From contig JALHOO010000001.1 of NCBI GenBank assembly GCA_022842945.1, forward strand, positions 24,847-88,846: a stretch of 64,000 nt of DNA, given 5' to 3'. This document shows positions 1 through 64,000 of this stretch, in pieces. This stretch comes from Minisyncoccota bacterium. GTDB taxonomy: Bacteria > Patescibacteriota > Minisyncoccia > Phycocordibacterales > Phycocordibacteraceae. Both the position numbers and the translations under genes were made by a program. Positions within the stretch are counted from its first letter, which is position 1. Every line of letters begins with the position of its first letter. The notes below the pieces were generated by a model. It made no database searches, had not been told where the DNA came from, and saw only the letters and a program-made list of their open reading frames with translations.

Positions 1-914
1 CGGGACGGGACGCTGACGCTTTCTTGGCGCTTGATCCGGTATCAACAGGATTGCCAACACTTATCGCAAGCAAGCTTCTAAGGAAACCCTTCTTTGTGAA
101 AGTGGTGGGGGACTACGCGTGGGAGCAGGGCACACAACGGTATGGGGTACGGTTGCTCCTTGATGAGTTTGTGCGCACGCATCATGTGCCAACCATGGTG
201 TCCTTCTTTAGAAAGGTGCAGACATATGTTGCATCGTCTGCTACCAAGGTTATTGTCCCAAGCGAATACTTGAAGGGTATCGTCTGTGCGTGGGGCGTAC
301 CGAGCGAGCAGATTTCTGTGGTGTACAACGCAATGCAGACGGAAGAACCCGGCACGCTTCCATTGTCTGTTAATGCCGCTACGCGTCCGCGCGTGGTCTC
401 TGTGGGACGCCTGGTTCCGTGGAAAGGGATGCCTGGGATTATTGACGCGGTTGTTGTGGCGCGTGAGACCCTTCCTGAGGTAACCCTTTCAATCGCGGGA
501 GACGGTCCAGATCGGGACAAGCTCGAGCGGTTTATGCATGCAAGGCTCGGTACGTCAGGAATGATGCTCGGACCTCTTTCGCACGCTGATACGCTCGCGC
601 TTATACAGGATGCGGATGTGTTCATTCTGAACTCAACCTACGAGGGTCTCTCGCATCTTCTTATAGAAGCACTTGCGCAAGGTACGGCCATAATCGCTAC
701 AGACGTGGGTGGAAACCCTGAGCTTATCGAGGACGGGAAGAACGGTCTCTTGGTGCCGCAAGGGGACCGTACCGCACTCTCTGAAGCACTGCTACATCTT
801 TTGAAGACTCCCCTACACCGAGAGAAGCTTGGGAGTCGGGCGCGTGAGTCGGCGAAGCGGTTTAGCACGTCAGTTATGGCGAAGGCTACTGCGGATATAC
901 TTACGGCCGTATGA
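1..914 (+). CDS. Glycosyltransferase family 4/1, 5'-truncated at window edge (the track ORF begins at 24 but the reading frame is open to position 1)
   Basis: The C-terminal GT-B domain has the E-x7-E region (VFILNSTYEGLSHLLIEALAQG...GGNPELIEDGKNGLLVP). The length is too short for a full GT4, so the gene probably starts upstream of the window. Confidence 0.7.
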   Translation, partial: GRDADAFLALDPVSTGLPTLIASKLLRKPFFVKVVGDYAWEQGTQRYGVRLLLDEFVRTHHVPTMVSFFRKVQTYVASSATKVIVPSEYLKGIVCAWGVPSEQISVVYNAMQTEEPGTLPLSVNAATRPRVVSVGRLVPWKGMPGIIDAVVVARETLPEVTLSIAGDGPDRDKLERFMHARLGTSGMMLGPLSHADTLALIQDADVFILNSTYEGLSHLLIEALAQGTAIIATDVGGNPELIEDGKNGLLVPQGDRTALSEALLHLLKTPLHREKLGSRARESAKRFSTSVMAKATADILTAV

Positions 915-2038
915 AAGTCCTCCTCATAACAGATGACCCAACAGTGCTAGACCTTGGAAGCTCAGGTCACACCCGTGCAAAGGAGAATGCGGTTGCGATA
1001 GGGGAGCTGCACGTACTCATTAGTACAGGAAAGACAGAAACACGAGACGAAGGCAGTCTTAGAATTCATACCGTTAAAAAGGGTCTGTTTTCAAAGTATG
1101 CACACCTCAGAAGCGCAGCGCGCACGATAGTAGAGACACACGGTATTCAGGCTATATGGTCTCAGGATCCATTTGAGCTTGGCGATATAGCATCGAAGGT
1201 TGCACACAGATTCTCGCTCCCGTTGTACGTAAACGTGTATACAGACTTTATGTCCCCGTGGTACTCCACGCGTACCGGCATGCTGCGCTCGTCAAAAGTA
1301 GGTGTGCCGAAAGGTAACGCGCGCAGGCTTCGTCTTGCGCATAGCGTGCTTCCAAAGGCAAACGGCATTCGTGTTATGTCTGGGCGGGTTAAGGATGCGC
1401 TTATAAAGAAATACGGTGCCACCATCAAGGAACCTGAGGTTATCCCGGTGTCGGTGAGCATGAGTCCTCCGGAAGCTACGTCCCTTCCGTTTTCTTTCCC
1501 GTTTTCGCTCATTGCTGCTGGACGCCTTGATGCAGGGCGCCGGGTTATCGATATCATCGATGCGCTTGCTCTCATTAAAGACCGGTATCCAGGTGTGGGT
1601 CTGTTTGTTGTTGGGGATGGGCCTGAGCGTGCACGCCTTGAACGCCATGCCGCTCACAAGAAACTCACAGAGCGGGTTATCTTCCTCGGGGACCGCAGAG
1701 ACACCTGGGGACTTATACGGTGCGCGAATGTGTTTATTCAGGCGAGTGCGCATGAGGGTTATGGACGACGAATCCTTCAGGCGGCACTCGCACGCGTCCC
1801 TATCATTACAACCGATGTGGGTATTGTGGGAGAGGTGTTCAAGGGATATGACGATGTCCTGGCCATGCCTCCAGGAGACCCTTCTGCACTCTCGGTACAC
1901 ATCGCGGGCCTTATGGAGGACGGACAATCCAGGCAGCTTCTTGCGATGAATGCTGAAGCTTCCGCAAAGCGCTTCCTGCAGGAGGCGGGGAATGTTCCGG
2001 AGCGTCTTGCGAAGTTTCTCTCGACTACTTCAGTATGA
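911..2038 (+). CDS. Glycosyltransferase family 1 (GT-B fold)
   Basis: Motifs FVVGDGPERARLE...ASAHEGYGRRILQAALARVPIITTDVG. The ATGA start overlaps the upstream stop. Confidence 0.8.
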   Translation: MKVLLITDDPTVLDLGSSGHTRAKENAVAIGELHVLISTGKTETRDEGSLRIHTVKKGLFSKYAHLRSAARTIVETHGIQAIWSQDPFELGDIASKVAHRFSLPLYVNVYTDFMSPWYSTRTGMLRSSKVGVPKGNARRLRLAHSVLPKANGIRVMSGRVKDALIKKYGATIKEPEVIPVSVSMSPPEATSLPFSFPFSLIAAGRLDAGRRVIDIIDALALIKDRYPGVGLFVVGDGPERARLERHAAHKKLTERVIFLGDRRDTWGLIRCANVFIQASAHEGYGRRILQAALARVPIITTDVGIVGEVFKGYDDVLAMPPGDPSALSVHIAGLMEDGQSRQLLAMNAEASAKRFLQEAGNVPERLAKFLSTTSV

Positions 2039-3168
2039 ACATCCTAATGGTTTCACTCGACCGTAAGGTCTTTATAGAAGGAGATCCTACGCGCCTACGT
2101 CTTGCGGGGTACGGCAGAGTTTTCAACGAGCTGCACATCATTGTCTATACGAAGAAGAATCTCGGTTTTGTAGACACTAAGATTGCAGACAACGTATGGC
2201 TGTATCCAACGAATTCTTCGAGTCGCTTTGTATATGTCACTGATGCAATACGTATCGCACGGAAACTCTTCAAAGGAAGAAAGCAAGGAATCTCTCTTGT
2301 GTCTGGACAAGATCTAGCAGAGACAGGGTATGCGGCCTGGCGTATCGCACGCATGTTGAAGACGCCGCTCCAGCTGCAGGACCATGCAGGAGTATTCGAC
2401 CCCTATTTCATGAGTGAAAGTGTGGGAAATAAAGTTCGGGCATTCATAGCGAGCTTTCTTCTGCCGAAGGCCGATTGTGTTCGCGTTGTTCTTCCACAGG
2501 GCAAGGAAGATATTGTTGCTCGTTTCCCGCACCTTGAGGCACGAATAGCAGTACTACCGGTATATACGCCCATTGACCACTTTAGGGACACAAGCCCGGC
2601 ATTTTCTCTGCATGATAGGTACCCGCAGTTCTCCTCGATATTTCTTATGGCGTCGAGACTTGTTCCTGAGAAGGATATTGGTTTTGCATTACGAGCCTTT
2701 AAGGAGGCAGATATAGCCGAGAGCGGACTTATCATTGTTGGGGAAGGACCATGTAAAGAAGTACTTGCAGCGGAAGTCATTGAATTAGATCTTGAAGACC
2801 GCGTGGTCTTTGTTCCGTGGGAAAAGGACCTCGTCTCGTATTACAAAACAGCAGACGTATTCCTCCTATCCTCTACGCACGAGGGGTACTGCCGTACGCT
2901 TGTTGAAACTGTTGCCTCGGGACTACCGTTCGTATCGACTGATGTTGGTGTTGCACAGACACTCATCTCTGCGGGAGCAGACGGAATTCTTGTGTCGCGT
3001 GGCGATCATGTTGGATTTAGAGATGCCATGCGTTCCAAGGTCTTCCGACCTGTAGTTGCAACCAATAGTAGAGGACTTGATCTGATTCAGAAGATGACCG
3101 GAAAAAGCGAGGAGGAGTATCGGGCCCGCTATGCTGCAAGTCTCCAGGTCTGCGCAAAGATTGTATAA
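2035..3168 (+). CDS. Glycosyltransferase family 1
   Basis: Motifs IVGEGPCKEVL...LSSTHEGYCRTLVETVASGLPFVSTDVG. The ATGA overlaps the upstream gene. Confidence 0.8.
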   Translation: MNILMVSLDRKVFIEGDPTRLRLAGYGRVFNELHIIVYTKKNLGFVDTKIADNVWLYPTNSSSRFVYVTDAIRIARKLFKGRKQGISLVSGQDLAETGYAAWRIARMLKTPLQLQDHAGVFDPYFMSESVGNKVRAFIASFLLPKADCVRVVLPQGKEDIVARFPHLEARIAVLPVYTPIDHFRDTSPAFSLHDRYPQFSSIFLMASRLVPEKDIGFALRAFKEADIAESGLIIVGEGPCKEVLAAEVIELDLEDRVVFVPWEKDLVSYYKTADVFLLSSTHEGYCRTLVETVASGLPFVSTDVGVAQTLISAGADGILVSRGDHVGFRDAMRSKVFRPVVATNSRGLDLIQKMTGKSEEEYRARYAASLQVCAKIV

Positions 3169-3176
3169 ATGCTTGT

Positions 3177-4223
3177 ATGAGACTCCTTGTTATTACTCAG
3201 GCACTCGACCTCGATGATCCAGTTCTCAGTGTTTATCATGACTGGGTAGCAGCACTCGCTAGTGTCTCGCAGAGTGTTGAGGCAGTGTGCCTTAAGGAGG
3301 GAAGGCGCGCATTGCCGGAGAACGTAACCGTGCACTCTCTGGGGAAGGAGACAGGACCGAAGTCACGTCTTGGGTATGCATGGAAATTCCTTGCTCTCGT
3401 GTGGAATAGACGCAGTCAATATGACGCGGTGTTCGTGCACATGAATCAGGAGTACGTGCTCCTGGCAGGACCTCTCTGGAGGCTTCTCGGGAAGAAGGTG
3501 TATCTCTGGCGCAACCATTACGCGGGGTCCTTGCTCACGGACCTCGCCGTGTTCTGGTGCACGGCAGTGTTCTGTACCTCGAAGCGCTCATATACGGCGA
3601 AGTATGCAAAGACTGTGCGCATGCCCGTAGGTGTGAACACGGATCGCTTCGTACAAGAGGCTGGCGAGCGTGTTCCGCGATCTCTCTTGTTATTCTCTCG
3701 CATCGCACCATCGAAGCATGTGGATCTCTTTGTTGAAGCACTTGGCCTGCTCAAGGAGAGAGGAGTAGTGTTCGTAGCTTCTATAGTCGGATCTGCTCCG
3801 CCAGAGTTCGAAGCATATGCTGCAGAAGTGAAAGAGCGTTCGAGTGAGCTCGGGCTCTCAGAGCAGCTCAGATTCTTGCCCGGCGTACTGAACGAGGATG
3901 CGCCACTGGTATACCGTCTGCACGAGATATACGTCAACTGCTCTCCGTCTGGCATGCTCGACAAGATGATTTTCGAGGCAGCAGCGTCCGGATGCCTTCT
4001 CCTAACAGAGAGCGAGGACATGCAGAGCTTCGGTTTCGAGGACGTTACGTATGACGCAGGGGATGTAGAGTCTCTTGCCAACCACATGGAGCATTTACTT
4101 AATTGCACTGACGAAGAGCGTGCTGCACTACGTGTACGGTTCGAGGCACTAGTTAAAGCACATAGCCTTACAGGCCTCGCACGAACTATTGTGGCGCACA
4201 TGGAATCAGCGGGCTCGCGGTAG
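3177..4223 (+). CDS. Glycosyltransferase family 1
   Basis: The C-terminal GT-B domain is present (KMIFEAAASGCLLL...). It lies in the glycan cluster. Confidence 0.7.
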   Translation: MRLLVITQALDLDDPVLSVYHDWVAALASVSQSVEAVCLKEGRRALPENVTVHSLGKETGPKSRLGYAWKFLALVWNRRSQYDAVFVHMNQEYVLLAGPLWRLLGKKVYLWRNHYAGSLLTDLAVFWCTAVFCTSKRSYTAKYAKTVRMPVGVNTDRFVQEAGERVPRSLLLFSRIAPSKHVDLFVEALGLLKERGVVFVASIVGSAPPEFEAYAAEVKERSSELGLSEQLRFLPGVLNEDAPLVYRLHEIYVNCSPSGMLDKMIFEAAASGCLLLTESEDMQSFGFEDVTYDAGDVESLANHMEHLLNCTDEERAALRVRFEALVKAHSLTGLARTIVAHMESAGSR

Positions 4224-4235
4224 AATCAAGGACAC

Positions 4236-4682
4236 ATGAGGTACTATCTTGATTTTGAGGGAACGTGCTTCGATTCAGATGCTTTTTCGGCGTACATGGC
4301 TGGAAAGACTGAAGACGATTTAATACCAGGAGAACTCTCACAATTCCTGTATCCCGATGCTGCCCAGTTTCTTCGTGATAAGGAGAACGCTGTAACCATC
4401 ATAACTACAGGCAGTCGCGCTACGCACGAGGCAAAGACTAAAAGTGCTCTCCATGGCATTCCACGTATGTCGGTTATGTATACGGATGGTGTAGCGAAAG
4501 GTCAGTATCTTGCTCCTCATACCCATCTCCATGTTGATGCGGTACTTGCAGACGATTCCGTTGAGGAGCTTGAGGTGCTCGCTAAAGAGTGCCCACAGCT
4601 AGGTCTGTACGAGATGCGCAGAGGCAATAGGGAAGGGGATGGTTCCTGGCCGGTTATACGCTCGCTCGCTGAGTTGCCGTAA
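4236..4682 (+). CDS. Hypothetical protein, possibly a HAD-like phosphatase
   Basis: Loose HAD motif pattern: LDFEGT (motif I-like), ITTGS, a Lys, and LADDSVEE. Assignment is weak. Confidence 0.35.
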   Translation: MRYYLDFEGTCFDSDAFSAYMAGKTEDDLIPGELSQFLYPDAAQFLRDKENAVTIITTGSRATHEAKTKSALHGIPRMSVMYTDGVAKGQYLAPHTHLHVDAVLADDSVEELEVLAKECPQLGLYEMRRGNREGDGSWPVIRSLAELP

Positions 4683-4701
4683 TGTGAGAGAATATAGGCA
4701 C

Positions 4702-5358
4702 ATGGCTTCGACGCGCATATATCGGAATAAGGCAGAGCTCATACGCTCTTCGGCGGGGCCTGAGGACACTGTTCTTGATGTGGGGTTCCTCGGACAAGGC
4801 ATACGACTTGGGGAGGAGAACTGGCCCCATGGCCTTATGCAGAAGCAAGCAAAGGAAGTGTTCGGTCTCGATCTAGAGATAGATAGGAACGCATTCCCTG
4901 ACACACGCCACTATGTTCAAGCGAGCGCTGAAGACTTCTCATTTACTGATACAAAGTTCGATCTCGTGTTTGCGGGCGACCTTATAGAACACCTTCCGAA
5001 TCCTGGACTCTTTCTCGCAAGTGTTAAAGAACACCTTACAGCCAACGGACGGTTGATACTCACAACACCGAACGCATTCAATCTGTTCAACCTAACAGAG
5101 AAACTTTCTAAGGAAGAGCCTACGGTTAATGCAGACCATACCTGCTATTTCAATTCAAAAACTCTGCGCGTGCTTCTCTCTAAGTGTGGGTTCGAGATTC
5201 AGGAGATAGGGTATGTGTACACCCTTGAATACGGACATCGCGAGAGTCTGAAGAAAAAGATTCTTAATGTGCTGTACCGAGTTCTTTCATGGTTTACTCC
5301 AAAGTTTCTCGAAACGCTTGTTGTTGTCGCGGTGCCTAAGCAAGCACATATCAACTAA
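4702..5358 (+). CDS. Class I SAM-dependent methyltransferase
   Basis: Motifs VLDVGFLGQG (motif I) and DLVFAGDLIEHLPNP...NGRLILTTPN. Start chosen at ATG 4702; the track ORF from 4639 overlaps the upstream gene. Confidence 0.7.
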   Translation: MASTRIYRNKAELIRSSAGPEDTVLDVGFLGQGIRLGEENWPHGLMQKQAKEVFGLDLEIDRNAFPDTRHYVQASAEDFSFTDTKFDLVFAGDLIEHLPNPGLFLASVKEHLTANGRLILTTPNAFNLFNLTEKLSKEEPTVNADHTCYFNSKTLRVLLSKCGFEIQEIGYVYTLEYGHRESLKKKILNVLYRVLSWFTPKFLETLVVVAVPKQAHIN

Positions 5359-5367
5359 CTCATCGAG

Positions 5368-6013
5368 CATGCCTACCCCTGTCCTTGAAAGTATTTACGC
5401 CTCGCACCATACCAAACGACGCGGAGACGGATTCGTGCTCTTGGGAGACCTCCGTGGCGGTTTTCTCAAAGAGCGCATCGGTAACGGGAAGAAGGTGCTC
5501 GATATTGGTTGTCGAGATGGTGCGCTGACGAGTTATTTTGCAGAGAATAACGATGTGCTTGGTATAGATATAGATTCAGCAGCACTAACTCGCGCCGCGG
5601 AAGACTATGGCATCCAAACAAGCCAGATTGATTTAAATGGCGACTGGAACCTTCCGCACGCAGCCTATGACGTGGTTGTGGCAGCTGAGGTTGTGGAGCA
5701 TCTGTATTATCCCGAAACGGTTTTTAAAAAGGTGCATGACGTATTAAAGCCAGGGGGCATGTTCCTCGGTACGGTTCCAAATGCGTTCTCGCTTATACAT
5801 CGCGTCAGGTACCTTATAAAAAGAAAGCGCAGCACGCCCCTCATGGATCCGACGCACATAAACCACTTCGTGGTGCGCGAACTTGAAGAAATGTTGGAAA
5901 AGCAATTCACAGACGTGCGTATCCATGGTCTTGGAAGGTACGGTACGCTTGCGCGGTTGTTTCCTCAGATGTTTGCATATGATCTTGCGTTTGAAGGACG
6001 GAAGAAGTTGTAG
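5368..6013 (+). CDS. Class I SAM-dependent methyltransferase
   Basis: Motifs VLDIGCRDGALT...DVVVAAEVVEHLYYP...LKPGGMFLGTVPN. Start at ATG 5368, after the upstream stop at 5358. Confidence 0.7.
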
Positions 6014-6024
6014 GAGGTATCTGT

Positions 6025-7053
6025 ATGGCGAGCCGGTATTTATATCTGTACGGGGGAGCGATTGGTGATGCGCTGGTCGGTATTCATACTGGCCGACTTC
6101 TAGCTGAGAATATCCCGAGCGCACGTCTCGAACTGATCTCCACTCGACACAATGTCTTTGTGAAAGAGATGGTGGCAAACCTACCGTTCATTGAGTATCG
6201 AGAACTTGATAAGAAGGATTTTGCTGCATGGTTGATACTCCCACGGTACCTCTTTCGATCGTACGCTTCAGTGGCATACGATCCGGTAACATCAGCGGTG
6301 CCATTGTGGTGGCGTCTCATACTATGGTGCGCTCGTCAGGGGAGAGGCGTGCAAGTTCGGTACCAGCGCATAGGACATGAGTCCCCACTGCCGAAAGGAG
6401 TACAGAGACGTACGTACGACTGTCAGAAGGAGAGCTTCTTTACGGATACTCCGTTGAAGATTCTTGCCTCGTGGGGTGTACCGCTTGAGCATGTCACGTT
6501 ACCTTCGTTACCCAGACGATCTTCTCCTGAAGGAAAGCCCTATATTCTGTTTCATTTCTTTGCCGCAAACTATAGTAGGAGTATCCCCACTGATCATGCG
6601 CGCTCCATTCTTCTGGCAGCTCGCACGCAGTTTCCAAACCATCTATTTATCCTGACGTGCGCCGAAAACGAAAGGGCCCGGGCAGAGAGAATGATCGAAG
6701 GGGTTTCTGGAACACGCATTGAGGAGAATCTTCCAGCAACAGAAGTAATCGCACTTCTTTCGGGCGCAGACATTGTTGTGGGAACCTCCTCAGGCATCAT
6801 CTTTATGGCAGTACACCTTGGTGTGTCGGTGGTTGCGATGTCCTGTCTTGTTGATCCGTGTTTCTTGCCGACGTATAGCACCACTACGACTATTCTTGCC
6901 GCACGAGACGAGTGTTGGTGTAATAGTGATAAGACAGGAGGGTGTGTTGAGGAGACGCCAGAGGGCGAAGTGTTTCGATGTCTCTATTACATACCAACAG
7001 AAGCTGTTGTAGAGGCGATGGTCGGTTTCTCCAATCGTTTAGTAAAGAATTAA
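6025..7053 (+). CDS. Glycosyltransferase family 9 (ADP-heptose:LPS heptosyltransferase-like)
   Basis: GT9 pattern: N-terminal GGAIGDAL, mid YILFHFFAANYSRSIP, C-terminal LLSGADIVVGTSSGIIFMAVHLG. Confidence 0.65.
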   Translation: MASRYLYLYGGAIGDALVGIHTGRLLAENIPSARLELISTRHNVFVKEMVANLPFIEYRELDKKDFAAWLILPRYLFRSYASVAYDPVTSAVPLWWRLILWCARQGRGVQVRYQRIGHESPLPKGVQRRTYDCQKESFFTDTPLKILASWGVPLEHVTLPSLPRRSSPEGKPYILFHFFAANYSRSIPTDHARSILLAARTQFPNHLFILTCAENERARAERMIEGVSGTRIEENLPATEVIALLSGADIVVGTSSGIIFMAVHLGVSVVAMSCLVDPCFLPTYSTTTTILAARDECWCNSDKTGGCVEETPEGEVFRCLYYIPTEAVVEAMVGFSNRLVKN

Positions 7054-7073
7054 CTGTTCGCCACTCTTCAATT

Positions 7074-8099
7074 ATGAGGATAAGGAAAGCACTCGTATTC
7101 AAAGCATCATCAATCGGTGATGCGCTTATGGCAAAGCACCTTCTCGAGAATGTACACGCAGCGTATCCAGAAGCACGCTGCGGTCTCTTAGTTGCAGGCA
7201 GAGGTGCCATGGTGCGCAGCCTCCTTGCTTCGTATCCGTGGATTGAGGTTCTTGAGGTGAATCGGAGGAATCCTGCGGCATTGTGGAAGTTATGGCGAAC
7301 ATATCAAGGAAGTGATCTGGTGGTTACCTCGTACGTTAAGCCCGGAGGACGCTTCGGTTTCTTTAGTAAGGTAGCTGCACGAATATTGGCACGACCTGGA
7401 TGCCTTTTTGGATTTACGGATGCGTCATGGTGGAACAGGTACGTGTATGATCATCTTCTCGAATCCAGCATGGTTCGCGCTCCACGTTTGCTTGAGGAAG
7501 ATGTTCTTAGAGTCGCAGGCATATCTATAGCGCATGAGTCGATGACGCTAAATTACCTGCCTCAACCAAAACTTCTCTCGAGACTCGAGCTAGAAGGGGC
7601 GCCGTATGTGGCAGTTCATCTCTTCGCTGGCTCTGACGGAAGAGCTATGTCGCAGAGTAAGCGTCAGGCATTGCTCGACGCTCTGTTCGCTGAGCTTCCC
7701 GGCATGACCTTCGTCCTAACCGGCACTACGTCTGAACGCCCATTCCTCGAGGAACTTACTCTTCCTGAGCGCGCCCGCATTGTCGCAGGGGATCTTACTG
7801 TGCAAGAGCTTGCGGCGCTTCTTGATGGAAGCACGTGTGTGGTTTCGGTGGGGACTGGCCCCTCCCACATGACGTCTCATCTCGGCAAGCCGCTTGTAGT
7901 TCTTGTGGTGTGTATCGGGATCCCGTGGTGTGGCAAGGAACAGTTTGGAGAAGCTGCGCCAGTGCAAATATTCTCTGATACGAGTGCTTGTGCATCAGGA
8001 CACCGGATGACAGAACAGTCCCCGGCGTGTATTGAGGGGATTGATGTCGGGAGCGTTGCTCGTGCTATGGCGACCTACGTCGAGGAGTGTTCTCGTTAG
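7074..8099 (+). CDS. Glycosyltransferase family 9 (heptosyltransferase-like), second paralog
   Basis: Motifs SSIGDALMAKHLL, YVAVHLFAGSDGRAMSQSKRQAL and LLDGSTCVVSVGTGPSHMTSHLGKPLVVL. Confidence 0.65.
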   Translation: MRIRKALVFKASSIGDALMAKHLLENVHAAYPEARCGLLVAGRGAMVRSLLASYPWIEVLEVNRRNPAALWKLWRTYQGSDLVVTSYVKPGGRFGFFSKVAARILARPGCLFGFTDASWWNRYVYDHLLESSMVRAPRLLEEDVLRVAGISIAHESMTLNYLPQPKLLSRLELEGAPYVAVHLFAGSDGRAMSQSKRQALLDALFAELPGMTFVLTGTTSERPFLEELTLPERARIVAGDLTVQELAALLDGSTCVVSVGTGPSHMTSHLGKPLVVLVVCIGIPWCGKEQFGEAAPVQIFSDTSACASGHRMTEQSPACIEGIDVGSVARAMATYVEECSR

Positions 8100-8133
8100 A
8101 CAGGACCCGGTTCTCCTATATAATCTGACTATT

Positions 8134-9165
8134 ATGAAGGCGGCTATTCTCCATACTATTGACGCTCCACTCGTCATTGCAGAGGTCGGTTTAACACCGC
8201 TTCAGGTGGGTCAGGTGCTCGTAAAGGTCCTGGTATCTGGTATTTGCGGCGCTCAGCTGCAGGAGATTGCAGGGAACAAAGGGAATGCTAAGTTCGTACC
8301 TCACCTCCTTGGACACGAGGGGTGCGGCATTGTTGAGGAAGTGGGACCGGGTGTTACTACGGTTCAAAAAGGAGACAAGGTGGTTATGCATTGGCGCCAG
8401 GGCGAAGGCATCGAATCACCGTTTCCGAAGTACGTGTACGAAGGAAAAGAAATATCTAGTGGAAGGGTAACTACCTTCAGTGAGTACGCGATTGTTTCTG
8501 AGAATCGGGTAACTACCGTGCCTTCAGATACACCCGTTGAGCTTGCGGCGCTTCTTGGTTGTGGACTCTCAACCGCGCTAGGTACTATCGAGAACGAAGC
8601 AAAGGCCCGCTTCGGGGAAAGTGTCATGATTATTGGTGTTGGGGGGCTTGGCGTAAACCTCATAACTGCGGCAAAGCTTGCAAGTGCGTACCCGATTATT
8701 GCGGTTGATATTCATGACAGTAAGAAGGAGCTCGCGCTTTCCATGGGTGCTCACATTTTTATAAACGCAAAGACCGAATCGATTGCTGATGTGCTTGCGG
8801 AGCATGGTCTCAAGAAAGTGGATGTAATTATTGACACTGCGGCTAACAAGAAAGGTACCGAGGCGGCCACCCCGCTTCTTTCTGGGACCGGTCGTTACAT
8901 TATGGTTGGTCAGCCAAAGCCTGGAGAGTCAATAGAACTCCTGGATGCGCATCATTTCTTCGAAGGCATCGGAAAGACCTTCTCGGCCACTCAAGGTGGG
9001 CGCTTTATGCCGCATGTCGATATCGCGCGCTACATCCGCCTTGCGAAAGGAAACATTCTCTCGACCGAAGGCATCATTACGCATCGTGTGAAGTTAGAAG
9101 ACGTGAATGAGGCTATTGAACTTGTGCGCAGTGGAGGAGCCAGTCGTATTCTTATAGAACTATGA
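8134..9165 (+). CDS. Zn-dependent alcohol/polyol dehydrogenase (MDR family)
   Basis: Motifs VSGICGAQLQEI, GHEGCGIVEEVGPGV and the Rossmann segment IIGVGGLGVN. The stop overlaps the downstream start (ATGA). Confidence 0.8.
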   Translation: MKAAILHTIDAPLVIAEVGLTPLQVGQVLVKVLVSGICGAQLQEIAGNKGNAKFVPHLLGHEGCGIVEEVGPGVTTVQKGDKVVMHWRQGEGIESPFPKYVYEGKEISSGRVTTFSEYAIVSENRVTTVPSDTPVELAALLGCGLSTALGTIENEAKARFGESVMIIGVGGLGVNLITAAKLASAYPIIAVDIHDSKKELALSMGAHIFINAKTESIADVLAEHGLKKVDVIIDTAANKKGTEAATPLLSGTGRYIMVGQPKPGESIELLDAHHFFEGIGKTFSATQGGRFMPHVDIARYIRLAKGNILSTEGIITHRVKLEDVNEAIELVRSGGASRILIEL

Positions 9166-10115
9166 GCACGAGACTAGATGCATTTCGTCGGATGACGCTT
9201 CTGCGTATTGCAGAAGAGGAAACCGCTAACCTCTACCTTCGTGACAAGATTATGAGCTTCGTACATTTTTATGTAGGACAGGAGGCTGTTGCTGTCGGGG
9301 TCTCAGACTCTCTTATGTCTAACGACCGCGCTATGGGGAACCATCGCTCGCATGGCCACTATCTCGCAAAGGGAGGTGATCTCCGTCGGATGCTCTGCGA
9401 ACTTCTTGGGAAGGCTGAAGGCTCGTCTCATGGAAAGGGAGGTTCTATGCATATGATTGATCGGTCTGCTGGCTTTACAGGGTCCACGCCGATACTCGGA
9501 AGTATCGTAGCTATTGCTGCAGGGTCAGCGTTCGAGCAGAAGCACAATGCTACTGGTGATGTAACCGTTGCGTACGTGGGTGACGGAGGTTCGGAAGAGG
9601 GAGGGGTATACGAGACGATGAATCTTGCCGCTCTTTTCAAACTTCCGCTCCTTATTGTGGTTGAGAATAATCTGTACTCGGTCAACTCAAAGCTGCTCGA
9701 CAGACGGTCGAAAGAGTACAGTGTGGAAGGGGTTGTGCGGAATCTCGGACTTGCGTATGCGAAAGCCGACGGCAACAACTACGACGACGTGCGCTCTAAG
9801 GCAACGGCTCTCCTTGAAGGAGTGCGCGCAGGAAAGCCTGCGGTGCTCGAGTGTCTCGCGTATCGACACATGGCGCACAGCGCGCCTATCTTTGACGACG
9901 CTCAGGGCTATAGGGAGGAGGATGTGCTTGAGCGTCGACTCGCTGAGGATTGTTTAAAGAAGATGAAAGCGCGTCTCCTTGAGGAGGGAAGTAGCGAGGA
10001 AGTGTTCAGTGATATCGAGAATGAGATACGCACGCACGTACTCGAGGAGATTGCGTACGCGGTTGCAGCACCCTATCCATCTCCTGAGACTCTCTATACA
10101 GACGTGTATGCATAA
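9162..10115 (+). CDS. TPP-dependent dehydrogenase E1 component, alpha subunit (pyruvate/acetoin dehydrogenase E1-alpha family)
   Basis: Motifs FYVGQEAVAVGV, HRSHGHYLAKGGD, GKGGSMHM and the TPP motif VGDGGSEEGGVYETMNLAALFKLPLLIVVENNLYS. Confidence 0.85.
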   Translation: MSTRLDAFRRMTLLRIAEEETANLYLRDKIMSFVHFYVGQEAVAVGVSDSLMSNDRAMGNHRSHGHYLAKGGDLRRMLCELLGKAEGSSHGKGGSMHMIDRSAGFTGSTPILGSIVAIAAGSAFEQKHNATGDVTVAYVGDGGSEEGGVYETMNLAALFKLPLLIVVENNLYSVNSKLLDRRSKEYSVEGVVRNLGLAYAKADGNNYDDVRSKATALLEGVRAGKPAVLECLAYRHMAHSAPIFDDAQGYREEDVLERRLAEDCLKKMKARLLEEGSSEEVFSDIENEIRTHVLEEIAYAVAAPYPSPETLYTDVYA

Positions 10116-11154
10116 CGAACCTCGTATTCTTAAATATACTGAAGCCTTGAGAGAGGCTACGGAGCAAGCAATGGCAGAGGACCCGTCCGTGTTCGTCATC
10201 GGTCTTGGTGTGTCATACAAGAACGGGGCAGACGGTACTACTGCAGGTTTGAAGGAGCTGTACCCAGAGCGCGTTCTCGACGTGCCTGTTTCAGAGGATG
10301 CGTTTACGGGTATGGCGGTAGGAGCTGCGATACATGGCATGCGTCCTATCGTGCACCACGGACGTGTGGAGTTTGCGCTCTTCGCAGCTGATCATATTTG
10401 TACGCAGGCGGCTAAGTGGAACTACATGTTTGGAGGGAACAATCCGGTACCTGTGGTGTTTCGTATCAATGTTGGACGTCAGTGGGGTAACGGTCCTCAG
10501 CACACCCAGTCGCTCTTCGGTCTCTTTGGAAGCGTGCTAGGACTTAAAGTGGTCATCCCGTCATCTCCGTACATGGCGAAGGGCCTCCTCAGAGCAGCGA
10601 TTAAGGATAATAATCCCGTCGTGCTTCTCGAGTCTCGGTGGGTATTTCCGGTAAAGCAGGAGGTGCCAGAAGAAGCATACGAGCTTCCGCTCGATAAGGC
10701 GCATGTGGTGCAATCGGGTAACGACCTTACCGTGGTGGCGTATGGCGACGGTGTTATTGCGGCCCGCGAAGCGATCGAACTTATTGGCGATCAAGTTGAC
10801 GTGGAGCTTATCGATCTTGTGAGCATTAACCCAATTGACGAAGAGACGATACATGCCTCCCTCAAGAAAACGGGGAGACTCCTTACGGTTGATACGACTA
10901 GTGCATCGTTCAGTATTGGTTCTGAGGTTGCTGCTCGCGCGCTGCGCATGAGTGATGTTACGTTCCGTACAACACCGGGTATGCTCTCGTGTCCTGATGT
11001 CCCGTGCCCGACGTCCACTGCCCTTAGTGAGGCGTACTACCCAACTAAGGTAGATATTGCCAATGCCATACTTGCGCAGTGCGGAAAGGACCAGATAACA
11101 AAGGAGCTTACGTTTGAGGAACTGCACCTGCCCCCTACACACACCATCGTATGA
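10108..11154 (+). CDS. TPP-dependent dehydrogenase E1 component, beta subunit
   Basis: Transketolase-like Pyr and C-terminal domains (FRINVGRQWGNGPQHTQSLFGLFGSVLGLKVVIPSSPYMAKGLL). The start ATG overlaps the alpha-subunit stop (ATGCATAA). Confidence 0.85.
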   Translation: MHNEPRILKYTEALREATEQAMAEDPSVFVIGLGVSYKNGADGTTAGLKELYPERVLDVPVSEDAFTGMAVGAAIHGMRPIVHHGRVEFALFAADHICTQAAKWNYMFGGNNPVPVVFRINVGRQWGNGPQHTQSLFGLFGSVLGLKVVIPSSPYMAKGLLRAAIKDNNPVVLLESRWVFPVKQEVPEEAYELPLDKAHVVQSGNDLTVVAYGDGVIAAREAIELIGDQVDVELIDLVSINPIDEETIHASLKKTGRLLTVDTTSASFSIGSEVAARALRMSDVTFRTTPGMLSCPDVPCPTSTALSEAYYPTKVDIANAILAQCGKDQITKELTFEELHLPPTHTIV

Positions 11155-11894
11155 AGAAGATTCTCGTTGTAGGAGAGAGCTGTAAGGACGTGTTTGTGTA
11201 CTGTCATGCACAGCGTCTGGCGCCTGATTTGCCGATACCTATCCTTGACGTTATTGATGAGAGCGAGAACCCTGGTATGGCCGCAAACGTTGAGCGGAAC
11301 ATAAAGAATATCTACCCTCATTGCGACCTTGCTACAAATGACGGGTGGGAGAGTGTTACGAAGACCAGGTACATGCACGGGAAGACTAACCATGCGTTCA
11401 TACGCATTGACTCGAAGCACCCGATTGCTGCTGCTGACATTCACGCGCTCCCGCTTGTAGACTACGACATTGTCGCTATCTCAGACTACAACAAGGGGTA
11501 CCTTTCTGAAGATGATATTGAGTATATCTGTAAGAACCACTCGTGTGTCTTTATCGATACGAAGAAGGTGCTCGGACCCTGGGTAGACGAAGCAACGTTC
11601 ATCAAGATCAATGATTTCGAGTACGAACGCTCCAAAGCAACTATTACACCCGTACTAGCAACGAAGATCATCCGTACTGAAGGAGAGAACGGTGCGTTTT
11701 TTAACGATACCCACTATCCGGTTTCGGAAAAAGTGGAAGTGCAGGACACGAGTGGCGCGGGCGACAGTTTCTTTGCAGCGCTTGTGGTTAGGTATGCAGA
11801 GACGGGGTCTATTAACGAAGCTATTGAGTTTGCGAATGACTGTGCGCGAAGGGCTGTTGCACAACGTGGCGTAACGGTTATTGAACGTCCGTAG
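11151..11894 (+). CDS. PfkB-family sugar kinase, probable D-glycero-beta-D-manno-heptose-7-phosphate kinase (RfaE domain I/HldA-like)
   Basis: PfkB C-terminal signature DTSGAGDSFFAALVV and N-terminal KILVVGESCKDVFV. Overlaps E1-beta (ATGA) and sits next to the HldC-like gene. Confidence 0.65.
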   Translation: MKKILVVGESCKDVFVYCHAQRLAPDLPIPILDVIDESENPGMAANVERNIKNIYPHCDLATNDGWESVTKTRYMHGKTNHAFIRIDSKHPIAAADIHALPLVDYDIVAISDYNKGYLSEDDIEYICKNHSCVFIDTKKVLGPWVDEATFIKINDFEYERSKATITPVLATKIIRTEGENGAFFNDTHYPVSEKVEVQDTSGAGDSFFAALVVRYAETGSINEAIEFANDCARRAVAQRGVTVIERP

Positions 11895-11897
11895 CGT

Positions 11898-12380
11898 ATG
11901 GGAAAGATTCTTCCATTCGAGCGCTTACTAGAAGAGGTTGAGCAATTGAGGAAGGCCGGGAAGACTATCGTTGCAACCAATGGTTGCTTCGATCTTCTGC
12001 ATGTGGGACATGTTCGTAATCTAGAAGCCACAAAGGCGCTGGGCGACGTGCTCGTGGTTGGTCTCAATTCCGATAAGTCAGTGCGCGAAGGAAAGGGAGA
12101 TGCGCGTCCTATCGTTCCAGAAGCAGAACGTGCTGAAATGCTCGCAGCGCTCTCATCTGTTGACTACGTATTTATATATTCTGAGCGAACGCCGTTTTCT
12201 TGGATTACTGTGCTCCGACCTGATATCCATACCAAAGGGGGAGGGGAAGACATTCGCTCCCACCCCGATCTTCAGGCGCAAATTGATGTTGTTGAGGCGG
12301 CTGGAGGAAGATTCGTGTTAGTTGAGCATCATGATGGGCGGTCCAGTTCTCACATGGTCGAAAAGATACGAAGTAAATAA
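11898..12380 (+). CDS. Cytidylyltransferase-like nucleotidyltransferase, probable D-beta-D-heptose-1-phosphate adenylyltransferase (RfaE domain II/HldC-like)
   Basis: Motifs VATNGCFDLLHVGHVRNLE...VVGLNSDKSVREGKGDARPIV...VDYVFIY. Confidence 0.8.
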   Translation: MGKILPFERLLEEVEQLRKAGKTIVATNGCFDLLHVGHVRNLEATKALGDVLVVGLNSDKSVREGKGDARPIVPEAERAEMLAALSSVDYVFIYSERTPFSWITVLRPDIHTKGGGEDIRSHPDLQAQIDVVEAAGGRFVLVEHHDGRSSSHMVEKIRSK

Positions 12381-12383
12381 AGG

Positions 12384-12413
12384 AAAGCGGACGACCGAAG
12401 GTCGTCCGCTTTG
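12384..12413. terminator. Bidirectional intrinsic terminator between convergent genes
   Basis: Hairpin AAAGCGGACGACC-GAAG-GTCGTCCGCTTT. Confidence 0.6.
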
Positions 12414-12432
12414 TAGTTCTTGCTTACTCTAG

Positions 12433-13071
12433 CTACAGAAGAATGCGCATCAGGCGCACGATTCCTGCGAGCGTGAGTGCATCAGCCGAGAGAAGGACCG
12501 ATTCCTTCCATGGCATGAAGTAGAGGTCACTTTCTTTTGCGTGATGAATCAGGTGCGCGCGAGGTCTCCATCGCGTTTCCGAAATTTGCACGAGGTCCTT
12601 AATCGGGCATTCAAGAGCAAATGTCGGCATGCCCTCGCCCTCGTGAGGATTCTGAACGAAGTACATACGATCAGAATTTACCGGAAGTCCTGGAAGCAGG
12701 CGAGCACCTGAAGTGTTGATGCCCCCTTCTTCTTGGCTTTCGCGGCATTGGGCTTCCTCGGGAGATTCATCGACTTCGACAAAACCACCGAGTAAGCACC
12801 ACACCTTTTCCGGCCCCATATTAGGCCGAGATTCGTGTACGAGACCGATGAGTATCTCGCCTGCAGGTGTCCTTGACCAAGTTACGGTCGTGGCGCCACC
12901 TTTTCCAGGTTTAAATGCCCAGCCGTTAAAATTCTCAGGACGCCATCCGAAGACAAAGACCCCATACTCAGAACTTATTTCCAGATGGCGCGGATAGATG
13001 TTTTCGCCATCTGCCCGAATAGTCCATGTAAGTGGTTTTTCTGGTGGAACAGGCGCTATAGCAAATGTCAC
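12433..13071 (-). CDS. NUDIX hydrolase
   Basis: Complete Nudix box GGFVEVDESPEEAQCRESQEEGGI (G-x5-E-x7-REUxEExGU). Confidence 0.7.
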   Translation of the reverse strand: MTFAIAPVPPEKPLTWTIRADGENIYPRHLEISSEYGVFVFGWRPENFNGWAFKPGKGGATTVTWSRTPAGEILIGLVHESRPNMGPEKVWCLLGGFVEVDESPEEAQCRESQEEGGINTSGARLLPGLPVNSDRMYFVQNPHEGEGMPTFALECPIKDLVQISETRWRPRAHLIHHAKESDLYFMPWKESVLLSADALTLAGIVRLMRILL

Positions 13072-13175
13072 GTGTGTAACTCCACTGTGTGAATATGAAC
13101 GTCAATCTTATTGCATTTAATCACATTTAGCTTAATAAGTCAATATGTAGGTACCTATCCCCTAATACCAAGTAT

Positions 13176-13781
13176 ATGAAGAAAAGGAGTATAATACGGG
13201 AAATGAGGAAAACCATCATGATGTGGGATGTGTTGAAATCCCTTAATGAAGAACATCAGTCTGCAGCAAGAAAAGACTTGAGGCTTACTTTTGAGTCCGA
13301 AACTGGTTTCGTTAAAAGAGATCAGCTCATCTATCTTTACGCGATACAACATGAAGGGTTTCTCCTTTGGAGAAAAGCAAGACACCTGTGGTGGCGCTAT
13401 TTCCACAAGCATAGGTTCCAAGGAGTTTGCTTGCATTGCAAGCTAGAAGATCTTGAACTTTCAAACTACAAAGAGGTTGGTAGAAAGCAGCGAGAGCTGA
13501 TGGGAAAGATAGATAGGGTCTTAAAAAAGGCGGAAAACTGTACACCCAAACTTGTTGAGGTTAAGGATTTGCATGACGGCTTCTATGAAGATGGCAAGAA
13601 GAAAATGGAGCGGAACATAAGGCTTACTCAGGCAGGAGAGGACTTCGTCGAGTTTGAAGGTCTTTTAAAGAAATTATGGGACGAAGATTGGAAGGTCATG
13701 ACAGGAATTGTGAGCACAATTATTGCTCTGATAACCAGCTTAACTTTATTGATCATTAAAGTTATCGAATTAGCTTCTTAG
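13176..13781 (+). CDS. Hypothetical tail-anchored membrane protein (passenger of the IS element)
   Basis: Soluble N-terminal region of about 175 aa and a single C-terminal TM helix (IVSTIIALITSLTLLIIKVI). AT-rich codon usage differs from the neighbours. Confidence 0.45.
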   Translation: MKKRSIIREMRKTIMMWDVLKSLNEEHQSAARKDLRLTFESETGFVKRDQLIYLYAIQHEGFLLWRKARHLWWRYFHKHRFQGVCLHCKLEDLELSNYKEVGRKQRELMGKIDRVLKKAENCTPKLVEVKDLHDGFYEDGKKKMERNIRLTQAGEDFVEFEGLLKKLWDEDWKVMTGIVSTIIALITSLTLLIIKVIELAS

Positions 13782-13930
13782 CTTTTGGTTTAATTTGGTT
13801 ATCCACAATATTAAATATGGTCTATGTAGGCCATATTTACCTGATTATCGTTGACGCTGTCGCTGTCGCGTGTATACTACTAGTACATATGGCTTCGGCC
13901 TCGCCCCGCCTCGTGTGGGGCAAAATTCGT

Positions 13931-14344
13931 TTATGGGAAAAGAGTGGTTTTTAAAGAAGCCACGACTTTATTAAAAGTTGGCTCATCCAGTGTTGCCATT
14001 TTCTTTACGAGCCTTCTGGCATCAATTGTTCTGACCTGTGACAGTATTACAGATCCGTCTCCCTCGTCGCCGATTTCACCTAAGTAAACGTGCCACTTAC
14101 TATTCTCCCTTTTCCTCCCAGTCAGGGCGACGCCAAAGAATTGAGATTTGTTAAATCCCCGAATTATTAAGACTGGTCGATCAAAGTTCTCTCCCGTACC
14201 GTCTTGCTCTGTACCAATGTTAACTCCTAGGGCACACCACCAAATCTCACGTTCATTGTAGAAAGGATGGTCTTCTTTAGAGTGCAGACCCTTCTTGGTT
14301 GGATGCCATGCCTCAAAATCCTTAGTATAGGGTTCCTCGTTCAT
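13931..14344 (-). CDS. MazF/PemK(Kid)-family endoribonuclease toxin-like protein with N-terminal extension
   Basis: Aligns with Kid/PemK: EIWWCALGVNIGTEQDG...RPVLIIRGFN...FFGVALTGR...VILSQVRTIDARRL...NKVVASLKTTL, versus the Kid pattern EIWLV.LDPT.G.EQ.G.RPVLIV...FN...V.VT...Q.RTID...N.VL.RL.TIL. Confidence 0.55.
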   Translation of the reverse strand: MNEEPYTKDFEAWHPTKKGLHSKEDHPFYNEREIWWCALGVNIGTEQDGTGENFDRPVLIIRGFNKSQFFGVALTGRKRENSKWHVYLGEIGDEGDGSVILSQVRTIDARRLVKKMATLDEPTFNKVVASLKTTLFP

Positions 14345-14431
14345 TTGCAGATTATTCTACGCCTTTTTGCGCGGTGCGCTATACTTTCTACATGTCCGAA
14401 CGCAACAACTTCTTCGACCTCTTAAAGAAAG

Positions 14432-15253
14432 CTATCGGCTCGCCCGTTCCAACAGGTGGGCAAACACCGGAACCGGAGAGTTCCGAAGGTTATAACGATA
14501 CGCAAACTCGTCCAAGTACGCCTGAAGGTGCTGGGGAGACACGAACGCGTACGTCCCCCGAACAGACTTCTTAAACTGGCCCCAGAAGCCTTCAATGGTG
14601 TTGGTGTGCGTATCGCCCCAGGTGTAGTGATTCTTGCCGTGCTTCACGTTGGTATGGCTGTAGCCGTACGCGCGGTATGAGAGCTTATCGTAGCCACGGT
14701 ACTCATCCGTCATAACGCGGGTACCGCGCTCTACGTTCTCTTTAACCATAGGCAGGATAACTTCTGCACGGCGGTTAGGGGCCTTCTTCACACGTACGCG
14801 TCCCTGACGCTCAACCATACCGATAACCGCGTCCTTGTTCTTGAACTTCATCGAGTTCTTGCCCTGCTTTCCGTAGTACGTCTCGTCTATCTCAACTACG
14901 CCGGACAACGGATCGCCGCCCTGCTCCATGAGGGCGCGAATCTGGTGTCCCATGCGCCACGCGCACTTGTACGTCACGCCAAGCTGACGCTGTAGCTCCT
15001 TGGCCGAAACCCCGTTCTTCGAGGACGCAAAGAGGAATATCGCATGGAACCAGAGCGTGAGGGGTGTAGAGGACTTCTCAAAGATAGTCCCTGCAAGGGG
15101 GTGTATCTGCTTTCCCTGAGGGTTAGCGTATGCCTTGCGCTTACTCATACGGCAAAACTGCTTCGCGTCAGGGTATTTCTGGCGGAATATGTAATCTAGG
15201 CACGCTTCATCTGTAGGAAACTCTTTGTGGAGGTCTTTAATCGTGTACTTCAT
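14432..15253 (-). CDS. IS1595-family (ISXO2-like) DDE transposase
   Basis: Motifs VVEIDETYYG, MTDEYRGY and HTNTIEGFWGQFKKSVRGTYAFVSPQHLQAYLDEFAYRYNLRN, which are the characteristic IS1595 C-terminus. An N-terminal zinc-ribbon-like region is present. Confidence 0.8.
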   Translation of the reverse strand: MKYTIKDLHKEFPTDEACLDYIFRQKYPDAKQFCRMSKRKAYANPQGKQIHPLAGTIFEKSSTPLTLWFHAIFLFASSKNGVSAKELQRQLGVTYKCAWRMGHQIRALMEQGGDPLSGVVEIDETYYGKQGKNSMKFKNKDAVIGMVERQGRVRVKKAPNRRAEVILPMVKENVERGTRVMTDEYRGYDKLSYRAYGYSHTNVKHGKNHYTWGDTHTNTIEGFWGQFKKSVRGTYAFVSPQHLQAYLDEFAYRYNLRNSPVPVFAHLLERASR

Positions 15254-15319
15254 TACCTATATCCTATACCAAGAGCTACTTGGCATCAAGGGATAGGTAC
15301 CAATATGTATTCCTTTTGG

Positions 15320-16567
15320 CTATTTTGCTCTCCAATATAGGAAGACTCCAAATCCAAGAACGAAGAAGCTGGTAAGTACACGTCCGGCGATAAGTCCTGC
15401 TAGGCCGAAGAGGAGGATACCCGATACCTGAAACAGTATCTGCATGATGGGGTTAACCGTATTGAAGAGATAGAGCGTCTTAACGTGTGCGTGTGCGATA
15501 AGGGCATTCGTAAGAACTCCTCCCATAGTTGCGGCAAGCGTAAGTGCGTACCATTGTGAATATGGAACCGCTTCCATGTAGGCAGGGAAGAAGATCGAGA
15601 AGAGTGGAAACGTAATAAGCATGTAGGCACCTGCAAGGAGCGCGGAAAGAAACGTGCCAACCAGGAGACGATACCCAAGACCCTGTCTAATCTCATGAGG
15701 CTTCTTGCCAACAAACTTCGGGAAGGCGGCCGCCGGGATGAATTTAAAGAGCGCACCAATGCGATCGGGGATGGCAGTTGAGAAACTGTAAATAGCGAGT
15801 GCTGCGGGACCGAGAAGGTGGAAGGTAAGAATATTGTCGATCTGCGAAGCAAGGCTTCCAAGGAGCCCCATGATGCTTAGGTGCCCACCATACCGTAAGG
15901 CCTTCGGGTCTACCGCTGTATTTGGCTTATAGGTAATGAGCGTATGCCGATAGGCAATGAATAGACCAATTGCCTGAGCGATAAGGTTTGCTCCAAGCAG
16001 AATCAATGCGGCGTCATAGAACACCGCAGCAACGCCCACACAAAGATAGTAGGGAATGTTCCACCAGAGACTGTAGAAGAACCCTCGTTTGAAATCCCTC
16101 TTTGCCTGTAGGTATGAGCCATAGGTGCTGAACGCATTGTTCAAAGGAACAAATACGCCAATGAGTATCAGACCCCACCCAATAGTCTGGTCTCCGGTGT
16201 AGAGAAAGTACGCGCCACCTACCCATGCGCCAATGAGGGGAAATATGCCCCAGCGCAACTGAGCCATAAGTGCAGAGTGTACGGACCCTTCAAACCCAAG
16301 TGCGACTGATCGCGTTACAGCACTCTTCATGCCCGTTAGAGTAAAAGCACCCACAACAGCACCGAGAGAGAGTAGGTACTGATATGTGCCGTAGGTTTCC
16401 TTTGTGAGGAAGTGACTGAAGGCGACGTAGAGAAGGAAGGAAGCGACAGATACGAAGATGGTCCCGGCATTTGACCAGAAGCCAGTCGTGGCGAGGTAGA
16501 CCATGTCGGTCTTCGTAAACCGCTCAGCGGAGCGGAGGAGGCGATGGGTTCGGCCACGGAGGTCCAT
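15320..16567 (-). CDS. Polysaccharide/oligosaccharide flippase (Wzx-like, MOP superfamily)
   Basis: About 12 predicted TM helices. The N-terminus is typical of Polysacc_synt proteins (FTKTDMVYLATTGFWSNAGTIFVSVASFLLYVAFSHFLTKETYGTYQYLLSL). Confidence 0.65.
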   Translation of the reverse strand: MDLRGRTHRLLRSAERFTKTDMVYLATTGFWSNAGTIFVSVASFLLYVAFSHFLTKETYGTYQYLLSLGAVVGAFTLTGMKSAVTRSVALGFEGSVHSALMAQLRWGIFPLIGAWVGGAYFLYTGDQTIGWGLILIGVFVPLNNAFSTYGSYLQAKRDFKRGFFYSLWWNIPYYLCVGVAAVFYDAALILLGANLIAQAIGLFIAYRHTLITYKPNTAVDPKALRYGGHLSIMGLLGSLASQIDNILTFHLLGPAALAIYSFSTAIPDRIGALFKFIPAAAFPKFVGKKPHEIRQGLGYRLLVGTFLSALLAGAYMLITFPLFSIFFPAYMEAVPYSQWYALTLAATMGGVLTNALIAHAHVKTLYLFNTVNPIMQILFQVSGILLFGLAGLIAGRVLTSFFVLGFGVFLYWRAK

Positions 16568-16643
16568 TACTAGGTAATACTAGCCTGGAACCGACTAAGG
16601 TTACAGGAACACGTTGTCTAGGATATGTGTCGGTCGTATCATA

Positions 16644-17243
16644 ATGATTATGAAGAATCCAATCTCGGTTGATATTTCAAACGCATTCGATGAACTGGCA
16701 TTGCTCTTATCAACCCTGAAAGAGGACCAAGCATTACAGGTCTCAGTACAGAGCGCCGCCGACCTGCTCTACGAAAAGCTTTTAGAGGGTGGTGTGCTTT
16801 ACACTGCTGGCAACGGAGGAAGTGCTGCAGAGGCCCAGCACCTTACCGCAGAGTTCATTGGACGTTTTCGACGGGAGCGTCGCCCTTTTCCTGCTATGGC
16901 GCTTACCGCTGAAAGCTCTGCCGTAACGGCGATTGGAAATGATTATTCCTTTGACGAAATATTCGCACGTCAGATTACGGCACTCGGGAAGCCCAATGAT
17001 GTGTTCATTGCCTTAACAACCAGTGGCAACTCGCCGAATATTATTCAGGCACTTCATGCTGCAAAGAAGAAAGGAGTAGCAACTATTAGTCTCCTTGGAA
17101 AGGGGGGCGGGATGGCAAAGGGTATTGCTGATATAGATATTATTATTCCCTCAGATACGACCGCTCGGATTCAAGAGGTGCACCTTTTGGTTATTCACGC
17201 CGTGTGCGAGGCTTTTGATACGCGTCTCCTTGGGTCTGATTGA
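16644..17243 (+). CDS. gmhA: Phosphoheptose isomerase (sedoheptulose-7-phosphate isomerase) GmhA, SIS domain
   Basis: Motifs YTAGNGGSAAEAQHLTAEFIGRF, VFIALTTSGNSPNII and ISLLGKGGG. Start chosen at ATG 16644; the track ORF begins at TTG 16614. Confidence 0.8.
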   Translation: MIMKNPISVDISNAFDELALLLSTLKEDQALQVSVQSAADLLYEKLLEGGVLYTAGNGGSAAEAQHLTAEFIGRFRRERRPFPAMALTAESSAVTAIGNDYSFDEIFARQITALGKPNDVFIALTTSGNSPNIIQALHAAKKKGVATISLLGKGGGMAKGIADIDIIIPSDTTARIQEVHLLVIHAVCEAFDTRLLGSD

Positions 17244-17285
17244 TAAAGAGCGTAAGGGTGTGGCGCATAGTATACTGGCCCTATC

Positions 17286-19460
17286 ATGAAAAACGTTGCT
17301 CGCTGGACCGCCATTATCGCGCTCTTTACCATCCCGTTCCTTCCTTTATATGTAGCTGGAGAGCTATTCTTCCCGTTTATAACTGGGAAGAACTTTGCGT
17401 TCCGTATCCTTATTGAGATTGCCATAGCGAGCTACGCAGTCCTTGCCATTGTCGACAGGCGGTACCGTCCCCGCTTCTCCTGGATCCTCGTCCTGTTTAC
17501 GGCATTCGTTGCCTGGATGGCCATTGCGAACTTCCTGGGTGTGCACCCGCACAAAGCATTCTGGAGCAACTTCGAGCGTATGGATGGTTGGATAATGCTT
17601 ATCCATGTGTACGGGCTCTTCATTGTTGCAACGTCTGTACTTACGGTTGAGAAGCTTTGGAGGCGCTGGTGGATGTTCTTCCTCTCCGTGGGTGCGTTTG
17701 TATGTCTGTATGGTCTTATTCAGACCGTTGGAGGTGCTCAAATCCATCAGAGCGGTACTCGCATCGATGCGTCGTTTGGAAACGCTATCTACATGGCGGT
17801 GTACCTCATGTTCTCCATCCTTATAGCAGGATGGCTTGCGGTTACCTCAAAGGGCTGGGTACGCTACGCGCTCGCTGGATCTGCAATTCTTTCACTCCTC
17901 CTTCTCCTCTTAACCGCATCTCGCGGTCCGCTCATTGGTCTTGCGGCAGGTATTGGTGCGGCAAGCGTACTGTGGCTTGGTCTCAGTCTTCGTTCAAAGG
18001 AGACCAGGAACTCTGTTGGACTTAAGTGGGCAGCAGGAGGCCTTCTTGGACTCCTCATTCTTATCGGAGGCTTCTACCTCGTTCGCGACTCTGCGTTTGT
18101 CGAACAGACTCCAAGCCTTTCTCGTCTCTCGAGCGTGTTCACTCTGAGCGAGGAACTCGAGGTGCGCTCTACCATTTGGGGCATTGCGCTTCAGGGTGTA
18201 CAGGAAGATCCGTTAACTGGATGGGGCCAGGAAGGATTCAATCAGGTATTCAACAAGTACTACGAGCCATCTCTCTATGCTCAGGAGGCGTGGTTCGATA
18301 GGGCACACAACATGTACATCGATTGGCTCGTAGCAGGAGGTATTCCAGCGCTACTCCTATTCGTGTCACTACTCGCGCTCGCATTCTTTGCTCTTCTGCG
18401 CGCACCTGAGTACACCCGCGCAGAGCGTGCTCTCCTTATAGGAGCACTTGCTGCATACGCCGTGCAGGCACTCGTAGTGTTCGATAACCTCTTCAGCTAT
18501 GTGCCGCTCGCTATTCTGCTTGCTATGGCACATGCGTCAGCGTCCCGAACTATTCCCGCTCTTGAAGCATTGCCTGAAGTGCGCTCGGAGAACAATCGAA
18601 CAATCGTTGGTGTAGTTGCGGTACTCGTGGCGGGGGCAGCGGTATGGATGGTTAACGTGCCAAGTATTAATGCCGCAAATCATTTGGTGTATGCAGTGTC
18701 GCCCTCACAGGCAGGGATTGCAACAAACCTTGAGCTCTTCAAGATGGCGCTCAAGGACGGATCTTTCGCTAATCAGGAGATACGCGAGCAGCTCTCCATG
18801 TTTTCAAAGAGAGTTTCAGAGGAGGCAAATGTGCCAGACGAGTTAAAGTCTGCACTTGTTGCGCTTGCGATTGAAGAGATGGCTAAGGAAATAGCGTTCT
18901 CGCCAAGCGATGCTCGTTTGCGTGCTCAGTATGCACAAGCCCTTGAAACAGCAGGGAAGTCCGAAGAGAGCATTGCCGAGTTCGAGAGTGCGATCGAGCT
19001 TTCTCCAAGAAAGCAGGCTCTGTACATAACGTATGGATTTAGCCTATATAGACTTGGACGTCTTGAGGAGGCACAGGAGGCGTTTAGAATAGCGTATGAG
19101 CTCGACCCTTCTTTTGAGGAGGTTGCGATAACAAGTGCGTCTGGCTACATTCTCACGGGTAGCGTTGCCGAAGGAAAGGCACTCCTTATGGAAGCTCTTG
19201 GTACTACCACTCCGGATCACGACATACTGTTCTATGCGTACTATCAGACACAGCAGTGGAATGAACTCATTGGTGTTGCAGAGGCGCGCGTAACAGCAGA
19301 GAGCGGTTCTGCTGCTAGTAGACTGCGTCTCGCACAGGCATACGCTGTTGCCAATCGCTTTGCAGAAGCTCGTGCCGAGATTGAAGCTACGATTGCTGCT
19401 CATCCAGGGAGCCGCACGGAAGCAGAGGTTCTTCTTGCAAAGATCTTGCAAGCTCAGTAA
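17286..19460 (+). CDS. O-antigen ligase/polymerase-like (Wzy_C-type) polytopic membrane protein with C-terminal TPR repeats
   Basis: About 10 N-terminal TM helices with an LTASRGPLIGL motif. The C-terminal roughly 250 aa are TPR-like (AQYAQALETAGKSEESIAEFESAIELSP...). Confidence 0.55.
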   Translation: MKNVARWTAIIALFTIPFLPLYVAGELFFPFITGKNFAFRILIEIAIASYAVLAIVDRRYRPRFSWILVLFTAFVAWMAIANFLGVHPHKAFWSNFERMDGWIMLIHVYGLFIVATSVLTVEKLWRRWWMFFLSVGAFVCLYGLIQTVGGAQIHQSGTRIDASFGNAIYMAVYLMFSILIAGWLAVTSKGWVRYALAGSAILSLLLLLLTASRGPLIGLAAGIGAASVLWLGLSLRSKETRNSVGLKWAAGGLLGLLILIGGFYLVRDSAFVEQTPSLSRLSSVFTLSEELEVRSTIWGIALQGVQEDPLTGWGQEGFNQVFNKYYEPSLYAQEAWFDRAHNMYIDWLVAGGIPALLLFVSLLALAFFALLRAPEYTRAERALLIGALAAYAVQALVVFDNLFSYVPLAILLAMAHASASRTIPALEALPEVRSENNRTIVGVVAVLVAGAAVWMVNVPSINAANHLVYAVSPSQAGIATNLELFKMALKDGSFANQEIREQLSMFSKRVSEEANVPDELKSALVALAIEEMAKEIAFSPSDARLRAQYAQALETAGKSEESIAEFESAIELSPRKQALYITYGFSLYRLGRLEEAQEAFRIAYELDPSFEEVAITSASGYILTGSVAEGKALLMEALGTTTPDHDILFYAYYQTQQWNELIGVAEARVTAESGSAASRLRLAQAYAVANRFAEARAEIEATIAAHPGSRTEAEVLLAKILQAQ

Positions 19461-20479
19461 TGATTCTTCGCGAGCACGTACCGCTCTCTTCTCTAACAAC
19501 CCTTAAGGTTGGAGGACTCGTGCGCTATGTAGTTGAGTGCGCAAGCGAGAGTGACGTGCGCGAGGCACTTACGTTTGCACACGCACAGAACCTTCCGTGG
19601 AGTGTGCTTGGGGAAGGGAGCAATGTCCTTGCGAGAGATGAAGGATACGCGGGTGTGTTGTTGCTGATGCGCATGCAGGGGTGTGTGTTCGAGGAAACCG
19701 ATGGCTCTGTTCTTGTAACCGCTGGAGCAGGTGTTCCATGGGACGAGTTTGTGACTCTGTGTGTGGAGCGGGGTTTGTGGGGCGTTGAGAACCTTGCAGG
19801 CATCCCGGGAACCACAGGAGCCTCTCCGGTGCAGAACATTGGTGCGTACGGCACAGAAGCCTGCGACTCACTTGTTGAGGTACGTGTTCTCAATACCAAG
19901 ACTGGAGAAGTAGAACACATAGCAAACAAAGATTGCGCTTTCGGATATCGGGAAAGCAGGTTTAAGCACGACAAGACGCTCATTATCCTGTCCGTTGTTT
20001 TCAGGCTTCAAATAGAGGGCTCGCCTTCACTAGGGTATAAGGATCTTGCGGCATACGAGGCTATGAATGGAGCACTCACAACCCCCAAAGCCATAGCAGG
20101 GGCCGTACGTTCAATACGTGCACAGAAGTTCCCAGACCTCGCTACACACGGGACGGCAGGCTCGTTCTTCAAGAACCCAACTATTTCAAAAGAGAAGTAC
20201 ACAGAACTCGCTGAGAAGTTTGAAGGGCTGCCGGGATTTGCAAATGATACGGGTGTAAAGATCCCGCTCGCGTTCGTTCTCGATCGCGTGCTTAACCTCC
20301 GCGGATACACAGAAGGGAACGTATCGCTGTTTGAACGTCAGCCACTTGTGCTGGTTGCGCACACAGGAGCAACAGCGCACGAGGTTGATGTGTTTGCAAA
20401 AAGTATTGCCGAGCGTGTGCATGACGTCACAACTATTTCAGTTGAACGCGAAGTGCAACCGTTTCCATCAAAGATATGA
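19460..20479 (+). CDS. murB: UDP-N-acetylenolpyruvoylglucosamine reductase
   Basis: FAD-binding N-terminal domain LTTLKVGGLVRYVV...VLGEGSNVL and ENLAGIPGTTGASPVQNIGAYG. Confidence 0.9.
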   Translation: MILREHVPLSSLTTLKVGGLVRYVVECASESDVREALTFAHAQNLPWSVLGEGSNVLARDEGYAGVLLLMRMQGCVFEETDGSVLVTAGAGVPWDEFVTLCVERGLWGVENLAGIPGTTGASPVQNIGAYGTEACDSLVEVRVLNTKTGEVEHIANKDCAFGYRESRFKHDKTLIILSVVFRLQIEGSPSLGYKDLAAYEAMNGALTTPKAIAGAVRSIRAQKFPDLATHGTAGSFFKNPTISKEKYTELAEKFEGLPGFANDTGVKIPLAFVLDRVLNLRGYTEGNVSLFERQPLVLVAHTGATAHEVDVFAKSIAERVHDVTTISVEREVQPFPSKI

Positions 20480-20492
20480 AAACTTTTCTAAC

Positions 20493-20533
20493 AAAAAACA
20501 TTCGCAACAAATTATTTTGTTGCGAATGTTTTT
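20493..20533 (+). terminator. Intrinsic terminator after murB
   Basis: Perfect 17-bp inverted repeat AAAACATTCGCAACAAA-TTAT-TTTGTTGCGAATGTTTT followed by T. Confidence 0.65.
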
Positions 20534-20640
20534 AAAACTTATCCACACATAAAATATTTTGTTGCATTAATTATTATTTTTAACCGCATACTATTCCTTA
20601 GCACGCATCACAAAGAAATTTTTCATACGAAAAGTTTTTT

Positions 20641-20889
20641 ATGATGCGGGTCGACAATATCAGTCATAGAAATTTATCTAGACTTATGGCAGCAAAGAAG
20701 AAGGCAGCGAAGAAGGCAGCTCCAAAGCGTAAGGTCGCTAAGAAAGCAGCTCCAAAGCGCAAGCCAGCAAAGAAGGCAGCTAAGAAAGCAGCTCCAAAGC
20801 GCAAGCCAGCAAAGAAGGTTGCGAAGAAGGCTGTTAAGAAGGCAGCGAAGAAGGCTCCAGCTAAGCGGAAGGCCGCAAAGCGCAAGTAG
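20641..20889 (+). CDS. Lys/Ala-rich histone H1-like basic protein (alternative start ATG 20686)
   Basis: AKKAAPKRK(P/V)AKKAA repeats, encoded by about 42-bp tandem nucleotide repeats. Terminators flank it on both sides. Confidence 0.5.
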   Translation: MMRVDNISHRNLSRLMAAKKKAAKKAAPKRKVAKKAAPKRKPAKKAAKKAAPKRKPAKKVAKKAVKKAAKKAPAKRKAAKRK

Positions 20890-20907
20890 TTTTCAGAACT
20901 CCTTTTT

Positions 20908-20940
20908 GAGAAAACCTCCCACCGGGAGGTTTTCTCGTTT
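20908..20940 (+). terminator. Intrinsic terminator after the Lys-rich gene
   Basis: Hairpin GAGAAAACCTCCC-ACC-GGGAGGTTTTCTC followed by GTTTT. Confidence 0.65.
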
Positions 20941-21005
20941 TACGCGGGCACTGTAAGAGGAGCGCGATGTGCGGTATAGTGCCGATACCTTATATATAGA
21001 TACGT

Positions 21006-23537
21006 ATGGCTACCATCCTTGGAAAACTGTTCTCGAAGAATCAATCAGCAAGCTTTGTTAAGACAGCAGGGCCTGTTGTAGAGCAAGCTAATAAGCTCTC
21101 TGAGAGCTTTGAGGCTCTTGCGGGGAGTGAGCTCATAAGTCGCCTTGCGGCAGTACGAGAGCGGTGCAAGGGTGTGCCAACCGAGACCAATGATGTTGCT
21201 GAGGTGTTTGCGCTCGTACGTGAGGCAGCCAGACGCACGCTGAACGAACGCCATTACGACGTACAGCTTATTGGAGGGCTTGTCCTTGGAAAGGGAAAGA
21301 TTGCCGAGATGCGTACCGGAGAGGGAAAGACACTCGTTGCGACGCTTCCGGTTACCTTGTTTGCGCTTGCAGGAAAGGGTGTGCACGTTGTTACGGTTAA
21401 CGACTATCTCGCACGTCGCGACGCTGCATGGATGGGGCAGGTGTATGCAGCCCTTGGTCTTAGTGTGGGTGTAGTTACATCCGGAGGTGCCTATCTCTAC
21501 GACGCGTCACACACAGAGACGCAAGACGATGAGAAGCGTGACGAAGAAGGATCGTTCCGTGTGTTCTACGACTTCTTGCGTCCGGCTACAAAGCAGGAGG
21601 CATACAAGGCAGACATTACGTACGCAACAAACAACGAACTTGGCTTTGATTACCTGCGTGACAACACGGCGTATGACGCGGGTCAGATAGTACAGCGCGG
21701 ACAGCACTACGCTATCGTGGACGAGATCGACTCCATTCTTATTGATGAGGCACGCACACCACTCATTATCTCGGGACCTGCAGGAGACGCTGAGGGCCTC
21801 TACGAGCGCTTCGCAAGCATTGTGCGCGCCTTTGCACAGGAAGAGGACTATACGGTTGATGAGAAGCAGCGTGCGGTGCAGATAACCGAAGAAGGAATTC
21901 GAAAGGCTGAAGCAGCACTTGGTATTGAGAACCTCTATGCCGAGGGCGGCATGAAGTACGCGCACCATTTGGATACTGCCGTACGTGCAAAAGCATTGTT
22001 CCGTGGCGACAAGGAGTACGTCGTTAAGGAAAACGAGATTGTTATCGTGGACGAGTTTACCGGGCGCCTTCAGCCAGGACGCCGCTGGAGCGAAGGACTG
22101 CATCAGGCTGTTGAAGCTAAGGAAGGTGTACCTATCCAGAAGGAGACACGTACCTATGCCTCGGTTACGTTCCAGAACTTCTTCCGCATGTATACGCAAG
22201 TAGCGGGTATGACCGGAACCGGCCTCTCGTCTGAGGAGGAGTTCTTTACAGTGTATGGCCTTGAGGTTGTGCAGGTACCCACCCACCGGCCAATTGCTCG
22301 AAAGGACTATGACGACCTTATCTTCCAGAACCTGAAGGGGAAGTATGCGGCGCTCGCGAGTCATGTAAAGGAAGTACATGCGAAGGGGCAGCCGGTGCTT
22401 ATTGGTACGGTGTCTATTGAGGACAACGAGGTGGTGAGCGCAGCGCTTACTAAGGCAGGTATTCCACACGAGGTGCTGAACGCAAAGAACCACGAGCGTG
22501 AGGGAGAGATTATTGCGTCAGCGGGACGCAAGGGTGGGGTCACGGTTGCAACAAACCTTGCCGGACGCGGTGTCGACATTAAGCTTGGAGGCATCAACGC
22601 GCGTCCTGAGGACCGCGAGGAAGTGCGCTCCCTTGGAGGACTCCTTGTTATTGGTACCGAGCGTCATGAGGCACGTCGTATTGATGATCAGCTTCGCGGA
22701 CGCTCTGGTCGCCAGGGAGATCCGGGCGAGACTCGCTTCTATGTGTCGCTTGATGACAAGCTTATGCGTGTCTTTGCGTCTGACATGGTTAAGAACGTCA
22801 TGGGAACCTTCAAGATTCCTGAGGACGAGCCGATAGAGAGCTCTCTTATCACGCGTGCTCTTGAGACCGCCCAGAAGCGTATCGAAGGATTCAACTTCGA
22901 TTCTCGCAAGCAGGTGCTCTCATATGACGATGTGCTCAACACCCAGCGCCTTGCGGTATACCGCGAGCGTATGACGGCACTCCTTGGGACTGATGAGGAG
23001 ATTGAGGCTCTCGTGAAGAGCTTTATGGAAGGGAACGCAGAGGCTCTCGCTATATACGAGGCAAAGAAGGAAGAGTTCGGAGCACAAGCGCTGTCTATGC
23101 TCATGCGCCGTTTGGTTCTCCAGGTTACCGACACCTTCTGGCTTGAGCACCTTGAGTCCATGGACTACCTCCGCCGCTCGGTGTCTCTTCGTGCATACGG
23201 CCAGCGCGATCCGTTGATTGAGTACCGCAAGGAGGGTCTAGGAAGGTATAAGGCACTCCAAGAGGGTGTACGTGCTGCGGTTACGGAAGCTATTCCGCGC
23301 ATTCGTCCGGCAGACGACGCTCGCATCCGTGCAGAAGAGGAGAAGGTGCGTGCGAAGCTTGTTGCGGCAGGCGCAAACACTGACGACACAGGAGAGCCGG
23401 CACCGCCTATCAAGAACACGCAAGAATACGGACGCAACGACGAGGTAACGATACGAAAGGGAGATGAGACGCAGACCGTAAAGTACAAGAAGGCAGAGCC
23501 GCTCTTGTCCGAAGGTTGGGAGATTGTAACGAAGTAG
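21006..23537 (+). CDS. secA: Preprotein translocase ATPase SecA
   Basis: 843 aa. DEAD-like motor motifs (MRTGEGKTLVATLP, VTVNDYLARRD, VDEIDSILIDEARTPLIISG, TNLAGRGVDIKLGG, LLVIGTERHEARRIDDQLRGRSGRQGDPGETRF). Confidence 0.95.
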   Translation: MATILGKLFSKNQSASFVKTAGPVVEQANKLSESFEALAGSELISRLAAVRERCKGVPTETNDVAEVFALVREAARRTLNERHYDVQLIGGLVLGKGKIAEMRTGEGKTLVATLPVTLFALAGKGVHVVTVNDYLARRDAAWMGQVYAALGLSVGVVTSGGAYLYDASHTETQDDEKRDEEGSFRVFYDFLRPATKQEAYKADITYATNNELGFDYLRDNTAYDAGQIVQRGQHYAIVDEIDSILIDEARTPLIISGPAGDAEGLYERFASIVRAFAQEEDYTVDEKQRAVQITEEGIRKAEAALGIENLYAEGGMKYAHHLDTAVRAKALFRGDKEYVVKENEIVIVDEFTGRLQPGRRWSEGLHQAVEAKEGVPIQKETRTYASVTFQNFFRMYTQVAGMTGTGLSSEEEFFTVYGLEVVQVPTHRPIARKDYDDLIFQNLKGKYAALASHVKEVHAKGQPVLIGTVSIEDNEVVSAALTKAGIPHEVLNAKNHEREGEIIASAGRKGGVTVATNLAGRGVDIKLGGINARPEDREEVRSLGGLLVIGTERHEARRIDDQLRGRSGRQGDPGETRFYVSLDDKLMRVFASDMVKNVMGTFKIPEDEPIESSLITRALETAQKRIEGFNFDSRKQVLSYDDVLNTQRLAVYRERMTALLGTDEEIEALVKSFMEGNAEALAIYEAKKEEFGAQALSMLMRRLVLQVTDTFWLEHLESMDYLRRSVSLRAYGQRDPLIEYRKEGLGRYKALQEGVRAAVTEAIPRIRPADDARIRAEEEKVRAKLVAAGANTDDTGEPAPPIKNTQEYGRNDEVTIRKGDETQTVKYKKAEPLLSEGWEIVTK

Positions 23538-23549
23538 TTTGGAAAGATG

Positions 23550-23585
23550 AAAGACCGTCCTCGGAATCGAGGACGGTCTTTCGCG
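23550..23585 (+). terminator. Intrinsic terminator after secA
   Basis: Hairpin AAAGACCGTCCTCG-GAAT-CGAGGACGGTCTTT followed by TCG. Confidence 0.65.
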
Positions 23586-23593
23586 TTGTCGTG

Positions 23594-23622
23594 TGCAACC
23601 GTACTCGCACCATGCCTATAAT
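23594..23622 (+). promoter_or_regulatory. Candidate sigma70-like promoter for obg
   Basis: TGCAAC, a 17-nt spacer, then TATAAT (23617-23622), about 40 nt upstream of the obg ATG. Confidence 0.3.
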
Positions 23623-23660
23623 ATTAGGTAAAGTCAACGTTCTGTGGTATCCTCCTACAA

Positions 23661-24653
23661 ATGGCTTTTGTTGATGAGATGCATGTACACGCAGTAGCCG
23701 GTCACGGAGGATCGGGTGTTGTGAGGTGGCTTCATATGAAAGGACTTGAGAAGGGTGGTCCTGCAGGAGGCGACGGAGGACGCGGTGGAGACATCGTGGT
23801 TGAGGCCGTGCGTGACCTTGCGGCTCTTGCTGCATATCGCTACACCAAGCGCATCAAAGCGGAGAATGGGGGTCCTGGAGAGGGGGTGGACCGCCACGGC
23901 AAGAACGGGGAACCAGTGGTACTTCGGGTGCCTGTAGGGAGCACGGTGCGGGTGTCTTCTACGAACGATACCTTCGAGCTTCTGAAGGAAGGAGAGCGCG
24001 TGATTGTGCTTAAGGGAGGTCCTGGGGGCTATGGGAACGCGCACTACAAGGGACCCACAAACCAGAATCCAATGCAGTTTACGCCGGGCAAGAACGGCCA
24101 GACTGGGGATATCCATATCACCCTGAAGCTCATTGCAGACGCCGGGTTCATAGGCTTCCCGAACGCCGGGAAGTCCTCTCTCTTGAACGAGCTTACCCGT
24201 GCTCGCTCTCGTGTGGGTGCCTATCCGTTCACCACCCTCGACCCCCATCTCGGAGACTTCTATGGCCGCATCTTGGCTGATATTCCAGGTCTTATCGAGG
24301 GAGCCTCGGAAGGGCGAGGTCTCGGTTCTCGGTTCCTCAAGCATATAGAACGTACAAGGTTCCTTGTACATCTCGTCTCGGTTGAACAAGAAGACGTTGT
24401 TTCGGCTTATAGGGCCATACGGGACGAGCTCAGGGCGTTCGGGAACGGTCTCGACCAGAAGGACGAGCTCGTGGTGCTTACGAAGGTAGACCTTTTAACC
24501 GAGGAAGAGGCTGAAAACCTCCGGGTATCTCTTGAGAGGGAGGTGGGGAAGCCTGTGCTCGCGCTCTCCATTGCAGACGAGAATCTCGTAAAGCAGTTCT
24601 CAGATACGCTTACCAAAGAGCTCGCCAAGGCCGATTCCGTAGTAGCCGAGTAA
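23661..24653 (+). CDS. obg: GTPase Obg/CgtA
   Basis: Obg fold N-terminus with the Gly-rich region GGDGGRGGDIV, plus G1 GFPNAGKSSL, G3 DIPGLIEGA and G4 TKVD. Confidence 0.9.
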   Translation: MAFVDEMHVHAVAGHGGSGVVRWLHMKGLEKGGPAGGDGGRGGDIVVEAVRDLAALAAYRYTKRIKAENGGPGEGVDRHGKNGEPVVLRVPVGSTVRVSSTNDTFELLKEGERVIVLKGGPGGYGNAHYKGPTNQNPMQFTPGKNGQTGDIHITLKLIADAGFIGFPNAGKSSLLNELTRARSRVGAYPFTTLDPHLGDFYGRILADIPGLIEGASEGRGLGSRFLKHIERTRFLVHLVSVEQEDVVSAYRAIRDELRAFGNGLDQKDELVVLTKVDLLTEEEAENLRVSLEREVGKPVLALSIADENLVKQFSDTLTKELAKADSVVAE

Positions 24654-24678
24654 CCTCCACCCGTGCTAGCATTTTTGT

Positions 24679-26100
24679 ATGAGTGCCTACCGTCCCACCA
24701 TAGGGCTTGAGATCCATGCCGAGCTCGCTACGAGCTCGAAGATGTTCTGTGCTTGCAAGAACGAGCCTGAGGGATCTGCTCCAAACGTGCACGTGTGTCC
24801 AGTCTGTATGGCGCACCCAGGAGCGCTTCCGGTTGCGAACAAGGAGGCAGTGCGACAAGTGCTGCGCGTGGGTACGGCTCTTAAAGCGAAGCTCGCCGAC
24901 TTCACCGAGTTCGATCGCAAGAGCTACTTCTATCCCGACATTCCGAAGGGGTATCAGATCAGTCAGTTCGAACATCCACTCGTTGCAGGAGGAACTCTTG
25001 CGGGCGTTGCGGTTACGCGTGTGCACCTCGAGGAGGACACGGCGCGCTCCTCGCACACTGCGAAGGAGGGTGTGAGTCTCGTCGACTTCAATCGTGCTGG
25101 TGTGCCGCTCATGGAACTTGTCACAGAGCCGGTCATCCATGACGCAGAGACTGCAGGAGTCTTTGCACGCGAGCTCCAGCTCCTCCTTCGTACGATTGGT
25201 GCCTCACATGCAAATCTTGAGAAGGGAGAGATGCGTGTCGAAGCAAATATTTCAGTATCGAAAGATGACACGTTTGGTACAAAAGTTGAGGTGAAGAATT
25301 TGAACTCCTTCCGCTCGGTGGAGCGTGCCATCGCGTTCGAGATTGAGCGTCAGTCCAAGCTTCTGGACGAGGGAGGCGTCGTGCTCCAGGAGACACGCGG
25401 ATGGGATGAGGGAGGACAGCGTACCTTCTCACAGAGACTGAAAGAGGGTAGTGCAGACTACCGGTACTTCCCAGAGCCGGATCTGCCGAAGCTCTATCGT
25501 TCAGAGATCCCTGAGTTCTCGGATGAGGCACTTCGCGCGTCTCTTCCAGAGCTTCCATGGGAACGACGTAGCCGATACGTTTCTCTTGGACTCAAGGAAA
25601 GCGACGCGGTGTTCTTCGCAGGCTCTCATGCACGCAGTACATTTCTTGATGCGGTTATAGAGGAGCTTGGAGGAGACACCAGTCTTTTAACAACAGCCGT
25701 GAACTATCTCAGTTCTGACGTTGCAGGTTGGTATGCGAAGAGCGAGAAGGAAGAGTACGAAGGGTTTCTTCCTGCACAGCTCATAGCGCTCGTACGGCTC
25801 GTGAGCACCGGTGCTCTATCCTCGAGGGGTGCCAAGGACGTGCTACCGCATCTCCTGTCTGGGGGAGGTGATCCTGAGGAGATAGCGAAGCGTGAGGGCC
25901 TTATACAGGTCAGTGACGAAGGTGCTCTTCGTGCAGCTGTTGAAGCAGTCCTAAAGGAGCATGCTGACGTGGCTGCAGAGTACCGTGCAGGCAAAGAGTC
26001 TTCTCTCCAGTTCCTGCTGGGAATGAGCATGAAGGCCATGAAGGGGGCAGGGAACCCAGGTGTGCTGAAGGGTCTCTTGGAGGAGGCGCTCAAGGCATAG
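24679..26100 (+). CDS. gatB: Asp-tRNA(Asn)/Glu-tRNA(Gln) amidotransferase subunit B
   Basis: IGLEIHAELATSSKMFCACKNE...; the GatB N-terminus and the C-terminal GatB_Yqey region are conserved. Confidence 0.9.
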   Translation: MSAYRPTIGLEIHAELATSSKMFCACKNEPEGSAPNVHVCPVCMAHPGALPVANKEAVRQVLRVGTALKAKLADFTEFDRKSYFYPDIPKGYQISQFEHPLVAGGTLAGVAVTRVHLEEDTARSSHTAKEGVSLVDFNRAGVPLMELVTEPVIHDAETAGVFARELQLLLRTIGASHANLEKGEMRVEANISVSKDDTFGTKVEVKNLNSFRSVERAIAFEIERQSKLLDEGGVVLQETRGWDEGGQRTFSQRLKEGSADYRYFPEPDLPKLYRSEIPEFSDEALRASLPELPWERRSRYVSLGLKESDAVFFAGSHARSTFLDAVIEELGGDTSLLTTAVNYLSSDVAGWYAKSEKEEYEGFLPAQLIALVRLVSTGALSSRGAKDVLPHLLSGGGDPEEIAKREGLIQVSDEGALRAAVEAVLKEHADVAAEYRAGKESSLQFLLGMSMKAMKGAGNPGVLKGLLEEALKA

Positions 26101-26116
26101 GTCACAGCGGATTAAA

Positions 26117-26149
26117 GAACACCTCTCCATCTTTTGGAGGGGTGTTTTC
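26117..26149 (+). terminator. Probable intrinsic terminator after gatB
   Basis: Imperfect hairpin AACACCTCTCCA-TCTT-TTGGAGGGGTGTT followed by TTCA. Confidence 0.4.
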
Positions 26150-26221
26150 ATATTTACGCACTCACACTTGTCCTGTTCATAACCTCTTCGTATCGAGGCG
26201 AGAAAGCCTTATACTCAAAGC

Positions 26222-27109
26222 ATGGATGAGATAACTATTGAGGGGAAGGTATACATCTCGTCAAAGCAGGCGGCCAAAATTACTGGATATGCAAAGGATT
26301 ACGTTGGCCAGCTTTGTCGAGAAGGACGTGTTGACGCTCGTCACATAGGGCGTAATTGGTACGTTCTTGAAGATTCGATCCGTGAACATCGCTTTGGAGT
26401 ACCAGAAGAGAAGCCTGTGGAGGCTCCTAGGCAGGTAGAGAGTGCAATGAATACCGTATCTACCTGGCAGAAGCCACAGTATGCGCCTGAAGCACCTGTG
26501 TCTGTGCCAAGTCTGACTCCAAAGGCCCCTGAGGCGCCTGTGAGCACGCCTGCAATAGCAGATATGCAGTCTGCATGGAAGGAGTGGTTCGAAGAAAAGA
26601 AGCCTGTTATGGCGCTTCCAGACGGCTCAGAGGACTTTAAGGAAGAGTATTTGCCTCTCATTGTGCCTGAACCTGCTCTCGAGGAGGTTAAGGCAGAGGC
26701 TCCAGTGGAGGAACCAGAGGAAATGGTTGTTATTTCTCGCATACGCCCTGTGCCTGAAGAGGTTGCAGACGTGATTCCAGAGGAGGAAAAGGTTGAGCTA
26801 CACCGATCGTATACAACTACTACTTCTCCTCGTATGGAATACGACGATGGAATTGTAGAGGTGCCGCAGCCTGCTCACGTCACAGCGCCCGTTATAAAGG
26901 CTCCGTACCAGCCTGTTGAGGAGAAAGCATCAGCAAGTGGAGTCGTGCGCGCCCTGCTTATGGTGCTAGCTGTTGCGTCAGCAATGGTAGCGCTTATAGG
27001 AACAGGGAACGCAGATCAGCTTCTATCGGGTACTAGCCTAGACTTCGGTGCCCAGAAGGAGGTAATCGATTTTCTCGGTGGAAAGAGTACCTACGAAAGT
27101 AGCTTATAG
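26222..27109 (+). CDS. Hypothetical membrane-anchored protein with an N-terminal excisionase-like HTH (HTH_17-type) module, a Pro/Glu-rich linker and one TM helix near the C-terminus
   Basis: The N-terminus YISSKQAAKITGYAKDYVGQLCREGRVDARHIGRNWYV fits the HTH_17 pattern (..EAA..LG.S..T.YRL.R.G.LPA.KIGR.WRI). A TM helix VVRALLMVLAVASAMVALIG follows. The N-terminal module is paralogous to the N-terminus of the downstream giant gene. Confidence 0.5.
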   Translation: MDEITIEGKVYISSKQAAKITGYAKDYVGQLCREGRVDARHIGRNWYVLEDSIREHRFGVPEEKPVEAPRQVESAMNTVSTWQKPQYAPEAPVSVPSLTPKAPEAPVSTPAIADMQSAWKEWFEEKKPVMALPDGSEDFKEEYLPLIVPEPALEEVKAEAPVEEPEEMVVISRIRPVPEEVADVIPEEEKVELHRSYTTTTSPRMEYDDGIVEVPQPAHVTAPVIKAPYQPVEEKASASGVVRALLMVLAVASAMVALIGTGNADQLLSGTSLDFGAQKEVIDFLGGKSTYESSL

Positions 27110-27318
27110 AATATGAATATCTCGTCTCGTATACGCAAGATATGCATATGAGACAGGGGATGATGTAAAGAAAGAAAAAGAAGCAAAACAGCGCCAAATA
27201 AGGCGCTGTTTTGCTATGTATGTGGATCACAGGGTCATATTAAACCAACTGCGGCCTATATTCTGTGTTGCGAGACTCACAATGATCATAAGATAAGGAC
27301 AAATCGTCCTCTACAACC

Positions 27319-27344
27319 CTACATACCTATATATAGGTATGTAG
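27319..27344. promoter_or_regulatory. 26-bp perfect palindrome in the AT-rich leader upstream of the giant gene (candidate operator)
   Basis: CTACATACCTATATATAGGTATGTAG, which is exactly self-complementary, sits within the 590-bp intergenic region. Confidence 0.4.
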
Positions 27345-27701
27345 AAAAAAGTGCAGCGAGTAGAAATTCATCCGACTATCATAAGTATTCATTACTTATT
27401 GCGGCTGAACGACCTACCTATACTAATTAATGTATGAATCTCTTTTTGCATTGCGATCGATGAGTCAAAGAAGATTTGTGAGTGAAGTTGAGAGAGTGCG
27501 GGCACAAGATGTACCGAATTTCATCTTACATTTGCTTCTTAACTTCGACGCGCGAGTAAAAATTTCTTCGCACTTCTTCAATGCCGAACGCTACACAAAT
27601 GTTGATGAAGTATTCCTTACAGCTATCCCCAAAGGAGTATGCACGAATAGCTAAATAACAAGCTAGAATGTAGTTAATTCGGACAACCGACCTACTGAAC
27701 C

Positions 27702-30700
27702 TTGAACGCACTCTTACAGAAAAATTTTATCTCAACTAAGGAAGCATCTTTGCTTTCGGGATACAACGCTGACTACCTGTCGCGTCTTTGTCGCGAGAAG
27801 AGAATCGCAGGTTCACAGATTGGAAGGACGTGGCTCATTGAGCGCGCGTCTCTTGAATCCTTCATGGAGAGCCAGGTTGATAGGAAGATTGAATTTGCAG
27901 AGAGTCTCGCTCGAGAGCGTGGCCTTGAGTACCGAAAGGCAAACTCGCCGAGTGCACGCATCACAAGAGTTACTGACAACCTTGAGGAGAGAATGCGCGT
28001 GGTTGCGGAATCGGTGTTCACTGCGTTGTCTGTGGTGACCATGCCGCGTGAGGTGTCGGTGTTCGGAAGCAGGGCTGTTGCTCTAGGTCTTACGGCTCTC
28101 GTGCTTGCAGGAAGCGTAACGCTCGCGGGAAGCGGAGTTGTTTCTCGCACAGGAGAAGCGCTCCTCGCCTCTGCATTTGATGCACGCTCGTTTGTACTCG
28201 CGCGCGCTTCACACATCGGACTCGTTGCGCAAGAAAAGTCTGAGGCACTTATTCTCGCGTCTAGAGAAGAAGTTCAGAAAGTTGATACGACTCTTGCGTA
28301 CGCACTAGATGAACGTGTAGAAACTCTTCCACTTGAGGTGAGTAAGAATCTTGCACAGGAGCACCCATCTGTTGAAGTGTCCAAGGTCGCATACGGACGT
28401 GCGCACGAAATCTACTCACGCTACCCAGCAGTACTTTCTTCAGCAGAGATCGCTGCGAATGTCTCATACGCGGTTACACACCCAGAAGAGACACTCACAG
28501 CAGTTGCTCACGGAGTACTGCATGGATACCGCACCATCGGTGTATTCGCACTCAACGATATTGAGAGCGTCCTCGCGCTACACCTACGCATGGTTGAAGC
28601 GGGTGGAGAGGGATTGTTCTCAGCGAGTGTTTCTATTCGAGACACCGCATACCGCGCACCACTCGCTGTAGGCAATGTATTTGTTGATGGTTCTGAAACG
28701 GTTATGTCTCTCTACGAAGACGGTGTGTATGCATACGTTGAGACTATTGCCGTGGTGCCAGAGACTATCGTCGGAGCGGTGTACCAGATCGGAAACACGT
28801 CAGGCGCAGTACTTGCTACGGGCATACAGTTGGCTCCAGGTGCATACGAGGAAGGCGTACTCGCGTTTGCAGAGACCTCGTCTTCTGTAGCAACGCTCGT
28901 TGCAAACGGTTCCTATGCGTTTGGAAAGGGAGCGAATGAGCAGGTTTCCGGCCTCACACAGGCGCAGGACCGCGTTATTGGACAGGGAGTAGCGAGTGTC
29001 CGCCTTGCGCTCGCGGGTCTTAGCGGACGCGCTACACAGATGGCGGCGGTTATCGAGTCAGGTCCGAGTGCAGCCTCAAACGAGGCGCTTCGGTTTGCGG
29101 GAGACATCACTCTTCGTATTGAGAACACTGGGACGCAGATGCTCTCAGCGTCACCACTCGCATCGATTGATTTCGATCGCTTCATTCCAGGATTCTTGAA
29201 GAACGTAACAGCGGTTATTGCACATGCCGTTGGAAGCGCCTTCCATGGAGTCTTCGGTCCTCTCGCAGGGTTCTTTGGTGCATCAGAAGAAGTGGGTCTT
29301 GCGGTTATCCCTAACGAAGGCACTCTATCCTCAGGGGACGCTGAAGCAGGTGTACCAGGAGACACGATTAACTACAACGGACCGGTAACTATAATCCGTA
29401 ACGAGTACCCAACCGCAAACTACGGCGGCGTGCCGCAGTCCTATGTTGATGACCGACTCGACTTCCTAAGGCGCACACTCTACAACCGCATCGAAGACGT
29501 TGCAGGAGACCGCACGTTCCGTGGCGACATCAACGACAGCCGAATCGTTGATAGCACTATTAACGATTCAAGTTTCTCAAACGGTGTTATTGAAAACTCA
29601 CAAATTACCGGAGGCACCATCGTTGGTAGTGCACTTAATGTTGCAACCACTACCATCACCGGCTCACTCACGGTTGATGGCGATCTTTCCGTTTCCGGCA
29701 GTGTCTCTCAGAACTCGACCACCACCAACTTCTACGCAACCAACGGCACCATTGAGAACATCCTCGGAACCAATGCAACGATTACGAACGCCACCTCCAC
29801 CAATTTCTATGCGACTCTCGCAACGATTCTGGATGGATTCTTCACGAACCTCACGGCAACCCTCGCAAACATTACGACTGCTGTTATAGCGAACCTCACC
29901 GCCACTGATGCGGTGTTCACCAACGCCACCAGCACGAACGCAACGTCAACGAATCTCTTCGCCTCAAACCTCACGGCAACAAGCGCAACCTCAACCAACC
30001 TCTTCGTTACGAGTGCCCGTATCACGACAGGTATCATTGACGCGCTTACCTCACCGCTCGCAAACATCACCACTGCGATTATCGCGAACCTCACCGCAAC
30101 CAATGCGTCTATCACGAACGCGACCACCACCAACGCAACCAGTACAGGCTCACTTGCGCTGACCTATGTCACTCCGTCGAGACTCCTTTCCGTTGGTGCA
30201 TCGGGCGTTGTGGGATCAGCCGACCTCTCCTCATGGATTGCGGGAACCTTGAATCAGCTCACGGTTACCGACAACGGCATTGGCGGCATAACACTCTCAC
30301 TTCCATCAACCATCGTTATTGGAAGCTCACAGCCAACCACCATCGCAAGCAACGGCGCTACCTCAACCTTTGGCGGAGGACTCCAGGCTACGTTCGTTGA
30401 GGGTGTGCAGTACATCGCAGGCCCGTATGTGCTCGCAACTTCAACAACCGCAACATCTGCGTTCTCAGGAAACATTGCGGTTGGCCGCAATACAACGCTT
30501 GGTACTACCGCCGCTGACTTCCTAACGGTTAACAGCTCCATTAGCTCGAACCTCATTCCGTCTGCAAACAACACGTATGATCTGGGATCGGTAGGGAACA
30601 ACTGGAACCGTATCTATGTGGATGAAGTAGTGGCGAATAACATCTCTGCTGCCTCTAGTTCGATTGCAGGAACTGTCTCCGAGTCATTCACAATTAACTC

Positions 30701-33700
30701 CGATAACGCAACGGCGGATACTGAAGATAGTACGCTCGTTTTCAATCGCGGAAGCGCTTCACCAAATGCGCTTATAACCTGGAACTCAGCTACAGACCGC
30801 TTTGAGCTCAATATGCCAATCTTCTCGGCAGATGGCATATTCACGAACGCCACTACTACGAACCTCGTAGCGACGAACGTCACGGTTAATGGCGAGACCT
30901 TTACCGACTTCACGGGTACGAACCTCACCAACACCGGAGGAGCGCTTGGTCTCTCTGCCTCCTACGCTGGGCAGAGCTCCATTACAACCCTGGGTACCAT
31001 AACCTCAGGAACCTGGAACGGTTCAACGGTCGGGGTGCCATACGGCGGTACCGGTGCAACCTCACTCACCGGTCTCCTTATTGGAAACGGTACGGGAGCA
31101 TTTACCGCAACCACACTCTCCTCCGGTATTGCAGGACAGATCTCAGACGAGACGGGTACCGGCTCGCTCGTGTTCAGCAACAGCCCAACTTTCACTGGTA
31201 CAAGCGTGTTCGCTGACCTTACCGCCACGAACGCCACCACCACCTCATTCTTCACCTCAACACTCGGTCTCGGTTCCGGAAACTACTTCACGTCGCTTCT
31301 TGGCAACGGCCTCACGAACGTAGGCGGCACCCTCACGGTCTCAACTACATCTCTTGCCTCAGGCTTCTTCCAGCAGGGAGGGAACTCGTTTGGCACAACG
31401 GCAACACTCGGTACCAACGATGCAAACAACCTCGCTCTTGAGACGGGAGGATCTACAAGGATGACGATTAATACGAGTGGGAATGTTGGTATAGGCACGA
31501 CTACTCCCGCTGTCAGATTTAGCGTATATGAAGGTAGCTCATCAATTGCTGCAGCGTTCCGTGGTGGTGGTGGACCGACCGTTGGAATCGGATCAACTGT
31601 CGATGGAGGTAGAATCCAGGCTTATACGAATGATTCCTTAGTCTCCGTCGCTAACATCTCACTCCAATCAGCTGGTGGCAACGTGGGTATAGGTACGACC
31701 ACCCCCGCATCCCTGCTCCAGGTAGTCTCTTCCGGTGGGTTCACTACGTCGGCACAGACAATAGCCTCGTTCGTACGTAATGGCAGCACAGCGAGCGATG
31801 CTGTGGTCTCTATCATTGCTGGAAATGCCGCAAAATCTTTCCTTAGATTTGGTGACACTGATACTGAGGCGATGGGTATCATCAAATATGATCATGCACT
31901 GAACGCTCTTACGTTCGGTACTAACGGCGTCCAGGACTTGTTGAACATTACGTCTACAGGCAACGTCGGCATCGGTACAACCTCTCCTTTCTCGCCAGCA
32001 AGTATTGGAAGAGTGCTCAATATCTTCAATACAACTGGACTGAACGCAGGAATTAACCTTTCCTCGGGAGCTGAAGATTTTGAAGTTGCAAATGTCTCAG
32101 GAGATTTGTGGTTCATTGATGACAACTCGACAAGGATGGTTATCAAAAACACCACCGGCAATGTCGGAATCGGGGAGACCGCTCCAGGTTCGCGACTATC
32201 TGTATCTGGCGGGGCAACTATTGGTGCTTCCTACGACACGACGGCCGCACCAACAAACGGCCTTCTTGTGGAAGGTAGTGTCGGTATTGGTACGACGACA
32301 CCAGGAAATTTGTTGACAGTATCTGGTGCAACTCCCAAGATTCAGATAAATTCTGTAACAGGTTTTCCTTCGTTGTTGTTTTCCGATGGTGGAACAACAC
32401 GTTATGAAATTTACAGTGATGCAGCAGGAGTATTGAAGTTTGTTGAGGGTGGTGCAGGGTCAAGGATGGTGATAAATAGTGGCAACGTCGGTATTGGTAC
32501 TACTACTCCCGACACAACCCTCAACGTAGTGAAGGGTGCAGGAAAAACATGGACAACAACCGCAGGAACGGTGGCATTGTTTGAACGTGCAAATAGTTCA
32601 GGAGCAGCAGCGTACATCTCTGTTATCTCAGGAAACACGGGTCTTGCGCGCCTCCAGTTAGGAGATACAGATGCAGAGGCACGAGGATTAGTGCAGTACG
32701 ACAACAGCAGTGATGCGCTTTCTTTGTGGACGGCAGGTACCCAGAAGCTCACTGTTCTTGCTGGAGGCAACGTTGGTATCGGCACCACCACCCCCGGCCA
32801 GACCCTCTCTGTCGCTGGTACCGGCCTCTTCTCCGGCCTCTCCACATTCATGTCCGGTTTCAACATCGGCAGCGAAACCTTCACTTCACTTCTTGGAAAC
32901 GGCCTCACGAACGTAGGCGGCACTCTCACGGTCTCAACCACATCTCTTGCCTCAGGCTTCTTTCAGCAGGGAGGGAACTCATTTGGAACAACCGCAACAC
33001 TTGGCACCAACGACTCAAACAACCTCGCTCTTGAGACGGGAGGATCTACAAGGATGACGATTGATACAAGCGGGAATGTGGGGGTCGGTTTAACGAGCCC
33101 AAGTGACCGCTTTGAAGTAAGGGCGGCAGGAAACGACGACGGTATTCGGCTTCAAAGCAGCAATGGCTCAAATAACCTTGCGTGGCTTCATCAGCAGAAT
33201 ACGGATGCAGCAATACTTCGCATGTATGACGGCGGCACAGAGAACATACGCATAAATTCAGAGACGAGCGGCGCGAGCTTCTTTAATGCGGGCAACGTCG
33301 GTATTGGCACCACAAGTCCACAGGCATCGTTGCATGTTGCAGGTGCAAGTGGTGCGCTCTTTGGTCTTCAGGCAGGTCAGGTTGGAACTCTGGGACTAAC
33401 AACGGCAAGCGCAGGCTCTCCGGTCAGTGGACGCCTAACGTTTGGCTCGGATGGTACAGGGTGGCAGTTCAGGATTGCACAGAATGTTGCAGGAACTGTT
33501 ACAGATCTTTTTACGGTTGAGACAGGAGGTAATGTTGGTATCGGCACCACAACTCCGAGCGCACTCCTCTCGCTTGCAAGTGGCACAACTGCTGCAAGTG
33601 GTATTGCATTTGGTAGTGATGTAAATCTCTATCGTCACTCAGCAAACCTTCTTAAGACAGACGATGACATTACCCTCGGTAGTGGTCTGTATCTTTCAAA

Positions 33701-36700
33701 CACTGGAGAAGTATACGGAACTCAGTTGGTGAACAATGTGACCGGGCTCAATGCGGCAGTTGCGGTTACAACTACAGGCGTAACCATAACGAGGAATATC
33801 GCAGATACGAACCCGGCTCTCATTGTTTCGCAGGCGCATGCAGGTTCAACAGGCGATATAATGCGACTCAACAATAGCGCCGGTACCGTACTAACGGTGC
33901 AACGGGGAGGTAATGTAGGTATTGGTACAACATCCCCACTATCAAAGCTCCATGTGAACGCAGGAGACATAACTGTTACAAATAGCAGTGCCAATCCCGC
34001 GTACTATCTCGGGGAAAGTGATCTGCTTACGGCAGGTACCTATGGCTACATGACCTGGGACCGTACCAGCGATCTTCTACAGCTTGGTACGCAAGCAGCA
34101 GGCCCAACCATAACCATGAGTGAGAGTGGGAATGTTAGTATTGCCACCACTACATCCCTTGGTAGGTTGCAAATTGCAAAGAATTCACTCTACACAAACG
34201 CAGATGGTGACGCTGGTATCCATATACTCTCAAACACGGGAGAATCTGCTCTTGCACTTGGTGCAGATGATACAAACAATCTGGCCTTTATCCAGTCTGT
34301 CCAAAGTGGAGTCTCGTATAGCACTCGACCGCTCTCGTTAAATCCTAATGGTGGCAACGTCGGTATTGGTACTACAGGCCCTGGGTCTAGATTCCATGTA
34401 GAAGGCGGAGGTGTGATCATTAACACTGTCGGAGGTGCAGGAACCTCTATTGGTCGACACATTAATATTGGTACTGCAACACCAACAGACTGGAGGTCAT
34501 ACACAGGCTCCACCGCTGCAGCTATCCAGATGCAGAATAGTGCAACAGAAGGATTCGTTCTTGTTGCGACCGTTGGCGCTACCGTACCAAGAACTCAGTT
34601 CATTACGACAGGAGGGTATGAAATTCAGGTAGGAGCAACTGTTGGCGGGGCGGGTACAACAGCGCTCCAGATACTGTCTTCAGGCAACGTCGGTATTGGC
34701 ACCACCTCACCAACTTCACTCTTGAACGTTTCTGAAACAGGTAGTAACTCAGCGACATTTGGAACAGCTATTCCTTTCAGGGTTTCGAGCACGAACTCTT
34801 TGAACTCGAATGTTCATGTTGGTCTAGGATTCGAGCGAACGAACTTTAGTGGCGAAATGAAACTCTCAGGAGTCATAGATATCATTTCCGGGACAAACTC
34901 AGCAGGCGCGGAGAATTCTTCAATGCGATTTGGCACTCTAAAAGCAGGGACGCTTACACAACACATGATTATTGACTCGACTGGCAACGTCGGTATCGGT
35001 ACCACGTCGCCCGTTTCGAAGCTCTCGGTAGTCGGCGGTGCGTACCTCGGCGGAAACGTATTCATTGGAGATAACCAGCGAGGATACTTCATCGGTGAAG
35101 TAAATGATTTCAGTTATGGTGTTTCGAAAAGCGCATTAGGAAGCTCTGCAAACTTGCAGTTTAGCGCCGGCAGCGCAACTCCTCGGATGTCTATAACGAG
35201 TACGGGCAACGTTGGTATTGGTACAACAACCCCTCTAGGAAGGGTGCATATCCTTGGATCAGAAGGCGTAGTGGCACATCCACCAGTCGGGTTCGCATCG
35301 GTAGCGGACGATCTCATTATTTCCAATAACGGAAGCAGCGGTATTACCCTTCAGGGAAGTAATTCTGGAACAAACTACATCGTCTTTGCAGATGCGGCAC
35401 TGGGAGGAAACAACTGGATTGCGTATGAGCATGCGAATGATGCACTCGCATTCCGTGTGAACAATGCTGAGCGCATGCGCATCAATAGTGCAGGCAACGT
35501 CGGTATCGGTACCTCAACACCATTCTCCAAACTGTCTGTCACCGGAGCAGGTACGGGCACCGGACGAGGCTTCAGTGTTGCAAACTCCAGCAACCTCGAC
35601 AACTTCTACGTGCTTGATAATGGAACCACGTACACAAGAGGAAACATAACCCTCCCATTCCAAACAAATAACTTCATCGGTAGTGCATCCAACAACGGGC
35701 TGTACTTTGATGGGTCAGGAAACTACGGTATGTCCGTTAACAGTAGTATTGGTGGAGGGATTGTCTTTGAAAGTGATGGAGGAAGTACCGGCAGCTTCTT
35801 CATCGGAACAGGAAATGAAGACCCTGACAGTGCAACAAAACTAGTTACCGTTCTTCAGGGTGGCAACGTCGGTATCGGTTCAACAGCACCGCTGTCTGCG
35901 TTTCAGGTTGGGGCAGCACCAACATATAACTTTGCTGTCACTAACCCAAAGGCAAATATTATTAGTACAAATTACGACCCGACAGAGTTAACTAGAGGTA
36001 CGCTTAATCTAGAATCGTCATCGAGGTCAGCAGGAAACAACAGTGGACTTGGTCCCTCACTCACTTTTACTCAAAACACTAGTCAGTATGTAGATGGATA
36101 CGAAAAAGTGATTGGTGCGATTAAGGCATACATTACTACAAATACAAACGCTAGTGCGAATAGTAGTTTAGGCTTCTATACCCATGATGTCGGCTCATCA
36201 TTAACTGAGCAAATGACTATAAATAGTTCTGGTAACGTCGGTATTGGTACTACCAACCCAGCTTCCCATAAGCTGGTTGTGGTGGGAGGTAATGCCAATA
36301 CCTTGCGTATCGATAATGCTGGTGAGCAGTACACTTCTGCTGACTTCTTTAACAATGGCTCATCAAAGGCTACGCAGTATTACGACAACACAGGTTCAGA
36401 GTTCGTGTCCCGCACAACGGTAGCTGCCAACCTTGGGTTTGACACAAACCTGACGCGTCGTATGACCATCCTTTCAAATGGCAACGTCGGTATTGGTACA
36501 GCAAGTCCTAGTTACAAGTTTACTGTGACGGAGTCTACTGCAAACGGTATAGCCGGGCGATTTGCAGCGAGTGGAACAGGTACTCCGTTCGGTGTCTATG
36601 CAACTGCTCTCGGAGCTTCTACACAAAACACTGCAGGATATTTCCAAGCGAGCGGTGCAACGACCAACATTGGCGTGAGTGCAGATGTTGTCTCTGGTGC

Positions 36701-39700
36701 GAATAATTATGCTATTTACGCAGGAAATACTGCAAAGTCATACTTTGCAGGTAGTGTGGGCATTGGCACCAATGCGCCGGTAACGCGCTTGCACGTAAGT
36801 TCTGCAACGTCTGTAGCCACTGTTCCTTCTGCAGGTGCTAGTGCAGGGGCTGGTCTCCTTGTATCGAATGTGGATTCGTCATATGGCCTTGTTGCGGGAT
36901 CGCTTACAAACGGCAACGGCTTCCTGCAATCTCAGAGAGTAGATGGTTTGGGGACCACCTATAATTTGCTGCTCCAGCCGAACGGAGGCAATGTCGGTAT
37001 TGGCGATTCCAACCCTAGTCGTAAGCTCAGTGTCGTAGGGACTGATGTTAACGGTAATTACGCGGACTTCAAGAGTGCAAGTGGAGCGATATTGGCTGTC
37101 GGCTCTACGGCAACTGCCGGCAGGATTCAAGCGTATACTAACGGATATGGAGGTGTCGCTCCGCTTATCTTGAACGACGCGGGAGGCAATGTCGGTATCG
37201 GAGACACCACACCAGACGCAAAGTTCGAAATTCTCCAGGCTAGCGATACGTCCACGCAGGGTCTCCAAATAAGTCGTTCGAATGATTCAGACTTTATGCG
37301 CATGTATATGGCTGCTGGTGTAGGAACGCTCTCAGACACGCTCATTTTTAGCAGTGCGTTTGCGGGAGACGTTGCCGCAATTGGTAGGGATGGTAGTGCG
37401 TATTTCGCAGGGAAGGTCGGTATTGGTACAAGCTCCCCAGACACAAATCTCAGTGTGGTCGGTAATATTACCGGTGGTACAGGTACTACGATGAAGATTA
37501 CAAATCTTATGGCAGGAACTGTTGCGTCGCCTGAGTACGCTACTCTTGCATTTAATGGTTATTTGGCTGGTCCCAAAGCAACCATTCAGGCGCTTGAGCA
37601 AACGGGCAATACGTGGGCTTCCCAGTTGACGTTTACCATTAATGATGGAAGTGGAGCTAGTTCGATGGTTGAACGCATGCGCATAAACGGTGCGACAGGA
37701 AACGTTGGTATTGGTACCTCGACACCAAGTACACTGCTCGAAACGTATCGAGCTGCAGCAAACAACACACTCAAAATAGCTATTGGAGGGGGTACAGGCC
37801 ATACCTATTCCCCAAAGCTCACTCTCTCTCGATATGCAGCAACTGACTGGAGTCTTTCCCAACCGACGGGATCCTATGATTTCACCATTGATCAGGATGG
37901 AGCTCGTAGAGTTACTATACAAACCAGTTCAGGCAACGTCGGTATCGGAACAACCTCCCCGTACGCTAAGCTCTCAATTGTGGATGGTGACGGTTCAGCC
38001 GACACTACTCTCGCGCTCAATAACCGATTCAAGTTTAGGGGGGATGGTGTAATGGGTTGGGGAAGTGCTGCGGCGACTGGAATACTCTCATGGGACGGGT
38101 CCACAGCGATTGTGGGTTCGCAAGCATCGTCCGACTTAGCATTCATAACTAATGGCACATCCCTCTCGAGCGAGAGAATGCGCATAACAACTGGAGGCAA
38201 CGTCGGTATCGGCACCACAACACCTACCTCAGCACTTGATGTTGCCGGAAACGTAACCACGAGAGGCCAGCACGTGTTCTTTGGAAGCACATCAAACAGT
38301 GCTTTTGCGCTTGGTCTTCAATTTGATTCTACGTATCAGGGCGTCTCAAACGTGTTCCGCTTCCGCCAGGGAGGATCAACTGCTGGAGGTGTAGCATTCT
38401 CGGTCTATGATGCTGCGCCAAATCTATTCCTTACGGCTGCCGGTACGGTTGGTATTGGTACCGCAACTGCTGGCTCAGCACTTACGGTTGCAGGAAATAT
38501 CGAAACTACAAACGGCGCCAACCGAAGTTTGATACTGCGCTCCGCATCTAACTATAGCTACTCTCTCCAGGCAACAAGTGACGACTTCCAGATCTTGGAG
38601 GCAGGAGATGCAGCAAAGGTGCGTTTCCATATCGACTATCCAAATGGCAACGTCGGTATTGGTACTACGGCTCCTGGAGCAAAGCTCACTGTAGTCGGCG
38701 ATACGTGGCTAAACGGTATCACGAACGGCGGTACGTTCAACCTTGCCCTAAATGCCGCTAGTGGAAACGGCATCATAGTAAGCAACGGAGCTGATGCGAG
38801 TGTCACGAATAACCGTCGTGTTGTTATTGGGCAATCAGGAACTAATGGTGGACTTGGCTTGTTCTATAACAACGCGGGAACTATCGGAGTGCGTCTTTCA
38901 GGAGTGACAAATGACGCGAGCTACTTCAATAATGGCGGTAATGTCGGTATTGGTACCACCAACCCATTAAATATGCTCGTTGTTGGAGGCACACAAGCAG
39001 GTAACGCAGGATTCGAAATCGTTCCTGGCTCTGGAATCGTAGCGCAGTCGTATAACCGAACATCATCTGCGTACGCGTCACTCAACTTTGACGGGTCTTC
39101 TATCGGATTCCGTCCGAACGGCTCAACCATGCTCACTGCAAACACAACCGGCGTCTTGGTTGCGAATCTCGTCTCCTGTGCTGGTGTCCAGACCAACGGC
39201 TCGGGTCTCATGAGTTGTACATCGGACGCGAACCTGAAGGATGTACAGAGTGCGTTCACCACAGGTCTTAGTGGACTTCGAGGGATTAATCCGCAGACCT
39301 ACACCTGGAAGAGCGGTACTGACTACTTTGATGGTGGTGTCGAGTATTCTGGATTCATTGCACAGAACGTAGGTGCAAACATTCCTGAGGCAATGAATGA
39401 AGGGGCGAATGGTTTCAAGCAGATTAGCACTACCGCTATCCTCGCGGCGTCTATAAATGCTATCAAGGAGCTTGATGTACGCACACTCTCCCTAGCTCCT
39501 GCCGCAGAGAATCAAGCAGCACACACACTCGCTGTATCGAGTGATGCAACGATAGCTGGCATGCTCACCGTTACAGGTATCGGAACCTTCAGCGACTCTC
39601 TCACTGCGGCAAGTATCCTCTCAAATGGTTCTGTAACCGCAACATCGTTCCTTACTGAGACCACTGACACGCTTCCAAGTGAAGTGCTAACCGGAGGAAG

Positions 39701-40313
39701 TGCAGACCTCTACAAGATGGCTAACTACGCTCTAACGGGCATGCAGGCTCTTGCAGAGCGTACGGATCTCATACTGGAACAGCTCGACACTATCGACAGC
39801 CGTCTTGCGGCACTTGAGCTCTCTCAGTCCGCAGAGCCAGGGTTCTTGGGAATCTCTCCTGCTATGTTCACGAGCCTCCTTGCAGGAGTAGGTATTGTGT
39901 TTGAAGAGGGAATGACGTCCATCGAGAAGCTTGTGGCTGAGAGACTCACCGTGGGTAGCGTGGAGAAGCCTACCGGTATTACCCTCTATGACGAGGAAAC
40001 AGGAGAGCCATACTGTCTCTCTATTGGTGGCGGATCTCAGAATATAACGGAGGGCGAGTGTGAGATTGCTACACCAACAACTCCTCAGACACCGCCAACC
40101 CCGCTACCGCCCCCAACAGACCCTGTTGTGGAAGATGAGGAGACGCCAACACCTCCAGAAGGTGAGGAGGGAGGTCTAGACCCGGTGTTCCCAACACCAG
40201 ATCAGACAGATACAGGCTCAGATTCTGAGCCGACTCCTGAGCCAGAACCGGCCCCTGCTCCGGAGCCAGAGCCAGCACCGGCTCCAGAGCCTGCTCCAAC
40301 CCCAACCGTGTAG
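27702..40313 (+). CDS. Giant (4203 aa) fibrous surface protein (TTG start per track)
   Basis: 12.6-kb uninterrupted frame. (i) The N-terminal HTH_17-like module is FISTKEASLLSGYNADYLSRLCREKRIAGSQIGRTWLI. (ii) A TM helix AVALGLTALVLAGSVTLAGSGVV follows. (iii) Short TNAT(S/T)TN tandem repeats are present. (iv) About 30 modules, each centred on GNVGIGTT(S/T)P..(K/R)L.V, follow. (v) The SDANLKDVQS...GFIAQNVGANIPEAM...AILAASINAIKEL domain matches the intramolecular chaperone (peptidase S74) of phage tail fibres and endosialidases. (vi) A coiled-coil segment and then a PEPEPAPA Pro-rich tail close the protein. Confidence 0.85.
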   Translation: MNALLQKNFISTKEASLLSGYNADYLSRLCREKRIAGSQIGRTWLIERASLESFMESQVDRKIEFAESLARERGLEYRKANSPSARITRVTDNLEERMRVVAESVFTALSVVTMPREVSVFGSRAVALGLTALVLAGSVTLAGSGVVSRTGEALLASAFDARSFVLARASHIGLVAQEKSEALILASREEVQKVDTTLAYALDERVETLPLEVSKNLAQEHPSVEVSKVAYGRAHEIYSRYPAVLSSAEIAANVSYAVTHPEETLTAVAHGVLHGYRTIGVFALNDIESVLALHLRMVEAGGEGLFSASVSIRDTAYRAPLAVGNVFVDGSETVMSLYEDGVYAYVETIAVVPETIVGAVYQIGNTSGAVLATGIQLAPGAYEEGVLAFAETSSSVATLVANGSYAFGKGANEQVSGLTQAQDRVIGQGVASVRLALAGLSGRATQMAAVIESGPSAASNEALRFAGDITLRIENTGTQMLSASPLASIDFDRFIPGFLKNVTAVIAHAVGSAFHGVFGPLAGFFGASEEVGLAVIPNEGTLSSGDAEAGVPGDTINYNGPVTIIRNEYPTANYGGVPQSYVDDRLDFLRRTLYNRIEDVAGDRTFRGDINDSRIVDSTINDSSFSNGVIENSQITGGTIVGSALNVATTTITGSLTVDGDLSVSGSVSQNSTTTNFYATNGTIENILGTNATITNATSTNFYATLATILDGFFTNLTATLANITTAVIANLTATDAVFTNATSTNATSTNLFASNLTATSATSTNLFVTSARITTGIIDALTSPLANITTAIIANLTATNASITNATTTNATSTGSLALTYVTPSRLLSVGASGVVGSADLSSWIAGTLNQLTVTDNGIGGITLSLPSTIVIGSSQPTTIASNGATSTFGGGLQATFVEGVQYIAGPYVLATSTTATSAFSGNIAVGRNTTLGTTAADFLTVNSSISSNLIPSANNTYDLGSVGNNWNRIYVDEVVANNISAASSSIAGTVSESFTINSDNATADTEDSTLVFNRGSASPNALITWNSATDRFELNMPIFSADGIFTNATTTNLVATNVTVNGETFTDFTGTNLTNTGGALGLSASYAGQSSITTLGTITSGTWNGSTVGVPYGGTGATSLTGLLIGNGTGAFTATTLSSGIAGQISDETGTGSLVFSNSPTFTGTSVFADLTATNATTTSFFTSTLGLGSGNYFTSLLGNGLTNVGGTLTVSTTSLASGFFQQGGNSFGTTATLGTNDANNLALETGGSTRMTINTSGNVGIGTTTPAVRFSVYEGSSSIAAAFRGGGGPTVGIGSTVDGGRIQAYTNDSLVSVANISLQSAGGNVGIGTTTPASLLQVVSSGGFTTSAQTIASFVRNGSTASDAVVSIIAGNAAKSFLRFGDTDTEAMGIIKYDHALNALTFGTNGVQDLLNITSTGNVGIGTTSPFSPASIGRVLNIFNTTGLNAGINLSSGAEDFEVANVSGDLWFIDDNSTRMVIKNTTGNVGIGETAPGSRLSVSGGATIGASYDTTAAPTNGLLVEGSVGIGTTTPGNLLTVSGATPKIQINSVTGFPSLLFSDGGTTRYEIYSDAAGVLKFVEGGAGSRMVINSGNVGIGTTTPDTTLNVVKGAGKTWTTTAGTVALFERANSSGAAAYISVISGNTGLARLQLGDTDAEARGLVQYDNSSDALSLWTAGTQKLTVLAGGNVGIGTTTPGQTLSVAGTGLFSGLSTFMSGFNIGSETFTSLLGNGLTNVGGTLTVSTTSLASGFFQQGGNSFGTTATLGTNDSNNLALETGGSTRMTIDTSGNVGVGLTSPSDRFEVRAAGNDDGIRLQSSNGSNNLAWLHQQNTDAAILRMYDGGTENIRINSETSGASFFNAGNVGIGTTSPQASLHVAGASGALFGLQAGQVGTLGLTTASAGSPVSGRLTFGSDGTGWQFRIAQNVAGTVTDLFTVETGGNVGIGTTTPSALLSLASGTTAASGIAFGSDVNLYRHSANLLKTDDDITLGSGLYLSNTGEVYGTQLVNNVTGLNAAVAVTTTGVTITRNIADTNPALIVSQAHAGSTGDIMRLNNSAGTVLTVQRGGNVGIGTTSPLSKLHVNAGDITVTNSSANPAYYLGESDLLTAGTYGYMTWDRTSDLLQLGTQAAGPTITMSESGNVSIATTTSLGRLQIAKNSLYTNADGDAGIHILSNTGESALALGADDTNNLAFIQSVQSGVSYSTRPLSLNPNGGNVGIGTTGPGSRFHVEGGGVIINTVGGAGTSIGRHINIGTATPTDWRSYTGSTAAAIQMQNSATEGFVLVATVGATVPRTQFITTGGYEIQVGATVGGAGTTALQILSSGNVGIGTTSPTSLLNVSETGSNSATFGTAIPFRVSSTNSLNSNVHVGLGFERTNFSGEMKLSGVIDIISGTNSAGAENSSMRFGTLKAGTLTQHMIIDSTGNVGIGTTSPVSKLSVVGGAYLGGNVFIGDNQRGYFIGEVNDFSYGVSKSALGSSANLQFSAGSATPRMSITSTGNVGIGTTTPLGRVHILGSEGVVAHPPVGFASVADDLIISNNGSSGITLQGSNSGTNYIVFADAALGGNNWIAYEHANDALAFRVNNAERMRINSAGNVGIGTSTPFSKLSVTGAGTGTGRGFSVANSSNLDNFYVLDNGTTYTRGNITLPFQTNNFIGSASNNGLYFDGSGNYGMSVNSSIGGGIVFESDGGSTGSFFIGTGNEDPDSATKLVTVLQGGNVGIGSTAPLSAFQVGAAPTYNFAVTNPKANIISTNYDPTELTRGTLNLESSSRSAGNNSGLGPSLTFTQNTSQYVDGYEKVIGAIKAYITTNTNASANSSLGFYTHDVGSSLTEQMTINSSGNVGIGTTNPASHKLVVVGGNANTLRIDNAGEQYTSADFFNNGSSKATQYYDNTGSEFVSRTTVAANLGFDTNLTRRMTILSNGNVGIGTASPSYKFTVTESTANGIAGRFAASGTGTPFGVYATALGASTQNTAGYFQASGATTNIGVSADVVSGANNYAIYAGNTAKSYFAGSVGIGTNAPVTRLHVSSATSVATVPSAGASAGAGLLVSNVDSSYGLVAGSLTNGNGFLQSQRVDGLGTTYNLLLQPNGGNVGIGDSNPSRKLSVVGTDVNGNYADFKSASGAILAVGSTATAGRIQAYTNGYGGVAPLILNDAGGNVGIGDTTPDAKFEILQASDTSTQGLQISRSNDSDFMRMYMAAGVGTLSDTLIFSSAFAGDVAAIGRDGSAYFAGKVGIGTSSPDTNLSVVGNITGGTGTTMKITNLMAGTVASPEYATLAFNGYLAGPKATIQALEQTGNTWASQLTFTINDGSGASSMVERMRINGATGNVGIGTSTPSTLLETYRAAANNTLKIAIGGGTGHTYSPKLTLSRYAATDWSLSQPTGSYDFTIDQDGARRVTIQTSSGNVGIGTTSPYAKLSIVDGDGSADTTLALNNRFKFRGDGVMGWGSAAATGILSWDGSTAIVGSQASSDLAFITNGTSLSSERMRITTGGNVGIGTTTPTSALDVAGNVTTRGQHVFFGSTSNSAFALGLQFDSTYQGVSNVFRFRQGGSTAGGVAFSVYDAAPNLFLTAAGTVGIGTATAGSALTVAGNIETTNGANRSLILRSASNYSYSLQATSDDFQILEAGDAAKVRFHIDYPNGNVGIGTTAPGAKLTVVGDTWLNGITNGGTFNLALNAASGNGIIVSNGADASVTNNRRVVIGQSGTNGGLGLFYNNAGTIGVRLSGVTNDASYFNNGGNVGIGTTNPLNMLVVGGTQAGNAGFEIVPGSGIVAQSYNRTSSAYASLNFDGSSIGFRPNGSTMLTANTTGVLVANLVSCAGVQTNGSGLMSCTSDANLKDVQSAFTTGLSGLRGINPQTYTWKSGTDYFDGGVEYSGFIAQNVGANIPEAMNEGANGFKQISTTAILAASINAIKELDVRTLSLAPAAENQAAHTLAVSSDATIAGMLTVTGIGTFSDSLTAASILSNGSVTATSFLTETTDTLPSEVLTGGSADLYKMANYALTGMQALAERTDLILEQLDTIDSRLAALELSQSAEPGFLGISPAMFTSLLAGVGIVFEEGMTSIEKLVAERLTVGSVEKPTGITLYDEETGEPYCLSIGGGSQNITEGECEIATPTTPQTPPTPLPPPTDPVVEDEETPTPPEGEEGGLDPVFPTPDQTDTGSDSEPTPEPEPAPAPEPEPAPAPEPAPTPTV
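29700..30150 (+). repeat. Tandem short Thr/Asn/Ala repeats (TNAT-S/T-TN-LFA...) inside the giant gene
   Basis: Protein-level periodicity ...ATNATSTNFYA...TNATSTNATSTNLFASNLTATSATSTNLFV...ANLTATNASITNATTTNATSTG, suggesting a beta-helix or shaft-like segment. Confidence 0.5.
31287..31500 (+). repeat. Intragenic direct repeat, copy 1 (about 215 bp), in the giant gene
   Basis: About 93% nucleotide identity to 32900-33113. It encodes FTSLLGNGLTNVGGTLTVSTTSLASGFFQQGGNSFGTTATLGTND(A/S)NNLALETGGSTRMTI. Confidence 0.75.
32900..33113 (+). repeat. Intragenic direct repeat, copy 2
   Basis: Near-identical to 31287-31500 and 1.6 kb downstream of it. Confidence 0.75.
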
Positions 40314-40384
40314 GTATGGCCAGAAGGGATGCACCCTTCCTGGAGGTGGTAAACTCATAGCTATATAAGGTAGCGCATATAGTC

Positions 40385-41392
40385 ATGGCCATTCGGGTAG
40401 CAATCAACGGGTTCGGAAGGATAGGAAGAGCATTTGTGCGTCAGACCTGGGACAACCCGGAGATTGAGCTCGTGGCAGTGAATGATCTTGGTTCTGCAGA
40501 GAATCTTGCATACCTTCTTCAGTTCGACACGGTATACGGACGCGCACCGTTTCCGGTTGCGTGGAAGGAGGGCGCACTCAACGTGAACGGAAAGGAGGTA
40601 CGGTTCCTCTCAGAGAGAGACCCAAGCTTGCTTCCATGGAAAGAGATTGGCGTGGATGTGGTTATTGAGGCAACGGGCTTCTTCACCAACTATGAGAAAG
40701 CGAATGCGCACATAGTGGCAGGTGCACGTCGTGTGGTTATAACAGGTCCCGTGAAAGAGGAGCATCCTCTGGGCGCCACTATCCTTATGGGACTCGACGA
40801 GTCGAAGATGGCAACGTGCCCAATTACGAGCAATGCGTCATGCACCACGAACTCCGCGTCTCCGGTTATTGCTATCCTTGACGAGACTATTGGTATTGAG
40901 AAGGCTATTCTCTCAACAACCCACGCGTACACTGGTACCCAGTCTATTGTGGACGGTCCGTCCAAAGACATGAAGGAGGGGAGGGCAGCTGCACAGAACA
41001 TCATTCCAACCTCAACAGGTTCTGCTATTGCCGTAACAAAAGCGTACCCTCTACTGACAGGAAAGTTCGACGGTATCTCTTTGCGTGTGCCCGTTCCTGC
41101 GGGCTCTATTGCGGATATTACGTTCATCGCAAAGCGTCCCACAACCGCTGAAGAGGTTAACGAGATCCTTCGAAAGGCTGCGAAAGAAGAGCGCTGGCAG
41201 GGCTTGTTCCAGGCTTCGGACGAGGAGTATGTATCAAGTGACATTGTGGGGCAGCGCTTTGCGTCTATTGCAGACCTTGGCATGACGCGCGTAGTTGATG
41301 GCACTCTTGTGAAAGTACTCGCCTGGTACGACAACGAGGCTGGGTATACCGCAACCCTTGTGCGTCACGCACTAAAGGCAGGATCCTTCTAG
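40385..41392 (+). CDS. gap: Type I glyceraldehyde-3-phosphate dehydrogenase
   Basis: Motifs IRVAINGFGRIGR and SNASCTTN (catalytic Cys). Confidence 0.9.
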   Translation: MAIRVAINGFGRIGRAFVRQTWDNPEIELVAVNDLGSAENLAYLLQFDTVYGRAPFPVAWKEGALNVNGKEVRFLSERDPSLLPWKEIGVDVVIEATGFFTNYEKANAHIVAGARRVVITGPVKEEHPLGATILMGLDESKMATCPITSNASCTTNSASPVIAILDETIGIEKAILSTTHAYTGTQSIVDGPSKDMKEGRAAAQNIIPTSTGSAIAVTKAYPLLTGKFDGISLRVPVPAGSIADITFIAKRPTTAEEVNEILRKAAKEERWQGLFQASDEEYVSSDIVGQRFASIADLGMTRVVDGTLVKVLAWYDNEAGYTATLVRHALKAGSF

Positions 41393-41397
41393 TGTCT

Positions 41398-41886
41398 ATG
41401 AAGATCTTCATCGCAACTGATCACGCAGGGTTCCTTCTGAAGGAAGTGCTTGTAGCGTACATACGCGATGCACTTTCGTATGAGGTTGAGGACCTTGGTG
41501 CGTACACCCTTGAGCCCTCTGACGACTACCCGGACCTCATTAGGCCGTGCGCACTTAAGGTAGCGAACACACCCGGATCGCTCGGTATCGTTCTTGGAGC
41601 TTCAGGACAGGGTGAGGCAATAGCTGCCAATCGTGTGCCCCATGTGCGCGCCGCACTCTACTACGGACAGGCACACGCGGTAGGTGCCATTGACGCAGCC
41701 GGAGCCCCATCGCTTGATGGATACGACATCATACGACTTGCACGGGAGCACAACGACGCGAACATACTCGCGCTTGGGGCACGGTTCCTCACCGAAGAAG
41801 ATGCAAAAGAGGCTACACGCATATTCATTGAAGCTACCTTTACTGGGGACGAGCGACATGTGCGTCGGATTGCAAAACTGGCGTAG
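41398..41886 (+). CDS. rpiB: Ribose-5-phosphate isomerase B (RpiB/LacAB family)
   Basis: Motifs MKIFIATDHAGFLLKE and GIVLGASGQGEAIAANRVPHVRAAL. The track starts at GTG 41392; ATG 41398 is preferred. Confidence 0.8.
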   Translation: MKIFIATDHAGFLLKEVLVAYIRDALSYEVEDLGAYTLEPSDDYPDLIRPCALKVANTPGSLGIVLGASGQGEAIAANRVPHVRAALYYGQAHAVGAIDAAGAPSLDGYDIIRLAREHNDANILALGARFLTEEDAKEATRIFIEATFTGDERHVRRIAKLA

Positions 41887-41909
41887 AGAAGGGGCTATAC
41901 TAGGAGGTA

Positions 41910-42632
41910 ATGGGAATCATCGTTCCGGCCATCATCCCAACCTCCCGTGAAGACCTTGAGAGAAAAGTCTCTCAGCTCCGGGGACTCTGCGAAGAGGTGC
42001 AGGTTGATATTGTAGACGGGAAGTATGCGAGGCCTGCGAGTTGGCCATACGCTACAGAAGCGGCAGAGCCGTCACGCATGCTCGCAGAAGGCGAGATGCT
42101 GCCGTATGCAGGCGAGATTGGGTTTGAGATAGATCTCATGAGTGCAGACCCGGAATCAGTTGCGGGTGTGTGGATTGAGCTTGGTGCAAAGCGTCTCACC
42201 ATTCATGCAGAGAGCACCCGGTATCTATCACGGTTCCTTGAAAGTGCCCGCACTATGTTTGGGCATGACGCAGGCTTCGCCTCGAACCTCCTGTCTCTCG
42301 GGCTTGCTATAGGTACGGAGACTGACCTCTCACTCATCGATCCTTTTATAGAGAAGATAGACTACGTACAGTTCATGGGAGTCCGCACCATAGGGCACCA
42401 AGGAGAACCCTTCTCTCCAGGAGTACTGTCCCGGATAGCGGTGTTTAGGAAGAAGTATCCGAACACACCCGTGCAGGTTGATGGCGGGGTTACGCTCGGG
42501 AATGCCCCCGCTCTTTTAGAGGCAGGGGTCTCGCGACTTGTTGTAGGGTCTGCTTTATGGAAAGCTCCTGATCTGGGTGCCCAGTACCGTGCGTTCGATG
42601 CGCTAACTGAGCAGTACGGTATCTACGGATAA
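41910..42632 (+). CDS. Ribulose-phosphate 3-epimerase-like (ribulose-phosphate binding barrel), divergent
   Basis: VQVDIVDGKYA (compare HVDVMDGHFV) and C-terminal VQVDGGVTLGNAPALLEAGVSRLVVGSALW (compare IEVDGGV...AGAD..VAGSAIF). A strong AGGAGG Shine-Dalgarno sits at 41903. Confidence 0.55.
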   Translation: MGIIVPAIIPTSREDLERKVSQLRGLCEEVQVDIVDGKYARPASWPYATEAAEPSRMLAEGEMLPYAGEIGFEIDLMSADPESVAGVWIELGAKRLTIHAESTRYLSRFLESARTMFGHDAGFASNLLSLGLAIGTETDLSLIDPFIEKIDYVQFMGVRTIGHQGEPFSPGVLSRIAVFRKKYPNTPVQVDGGVTLGNAPALLEAGVSRLVVGSALWKAPDLGAQYRAFDALTEQYGIYG

Positions 42633-42686
42633 GTAATACGATATACTGTCTACAATGATTCGCGCATGGTGTGGGATAGAGAAGCT

Positions 42687-43220
42687 ATGAACCGTGGATT
42701 CACGCTCATCGAGCTCCTGGTCGTAATAGCCATAATCGGCGTACTGTCGTCAGTGGTTCTGGCCTCTTTGAATACCGCACGTATGAAGGCACGTGATACA
42801 TCTCGCATCTCCCAGCTCGCACAGATACGTACAGCGCTCGAACTGTATTACTTGGATAATGGTTCCTATCCTCCTTCTGAATGCGGCCATGACTGCAACG
42901 GATACCGCTACAGCTACAACGCGACATCATGGAATACTCTTGCCGGGCAGCTTGCGCCGTATATGGGGCAACTACCTGTTGATCCTATAAACACGGGATG
43001 TGCTCCGTGGGGAGCAAACTGCTTCTCCTATGCGTACGGGAATGTTGGCAACAGTTCAGTTACTCCCCAGTATGACCTCACGGCACAGCTTGAGGACCCC
43101 GGCAGTGCCTATCGTTGCGGTGTACGGAACTACAGGTTTTATTTCAATGCGAGCCAGGCTTGGTGCACTGCGTTTGGGGGCTCGTACTCAAACCAAATAT
43201 ACGAAGCATCGCCTCTCTAA
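42687..43220 (+). CDS. Type IV pilin / pseudopilin (prepilin-type N-terminal cleavage/methylation domain)
   Basis: MNRG^FTLIELLVVIAIIGVLSSVVLASL is a class III signal peptide with the G-1/F+1/E+5 motif. The C-terminal domain is Cys-containing. Start chosen at ATG 42687 rather than 42666. Confidence 0.8.
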   Translation: MNRGFTLIELLVVIAIIGVLSSVVLASLNTARMKARDTSRISQLAQIRTALELYYLDNGSYPPSECGHDCNGYRYSYNATSWNTLAGQLAPYMGQLPVDPINTGCAPWGANCFSYAYGNVGNSSVTPQYDLTAQLEDPGSAYRCGVRNYRFYFNASQAWCTAFGGSYSNQIYEASPL

Positions 43221-43229
43221 CATATCCGT

Positions 43230-43475
43230 ATGACAAACGTTTCATTTAATGAAGAGCCTGTTTCGAACGCGTCGTATACAAGCATAAAGGAGTCTGTGTT
43301 TATACGCTCGGTGCTTGCAACGGGTATCGTGCGTACTCCGAAGCAGGCAGAGTATGTTCTGGTGGGGGTTGTGGTGCTTGCGATTATTCTGACCTTCGTG
43401 CTGTGGCCAAAGGGAAGACCAGCGCCAGATCTTAATGTGAATCCCGTGGCAGGACCTTCCGGAGCGGTGCGGTAG
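43230..43475 (+). CDS. Small single-TM membrane protein, FNEEP family member A
   Basis: MTNVSFNEEP N-terminus with one TM helix (YVLVGVVVLAIILTFVLW). It lies 9 bp after the pilin stop and is paralogous to 49447-49698 and 50183-50434. Confidence 0.5.
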   Translation: MTNVSFNEEPVSNASYTSIKESVFIRSVLATGIVRTPKQAEYVLVGVVVLAIILTFVLWPKGRPAPDLNVNPVAGPSGAVR

Positions 43476-43495
43476 CACATGCTATCTTTAGAGTA

Positions 43496-44353
43496 ATGGC
43501 TCTTACAGACACCGAGATACAGGCAATTGCCGCTACAGCAGAAGAGATACGCGAGACCATTCTCGACATGCTTGTGCAGGCTGGGAGCGGACACACTGCA
43601 GGTCCTCTCGGCATGAGCGACCTCATGGCCGCCCTCTATTTTCATGTTCTGAAGCACGACCCCAAGAATCCTTCCTGGGAGGAGCGGGACCGGTTCCTTC
43701 TTTCAAATGGACACACTGTGCCGGTGCAGTATGCCGCTATGGCGCATGCAGGGTATTTCCCCATTGAAGAGTGCCTAACACTCCGCACCTTCGGGTCCCG
43801 TCTTCAGGGACACCCCGAACGAGACCGTCTTCCGGGTCTTGAGACAACCTCAGGTCCTTTAGGATCAGGTTTGTCGCAGGCTGCCGGTATGGCGCTCGCG
43901 CTTCGTATGGACGGAAAGAAGAATCGTACGTTCGTTATGATGAGTGACGGAGAACAACAGGAAGGGAATATCTGGGAGGCCGTTATGTTTGCGGCAAAGT
44001 ATGAGCTGGGGAACCTTACGGCTCTCATGGACCGCAACTTCATTCAGATAGATGGCATGACCGAAGACGTGATGCCTCTTGATTCGCTCAAGGACAAGTA
44101 CGAGGCATTTGGCTGGCACGTTATAGAAGTGGATGGGCACAACATCGAAGCCATTATTGATGCCTGCGACCATGCACGTGCTATTGCGGAGAAGCCCACA
44201 CTTATCATTGCGCACACTATTCCGGGAAAGGGAGTGCCTGAGATTGAGTACGATTATCGTTGGCACGGAAAGCCGCCAACCAAAGAAGAGGCGGTACGGT
44301 TTATGAAGGAACTCAGAAATGGCGCAGGAAGAGTGCCAAATGAATACGCATAG
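43496..44353 (+). CDS. Transketolase, N-terminal (TPP-binding) subunit of a split transketolase
   Basis: Motifs GSGHTAGPLGMSDLMAALYF, RDRFLLSNGHTVPVQYA and the GDG-type TPP motif (MSDGEQQEGNIWEA). Confidence 0.85.
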   Translation: MALTDTEIQAIAATAEEIRETILDMLVQAGSGHTAGPLGMSDLMAALYFHVLKHDPKNPSWEERDRFLLSNGHTVPVQYAAMAHAGYFPIEECLTLRTFGSRLQGHPERDRLPGLETTSGPLGSGLSQAAGMALALRMDGKKNRTFVMMSDGEQQEGNIWEAVMFAAKYELGNLTALMDRNFIQIDGMTEDVMPLDSLKDKYEAFGWHVIEVDGHNIEAIIDACDHARAIAEKPTLIIAHTIPGKGVPEIEYDYRWHGKPPTKEEAVRFMKELRNGAGRVPNEYA

Positions 44354-44424
44354 AGACGGAAGCTGAATTCCTCTCATTACACTCGAGTTCATAGTCTACG
44401 TAAGACTTAAAAGCCCTCTGTGCA

Positions 44425-44464
44425 CAAAATGTTAATTACCTAGAACCCAAAATGTTAATTACCT
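44425..44464 (+). promoter_or_regulatory. Two 17-bp direct repeats upstream of the Fic gene (candidate regulator binding sites)
   Basis: CAAAATGTTAATTACCT occurs at 44425-44441 and 44448-44464, in the AT-rich leader. Confidence 0.35.
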
Positions 44465-44525
44465 GAAATTAGAATATCCACAGTACCCTTTATTTACAGG
44501 TTTATATTTGATACAATGTTAAATA

Positions 44526-45725
44526 ATGGATTCAGAAACGGCAAATAAGCAAGCATTTAAGCCAATTGAACTCAGGCTTTACGAGCCTGATTGGGGCTCA
44601 GAACTGGCCACTATAATCCTTGAATTAGAGCAGTTGCGAGTTAAGCGGCTGGGTGGGCCCGTTCCTCCGTATATCTTTTTCCAGCTTAAGAATATTTTTC
44701 AGATGCTTGAGAGTCTCGGCTCAGCACGTATCGAGGGGAATAGAACTACGCTCTCGGAACTTGTTGAGAAAGCAATTGAAGAAAAAGGTGAACCGAAGGA
44801 TGGAGATTCTCAAATGAGAGAAATCGGGAATATTGAGGAGGCCATTACCTCCATAGAGAAGAATGTAGAACAGGGAACGCAGATAAATCGTGCTCTTATT
44901 TCTGAACTACATCGAATAGTTGTATCCAATCTTCCGTTACCTCCTAGCGGGGAAGGTTCTCAAAGTCCAGGAGAGTACCGGTCGATTCCGGTGACGATTC
45001 AAAAGTCAGAACATACACCCCCTGAACCAACCCAGGTTAATGACTATATGGAGGAACTGTACTCTTTTGTTAACACTCCCGTGGAGTCAAAGAATGATCT
45101 CTTGCTTACTGCTCTTGCTCACCATCGTGCCGCTTGGGTTCATCCATTCGATAATGGTAATGGGCGTGTTATCCGCATGTTTACCTACGCTCTTCTTATT
45201 AAGCAAGGCTTTGCGGTAGCTACCGGTCGAATCCTCAATCCTACAGCCATTTTCTGTAATGATCGTCAGCGATATTACGACATGCTTGCAAAGGCAGATA
45301 GTGGGGAGCGTGAAGGAGTACTTGAATGGTGTGAGTACGTGCTTAGCGGACTTCGAGATGAAATCAAGAAAATCGACCGATTGCTTGACCACAGTTATAT
45401 GATGGAGGAGATTCTTATCCCTGCCTTGAATTTTTCTTTGGACAGAAAGTTGATTACTGATCGTGAATACTCAATTCTTCTCGAGGTCATCACTAGCAAA
45501 GACATGGCTATCAAGTCTCAGGATTTGAAAGACACCATAGGTGACGTCTCTACCACGCACCGGTCTCGAATAATTCGTGACCTGAGGAATAAGGGTATGC
45601 TTATGCCGCTTAAAGAAAAGGGTCGGGTTTATACCATTGGTTTTATGAATAACTACTTGCTCCGAGGCGTTATGAAAGTGCTTGAGCAGGAAGGATTCGT
45701 TCCTCACTCACTCACTCAAAAGTAA
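44526..45725 (+). CDS. Fic/Doc family protein (probable AMPylator-type)
   Basis: Canonical Fic motif HPFDNGNGRVIR (HxFx[DE]GNGRxxR). The gene is AT-rich relative to its neighbours. Confidence 0.85.
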   Translation: MDSETANKQAFKPIELRLYEPDWGSELATIILELEQLRVKRLGGPVPPYIFFQLKNIFQMLESLGSARIEGNRTTLSELVEKAIEEKGEPKDGDSQMREIGNIEEAITSIEKNVEQGTQINRALISELHRIVVSNLPLPPSGEGSQSPGEYRSIPVTIQKSEHTPPEPTQVNDYMEELYSFVNTPVESKNDLLLTALAHHRAAWVHPFDNGNGRVIRMFTYALLIKQGFAVATGRILNPTAIFCNDRQRYYDMLAKADSGEREGVLEWCEYVLSGLRDEIKKIDRLLDHSYMMEEILIPALNFSLDRKLITDREYSILLEVITSKDMAIKSQDLKDTIGDVSTTHRSRIIRDLRNKGMLMPLKEKGRVYTIGFMNNYLLRGVMKVLEQEGFVPHSLTQK

Positions 45726-45820
45726 TCTCATACACACTTCGGATGCCCTATTCACGTTCTGTAGTTCGTGGACTGTTGGGTGCCAGTGGATGCATAGCGT
45801 ATACGATATACTTAGAATAT

Positions 45821-46099
45821 ATGAAACTGGTACGTAACGCAGATCTCCAGAAGAAGCTCCTCAGGAAGCCAGGCTTTAAGGAATCGTACGAAGGACTTGA
45901 GCTTGAATTCGCTCTTATCGATGCTCTTATACATGCGCGTACCGTGCAGGGAGTTACACAGGCACAGCTTGCCAAGAAGATAGGCACAAAACAGTCTGCG
46001 ATTGCACGCTTTGAGGCCGGAAATTCCAATCCCACGCTCGCGTTCATTCAGCGTCTTTCAGACGCTCTAAATATCCGGGTACAGGTGAGTGTGCGGTAG
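45821..46099 (+). CDS. XRE-family helix-turn-helix transcriptional regulator
   Basis: HTH_3 (XRE) pattern QGVTQAQLAKKIGTKQSAIARFEAGNSNPTLAFIQRLSDAL. ATG 45821 chosen; the track ORF starts at 45743. Confidence 0.7.
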   Translation: MKLVRNADLQKKLLRKPGFKESYEGLELEFALIDALIHARTVQGVTQAQLAKKIGTKQSAIARFEAGNSNPTLAFIQRLSDALNIRVQVSVR

Positions 46100-46108
46100 T
46101 ATCTATGT

Positions 46109-47098
46109 ATGCTTAACAAGAACGCACATCTGCACGACGCAGTCTTTTCCAAAGACATTGCTGAGAAGCCAACACGCGACGGGTTTGGACTTGGTACGGT
46201 TGAAGCCGGGAAGAAGAATCCAAACGTTGTTGTACTGTGTGCCGATCTCAAAGAGTCTACGCGTGCGGAATGGTTCGAGAATGAGTTCCCGGACCGCTTC
46301 ATTGAAGTAGGTGTCGCAGAACAGAATATGGCAACCGTTGCGAGCGGTATGGCAGCGGTTGGGAAGCGTCCGTTCATTGCGTCGTATGCTGCCTTTTCTC
46401 CAGGACGTAACTATGAGCAAATTCGCACAACTATCGCACTCAACCAACAGCCGGTTGTTGTGTGCGGTATGCATGCAGGAGTGTCGGTAGGGCCGGACGG
46501 CGCTACGCACCAGATGCTCGAAGACATTGGCATGATGCGCATGCTTCCCAACATGAACGTTATCGTTCCGGGGGATGCTGAAGAAGCAAAGAAGGCTGTT
46601 ATGGCGGCCGCTGAATGCGAGGGACCTAGCTACATACGCTTTGGACGCACTGCAACTCCCGTGTTTACGACGCCTGATACGCCCTTTGCCATAGGGAAGG
46701 CGCTAGAGCTCTGGAGCTCAGAGAAGCCAAAGGTTGCTGTTATGTCTACCGGAGCGCTCTCGTATGAGGCGTTGCTTGCAGCGCGTGCGCTTGCGACAGA
46801 AGGGGTTGAGGTTTCAGTACTACACGTCCCGTCTGTTAAGCCACTCGACGAACAGGCAGTGCTCGCAGCTGCTAAGAAAGCAGGTCGGGTTATAACCATC
46901 GAAGAGCACCAGGCAGCGGGAGGTTTTGGAAGCGCTATTGCCGAGTTTCTTTCGGGAGCGTATCCCGTACCTATTACTCGCCTTGGGGTGCAGGACCAGT
47001 TTGGACAGTCCGGAACACCGTCTGAGCTACTTATACACTACGGCCTTTCAAGTGCCGCAATACGCAGTGCCGTACATGCTATCGTAAAGGGTACATAA
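46109..47098 (+). CDS. Transketolase, C-terminal (Pyr + C-terminal domain) subunit
   Basis: Motifs FIEVGVAEQNMATVASGMA, GPDGATHQMLEDIGMMRMLPNMNVIVPGD and the C-terminal domain. Confidence 0.85.
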   Translation: MLNKNAHLHDAVFSKDIAEKPTRDGFGLGTVEAGKKNPNVVVLCADLKESTRAEWFENEFPDRFIEVGVAEQNMATVASGMAAVGKRPFIASYAAFSPGRNYEQIRTTIALNQQPVVVCGMHAGVSVGPDGATHQMLEDIGMMRMLPNMNVIVPGDAEEAKKAVMAAAECEGPSYIRFGRTATPVFTTPDTPFAIGKALELWSSEKPKVAVMSTGALSYEALLAARALATEGVEVSVLHVPSVKPLDEQAVLAAAKKAGRVITIEEHQAAGGFGSAIAEFLSGAYPVPITRLGVQDQFGQSGTPSELLIHYGLSSAAIRSAVHAIVKGT

Positions 47099-47103
47099 TA
47101 CTT

Positions 47104-47274
47104 ATGCGCGGAAAGAAGCTTTCAACCTACGTAGCAGTGCTTGCAATTACAGTATTTGGCGGCATGGCCACTCTGCTCATTGTTAATGCGGCACACTCTG
47201 TTGAAGACGAGGGGGTGTACGCAGGCATGGATCCCTTTGCTCCAGAGCACGAGCCTGACGCTATTCACGAATAG
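47104..47274 (+). CDS. Possible small membrane protein (56 aa)
   Basis: An ATG-to-TAG ORF with one TM helix (VAVLAITVFGGMATLLIV), lying between tkt-C and the terminator. It is below the track's size cut-off. Confidence 0.25.
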   Translation: MRGKKLSTYVAVLAITVFGGMATLLIVNAAHSVEDEGVYAGMDPFAPEHEPDAIHE

Positions 47275-47278
47275 TGCA

Positions 47279-47312
47279 CAAAAAACACTCCCGCAATGCG
47301 GGAGTGTTTTTG
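47279..47312. terminator. Bidirectional intrinsic terminator
   Basis: Hairpin AAAAACACTCCCGC-AAT-GCGGGAGTGTTTTT. Confidence 0.65.
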
Positions 47313-47313
47313 T

Positions 47314-48309
47314 TTACGCAATGTCTGTGATCTTGTATTCCGGGGGTGCGTAAGCGAGATACTGTTCGAGCTTTTCGCGCGTAAGAAGTCCTGCCTGAGC
47401 ACCTACTTCCTGCACTACGGACATGGAGTTAATAGGTCCCCACAGAAGAGCCTCTTCAAGGGTCTTTCCAAGAGAGAGTGCCGCGGCAACCGTTGAGGCG
47501 AAGGAATCTCCAGCACCCGTGCGCTCAAATGGTGCACGCGCGTCTGGGTACATGGGTACGTGCATCTTTCGGATACCGTCGTATGCGTACGCACCCTCAC
47601 GTCCGTCGGTTATAACCACCGTCTCAGGTCCAAGCGCCCGCATGTCCTCAAGAAGAGAACCCATGTCAGTACTCTTGGTGCCAAGAATACGCATAGCCTC
47701 CTCTTTGTTGCAGAAGAAGAGTGCGCTTCTCGTGTAGAGTGCAGAAAGTTTCTCCTTGCCCAGCTTCATCTGGAAGGTCCCCGGCTGGAAGGCGAGCTTT
47801 GTGGTTGGGTGCTTCTCGAGGAAGCTAACCAGTGCCTCGTGATAGGGAAGCGAGTTCTCTGAAAGAGATGAGAGGTACACCCACGCAGGACTCTCCGATA
47901 GCTCAGGAACGGTATAGGTGTAGTCCTCATGCTTTACGAGAATAGTACGCTCGCTTCCGTACCAGAGTACGTAATGGTAGTTAGTGTTCTTACCCGGCTC
48001 TGTAACCATAAGAGAGGTGTCCACGCCTTCCTCGACAAGCTTCGCAATGCATTCAGGTCCGTACCGGTCGTCTCCTACATAGGCACGAAGAGAACTAGAG
48101 AGACCAAGTCTACTTGCGGACACGGCCGCGTTTGACGCGTTGCCCACAGCTACCGCTAACACGGCGTATTCATAGGGTATTTTGTCCCCAAAGCGCATGC
48201 ACAGCTGCTTGCCCTCAGCGTCTTTCATCTCTTCTACGTGTGCGTCCGTAAGGCGAATAAAGGGTTCTGTAACAATGTCGCCGATGGCGAGGAAATCAAT
48301 AGGCTTCAT
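47314..48309 (-). CDS. PfkB-family carbohydrate kinase (ribokinase/fructokinase-like)
   Basis: C-terminal GAGDSFASTVAAAL and N-terminal FLAIGDIVTEPFI. The start is uncertain: the track ORF extends to 48348. Confidence 0.65.
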   Translation of the reverse strand: MKPIDFLAIGDIVTEPFIRLTDAHVEEMKDAEGKQLCMRFGDKIPYEYAVLAVAVGNASNAAVSASRLGLSSSLRAYVGDDRYGPECIAKLVEEGVDTSLMVTEPGKNTNYHYVLWYGSERTILVKHEDYTYTVPELSESPAWVYLSSLSENSLPYHEALVSFLEKHPTTKLAFQPGTFQMKLGKEKLSALYTRSALFFCNKEEAMRILGTKSTDMGSLLEDMRALGPETVVITDGREGAYAYDGIRKMHVPMYPDARAPFERTGAGDSFASTVAAALSLGKTLEEALLWGPINSMSVVQEVGAQAGLLTREKLEQYLAYAPPEYKITDIA

Positions 48310-48391
48310 AGGGCGAGTATACCGCATTTGGTGTTTGCGTAATCCCAATACACGAAGAGAAAGACTTCACCGTATCCGCTATACTAAAGGT

Positions 48392-49417
48392 ATGACTGAT
48401 CTCTCATCACTTGCGCGTTCCTTAGTAGTTCCGGGTAAGGGCATCCTCGCTGCAGACGAAAGCGAGGGCACTGCAGACGAGAAGCGTCTTGCGGCATTCG
48501 GTATTGAAACAGGTCCAGAGATGCGTCGGAAGTTCCGCGATCTCTTGCTTGCGACACCAGGCATCGAGGAATATTTGAGCGGCGTGATTTTGTACAAGGA
48601 GACGCTTTCTCAGAAAGATACGTCAGACGGTATTCCTTCCAAAGAGGTAGACGGTCTTCCGTTCTCCGAGCTTCTCGCGCGCCGCGGCATTATTCCTGGC
48701 ATCAAGGTGGATGAAGGTCTTGAGCCAATTGCTGAAGGCTCTAAGGAAACCATAACCAAGGGACTTCTCGGACTTCCTGAGAGACTTGCCGAGTATCATG
48801 CAGAGCACGGCACCCAGTTCACAAAGTGGCGGGCGGCGCTACGTATTGAAGGAGACACCCTTCCAAGTGCTGCAGCACTCGTAGAGAATGCAAAGCGCCT
48901 TGCCTCATATGCCTGCGAGGTGCAGCGGGCCGGTATGGTGCCTATCCTTGAGCCAGAGGTTCTCTTGGATGGGGCACACGGGCGTTTGCGCTCACGTGCG
49001 GTGCTTGAACAGACCATGCGTGTTCTCTTTGAGACACTGAACGAACAGTGTGCTGACATCTCCGGCATCATCATAAAGACCTCCATGGTGCTTTCTGGAA
49101 GCGAGACTGGGAAGAAGGACACCCCCGAAGAAGTGGCAGAGGATACGGTGGGGGCGCTTATGGAAAGCGTGCCACGAGAGGTTGCAGGAATTGTATTCCT
49201 TTCAGGAGGCCAGACTCCGGACCAGGCAACGGAGAACCTTGCGGCTATAACCGTAGCCGCACGCGCAAAGAACGCACCGTGGCCTCTAACCTTTAGCTAC
49301 GGACGCGCTCTTCAGGAAGAGGCGCTCAGCGTATGGAAGGGAAAGGATGAGAACGTAACAGAGGCACGTGCAGTCTTCCTTGCGCGCCTTGCGAAAGTTG
49401 CAGGGGCCATTACGTAG
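48392..49417 (+). CDS. Fructose-bisphosphate aldolase, class I
   Basis: GKGILAADESEGTADEKRLAAFGIE... with the Schiff-base Lys region (GIIIKTSMV). ATG 48392 chosen; the long upstream extension in the track is non-coding-like. Confidence 0.8.
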   Translation: MTDLSSLARSLVVPGKGILAADESEGTADEKRLAAFGIETGPEMRRKFRDLLLATPGIEEYLSGVILYKETLSQKDTSDGIPSKEVDGLPFSELLARRGIIPGIKVDEGLEPIAEGSKETITKGLLGLPERLAEYHAEHGTQFTKWRAALRIEGDTLPSAAALVENAKRLASYACEVQRAGMVPILEPEVLLDGAHGRLRSRAVLEQTMRVLFETLNEQCADISGIIIKTSMVLSGSETGKKDTPEEVAEDTVGALMESVPREVAGIVFLSGGQTPDQATENLAAITVAARAKNAPWPLTFSYGRALQEEALSVWKGKDENVTEARAVFLARLAKVAGAIT

Positions 49418-49446
49418 CATTAATACCAAGAGCTAAGAGTATCTAT

Positions 49447-49698
49447 ATGAACGTACAGTTTAACGAGCCTGAGTATGCAGCAGCGCCAGCCGCTCTAGCC
49501 TCTAATAAGAGGGGACCCCTTATGGGCTTTATCATTGGGCAGAAATGGGCGAAAGATGAAGCGGGAGCGCAGCGCATCCTTCTGTACATTCTCATTGTTG
49601 TTGTGGCTGTTACCGGTATGATCCTTGTATCAGGATTAAACTTCTCAAGTCCTCCTCCACCCATTATTCCTGCAACACCAGGAGCTGGTGCGCCCTAG
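49447..49698 (+). CDS. Small single-TM membrane protein, FNEEP family member C
   Basis: MNVQFNEPEY N-terminus, KWAKDEAGAQ, and a TM helix ILLYILIVVVAVTGMILV. Paralogous to members A and B. Confidence 0.5.
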   Translation: MNVQFNEPEYAAAPAALASNKRGPLMGFIIGQKWAKDEAGAQRILLYILIVVVAVTGMILVSGLNFSSPPPPIIPATPGAGAP

Positions 49699-49719
49699 TG
49701 CATCAAGAGATACTGAAAT

Positions 49720-50181
49720 CTAATAGGGATTACAGATGCAGTAGTAGGTATTCGACGATGTGTCGCACCAATTCTGCCCCGGTGCCCACGGACGACACGA
49801 ACCTGCATATCCGGTTGAGGCAGCGGTGCCGGAAAATTGACTTACGACAAGACCTCCAATGGCTCCTCCATAGTCGTAGTAGTAGTACGGATACGAGGGA
49901 TTAGGAGAGGTGGGGAGCGAAGCAATAAATCCTTCAGTAACTAGTGGTGTAAGTACGTTTGGAAGGAGCGATCCACAGCATGATTGGGGGTTTGCTGGAT
50001 AGGCACCGTACTTGCCGAAGTACAGCTGCAGCGCTGTAGACACTTGTCTGAGATCGGTACGAATTTTCGCATCATTTGCCTTTGCGCGGGCAGTGCCAAG
50101 AGAAGCGAGTACCACACTTGAAAGCACGCCAATGATGGCGATTACCACGAGAAGTTCAATAAGGGTGAAGCCGCGTTTCAT
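49720..50181 (-). CDS. Type IV pilin / pseudopilin, second paralog
   Basis: MKRG^FTLIELLVVIAIIGVLSSVVLASL. Residues 5-31 are identical to the first pilin, while the C-terminal domain diverges and contains a YPYYYYDYGG segment. Start at ATG 50181; the track ORF extends to 50304. Confidence 0.8.
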   Translation of the reverse strand: MKRGFTLIELLVVIAIIGVLSSVVLASLGTARAKANDAKIRTDLRQVSTALQLYFGKYGAYPANPQSCCGSLLPNVLTPLVTEGFIASLPTSPNPSYPYYYYDYGGAIGGLVVSQFSGTAASTGYAGSCRPWAPGQNWCDTSSNTYYCICNPY

Positions 50182-50182
50182 A

Positions 50183-50434
50183 TTATCGGGGGACCGTCTG
50201 TTGAGACTGTGCTCGTTCAGTGTATTCGTTTGGAGACACGGTAGTGGTGCTGTTTCCGTTGAGTAACGCAATACCGGCAAGGACGAGGCATCCAGCTGCC
50301 ACAACTAGTAATACAATAAGAGCTTGTTTTTCATCCTTGGCGAATCCCCAGCGCATCACAAGCGCATAGAGGCCTGTGGGTGCGGAGCTCACCGTCCGTG
50401 CCATCTGCGGCTCTTCATTAAAGGTAACGCTCAT
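50183..50434 (-). CDS. Small single-TM membrane protein, FNEEP family member B
   Basis: MSVTFNEEPQ N-terminus, WGFAKDEKQA, and a TM helix LIVLLVVAAGCLVLAGIAL. Its stop abuts the pilin-2 start, so the two are probably co-transcribed. Confidence 0.5.
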   Translation of the reverse strand: MSVTFNEEPQMARTVSSAPTGLYALVMRWGFAKDEKQALIVLLVVAAGCLVLAGIALLNGNSTTTVSPNEYTERAQSQQTVPR

Positions 50435-50543
50435 ACCTAGTACTATAGCTAATTGTAGAGCATTGTAGATAGAGTCCGGGGACAGTGGTCACCAGGGCTA
50501 CGCACTTGTGCCTAACAGCCTTTTCAGGCATACTCCATGCACT

Positions 50544-51179
50544 ATGCAGCACAGCCTAACCGTTTCCCCCCGCACTATTGTGGGCAAGAGTTCTGAGAGC
50601 CTTAACAAAGAGGGCGCATTGCCTGCGGTCGTATACGGCCCAAAGCAGGAGGCAATCTCTCTAACCGTACCCCTCGCTGAGTTTGAGGCGCTCCTTCGCC
50701 GTGGTGGTGAGTCTGCGCTTATTACCCTCACAGGACTCGAGAAGCCTCTCCAGGTGCTTATCCATGATCTTGATCGCGACCCGGTTACCCACGTACCCCG
50801 TCACGCTGATTTCTATGCGGTAGAGAAGGGAGCAAAGGTTACGGTATCGGTACCGCTCGCATTCGTTGGTGACTCTCTTGCCATGAAGGCAGGCGCAAAC
50901 CTCGTTAAGGTGCTTCATGAAGTTGAGATCGAGTCTGACCCTTCAAAGCTCCCCTCTGAGATCGAGGTGGACATCTCCGCGCTCGCTGAGATGGGCGACC
51001 AGATCCACGTATCCAGCCTCAAGGCCCCTGCAGGTGTCGAGATTCTCACTCCTGGAGACGAAGTAGTAGCGCTCGCGCAGGCTGTAGAAGAAGAGCCTGA
51101 GGAGACTGCAACGCTTGATATGGATGCTATTCAGGTTGAGAAGAAGGGCAAGGCAGAGACAGAAGAGGAAGCAGCGTAA
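50544..51179 (+). CDS. rplY: Ribosomal protein L25 / general stress protein Ctc form
   Basis: TVSPRTIVGKSSESLNKEGALPAVVYG... plus the C-terminal Ctc extension. The track starts at GTG 50508. Confidence 0.8.
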   Translation: MQHSLTVSPRTIVGKSSESLNKEGALPAVVYGPKQEAISLTVPLAEFEALLRRGGESALITLTGLEKPLQVLIHDLDRDPVTHVPRHADFYAVEKGAKVTVSVPLAFVGDSLAMKAGANLVKVLHEVEIESDPSKLPSEIEVDISALAEMGDQIHVSSLKAPAGVEILTPGDEVVALAQAVEEEPEETATLDMDAIQVEKKGKAETEEEAA

Positions 51180-51253
51180 CGCACTCGAATTGAACAAACG
51201 CCTGCACGTACGTGCAGGCGTTTGTCGTACGTCATCTGGTATACTAGTCCTCT

Positions 51254-52585
51254 ATGAAGCGCTCGTTCATTGTTGCTGCTCTCTTTCTTTCCGTTCTCGT
51301 CCTTCCTGGCGTTCTTGTTGCGCAGGAGCTTTCTGGCGAGGAGCGTGCGGCGCTTGAGCGACAGCTCGCGAATCTCGAGCGCGAGATGCAGCGCACACAA
51401 GCAACCATTGATTCTCTTTCAGCTGAAGGCGCGTCCCTTCAGCGCGACATTGCTATTCTTGATGGCGAGATTAAGAAAGCAAAGCTCCAGGTGCGCACTA
51501 CCGAAACAGAGATCCAGGCGCTTTCTGCCGGCATAACCATACACAGCAGAACTATCGGTACGCTCTCAGAGAAGATGATACGTGAGCAGGAGTCTCTTGC
51601 GCAGATTCTGCGCCGTACTGACGCTATAGATGACACGTCTCTAGTTGAAGCGGTCCTTTCAAACGGCGACCTCTCTGACGTATTTGGAGACCTTGATGCG
51701 TTTGCATCCGTGAAGCAGGCGATGCGTGTTTCCTTTGAAGAACTGCGTGATACCCGCATTGAGACTGAGAGGGAGAAGATGGGTCTTGAAGACCAGCGTA
51801 CAGACCAGCAGATATTGCGTTCTGCACTCATCCTGGACCAACAGAAGGTGCAGGCAAAGGAAGCAGAAAAGAGAAAACTCCTTAACGAGACCAAGGGACA
51901 GGAGAGCCAGTACCGCCAACTCAAGAGCTCCCAGGAACAGACGGCGGCACAGATTCGCGCAAAGCTATTCCCGCTTCGCGACACGAGCGGTATTCAGTTC
52001 GGAGACGCCGTGAAGTATGCACAATCTGCCTCGAGAGTAACTGGCGTACGTCCCGCACTTATTCTTGCGATCCTTTCGCAGGAATCAGACCTTGGAAAGA
52101 ATGTGGGCCAGTGTCTCATAACGGACCTCACTACCGGAGACGGAAAGGGAAAGAACACGGGTACCCCGTTCCCGGGCACCATGAAAGTCCCGCGCGACAC
52201 CGTGCCGTTTGAGCGTCTTATGAAGGCAGCAGGACGTGATTGGCGCGCAACACCAATCTCCTGTCCTCTCCCTGGAGGGTATGGAGGTGCTATGGGACCA
52301 ACGCAGTTCATCCCAAGTACCTGGGAGATGTACGAGGCACGTATTAAGTCTGCGCTTGGTGTGGGGGCAGCTGATCCATGGAATGCGCTTCATGCCATAA
52401 CCGCAACCGGTCTCTATCTGTCAGACGGGGGAGCTGCAGGAGGATCCTATATTGCTGAGCACACCTCAGCAGCCAAATACTACGCAGGAGGGAACTGGGC
52501 GACGTCTGGCCAGGGATACGCCAACAGTGTTATGTCGAAGGCAGCAGCGTTCCAGAAAGACATTGATTTCTTGAACGCAAACTAG
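51254..52585 (+). CDS. Secreted coiled-coil protein with a C-terminal lytic-transglycosylase (SLT-like) domain
   Basis: Signal peptide MKRSFIVAALFLSVLVLPGVLVAQ, about 250 aa of coiled coil, then AILSQESDLG...GAMGPTQFIPSTWEMY resembling the SLT catalytic motifs. Confidence 0.5.
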   Translation: MKRSFIVAALFLSVLVLPGVLVAQELSGEERAALERQLANLEREMQRTQATIDSLSAEGASLQRDIAILDGEIKKAKLQVRTTETEIQALSAGITIHSRTIGTLSEKMIREQESLAQILRRTDAIDDTSLVEAVLSNGDLSDVFGDLDAFASVKQAMRVSFEELRDTRIETEREKMGLEDQRTDQQILRSALILDQQKVQAKEAEKRKLLNETKGQESQYRQLKSSQEQTAAQIRAKLFPLRDTSGIQFGDAVKYAQSASRVTGVRPALILAILSQESDLGKNVGQCLITDLTTGDGKGKNTGTPFPGTMKVPRDTVPFERLMKAAGRDWRATPISCPLPGGYGGAMGPTQFIPSTWEMYEARIKSALGVGAADPWNALHAITATGLYLSDGGAAGGSYIAEHTSAAKYYAGGNWATSGQGYANSVMSKAAAFQKDIDFLNAN

Positions 52586-52662
52586 CCTGTGCATAAGGCG
52601 TAGGATGCTTCGATAAACCGAGGCATACTTAGTACTATCAAGAATAACGTTACCTAGTATCT

Positions 52663-54672
52663 ATGCTCACTCACTCCACCTTGCGATCAGTCGTACCGCT
52701 TCTTCTACTTGCAGCTTCTTTTATCGTTGCGGCAGGGGCCATGGTTGTTGTTCCTGAAACGACGTACGCGCAGTGTGGCGGGATTACACTCGTCTGTACA
52801 AGCGATAGAGGTAGCCAGGGTGATGGTAATTTTTCACATGCCACAAACGGTTGCCTTAGCGGCTTTGGATATATACAACAGGATCAGTGCGACTCGGGCG
52901 GAGGAGGAGGAGGAGATGTGGGAGGCGGCGGTGGTGGTGAAGTAAGTGGTCCAACTGCATTCATTCTTATTAATCCAGACTCACTCGTCGCTGGATCCTC
53001 GGCAGAACTTTCGTGGGGATCATCAAATGTGACCTCGTGCTCCATCAATCAGGGCATTGGAAGTGTTGGTGCAAACACGAACGGATCAAGGACGGTTTCC
53101 CCCACAGTAACAACAACGTACGTACTTACGTGCGCTACTGGCGAGCCACCGTCGGGATCGGTATGGCAGTACCAGTCGAGCGACATTTCAGACCTAAGTT
53201 GCCCACTTACACAGAACTCGAGCGTATACAATAACGTTCCTGATTGCCCGGGCTCTGCACAGGGTCCTCAAGGTCAGCAGTGCAACCCTGCAGCAAATGA
53301 TAGCTGCAAGATAAATTACGCAAACCAGTCCACATGTAATATCGAGACAAGTCTTTACACCTGCTCGCCGTCAGGCTCCTCTGGCTCAGGCACGGTAAGT
53401 AGTGCCGTTACGGTCACGGTTAACCAGGTACCAGATCTTATCGGTCAGGTTGGAGGTGCTGCAACAACGAATGCAAATCAGCCTGTGACACTTTATGGCG
53501 GTGTGGCGAATGAGGGAGTTGGTGCTGCGGAATACTTCCCGAATCTTATTCAGGTGTGTGACACCAACTGCGCAACAATTAATCAGACAATAGCAGCGAC
53601 TGCGGCAGATTCATTAGCACCTGAGGCTTGGCAGCAAGTATCAGCTTCGTATACGCCGTCTACTCAGGGTCAACAGTTCTATCGTGTGTGTGCAAACAAC
53701 AACACGAGCTGGGTGAATGTGCATACGGAGAGTAACTATGGGAACAACTGTAGTGGCTGGCAGCATCTTACAGTTGGTACTCCTGCACCAGATCTTACGG
53801 CGGGTGCCATAACACCTAATACGGCTTCCTTGGGACAGACACGAACTCTCTCTGCAACCATTACTAATGTGGGGGCTGTAGCTGCTGGCGCGAGTACAGG
53901 ATACTTCCAGCTCACGGCACCGGTAGCAAAGCAGTCAACAAACGCATCGGTATCAATCCCAACGATTTCGCCAAGTGGAGCGACGCCTGCAAGCTTTAGT
54001 TACACGTTCCTAACGTCAGGTACGTATAGTGTCCGCTTGTGTGCAGATTGGGCCAATACAGTTGCCGAATCAAACGAAGGCAATAATTGCGGTCCGTGGA
54101 CTGATGTGTCAGTGAGTGAAACGCCTGTTAATTCAAGTGTCTCGTGCTCGGTTAATACCCAATCTGCGCTTGTTGGGGGAAGTGTGACCTATACGGCAAG
54201 TCCTGTCGCGGGTGCCACATCACCCTATAGCTGGCTCGGTTCAGATGGTGCAACCGGCTTTGGTTCAGGAAGCACGGTAACGCGCACCTTCACAGGTACT
54301 GGAAGTTACGGTATGCAGGTAACGGCAACCAATGCTGCGACGCCCGCACAGTGTCCTCTGGTTACCGTTGGTGCAAGCTGGTGTACTGCCGGTTCCCCAA
54401 CACTCACCATAACGGCAACACCAAACCGTGTTCGTGCAGGGCAGTCCTCGGTAGTTACGTGGAGTGCCTCTGGAGTAAACGGAGAGGGCGCGAGCTGTAC
54501 GGTAACGGGCCTTACCACGCCATGGAGCTCAGCAGTCTCTGCAGCTCCTGTGTGTAGCGCTGGAAGTAGTGCAACAGAGACTATTAACACTCAGCGCACC
54601 TTTACGCTTACGTGTGGAGGGCAGAGTCAGTCCGTAACCGTAAACGTTATTCCGGGCATCATTGAGTTCTAG
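52663..54672 (+). CDS. Secreted Cys-rich protein with CARDB-like repeat domains
   Basis: A signal peptide, then a poly-Gly linker GGGGGGDVGGGGGGEV. Two domains end in the CARDB signature ESN(Y/E)GNNC (..VHTESNYGNNCSGW and ..VAESNEGNNCGPW). Confidence 0.5.
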   Translation: MLTHSTLRSVVPLLLLAASFIVAAGAMVVVPETTYAQCGGITLVCTSDRGSQGDGNFSHATNGCLSGFGYIQQDQCDSGGGGGGDVGGGGGGEVSGPTAFILINPDSLVAGSSAELSWGSSNVTSCSINQGIGSVGANTNGSRTVSPTVTTTYVLTCATGEPPSGSVWQYQSSDISDLSCPLTQNSSVYNNVPDCPGSAQGPQGQQCNPAANDSCKINYANQSTCNIETSLYTCSPSGSSGSGTVSSAVTVTVNQVPDLIGQVGGAATTNANQPVTLYGGVANEGVGAAEYFPNLIQVCDTNCATINQTIAATAADSLAPEAWQQVSASYTPSTQGQQFYRVCANNNTSWVNVHTESNYGNNCSGWQHLTVGTPAPDLTAGAITPNTASLGQTRTLSATITNVGAVAAGASTGYFQLTAPVAKQSTNASVSIPTISPSGATPASFSYTFLTSGTYSVRLCADWANTVAESNEGNNCGPWTDVSVSETPVNSSVSCSVNTQSALVGGSVTYTASPVAGATSPYSWLGSDGATGFGSGSTVTRTFTGTGSYGMQVTATNAATPAQCPLVTVGASWCTAGSPTLTITATPNRVRAGQSSVVTWSASGVNGEGASCTVTGLTTPWSSAVSAAPVCSAGSSATETINTQRTFTLTCGGQSQSVTVNVIPGIIEF

Positions 54673-54699
54673 TCTTTTCTAGGTTCAGGGTAGGTACGA

Positions 54700-54725
54700 G
54701 AACCGCTCCCTGGGGGGCGGTTGCT
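54700..54725 (+). terminator. Possible intrinsic terminator
   Basis: Imperfect hairpin GAACCGCTCCC-TG-GGGGGCGGTTGC. Confidence 0.3.
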
Positions 54726-54758
54726 CGCTTTACGGTGCTCTGGTATAGTTTCGAAGCA

Positions 54759-55016
54759 ATGAAGAAAGACATCCACCCAGCAGATTACCGTCAGGTCCTC
54801 TTTGAGGATATGTCCTCTGGCGCCCAGTTCTTGGTTGGTTCAACTATCCGTACGTCGGAGACAGGAACCTTCGAAGGCAAGGAGTACCCAAAGTACGTTA
54901 TCGAGATCTCAAGCGCCTCTCACCCGTTCTACACCGGTGAGGACCGCTCTCTTGATAAGACGGGACGCGTTGAGCGCTTCAAGCAGCGCCAGGCAGTCGC
55001 AAAAGCAGGCAAGTAA
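54759..55016 (+). CDS. rpmE: Ribosomal protein L31
   Basis: MKKDIHPADYRQVLFEDMSSGAQFLVGSTI...HPFYTG. Confidence 0.85.
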   Translation: MKKDIHPADYRQVLFEDMSSGAQFLVGSTIRTSETGTFEGKEYPKYVIEISSASHPFYTGEDRSLDKTGRVERFKQRQAVAKAGK

Positions 55017-55027
55017 CGATCGTATAC

Positions 55028-55056
55028 GAGCGCTCCGCCAAAAGGCGGGGCGCTCT
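55028..55056 (+). terminator. Intrinsic terminator after rpmE
   Basis: Hairpin GAGCGCTCCGCC-AAAA-GGCGGGGCGCTC followed by TTG. Confidence 0.5.
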
Positions 55057-55073
55057 TGCGGTATCATCTCACT

Positions 55074-56027
55074 ATGGAATATTCCTCAGAATTTAAACAG
55101 AACCACCAGACCGCCTATTTGGCGGAGGAATACGAGCGCCTCGCGAAGGAGCGCATTGACGCTACGGAAGCCGCCGGCAACGACGCCGTGTTGCTTGAGA
55201 TGCTTGCAGAGGACGAGGACCGTATCGATGCACGTCAGAAGGAGATTTTGGAGGAGATCGAGCGGATTATAGACAAGGACAGGGAGGAGGCGGTTCGTCC
55301 GAAAGCCATTGTGCTTGAGTTCCGTGCGGGTGCCGGGGGGGACGAGGCGACACTCTTCGCTCAGGAGCTTCGCGATATGTATCAGAAGTACGCAGAGGGG
55401 AAGCACTGGAGACTCCGCGTTATTGACGAGCTCACGCTTGAGATTGATGGCGTTGCGGCCTATGACGCGCTTCGGTATGAGACCGGCGTGCATCGTGTAC
55501 AGAGGGTTCCTATAACAGAGAAGTCCGGACGCATCCACACCTCAACAGCTTCTGTAGCGGCGCTTCCTATCCGTGCCAAGCCAAAGTTCGAGGTTGATAT
55601 GGCGGACATCGATATGGAGTTCTCTCGGAGTGGGGGAGCAGGAGGTCAGAACGTGAACAAGGTGGAGAGTGCGGTGCGCCTCATACACCGCCCAACCGGT
55701 ATTGATGTGCGCTCAACCAGTGAGCGCTCCCAGTTGAATAACCGCATAAAGGCACTCGAGATTCTCTCGGCGAAGCTCGAAGCTCTTCATGACGAAGAGG
55801 AGGCAAAGAAGCATGCAGACCTTCGTGCGGGGCAAATTGGTACTGGAGACCGTTCTGAGAAGATTCGTACCTACAATTTCCTTCAGGATAGGGTTACGGA
55901 CCACCGTTTAAAGGAGAGTTGGCACAACCTGCCCAAGATTATGCTGGGTGCCATAGATCCCATAATTGAGGCGCTCCAGGCAGCTAGTGAAGCTGGGGGA
56001 GTGGGCCCCGCGGGCGAGGAGGATTGA
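55074..56027 (+). CDS. prfA: Peptide chain release factor 1 (RF1-type, PxT motif)
   Basis: [17 protein letters not shown] (PxT tripeptide region) and the GGQ motif [25 protein letters not shown]. Start at ATG 55074. Confidence 0.8.
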
Positions 56028-56061
56028 AAGCCTGAACGGCCTGTGATATCCTAGGAAAATC

Positions 56062-56775
56062 ATGACTGAAGCAACCCAGACCGCAGAACAGAGCGGCCCA
56101 GGCGTCGAGCGTCTTTTTGGCGCTGGCGCTCATTTCGCACAGGTAAAGAGCCGCCGCCACCCAACTATGCGTGGGTTTGTACTAGGTGCTAAATCAAACC
56201 TTGAGATCTTCGATCTTGAGAAGACTAACGAGCAGCTTGCTAAGGCGAAGAGCGTTATGGCGACGCTTGCTCGCGACGGCAAGGTAGTACTTGTGGTTGG
56301 AGGGAAGCGCGAGGCACAGGACTCGGTTAAGGCTATCGGAAACCGCCTCGGTGTTCCGTTTGTTGCTGGCCGCTGGCTCGGAGGAACACTCTCGAACTTC
56401 ACCGAGATCAAGAAGCGCATTGACCGTCTTGCGGACCTTTCCGCTAAGCGCGAAACAGGCGAGCTCGCTAAGCTCTACACCAAGCTTGAGCGCGTGAAGA
56501 TTGATCGCGAGATCGACAAGCTTACGCTCCGCCTTTCAGGCGCAACTGCGCTTACACGCCGCCCTGACGTGATGATCATCGTTGATACCAAGCACGAAGC
56601 ACACGCATCTCGCGAGGCAAAGGCACTCGGTATCCCGGTTATCGGTATCATGAGCTCGGACTGCGACCTTAAGGACGCGGCATACCCAATCGTCGTGAAC
56701 GACGCATCACGTAGCGTGCTTGCGCTCGTACTCGATGAGCTCGCAAGCGCATACGAGGCTGGTCTCAAGGGCTAA
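56062..56775 (+). CDS. rpsB: Ribosomal protein S2
   Basis: VVLVVGGKREAQDSVKAIGNRLGVPFVAGRWLGGTLSNF...IIVDTKHEAHASREAKALGIPVIGI. Confidence 0.9.
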   Translation: MTEATQTAEQSGPGVERLFGAGAHFAQVKSRRHPTMRGFVLGAKSNLEIFDLEKTNEQLAKAKSVMATLARDGKVVLVVGGKREAQDSVKAIGNRLGVPFVAGRWLGGTLSNFTEIKKRIDRLADLSAKRETGELAKLYTKLERVKIDREIDKLTLRLSGATALTRRPDVMIIVDTKHEAHASREAKALGIPVIGIMSSDCDLKDAAYPIVVNDASRSVLALVLDELASAYEAGLKG

Positions 56776-56839
56776 GTGCTTTTACAGATTCTAGGCAGCG
56801 CACCCGCTTCTAGATTGGTACGTATATAACTTCATACAC

Positions 56840-57421
56840 ATGGCAATATCTCTCGACACCGTTAAGATTCTCCGCGACAAGACTGGCGTTTCAATCATGC
56901 AGTGCCAGAAGGCACTTGAAGAGGCTGAGGGCGACATGGACAAGGCTGAGGTTATCCTCAAGAAGCGTTCAGGTGCCGCTGCAGACAAGAAGGCAGACCG
57001 CGAACTCGCGGCTGGTGCTATTGGAAGCTATGTCCATGACGGCGCGGTTGGCGCTATGGTGCTTCTGTCGTCTGAGACTGATTTCGTATCAAAGAACGAA
57101 GAGTTTGGAGAGCTCGCTCGTGCTCTTGCTATGCACATCGCTGCCTCTAACCCGTCCGTGCTCTCAAGTAGCGAGATTTCAGAGGAGGCAAAGACTGCCG
57201 CTATGTCGGTGTTCAAGGAGGAGGTTAAGGACAAGCCCGCTGAGATGCAGGAGAAGATTCTTGAGGGCAAGATGGCATCCTACTTCAAGGACCAGGTACT
57301 TCTCGAGCAGTCCTACATTCGTGACGACTCGAAGACTATCCAGGACCTTCTAAACGAAGCGTCGCAGAAGTTTGGCGAGCGCGTAGAGATCTCGAAGTTC
57401 GCGCGCTTCTCCGCTCGCTAG
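56840..57421 (+). CDS. tsf: Elongation factor Ts
   Basis: The N-terminal UBA-like motif KILRDKTGVSIMQCQKALEEAEGDMDKAEVILKK. The gene follows rpsB in the conserved rpsB-tsf arrangement. Confidence 0.9.
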   Translation: MAISLDTVKILRDKTGVSIMQCQKALEEAEGDMDKAEVILKKRSGAAADKKADRELAAGAIGSYVHDGAVGAMVLLSSETDFVSKNEEFGELARALAMHIAASNPSVLSSSEISEEAKTAAMSVFKEEVKDKPAEMQEKILEGKMASYFKDQVLLEQSYIRDDSKTIQDLLNEASQKFGERVEISKFARFSAR

Positions 57422-57426
57422 TACCG

Positions 57427-57452
57427 AAGGCCGAAGTAGACTTCGGCCTTCT
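57427..57452 (+). terminator. Intrinsic terminator after tsf
   Basis: Hairpin GAAGGCCGAAG-TAGA-CTTCGGCCTTC. Confidence 0.55.
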
Positions 57453-57462
57453 ACCGTATCCC

Positions 57463-57888
57463 ATGCTGTATATCATTCTCATCGGTATCGCACTCGTCCT
57501 CTTTGGAGGATTCCTCATGCTCGTGTCTTTTGAGCGAAAAAGGGGGCTACGGGTTGCCGGCGCTCTGCGCAATGCGCTTGATGCGCGTATTGCCCGGGTG
57601 TCCTTCATTGTTACTCACGTAGACTGGGGTGCCTTCACCAAACACCTCCTGGGCACGGTATTTGAGCGTGTACTACACGATACCGCGCATGTGGTGCTCC
57701 AGATTGTCCGCACCGTTGAGCGTGTCCTTACGAAGGCCGTTAAGACCCTCAGAGAGCGTAGAGGTTTTGCGCCCCTTGAGAACACAGAAGAGGAGGGTGC
57801 ATTTCAGGTTGGTATGCGGAAGGTGCGTACGGCCCTGAGGAGTGCTCGGAGGGTGTCCCGGAAGACCTTGAAGACTCCAAAGTCCTAG
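57463..57888 (+). CDS. Hypothetical membrane-anchored protein (N-terminal TM helix, basic C-terminal region)
   Basis: MLYIILIGIALVLFGGFLMLVSF, then an Arg/Lys-rich soluble region. Confidence 0.4.
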   Translation: MLYIILIGIALVLFGGFLMLVSFERKRGLRVAGALRNALDARIARVSFIVTHVDWGAFTKHLLGTVFERVLHDTAHVVLQIVRTVERVLTKAVKTLRERRGFAPLENTEEEGAFQVGMRKVRTALRSARRVSRKTLKTPKS

Positions 57889-57940
57889 GACTTGCGAATC
57901 GCCCCCTCGTGCCCGTATACTCTGGAGACCGAAGATCCCC

Positions 57941-58013
57941 GCCGGGATAGCTCAGTTGGTAGAGCAACTGTTTTGTAAACAGTAGGTCGCCGGTTCAAGC
58001 CCGGCTCCCGGCT
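57941..58013 (+). tRNA. tRNA-Thr (anticodon TGT)
   Basis: Cloverleaf traced by hand: acceptor GCCGGGA/TCCCGGC, D-arm GCTC-AGTTGGTA-GAGC, anticodon arm ACTGT-TTTGTAA-ACAGT (anticodon TGT), variable loop AGGTC, T-arm GCCGG-TTCAAGC-CCGGC, discriminator T. CCA is not encoded. Confidence 0.85.
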
Positions 58014-58023
58014 CCGTGTAAAA

Positions 58024-58056
58024 GAAAAGACCCACAGCATATGCCGTGGGTCTTTT
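58024..58056. terminator. Bidirectional terminator between the tRNA and the convergent gene
   Basis: Hairpin AAGACCCAC-AGCATATGCC-GTGGGTCTT followed by TTCT. Confidence 0.5.
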
Positions 58057-58068
58057 CTGTAGGGAGCA

Positions 58069-58749
58069 CTAGCGAACGGGCGTGCTGCTTGTGCTTGTTG
58101 TTGCAAACAGGTCCTCAGGGAACAGTTCCTGGAAGGACTCTACGTCCGTGAAGCCGTAGGAGCGCTCGCCTTCAATAACGAAGGCCGGGAAGCGCTCTTC
58201 AACCTTCTCAACCGCAATAAGGGTCTTGAGTGCTCCAAGATCAAGGTTGTAGTCGAAGGTGTACACGCGAAGCTGTGGGTAGGTCTGGCGGAGGTAGGAA
58301 AGGGCGTAGCTTGCGCGGTCGCAGCTGTCGCACGCACCCGCTTCGTTAGAGTAGAAGTAGAGTGCGGTAACCGGCTCTACGTCACAGGTGTCAGCGATGC
58401 GCTGTGCGAGGATGTAGTCACGAATCTGCAGAAGGGTGTACTGCTTCTTAAGGCGCAGCACCTCAGGGTTGTCGTTCCCAAGACGAGACTCTGCAACGTT
58501 CAGACGGTCTCCAAGAGAAGACACCTCGTTCGTGAGGTCAGTACCAACCGTAAGGTCTGCACAGGGAGCGTTCTCAAGGAGTGCGAACTGGGTCTCTATG
58601 GAAAGGGTGTCGGTTGCAAGCTGTGCCTGAATAGCATCAAGCTCCGCGATGCGCTGGCGATCGAGTTGGTTTATGGCGGCTATGATGGTGCCGATAATGG
58701 CAACGGTTATAGCGAGCGCGAGGAGGGCATTGCGGGTAGCGAGCGACAT
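58069..58749 (-). CDS. Hypothetical membrane-anchored protein, possibly thioredoxin-like (CxxC)
   Basis: An N-terminal TM helix (LLALAITVAIIGTIIAAI) and a CDSC motif in FYSNEAGACDSCDRASYAL. Assignment is weak. Confidence 0.35.
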   Translation of the reverse strand: MSLATRNALLALAITVAIIGTIIAAINQLDRQRIAELDAIQAQLATDTLSIETQFALLENAPCADLTVGTDLTNEVSSLGDRLNVAESRLGNDNPEVLRLKKQYTLLQIRDYILAQRIADTCDVEPVTALYFYSNEAGACDSCDRASYALSYLRQTYPQLRVYTFDYNLDLGALKTLIAVEKVEERFPAFVIEGERSYGFTDVESFQELFPEDLFATTSTSSTPVR

Positions 58750-58777
58750 AGGGTACGTATCTAAGAATAATGAGGGA

Positions 58778-60043
58778 TTAGCGCCACGCTCGGCGCTTCC
58801 CAGTTAGTACATCATACATGGAGCGCATGAGCCAGAAGGGTGCGATGAAGGCGTAGATAAACGTGTAGCCGATGATACCGATAACAATCGATGCCGGTGT
58901 GTTTGAGACATGGCGGCCGATAAGTACCAAGGATACAGACAGGATACCCACCACAAGACTCGTAAGGAGGAGAAAGGTTGCCGGCAGGTAGAACCACTCA
59001 AGAGAGAAGCGCGGGAGAAGGGTGTACGAAAGGGGAATGCCGTCCGTTAAGGTGTAGGTGCGAACGAGGTTCAGTACGAGCGAGGACATTGCAACAATGA
59101 AGAGAAACGCACCTCCCACAATTGCCACAAACCCGAGTGGAAGCACCATAAGACCAAGGATGCCGTACTTTGGGTTTCCTACGAGATCGCGATAGTCGGT
59201 CATAACGTTCCGGAGGAATCCGCTCGTCCAGCGGGTACGCTGCTTTATGAGCTTCGGAACTGAGCGCGGCACCTTCGTATACACGCGTGCACGAGGTGCG
59301 TTCTCAATCTCGTAGCCTGCCCGCTGAATGCGCAGCGCCATCTCCATATCCTCTGCCTGGTGTGCATGCTTGAAGCCGCCTAAAGACTCGATAATAGAAC
59401 GGCGGTAGAACGAGAAGGGTCCAGGCGTCACGTAAATACCGTTTACGGCCGAGAGCGCATGGCGCGCAGCGATACCGATGATGTACTCAGCGTTCTGCAT
59501 CTTCTCGAGCATGTTCTTTGGCTGGAACACAGACATGGCGGGAGTTGCTGCTGCAACTTCTGGCTTGTCAAAGCACGGGATCATCTCGCGCAGTGCGTCG
59601 GCTGCCACAAAAGAATCTGCATCAAGACAGCCAACAAACTCCGCGTCTTCCGCAATCTCGATGCCGTGGTTAATAGCGGTGTGCTTGCCGCCGTTCTCTT
59701 GGTGCACCACCGTAATTTGCGGGTTCCCGATATAGGAATCCATAACCGCCTTGGTGTTGTCGGTAGAGCCGTCGTTCACGAGCACAATCTGGAGCTTGTC
59801 CGCAGGATAGTCGAGGGCTAGAAGAGACGCTACGGTCCCTCCTATAGTGTCCTGCTCGTTCCAGCAGGGAACGATAATGGCAACCTTGGGAGTATGAAGT
59901 GCAGCAGACCGCATGCGTCGCTCTTTGGCCGGGGCTGAGAGGAAGGTGAGCAACATGAACACCTCGAAATAGAGACCGAGAAATAAGAACGGATACGCGA
60001 GTATCTCAAGTGACATATATAGGGCCGGTGTTCTCGTAAGCAT
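58778..60043 (-). CDS. Processive family-2 glycosyltransferase (membrane-integrated, QxxRW type)
   Basis: Motifs VAIIVPCWNEQDTI, the DGS(T)D region and LDADS (D,D,D). The QRTRW motif (KQRTRWTSGFL) and flanking TM helices suggest a PgaC/IcaA- or chitin/cellulose-synthase-like polymerising synthase. Confidence 0.75.
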   Translation of the reverse strand: MLTRTPALYMSLEILAYPFLFLGLYFEVFMLLTFLSAPAKERRMRSAALHTPKVAIIVPCWNEQDTIGGTVASLLALDYPADKLQIVLVNDGSTDNTKAVMDSYIGNPQITVVHQENGGKHTAINHGIEIAEDAEFVGCLDADSFVAADALREMIPCFDKPEVAAATPAMSVFQPKNMLEKMQNAEYIIGIAARHALSAVNGIYVTPGPFSFYRRSIIESLGGFKHAHQAEDMEMALRIQRAGYEIENAPRARVYTKVPRSVPKLIKQRTRWTSGFLRNVMTDYRDLVGNPKYGILGLMVLPLGFVAIVGGAFLFIVAMSSLVLNLVRTYTLTDGIPLSYTLLPRFSLEWFYLPATFLLLTSLVVGILSVSLVLIGRHVSNTPASIVIGIIGYTFIYAFIAPFWLMRSMYDVLTGKRRAWR

Positions 60044-60075
60044 AGCAAATACGCCTGTTTTTTCTAGGTTGCCCC

Positions 60076-60825
60076 GTGTATACTCTCTCCTATATGGCGT
60101 ACGGCCGTCTGCATCCTATCTCAGCGTCAATACGCTCCATTGCGAACTCGTTCGGGCGCATGGGCTTTGCTATTGCGTATGGTCCTGAGCTTGAGGACGA
60201 ACACTACAACTTCAACGTACTCAACATCCCTGCAGATCACCCTGCACGCGATATGCAGGACACCTTCTGGACGAAGGAAGATCCTGCACGCGTACCCCGT
60301 ACCCAAACAAGTCCGGTGCAGGTGCGCTACATCGAAGAGCAACTCGCACTCGGCACACCGCCTCCGTACCGCGTTATTGTTCCGGGAAAAGTATTTCGCA
60401 ACGAAGCAACAGACGCGACCCATGAGGCACAGTTCTACCAGAACGAAGGACTCGTTGTTGGCGAAGGGATAACACTCGCGCACTTGAAGGGAACCCTCGA
60501 GCAGTTCTTCAAGGACTACCTCGCGGAGGACGCGAAGGTGCGATTCCGTCCGAGCTTCTTCCCCTTCACCGAGCCTTCGGTTGAAGTTGACGTGTGGTTT
60601 GAGCCAGCCGGCAAAGAAGGACGCTGGCTTGAAGTTATGGGAGCGGGCATGGTGCACCCGTCAGTACTTAAGAATGCGGGTCTTGATCCTGAGGTGTATC
60701 AGGGCTTTGCGTTCGGCGGCGGCATAGAGCGCCTCATTATGGTGAAGCACGGAGTGAATGATATTCGTGGCTTCCATGGCGGAGACATTCGGTTTGTGTA
60801 CGGATTCGATCAGACACATCAATAG
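60076..60825 (+). CDS. pheS: Phenylalanine--tRNA ligase alpha subunit (short, catalytic core only)
   Basis: Class II aaRS motifs: PADHPARDMQDTFW, FRNEATDATHEAQFYQNEG and GFAFGGGIERLIMV. Starts at GTG 60076; at 249 aa it lacks the usual N-terminal extension. Confidence 0.85.
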   Translation: MYTLSYMAYGRLHPISASIRSIANSFGRMGFAIAYGPELEDEHYNFNVLNIPADHPARDMQDTFWTKEDPARVPRTQTSPVQVRYIEEQLALGTPPPYRVIVPGKVFRNEATDATHEAQFYQNEGLVVGEGITLAHLKGTLEQFFKDYLAEDAKVRFRPSFFPFTEPSVEVDVWFEPAGKEGRWLEVMGAGMVHPSVLKNAGLDPEVYQGFAFGGGIERLIMVKHGVNDIRGFHGGDIRFVYGFDQTHQ

Positions 60826-60828
60826 ACT

Positions 60829-62736
60829 ATGAAAGTTTCTCTGAAATGGCTCCAGTCCTACTTCGACGCTCCACTTCCTTCGGTGGAGGCTCTTGCGGAC
60901 TCGCTCACCTTCCACACCGCTGAGATTGAAGAAGCAGAAGGCGACCTTTTGGATGTGAACGTACTTCCAGACCGTGCAGCCTACATGCTGAGCCACCGGG
61001 GTGTTGCAAAGGAAGTGTCTGCAGTGCTTAACGTGCCCCTTCTACGCGATCCGTTGAAGGAAGACCTCCCGGAGTATCCAGAGGGATCTAGTCTTTCTGT
61101 GACGCTCGACGAAGAGGGCATGTGCATGCGGTACACGGGTGCTGTCCTTACAGGAGTAACCGTTGGTCCGTCTCCAGACTGGCTCAAAGAAGCACTTGAG
61201 GCGGTTGGCCAGCGCTCTATTAACAATGTGGTGGACGCAACGAACTACGTCATGCTTGATGTGGGGCAGCCACTGCATGCCTTTGATGCGGCGAAGCTTG
61301 TAGCGCGTGAAGGCCGATACGCAATTGCCGTTCGTGCTGCGACTGAAGGCGAGTCCATAACCACCCTTACGGGAGAAACCTACAAACTTCCAGAAGGTAC
61401 GCTCCTTATAACTGACGGCAACAACGAGGGACTTCCTTTGGGTCTTGCGGGTGTTAAGGGCGGGAACCATGCAGGTGTTACAACTGAAACTACGGACCTC
61501 GTTATTGAGGCTGCAAACTTTGATGGGGCGCGTGTTCGCAAGACGGCCCAAGCCCTGAAGCTCTTCACAGACGCCTCAAGTCGTTTCCAGAACAAGCCCT
61601 CTCCCGCACTCGTAAGCTACGGCATGCGTGACGTTATTGCCCTCATACAGAAGGTTGCGGGAGGAACACTCGTTGACGTGGTTGATGTGTTCCCGAATCC
61701 GCCTGAGGCACAGACCGTCTCTGTGTCGCTTCAGCGCATCAACGGCATACTCGGTCCGAGCTTCTCTCTGGAAGAGGTTCGCGGTGCGTTTAATCGTCTG
61801 GGCTTTTCATACACCGAAGTAGAGGACTCGTTCGTAGTGCGTGCTCCTTTCGAGCGTCGCGACCTTGTTATTCCCCAAGACCTCGTTGAAGAGGTGGGAC
61901 GCATTCTCGGGTACGACACTATTAGTGGAGAAGCACTACCGGTTCTGCAAGGTGTGCCGGACCAGGCGAAGTACCGCGGTATTGAAGCGGTGCGCGACTT
62001 CCTCGTTGAGCGTGGCTTTACAGAGATCTCCACGCCCTCCTTTGCAGAAGAAGGAGAGATAGAACTTGCGAACCCACTTCAGGAAGACCGTCCGTATTTG
62101 CGTGCGTCTCTTCTCGCAAACCTGAAGGACGCCCTTACGCGTGCCGCACATGTCGCTCCTCGCGTACTTGGACCAGAGCCATTCATAAAACTGTTTGAGG
62201 TTGGTACCGTATTCCAGAAGGGAGGCGAAGCACTCGTGCTCTCTATGGGTGTTGTAGCGACGAACGGAAAGCCAGCCGACTCTGCTGAGGTGCTGAAGCA
62301 GAACATAGCAACACTAGAACAGGAGCTGCTCGGGACACCTGCTCATACGCATCTAAGCATTGAAGGTCAGATGGCAGAGATTAATCTCGACAAGGTTAAC
62401 CTTGAGAAGATTGGCGAAGACTACGCGCCTATAACGGTTGTGCAGGGCATGTTCCGTCCGTATACGTCGTATCCGTTCGCGCTCCGAGATATTGCCGTAT
62501 GGACGCCAGGCGGCACCGCGGAGAGCGAGGTTATTAACGCCATTATCTCCGAAGCGGGAGACTATCTTGCGCGCATCGACCTCTTTGATCGCTTTGAAAA
62601 GGAAGGCCGTATCTCGTATGCATTCCGCCTCGTGTTTGAGTCTAAGGAGCGTACTCTTGCCGACACCGACCTTGATCCCGCTATGGAGGCCATAACAAAG
62701 AAGCTGAACGCGCACGAGGGATGGGAAGTGCGTTAG
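60829..62736 (+). CDS. pheT: Phenylalanine--tRNA ligase beta subunit (reduced length, 635 aa)
   Basis: MKVSLKWLQSYFDAPLP N-terminus, a B3/B4 domain and a C-terminal FDRFEKEGRISYAFRLVFES (FDX-ACB-like) region. Confidence 0.85.
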   Translation: MKVSLKWLQSYFDAPLPSVEALADSLTFHTAEIEEAEGDLLDVNVLPDRAAYMLSHRGVAKEVSAVLNVPLLRDPLKEDLPEYPEGSSLSVTLDEEGMCMRYTGAVLTGVTVGPSPDWLKEALEAVGQRSINNVVDATNYVMLDVGQPLHAFDAAKLVAREGRYAIAVRAATEGESITTLTGETYKLPEGTLLITDGNNEGLPLGLAGVKGGNHAGVTTETTDLVIEAANFDGARVRKTAQALKLFTDASSRFQNKPSPALVSYGMRDVIALIQKVAGGTLVDVVDVFPNPPEAQTVSVSLQRINGILGPSFSLEEVRGAFNRLGFSYTEVEDSFVVRAPFERRDLVIPQDLVEEVGRILGYDTISGEALPVLQGVPDQAKYRGIEAVRDFLVERGFTEISTPSFAEEGEIELANPLQEDRPYLRASLLANLKDALTRAAHVAPRVLGPEPFIKLFEVGTVFQKGGEALVLSMGVVATNGKPADSAEVLKQNIATLEQELLGTPAHTHLSIEGQMAEINLDKVNLEKIGEDYAPITVVQGMFRPYTSYPFALRDIAVWTPGGTAESEVINAIISEAGDYLARIDLFDRFEKEGRISYAFRLVFESKERTLADTDLDPAMEAITKKLNAHEGWEVR

Positions 62737-62831
62737 TCGCATACCACACCTTTACATACGTAGGCTTGCGCGCTAGCGTGTACCGCACTCGATACGATTG
62801 GCGTATCGAGCTATTCATTGAGGGTAGAAGC

Positions 62832-63017
62832 ATGTCGGGTAAGTCTTCTCGGGGAAATGGAAACGGCCTCAACAAGGAGAAGTCCAGAAAAGCCAAAGGG
62901 GGGCGAGGTCTGTCTGCGGGAAAGAGGGCAGGAATCGCTGCTCGGAAGCAGCGCATCGCTGAACTCGACCGGCCGAAGTCGAGGGCCAAGCACAGCCCCG
63001 AAGCGCCTATCCAGTAA
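62832..63017 (+). CDS. Small Lys/Arg/Gly-rich basic protein (61 aa; the track ORF starts at 62721, overlapping pheT)
   Basis: MSGKSSRGNGNGLNKEKSRKAKGGRGLSAGKRAGIAARKQRIAEL..., followed by a strong terminator. Confidence 0.35.
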   Translation: MSGKSSRGNGNGLNKEKSRKAKGGRGLSAGKRAGIAARKQRIAELDRPKSRAKHSPEAPIQ

Positions 63018-63037
63018 CAGCCATCAAGGCCACAGAA

Positions 63038-63065
63038 GTCCGCGGACGTGTTCCGCGGGCTTTTT
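63038..63065 (+). terminator. Intrinsic terminator
   Basis: Hairpin GTCCGCGGA-CGTGT-TCCGCGGGC followed by TTTTT. Confidence 0.6.
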
Positions 63066-63159
63066 CCTTATCCGGGCCGTAGACCCTCTAGGTACGCCCT
63101 AAAGTACCGGGAACACAGCATGATTCTACAGGTGCTCCGTGGTATACTTAGGGGAACAT

Positions 63160-64000
63160 ATGGCGAAGGACGAAGACCAGAAACCAAAGAAAACGGCCGC
63201 ACCTGCGGCCGCTAAAAGTGCATCCAAAGCGAAAGAGTACGACGCGTCGTCTATCTCAGTGCTTGAGGGTCTTGAGCCGGTGCGTAAGCGCCCGGGCATG
63301 TACATCGGTACTACCGGTCCCGATGGTTTGCACCACCTCATCTGGGAGATCTTCGACAACTCACGTGACGAGGCCATGGGCGGGTTCGCGAACGATATTG
63401 AAGTAGCGCTTCTTCCAGGCGGGTATGTGCGTGTGATTGATAACGGTCGCGGTATTCCGGTTGGCATCCATCCAAAGACCAAAGTCTCAGCCCTTGAGAC
63501 CATCATGACCACCCTCCATGCCGGAGGAAAGTTCGGTGGCGAGGACTCAGGATACAAAGTGTCTGGAGGTCTCCATGGTGTGGGTGCGTCGGTGGTGAAC
63601 GCACTCTCAGAACACACCAAAGTAATCGTGCACAAGGACGGCGCGGTCCACATGCAGGAGTATGAGATCGGAAAAGCTAAGGCGAAGGTTAAGCAGATAG
63701 GCAAGACCACGCATAACGGTACTATCGTTATCTTCAAGCCAGACGTAACCATCTTCAAGGACGGCATCAACTGGAACTGGGAGAAGATTGTTGCGCATTT
63801 GCGCCAGCAGGCATACCTCGTAAAGGGAACCCGTATTACGGTGCTTGATGCACGTGACGAGCCAACCGTTGATAGCGAAGGCGCTACCTACCTCCGCACG
63901 AGTGGTGTGGACTGCCCGAGCATGTCCTTCTACTTCGAGGGAGGTCTTCGTTCCCTCATCAGTTTCTATAACAAGCACCAGACTGCAGTGCACAAGAATG
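63160..64000 (+). CDS. gyrB: DNA gyrase subunit B, 5' portion (continues beyond the window)
   Basis: Hand translation from ATG 63160: ...YDASSISVLEGLEPVRKRPGMYIGTTGPDGLHHLIWEIFDNSRDEAMGG...GGKFGGEDSGYKVSGGLHGVGASVVNALSE (GHKL ATPase motifs). The frame has no stop before the window end. Confidence 0.85.
   Translation, partial: MAKDEDQKPKKTAAPAAAKSASKAKEYDASSISVLEGLEPVRKRPGMYIGTTGPDGLHHLIWEIFDNSRDEAMGGFANDIEVALLPGGYVRVIDNGRGIPVGIHPKTKVSALETIMTTLHAGGKFGGEDSGYKVSGGLHGVGASVVNALSEHTKVIVHKDGAVHMQEYEIGKAKAKVKQIGKTTHNGTIVIFKPDVTIFKDGINWNWEKIVAHLRQQAYLVKGTRITVLDARDEPTVDSEGATYLRTSGVDCPSMSFYFEGGLRSLISFYNKHQTAVHKN

Follow-up and report, generated by a model that had tools for sequence, protein, structure and literature searches.

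The window, by which we mean the whole 64-kb stretch of DNA that we analyzed, contains three small ORFs, here called A, B, and C, and two prepilin genes that lie next to them. Their positions are as follows.

42687..43220, plus strand: prepilin 1, 177 aa, MNRG followed by FTLIELLVVIAIIG...; N_methyl E = 3.1e-8, T2SSG E = 2.6e-5, TIGR02532 E = 2e-9
43230..43475, plus strand: small protein A, 81 aa, following pilin 1 after 9 nt; family HMM E = 7.9e-30
49447..49698, plus strand: small protein B, 83 aa, orphan copy, convergent with pilin 2; family HMM E = 2.2e-26
49720..50181, minus strand: prepilin 2, 153 aa, MKRG followed by FTLIELLVVIAIIG..., second cistron of the C-pilin 2 cassette; N_methyl E = 2.3e-8, TIGR02532 E = 9.8e-10
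50183..50434, minus strand: small protein C, 83 aa, first cistron in the cassette that it forms with pilin 2; family HMM E = 4.7e-30
50442..50469, minus strand: promoter-like site from a consensus scan (TCTACA, 16 nt, TATAGT), within the 73 nt that separate an L25 gene from C

The prepilins and small genes of the window

The initial annotation had called the two larger genes type IV pilin paralogs, and both are genuine prepilins, matching Pfam N_methyl above its curated cut-off as well as TIGR02532 (IV_pilin_GFxxxE). As type IV prepilins (PF07963/TIGR02532) we accepted proteins with a short basic leader ending in Gly, F or M at +1, Glu at +5, about 20 hydrophobic residues directly after these leader features, and a match to the N_methyl HMM. 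The leaders MNRG (pilin 1) and MKRG (pilin 2) are each followed by FTLIELLVV, and the two proteins are 37% identical to one another (E = 2e-20). An alternative pilin 1 start at 42666 would give an 11-residue leader, and upstream of that ATG, with 9 nt in between, lies a TACAAT box (42651-42656). No pilus machinery genes, including pilM and pilO, were found among the window genes scanned.

The coordinates and lengths originally proposed for the small ORFs (81, 83, and 83 aa) are correct, as is the arrangement described for them: A starts at 43230, 9 nt past the pilin 1 stop at 43220; C, whose stop is at 50183, abuts pilin 2 on the minus strand with 1 nt before the pilin start at 50181; and B, which ends at 49698, converges on pilin 2, which ends at 49720 after 21 intervening nucleotides. 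Small gene A has a -10-like TAACAT at 43218-43223, separated from its ATG by 6 nt. The putative -10 box of the promoter-like site ends 7 nt before the ATG of C and therefore suggests a leaderless or nearly leaderless transcript, in a consensus scan in which the number of promoter-like sites across the region as a whole was not above chance. Prepilin 2 has no -10-like box of its own.

All three small proteins share the M-x-V-x-F-N-E-E-P start and the single TM helix that had been attributed to them, and each has one strongly hydrophobic 19-residue window, with a mean Kyte-Doolittle hydropathy of 2.6-3.0. The (K/R)WAKDE-like segment, also ascribed to all three, is present in B (QKWAKDE) and C (RWGFAKDE) and missing from A (TGIVRTPKQ), which keeps the glycine (T-G-I) without the AKDE after it. 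In the subtype to which A belongs, IVRT.KQAEYVL precedes the helix and WPKGRP follows it; C represents an RWGFAKDEK subtype. In pairwise BLASTP, the copies show low but genuine similarity (30-35% identity, E = 7e-4 and 9e-5). A six-frame scan of the 64 kb for ORFs with F-[ND]-E shortly behind the start codon and a continuation of >40 aa recovered A, B, C, and one unrelated match, and the family HMM described below scored no ORF in the window besides these three.

A family of small membrane proteins in Patescibacteria

An HMM search of the kind that the initial annotation had asked for revealed a large family whose members mostly adjoin prepilins, with 2,565 cluster representatives at 50% identity (E <= 1e-3); the window ORFs have 26 homologues in the 90%-identity database. 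So far, the family has been seen only in Patescibacteria (CPR) sequences. Neither Pfam (25 members scanned) nor NCBIfam (6 members scanned) has a model for it, and we found no PDB or fold relative of the small proteins. Judging from these sequences, we conclude that this is a large, undescribed family of ~80-aa bitopic membrane proteins. We provisionally define it by a length of 50-100 aa, the start M-x(1,2)-[VI]-x-F-[ND]-E-E, the residues G32, A40, and L44, and one N-in TM helix; A, B, and C carry the motif and the helix, and they score between E = 2e-26 and 5e-30 against the family HMM. The three ORFs are conserved in relatives and under purifying selection, with dN/dS of 0.03-0.20 versus their orthologues (0.20 for A, whose orthologues are P0002/3/12/13/14/27, and 0.03-0.13 for C), and we regard all three as real genes.

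Conservation is concentrated at a few positions, which in 169 sequences are F6 (98%), E8 (92%), E9 (90%), G32 (89%), A40 (97%), and L44 (96%). At the start of a typical member is a peptide, M-x-[DN]-[VI]-x-F-[ND]-E-E-[PQ]-x-Y, that is acidic, disordered, and predicted to be cytoplasmic, the mean net charge of the first 12 residues being -2.9. This peptide is followed by a short amphipathic helix, a conserved juxtamembrane turn (G-L-A-K-D-E-K-x-A), a single TM helix with a conserved alanine-rich face, and a variable, proline-rich outer tail (18% proline, median 22 aa). K+R are in excess on the N-terminal flank of the helix in 81% of members, and the predicted topology is N-in, with the conserved parts in the cytoplasm and the tail outside. 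In the AF2 model of copy C (mean pLDDT 73), residues 1-21 are unstructured, residues 22-29 and 35-59 form helices, and there is no beta structure.

Linkage to prepilin genes

The conserved pilin neighborhood that had been proposed for these small proteins extends across the family: at 45 loci, 53 of the 61 evaluable members lie within 200 nt of a prepilin, as do 47 of the 50 members of at least 70 aa, and all four further distant members, which we selected solely by the length of their contigs, adjoin a prepilin. In 43 cases the pilin comes immediately after the small gene on the same strand, and the two are typically -4 to +6 nt apart; among 32 such pairs counted earlier, the median gap was 2 nt and nine pairs overlapped by 4 nt. 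Tandem arrays contain up to four cassettes (L023, L054), and one cassette follows pilT-pilC-like genes (L026/L028), a designation judged from sequence motifs only. A TAnnnT box ends 5-10 nt before the ATG of 19/30 cassette-first small genes versus 0/30 of the pilins that follow them, and because of this difference small gene and pilin look like one operon. At a distance of 6-8 nt, the box is typical of the small genes and of about half of the control genes in these genomes.

The linkage has exceptions. In nine of the 53 cases the small gene follows the pilin, and six of the eight small genes examined in such reversed-order pairs have a -10-like box of their own, so strict co-translation is not universal. 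Several pilins in related loci (L012) have no adjacent family member. Conversely, pilin neighbors are missing for five of the 11 short members without a tail and for a few of the longer members, and the family may therefore have a broader function than the handling of pilins.

Within this framework, C-pilin 2 is an intact cassette and pilin 1-A a conserved variant in reversed order. The pilin 1 orthologue in L047 occupies the same Rpe-Tkt slot (81% identity, dN/dS 0.07), and the order of pilin (177 aa) and then small protein (81 aa) is kept there. Pilin 2 has an orthologue in L046 (88% identity, dN/dS 0.06), and in L005, L006, L007, and L046 the orthologue of copy C (63-76% identity) immediately precedes that of pilin 2. 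Cassettes move freely between genomic slots, as seen when the window is compared with L001, L047, and L054.

Copy B differs in having no pilin of its own. In the close relative L046, the orthologue of B (70% identity, dN/dS 0.17) shares 4 nt with the gene of a 156-aa prepilin; in the window, only 21 nt remain at this position after copy B. Comparison of the two loci thus identifies B as the surviving orphan, or remnant, of a separate convergent cassette whose pilin was lost, and not as a partner of pilin 2. The same orphan layout is present in other metagenomes (L052). Because B remains under purifying selection without its own pilin, it is presumably able to work in trans or on a different target.

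Possible functions and comparison with known systems

The adjacency to pilins points to an unrecognized helper of pilus subunits. Among the roles that the initial annotation had listed, chaperone or assembly factor is the best, though unproven, fit; the best specific reading, which we favor with slightly less than even confidence, is that the small proteins are stoichiometric membrane escorts of prepilins that dock onto a conserved cytoplasmic partner. The normal state of the family is a two-gene cassette that opens with the promoter-bearing small gene; the prepilin lies -4 to +6 nt behind it and probably depends on re-initiation for its translation. Because the small gene is promoter-first and the pilin tightly coupled to it, the two proteins would be produced together, in comparable amounts and at the same membrane site. 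Upon insertion of a prepilin, its nearly invariant N-terminal helix could then serve as the surface against which the small protein packs its own helix and juxtamembrane segment, the conserved segments of both proteins being predicted to lie at the cytoplasmic membrane face. With the prepilin held there by the small protein, the acidic N-terminal peptide would dock both proteins onto a conserved cytoplasmic component of the pilus machinery, for which the prepilin peptidase, the platform protein, and the PilM/ATPase layer are candidates. An immunity-like partnership with specific pilin variants, also suggested originally, receives no support, since small protein divergence does not track pilin divergence beyond close orthologues: small proteins that are ~70% identical adjoin pilins whose globular parts are only ~21-29% identical. 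Such pairing of similar small proteins with very different pilins fits action on the invariant part of the pilin. One point against the escort reading is subtype A, which is without the AKDE turn; the exceptions to the linkage and the selection on the orphan B are others.

The operon structure could also be explained if the small ORF were primarily an expression device, that is, a promoter-proximal, leaderless entry cistron whose product has little function of its own. Ribosomes would load at the 5' AUG, the TM segment would target the mRNA to the membrane co-translationally, and the promoterless pilin cistron would be translated by termination and re-initiation. The TAnnnT box 6-8 nt before the small-gene ATG, its absence from all 30 downstream pilins, and the narrow gaps are as this explanation predicts. 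We nevertheless consider it unlikely, since such a device needs neither a signature conserved at 90-98% across 169 diverged proteins nor a dN/dS of 0.03-0.20, and since the family persists as orphans (B), downstream of pilins with its own box (6/8), and away from pilins, while there are pilins without an upstream small gene.

We are similarly doubtful that these are general small membrane proteins without a pilus role, for example a housekeeping subunit or regulator of Sec/YidC, of a protease, or of envelope synthesis, whose adjacency to pilins reflects only the joint duplication of compact cassettes. The conserved cytoplasmic part is unchanged whatever the neighboring pilin, and the short members without a pilin (L035, L037, L038, L041, L045) adjoin glycosyltransferase, FtsW/RodA-like, DnaE/RNase HII-like, or L25 genes, the first two kinds having been identified by sequence only. 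However, adjacency is kept at 87-94% across very diverse cassettes and many genomic slots, which would be hard to maintain without selection because cassettes move freely between slots; and the presence of one copy for each pilin, the close coupling, and the common promoter point to the matching of pilin dosage.

The small proteins share some features with PilN, which is likewise a bitopic N-in protein with a short conserved N-terminal cytoplasmic peptide, in that case docking onto PilM. The N-terminal motif of PilN, INLLP, is hydrophobic, and the N-x-x-P spacing of F-N-E-E-P recalls it; together with the common architecture of a conserved N-terminal peptide and one helix, this raises the question of whether the small proteins are themselves PilN-like scaffold elements, minimal extra adaptors of the alignment complex that bind PilM. 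We find this improbable. The motif here is acidic and its proline is present in only 49% of members (Q in 37%), there was no Pfam PilN match at E <= 1 among the members scanned, and no family genes were found in pilMNO operons among the loci examined. Unlike PilN (PF05137), which has a large extracytoplasmic domain and is encoded once per machine in a pilMNO operon, the small proteins have only the ~22-aa proline-rich tail after the helix and occur once per pilin. In favor of this alternative, PilN, PilO, and a component with a GspL domain are all encoded in CPR genomes (PMC6744442).

Least probable, in our view, is that the small proteins are atypical prepilin-like substrates, in which prepilin peptidase would cut G32-[LF]-A-K-D-E and remove a 32-residue leader to leave a ~50-aa minor or priming pilin, or a peptidase decoy or regulator. 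The site does resemble GFxxxE (copy C reads W-G-F-A-K-D-E), with G32 in 89% of members, L, F, or I at +1 in 91%, and E or D at +5 in 71%; and 50-90-aa precursors with one helix and a glycine motif with an acidic residue five positions later are also found in Flp/Tad and short class III signal-peptide pilins, although only 1 of 22 members weakly matched Pfam Flp1_like (E = 0.013, which is chance-level) and Class_IIIsignal (E = 0.32). Flp/Fap (Tad) pilins (PF04964) match the Flp_Fap HMM and have a G/XXXXEY motif where their hydrophobic helix begins. In the small proteins, by contrast, about 10 polar or charged residues follow the glycine and the helix starts ~11 residues after it, which would place the site off the membrane face, unlike in prepilins; the supposed mature N terminus, LAKDEKGAQK, is too charged for a pilus core, the motif is absent in subtype A, and no stretch of the protein is better conserved than the "leader", whereas real leader peptides show the reverse. 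Consistent with the original statement that the small ORFs lack a prepilin motif, no N_methyl, TIGR02532, or Flp_Fap match at E <= 1 was seen for A, B, C, or the other members scanned (25 against Pfam, 6 against NCBIfam).

In size and in having one helix, the putative escorts are similar to AcrZ, KdpF, MgtS, and CydX, small single-helix accessory subunits that bind a larger membrane partner and are often encoded in its operon. None of these is known to be linked to pilins, to share the acidic N-terminal motif, or to be homologous to the small family.

Pilin accessory proteins are known from Pseudomonas aeruginosa and other Pseudomonadota, in which TfpX, TfpY, and TfpZ (FimB-like) promote pilus assembly, probably contact pilins, and are undetected in the fiber (PMC11841053). 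Like these, the small family is encoded directly beside the pilin as a cassette (53/61 within 200 nt), with similarity concentrated in the membrane-embedded or N-terminal part and a variable outer part. TfpX, TfpY, and TfpZ can cross-complement between different pilins (PMC11841053), which parallels the lack of co-diversification between small proteins and pilins. We found no sequence or fold similarity between the two groups, and their construction differs: TfpY-like proteins have 235-245 aa, three N-terminal TM helices, and a periplasmic globular beta-sheet domain, and their genes follow the pilin gene and are expressed at a low level because of an attenuating terminator in between (PMC11841053), whereas the small proteins have ~80 aa, one helix, and no globular domain, and their genes are usually upstream, promoter-bearing, and tightly coupled to the pilin. 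The small family, seen only in Patescibacteria, would thus make its cassette a new form of an already known pilin-plus-accessory arrangement.

Three small genes and their pilin neighbours

The ORFs A, B and C lie at the positions that the initial annotation gave them. Pilin 1 (42687-43220, plus strand), beside A, and pilin 2 (49720-50181, minus strand), beside C, are genuine prepilin genes, as had been proposed: both score above the curated threshold of Pfam N_methyl and both hit TIGR02532, and they are 37% identical to one another. The spacings were also right: 9 nt separate pilin 1 from A, a gap of 1 nt lies between C and pilin 2, and the converging genes B and pilin 2 end 21 nt apart.

Members of the small-protein family in the window
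43230-43475, plus strand: A, 81 aa
49447-49698, plus strand: B, 83 aa
50183-50434, minus strand: C, 83 aa

When the 64 kb were scanned in six frames for F-[ND]-E near a start codon with an ORF running more than 40 aa further, we recovered A, B, C and one unrelated match. With a family HMM, A, B and C were the sole hits in the window (E = 2e-26 to 5e-30), although their mutual identity is 24-35%. The core reading of a pilin-coupled small membrane protein family was right, and the finding is real; the WAKDE-like segment said to occur in all three copies stands for B and C and is missing from A, a minor inaccuracy. Pilin 1 may start at an ATG at 42666, with the leader MVWDREAMNRG, instead of at 42687; a TACAAT box (42651-42668 region) ends 9 nt 5' of 42666, matching the general promoter-to-start spacing.

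A word-indexed search gave 26 homologues of 58-90 aa. Against 1.84 billion cluster representatives, the complete HMM search returned 2,565 matches (E <= 1e-3), of which 415 reach E <= 1e-10; nearly all are 60-100 aa long and align from the first residue. The initial annotation had made its proposal depend on conservation in relatives, which we found: dN/dS of A, B and C against their orthologues was 0.03-0.20, with synonymous sites saturated in most pairs, compared with 0.06-0.07 for the neighbouring pilins and 0.05 for L25; the unsaturated pair from loci L005 and L006 (dS 0.31) gave 0.03. A, B and C are real genes and belong to a large family. Its named sources, a handful of MAGs, are all Patescibacteria (Paceibacterota, "Patescibacteria group" and one labelled Saccharibacteria), and a second homologue search returned only the labels "Patescibacteria group" and "Paceibacterota", with no cultivated strain. 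No Pfam or NCBIfam model matches the family, and neither Foldseek nor a profile search of the PDB yielded more than chance-level matches to transmembrane segments. We rejected a phage origin, as the viral contigs searched held no relatives. Our literature search found no description of the family, which may be among those covered by Méheust et al. and is not discussed there.

Cassette layout, putative promoters and genomic slots

We gathered loci from a genome scan, a metagenome scan, exact look-ups and four distant representatives picked solely by the length of their contigs; the genome scan used a subfamily alignment, the full family alignment having no sufficiently conserved stretch. This sample comprised 65 distinct members in 45 loci, 61 of them with enough flanking DNA to judge. 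Co-occurrence with prepilin genes, the check that the initial annotation had proposed, was borne out, with a prepilin gene at most 200 nt away from 53 of the 61 (87%); by our estimate, a gene picked at random would lie beside a pilin in about 6% of cases, given 2 pilins among the ~65 genes of the window. Adjacency held for 47 of the 50 members of at least 70 aa, and one of the three exceptions, in L007, has frame-disrupted fragments of pilins on both sides. Both of these pilin genes around a C-type small gene (L007 5632-5997 and 6278-6718) look N-terminally disrupted, their prepilin motif missing or out of frame, which could reflect an assembly error or pseudogenes. The reverse count, in which 43 of 48 pilins had a small-gene partner, is biased because the loci were gathered around family members; one locus, L012, carries three pilins with no such partner. 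Taken as a whole, we consider a functional link between the small-protein family and pilins very probable.

The usual arrangement is a cassette in which the small gene precedes the pilin on the same strand (43 of the 53 adjacent members); nine have the pilin first, and one, B in the window, is convergent. With start codons of both genes assigned by rule, the intergenic distances measured earlier in 32 small-then-pilin pairs had a median of 2 nt, 27 falling within -4 to +6 nt and nine overlapping by 4 nt. Up to four cassettes stand in tandem in L023 and L054, and one cassette (L026/L028) lies 3' of pilT- and pilC-like genes, identified from sequence only.

One rival reading is that these are general membrane proteins that travel with pilins. 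Short, tail-less members (50-65 aa), which end directly after the helix, are often found away from pilins, only 6 of 11 being pilin-adjacent, and such cases may point to a wider role or to activity in trans. Those away from pilins have as neighbours a glycosyltransferase together with a convergent FtsW/RodA-like gene, or stand upstream of L25 (neighbour identities again read from sequence).

Family members without an adjacent pilin
L035 3943-4125
L037 5004-5180
L041 4705-4881
L045 4971-5123
L038 4983-5219: 78 aa, upstream of an RNase HII-like gene

Judged by a consensus pattern, about half of long ORFs (76 of 142 controls) carry a -10-like TAnnnT box 6-9 nt 5' of the start codon, with a sharp peak at 6-8 nt, so a promoter peculiar to the small genes was rejected: the box is general in these genomes. 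Many genes of this lineage may therefore be transcribed from their own promoters as leaderless or near-leaderless mRNAs.

Examples of the TAnnnT box in the window (others occur in the loci L001-L059)
41894-41901: before Rpe
43481-43488: before TktN
51238-51245: before SLT

What is specific is the absence of the box before coupled pilins. It precedes 19 of 30 small genes that head a cassette versus none of the 30 pilins that follow them, and the pilin of a canonical cassette therefore appears to depend on the promoter of the small gene. In the eight pairs with reversed order, four pilins and six small genes have a box of their own. For C, TCTACA-16-TATAGT ends 7 nt 5' of the ATG; for A, TAACAT ends 6 nt 5' of the ATG and overlaps the stop codon of pilin 1. 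Clear Shine-Dalgarno sequences were lacking on inspection of the upstream sequences, and this, with junctions of 1-4 nt, suggests that the pilin is probably also translated through termination and re-initiation. A reading of the small gene as an expression device for the pilin would draw on this dependence, and has to be set beside the conservation of the protein itself, described below.

The backbone GAPDH-RpiB-Rpe-TktN-TktC-(small ORF)-PfkB-aldolase-L25-SLT is common to the window, L001, L047 and L054 and partly present in L012, L013, L015, L034 and L046, and the slots that cassettes occupy between its genes differ from genome to genome. The central-carbon cluster at 40385-52585 is a recurrent landing zone for cassettes, whose number, type, order and slot vary. 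In L047, pilin 1 is likewise followed by A within the Rpe-Tkt slot, the corresponding slot of L001 holds a small-then-pilin cassette of another type, and C followed by pilin 2 is kept in L005, L006, L007 and L046. The association of B with pilin 2 was a further minor inaccuracy of the initial annotation. In L046, a close relative, the B orthologue (70% identity) overlaps its own 156-aa prepilin gene by 4 nt, in a cassette convergent with that of C and pilin 2; the window has 21 nt at the position of that pilin, so B is an orphan. It is intact and conserved (dN/dS 0.17), and the same layout is found in other metagenomes (L052). The inverted orientation of B and C on either side of pilin 2 led us to consider an invertible element or shufflon. 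We rejected it: the only inverted repeats found are two of 12 nt, at chance level, the close relative has two convergent cassettes, and gene-order changes between genomes leave both genes on one strand, which inversion cannot yield.

Other features of the window were noted alongside. Between the N- and C-terminal transketolase genes is a low-GC insert (44526-46099; GC 0.45 vs about 0.53) that encodes a 399-aa Fic/DOC protein and a 118-aa HTH_3 (XRE-type) protein; the insert is missing from L001 and L047, where a MazE-Fic pair stands upstream of GAPDH instead. Directly 3' of the transketolase C-terminal gene, a 56-aa ORF (47104-47274) with one hydrophobic helix has positional counterparts of 53 aa (L001) and 64 aa (L047); it matches nothing in Pfam and is unrelated to the small-protein family. 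A 4,203-aa ORF (27702-40313, TTG start) has an HTH_17 domain at its N-terminus, long GNVGIGTT-type repeat arrays and, at its C-terminus, a Peptidase_S74 (endosialidase chaperone) domain like those found in phage tail fibres, and the ORF before it (26222-27109) also has an N-terminal HTH_17. An IS1595-family (ISXO2-like) DDE transposase gene lies at 14432-15253 (minus strand). A 724-aa protein (17286-19460) combines a Wzy_C (O-antigen ligase-like) domain with TPR repeats; Wzy_C-domain enzymes include pilin O-glycosylases, and this protein could be a candidate pilin modifier.

Protein anatomy and a possible escort role

A conservation profile from 169 family sequences showed an N-terminal motif (M1, [VI]4 at 96%, F6 at 98%, [ND]7, E8 at 92%, E9 at 90%, [PQ]10 and Y12), a variable stretch, and a second block, S22-x-L-x-x-L-V-I-[KR]-x-G32 (89%)-L-A-K-D-E-K-x-A40 (97%)-x-x-V-L44 (96%)-L, which leads into a hydrophobic helix. 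Conservation in the helix peaks every 3-4 residues (A40, L44, V47/A48, A51, A55), an alanine-rich stripe which we infer to be of the type used for close helix packing. Residues 1-12 have a mean net charge of -2.9, and the tail after the helix (median 22 residues, 18% proline) is unconserved. AlphaFold2 (135-sequence alignment, mean pLDDT 73) left residues 1-21 unstructured and the tail at low confidence, and predicted helices at 22-29 and 35-59 with a turn at the conserved G-F-A-K between them. Lysine and arginine are richer on the N-terminal flank of the helix in 81% of members, indicating an N-in, C-out topology, so the conserved parts all face the cytoplasm or inner leaflet and the outward-facing part is free to vary.

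Divergence of small protein and pilin was correlated (Mantel r = 0.34), driven by close orthologues, with r ~0.05 for pairs more than 50% diverged, and small proteins ~70% identical adjoin pilins with globular parts 21-29% identical. There is no co-diversification beyond shared ancestry, and we therefore make no claim of variant specificity. One copy per pilin, the promoter-proximal position and the tight coupling lead us to infer a stoichiometric partner and not an enzyme, while indifference to the variable pilin domain and conservation on the inner face point to the invariant N-terminal segment of the prepilin as its target. Specifically, the small protein would target the prepilin leader plus FTLIELLVVIAIIG, which would sit at the same membrane depth as its own conserved part, and its disordered, acidic, highly conserved N-terminal peptide may be a short motif that docks onto a conserved partner in the cytoplasm, for which the prepilin peptidase, the platform protein and the PilM/ATPase layer are candidates. 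We put this specific escort-and-dock mechanism forward tentatively, as a possibility somewhat short of an even chance. The wider proposal, of a near-obligatory pilus-biogenesis part in Patescibacteria that is co-produced with its prepilin from a leaderless bicistronic mRNA as a one-per-pilin escort, binds the invariant N-terminal helix, docks to the assembly machine or prepilin peptidase through the acidic peptide, and would define a mobile "escort + pilin" unit, we regard as rather unlikely in its entirety.

Type IV pili are believed to play a central part in host-cell attachment by Patescibacteria and possibly in DNA uptake (PMC6744442, PMC11623550), and more than 2,500 sequence clusters tied gene by gene to pilins are a concrete candidate for a missing pilin-handling part in this group. 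If true, the escort reading would explain how tiny cells manage many interchangeable pilin cassettes, with escort and pilin as a mobile unit shifting between intergenic slots of housekeeping operons. The cassette might also act as a marker when real CPR pilin loci are annotated, and as a unit for tracking pilin turnover between strains.

Relation to known pilus proteins

The family might be taken for prepilin-like substrates or decoys, since it contains a G-[LF]-x-x-x-[ED] look-alike; there the glycine is followed by ten polar residues, and prepilin identity was rejected because the family has no N_methyl or TIGR02532 match among the members scanned. We ranked prepilin-like processing at G32 low, along with a PilN-like role and a Flp-like identity. 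As the family has no HMM match to PilN, lacks an outer domain and occurs as one copy for each pilin, it is not PilN itself, and a PilN-like adaptor is an improbable rival reading; Flp-like identity likewise had no HMM match. A TfpY-like identity was rejected on size and architecture, since TfpY-like proteins have 235-245 aa, three helices and a domain in the periplasm (PMC11841053). The closest likeness is to the pilin-plus-accessory cassette of Pseudomonadota, which shares the pairing of an accessory gene with a pilin gene; there is no homology, however, the gene order is reversed in the small-protein family, and size, architecture and coupling differ. The cassettes described here are best filed with pilin-plus-accessory cassettes as a new variant, built on a family that is itself new and large.
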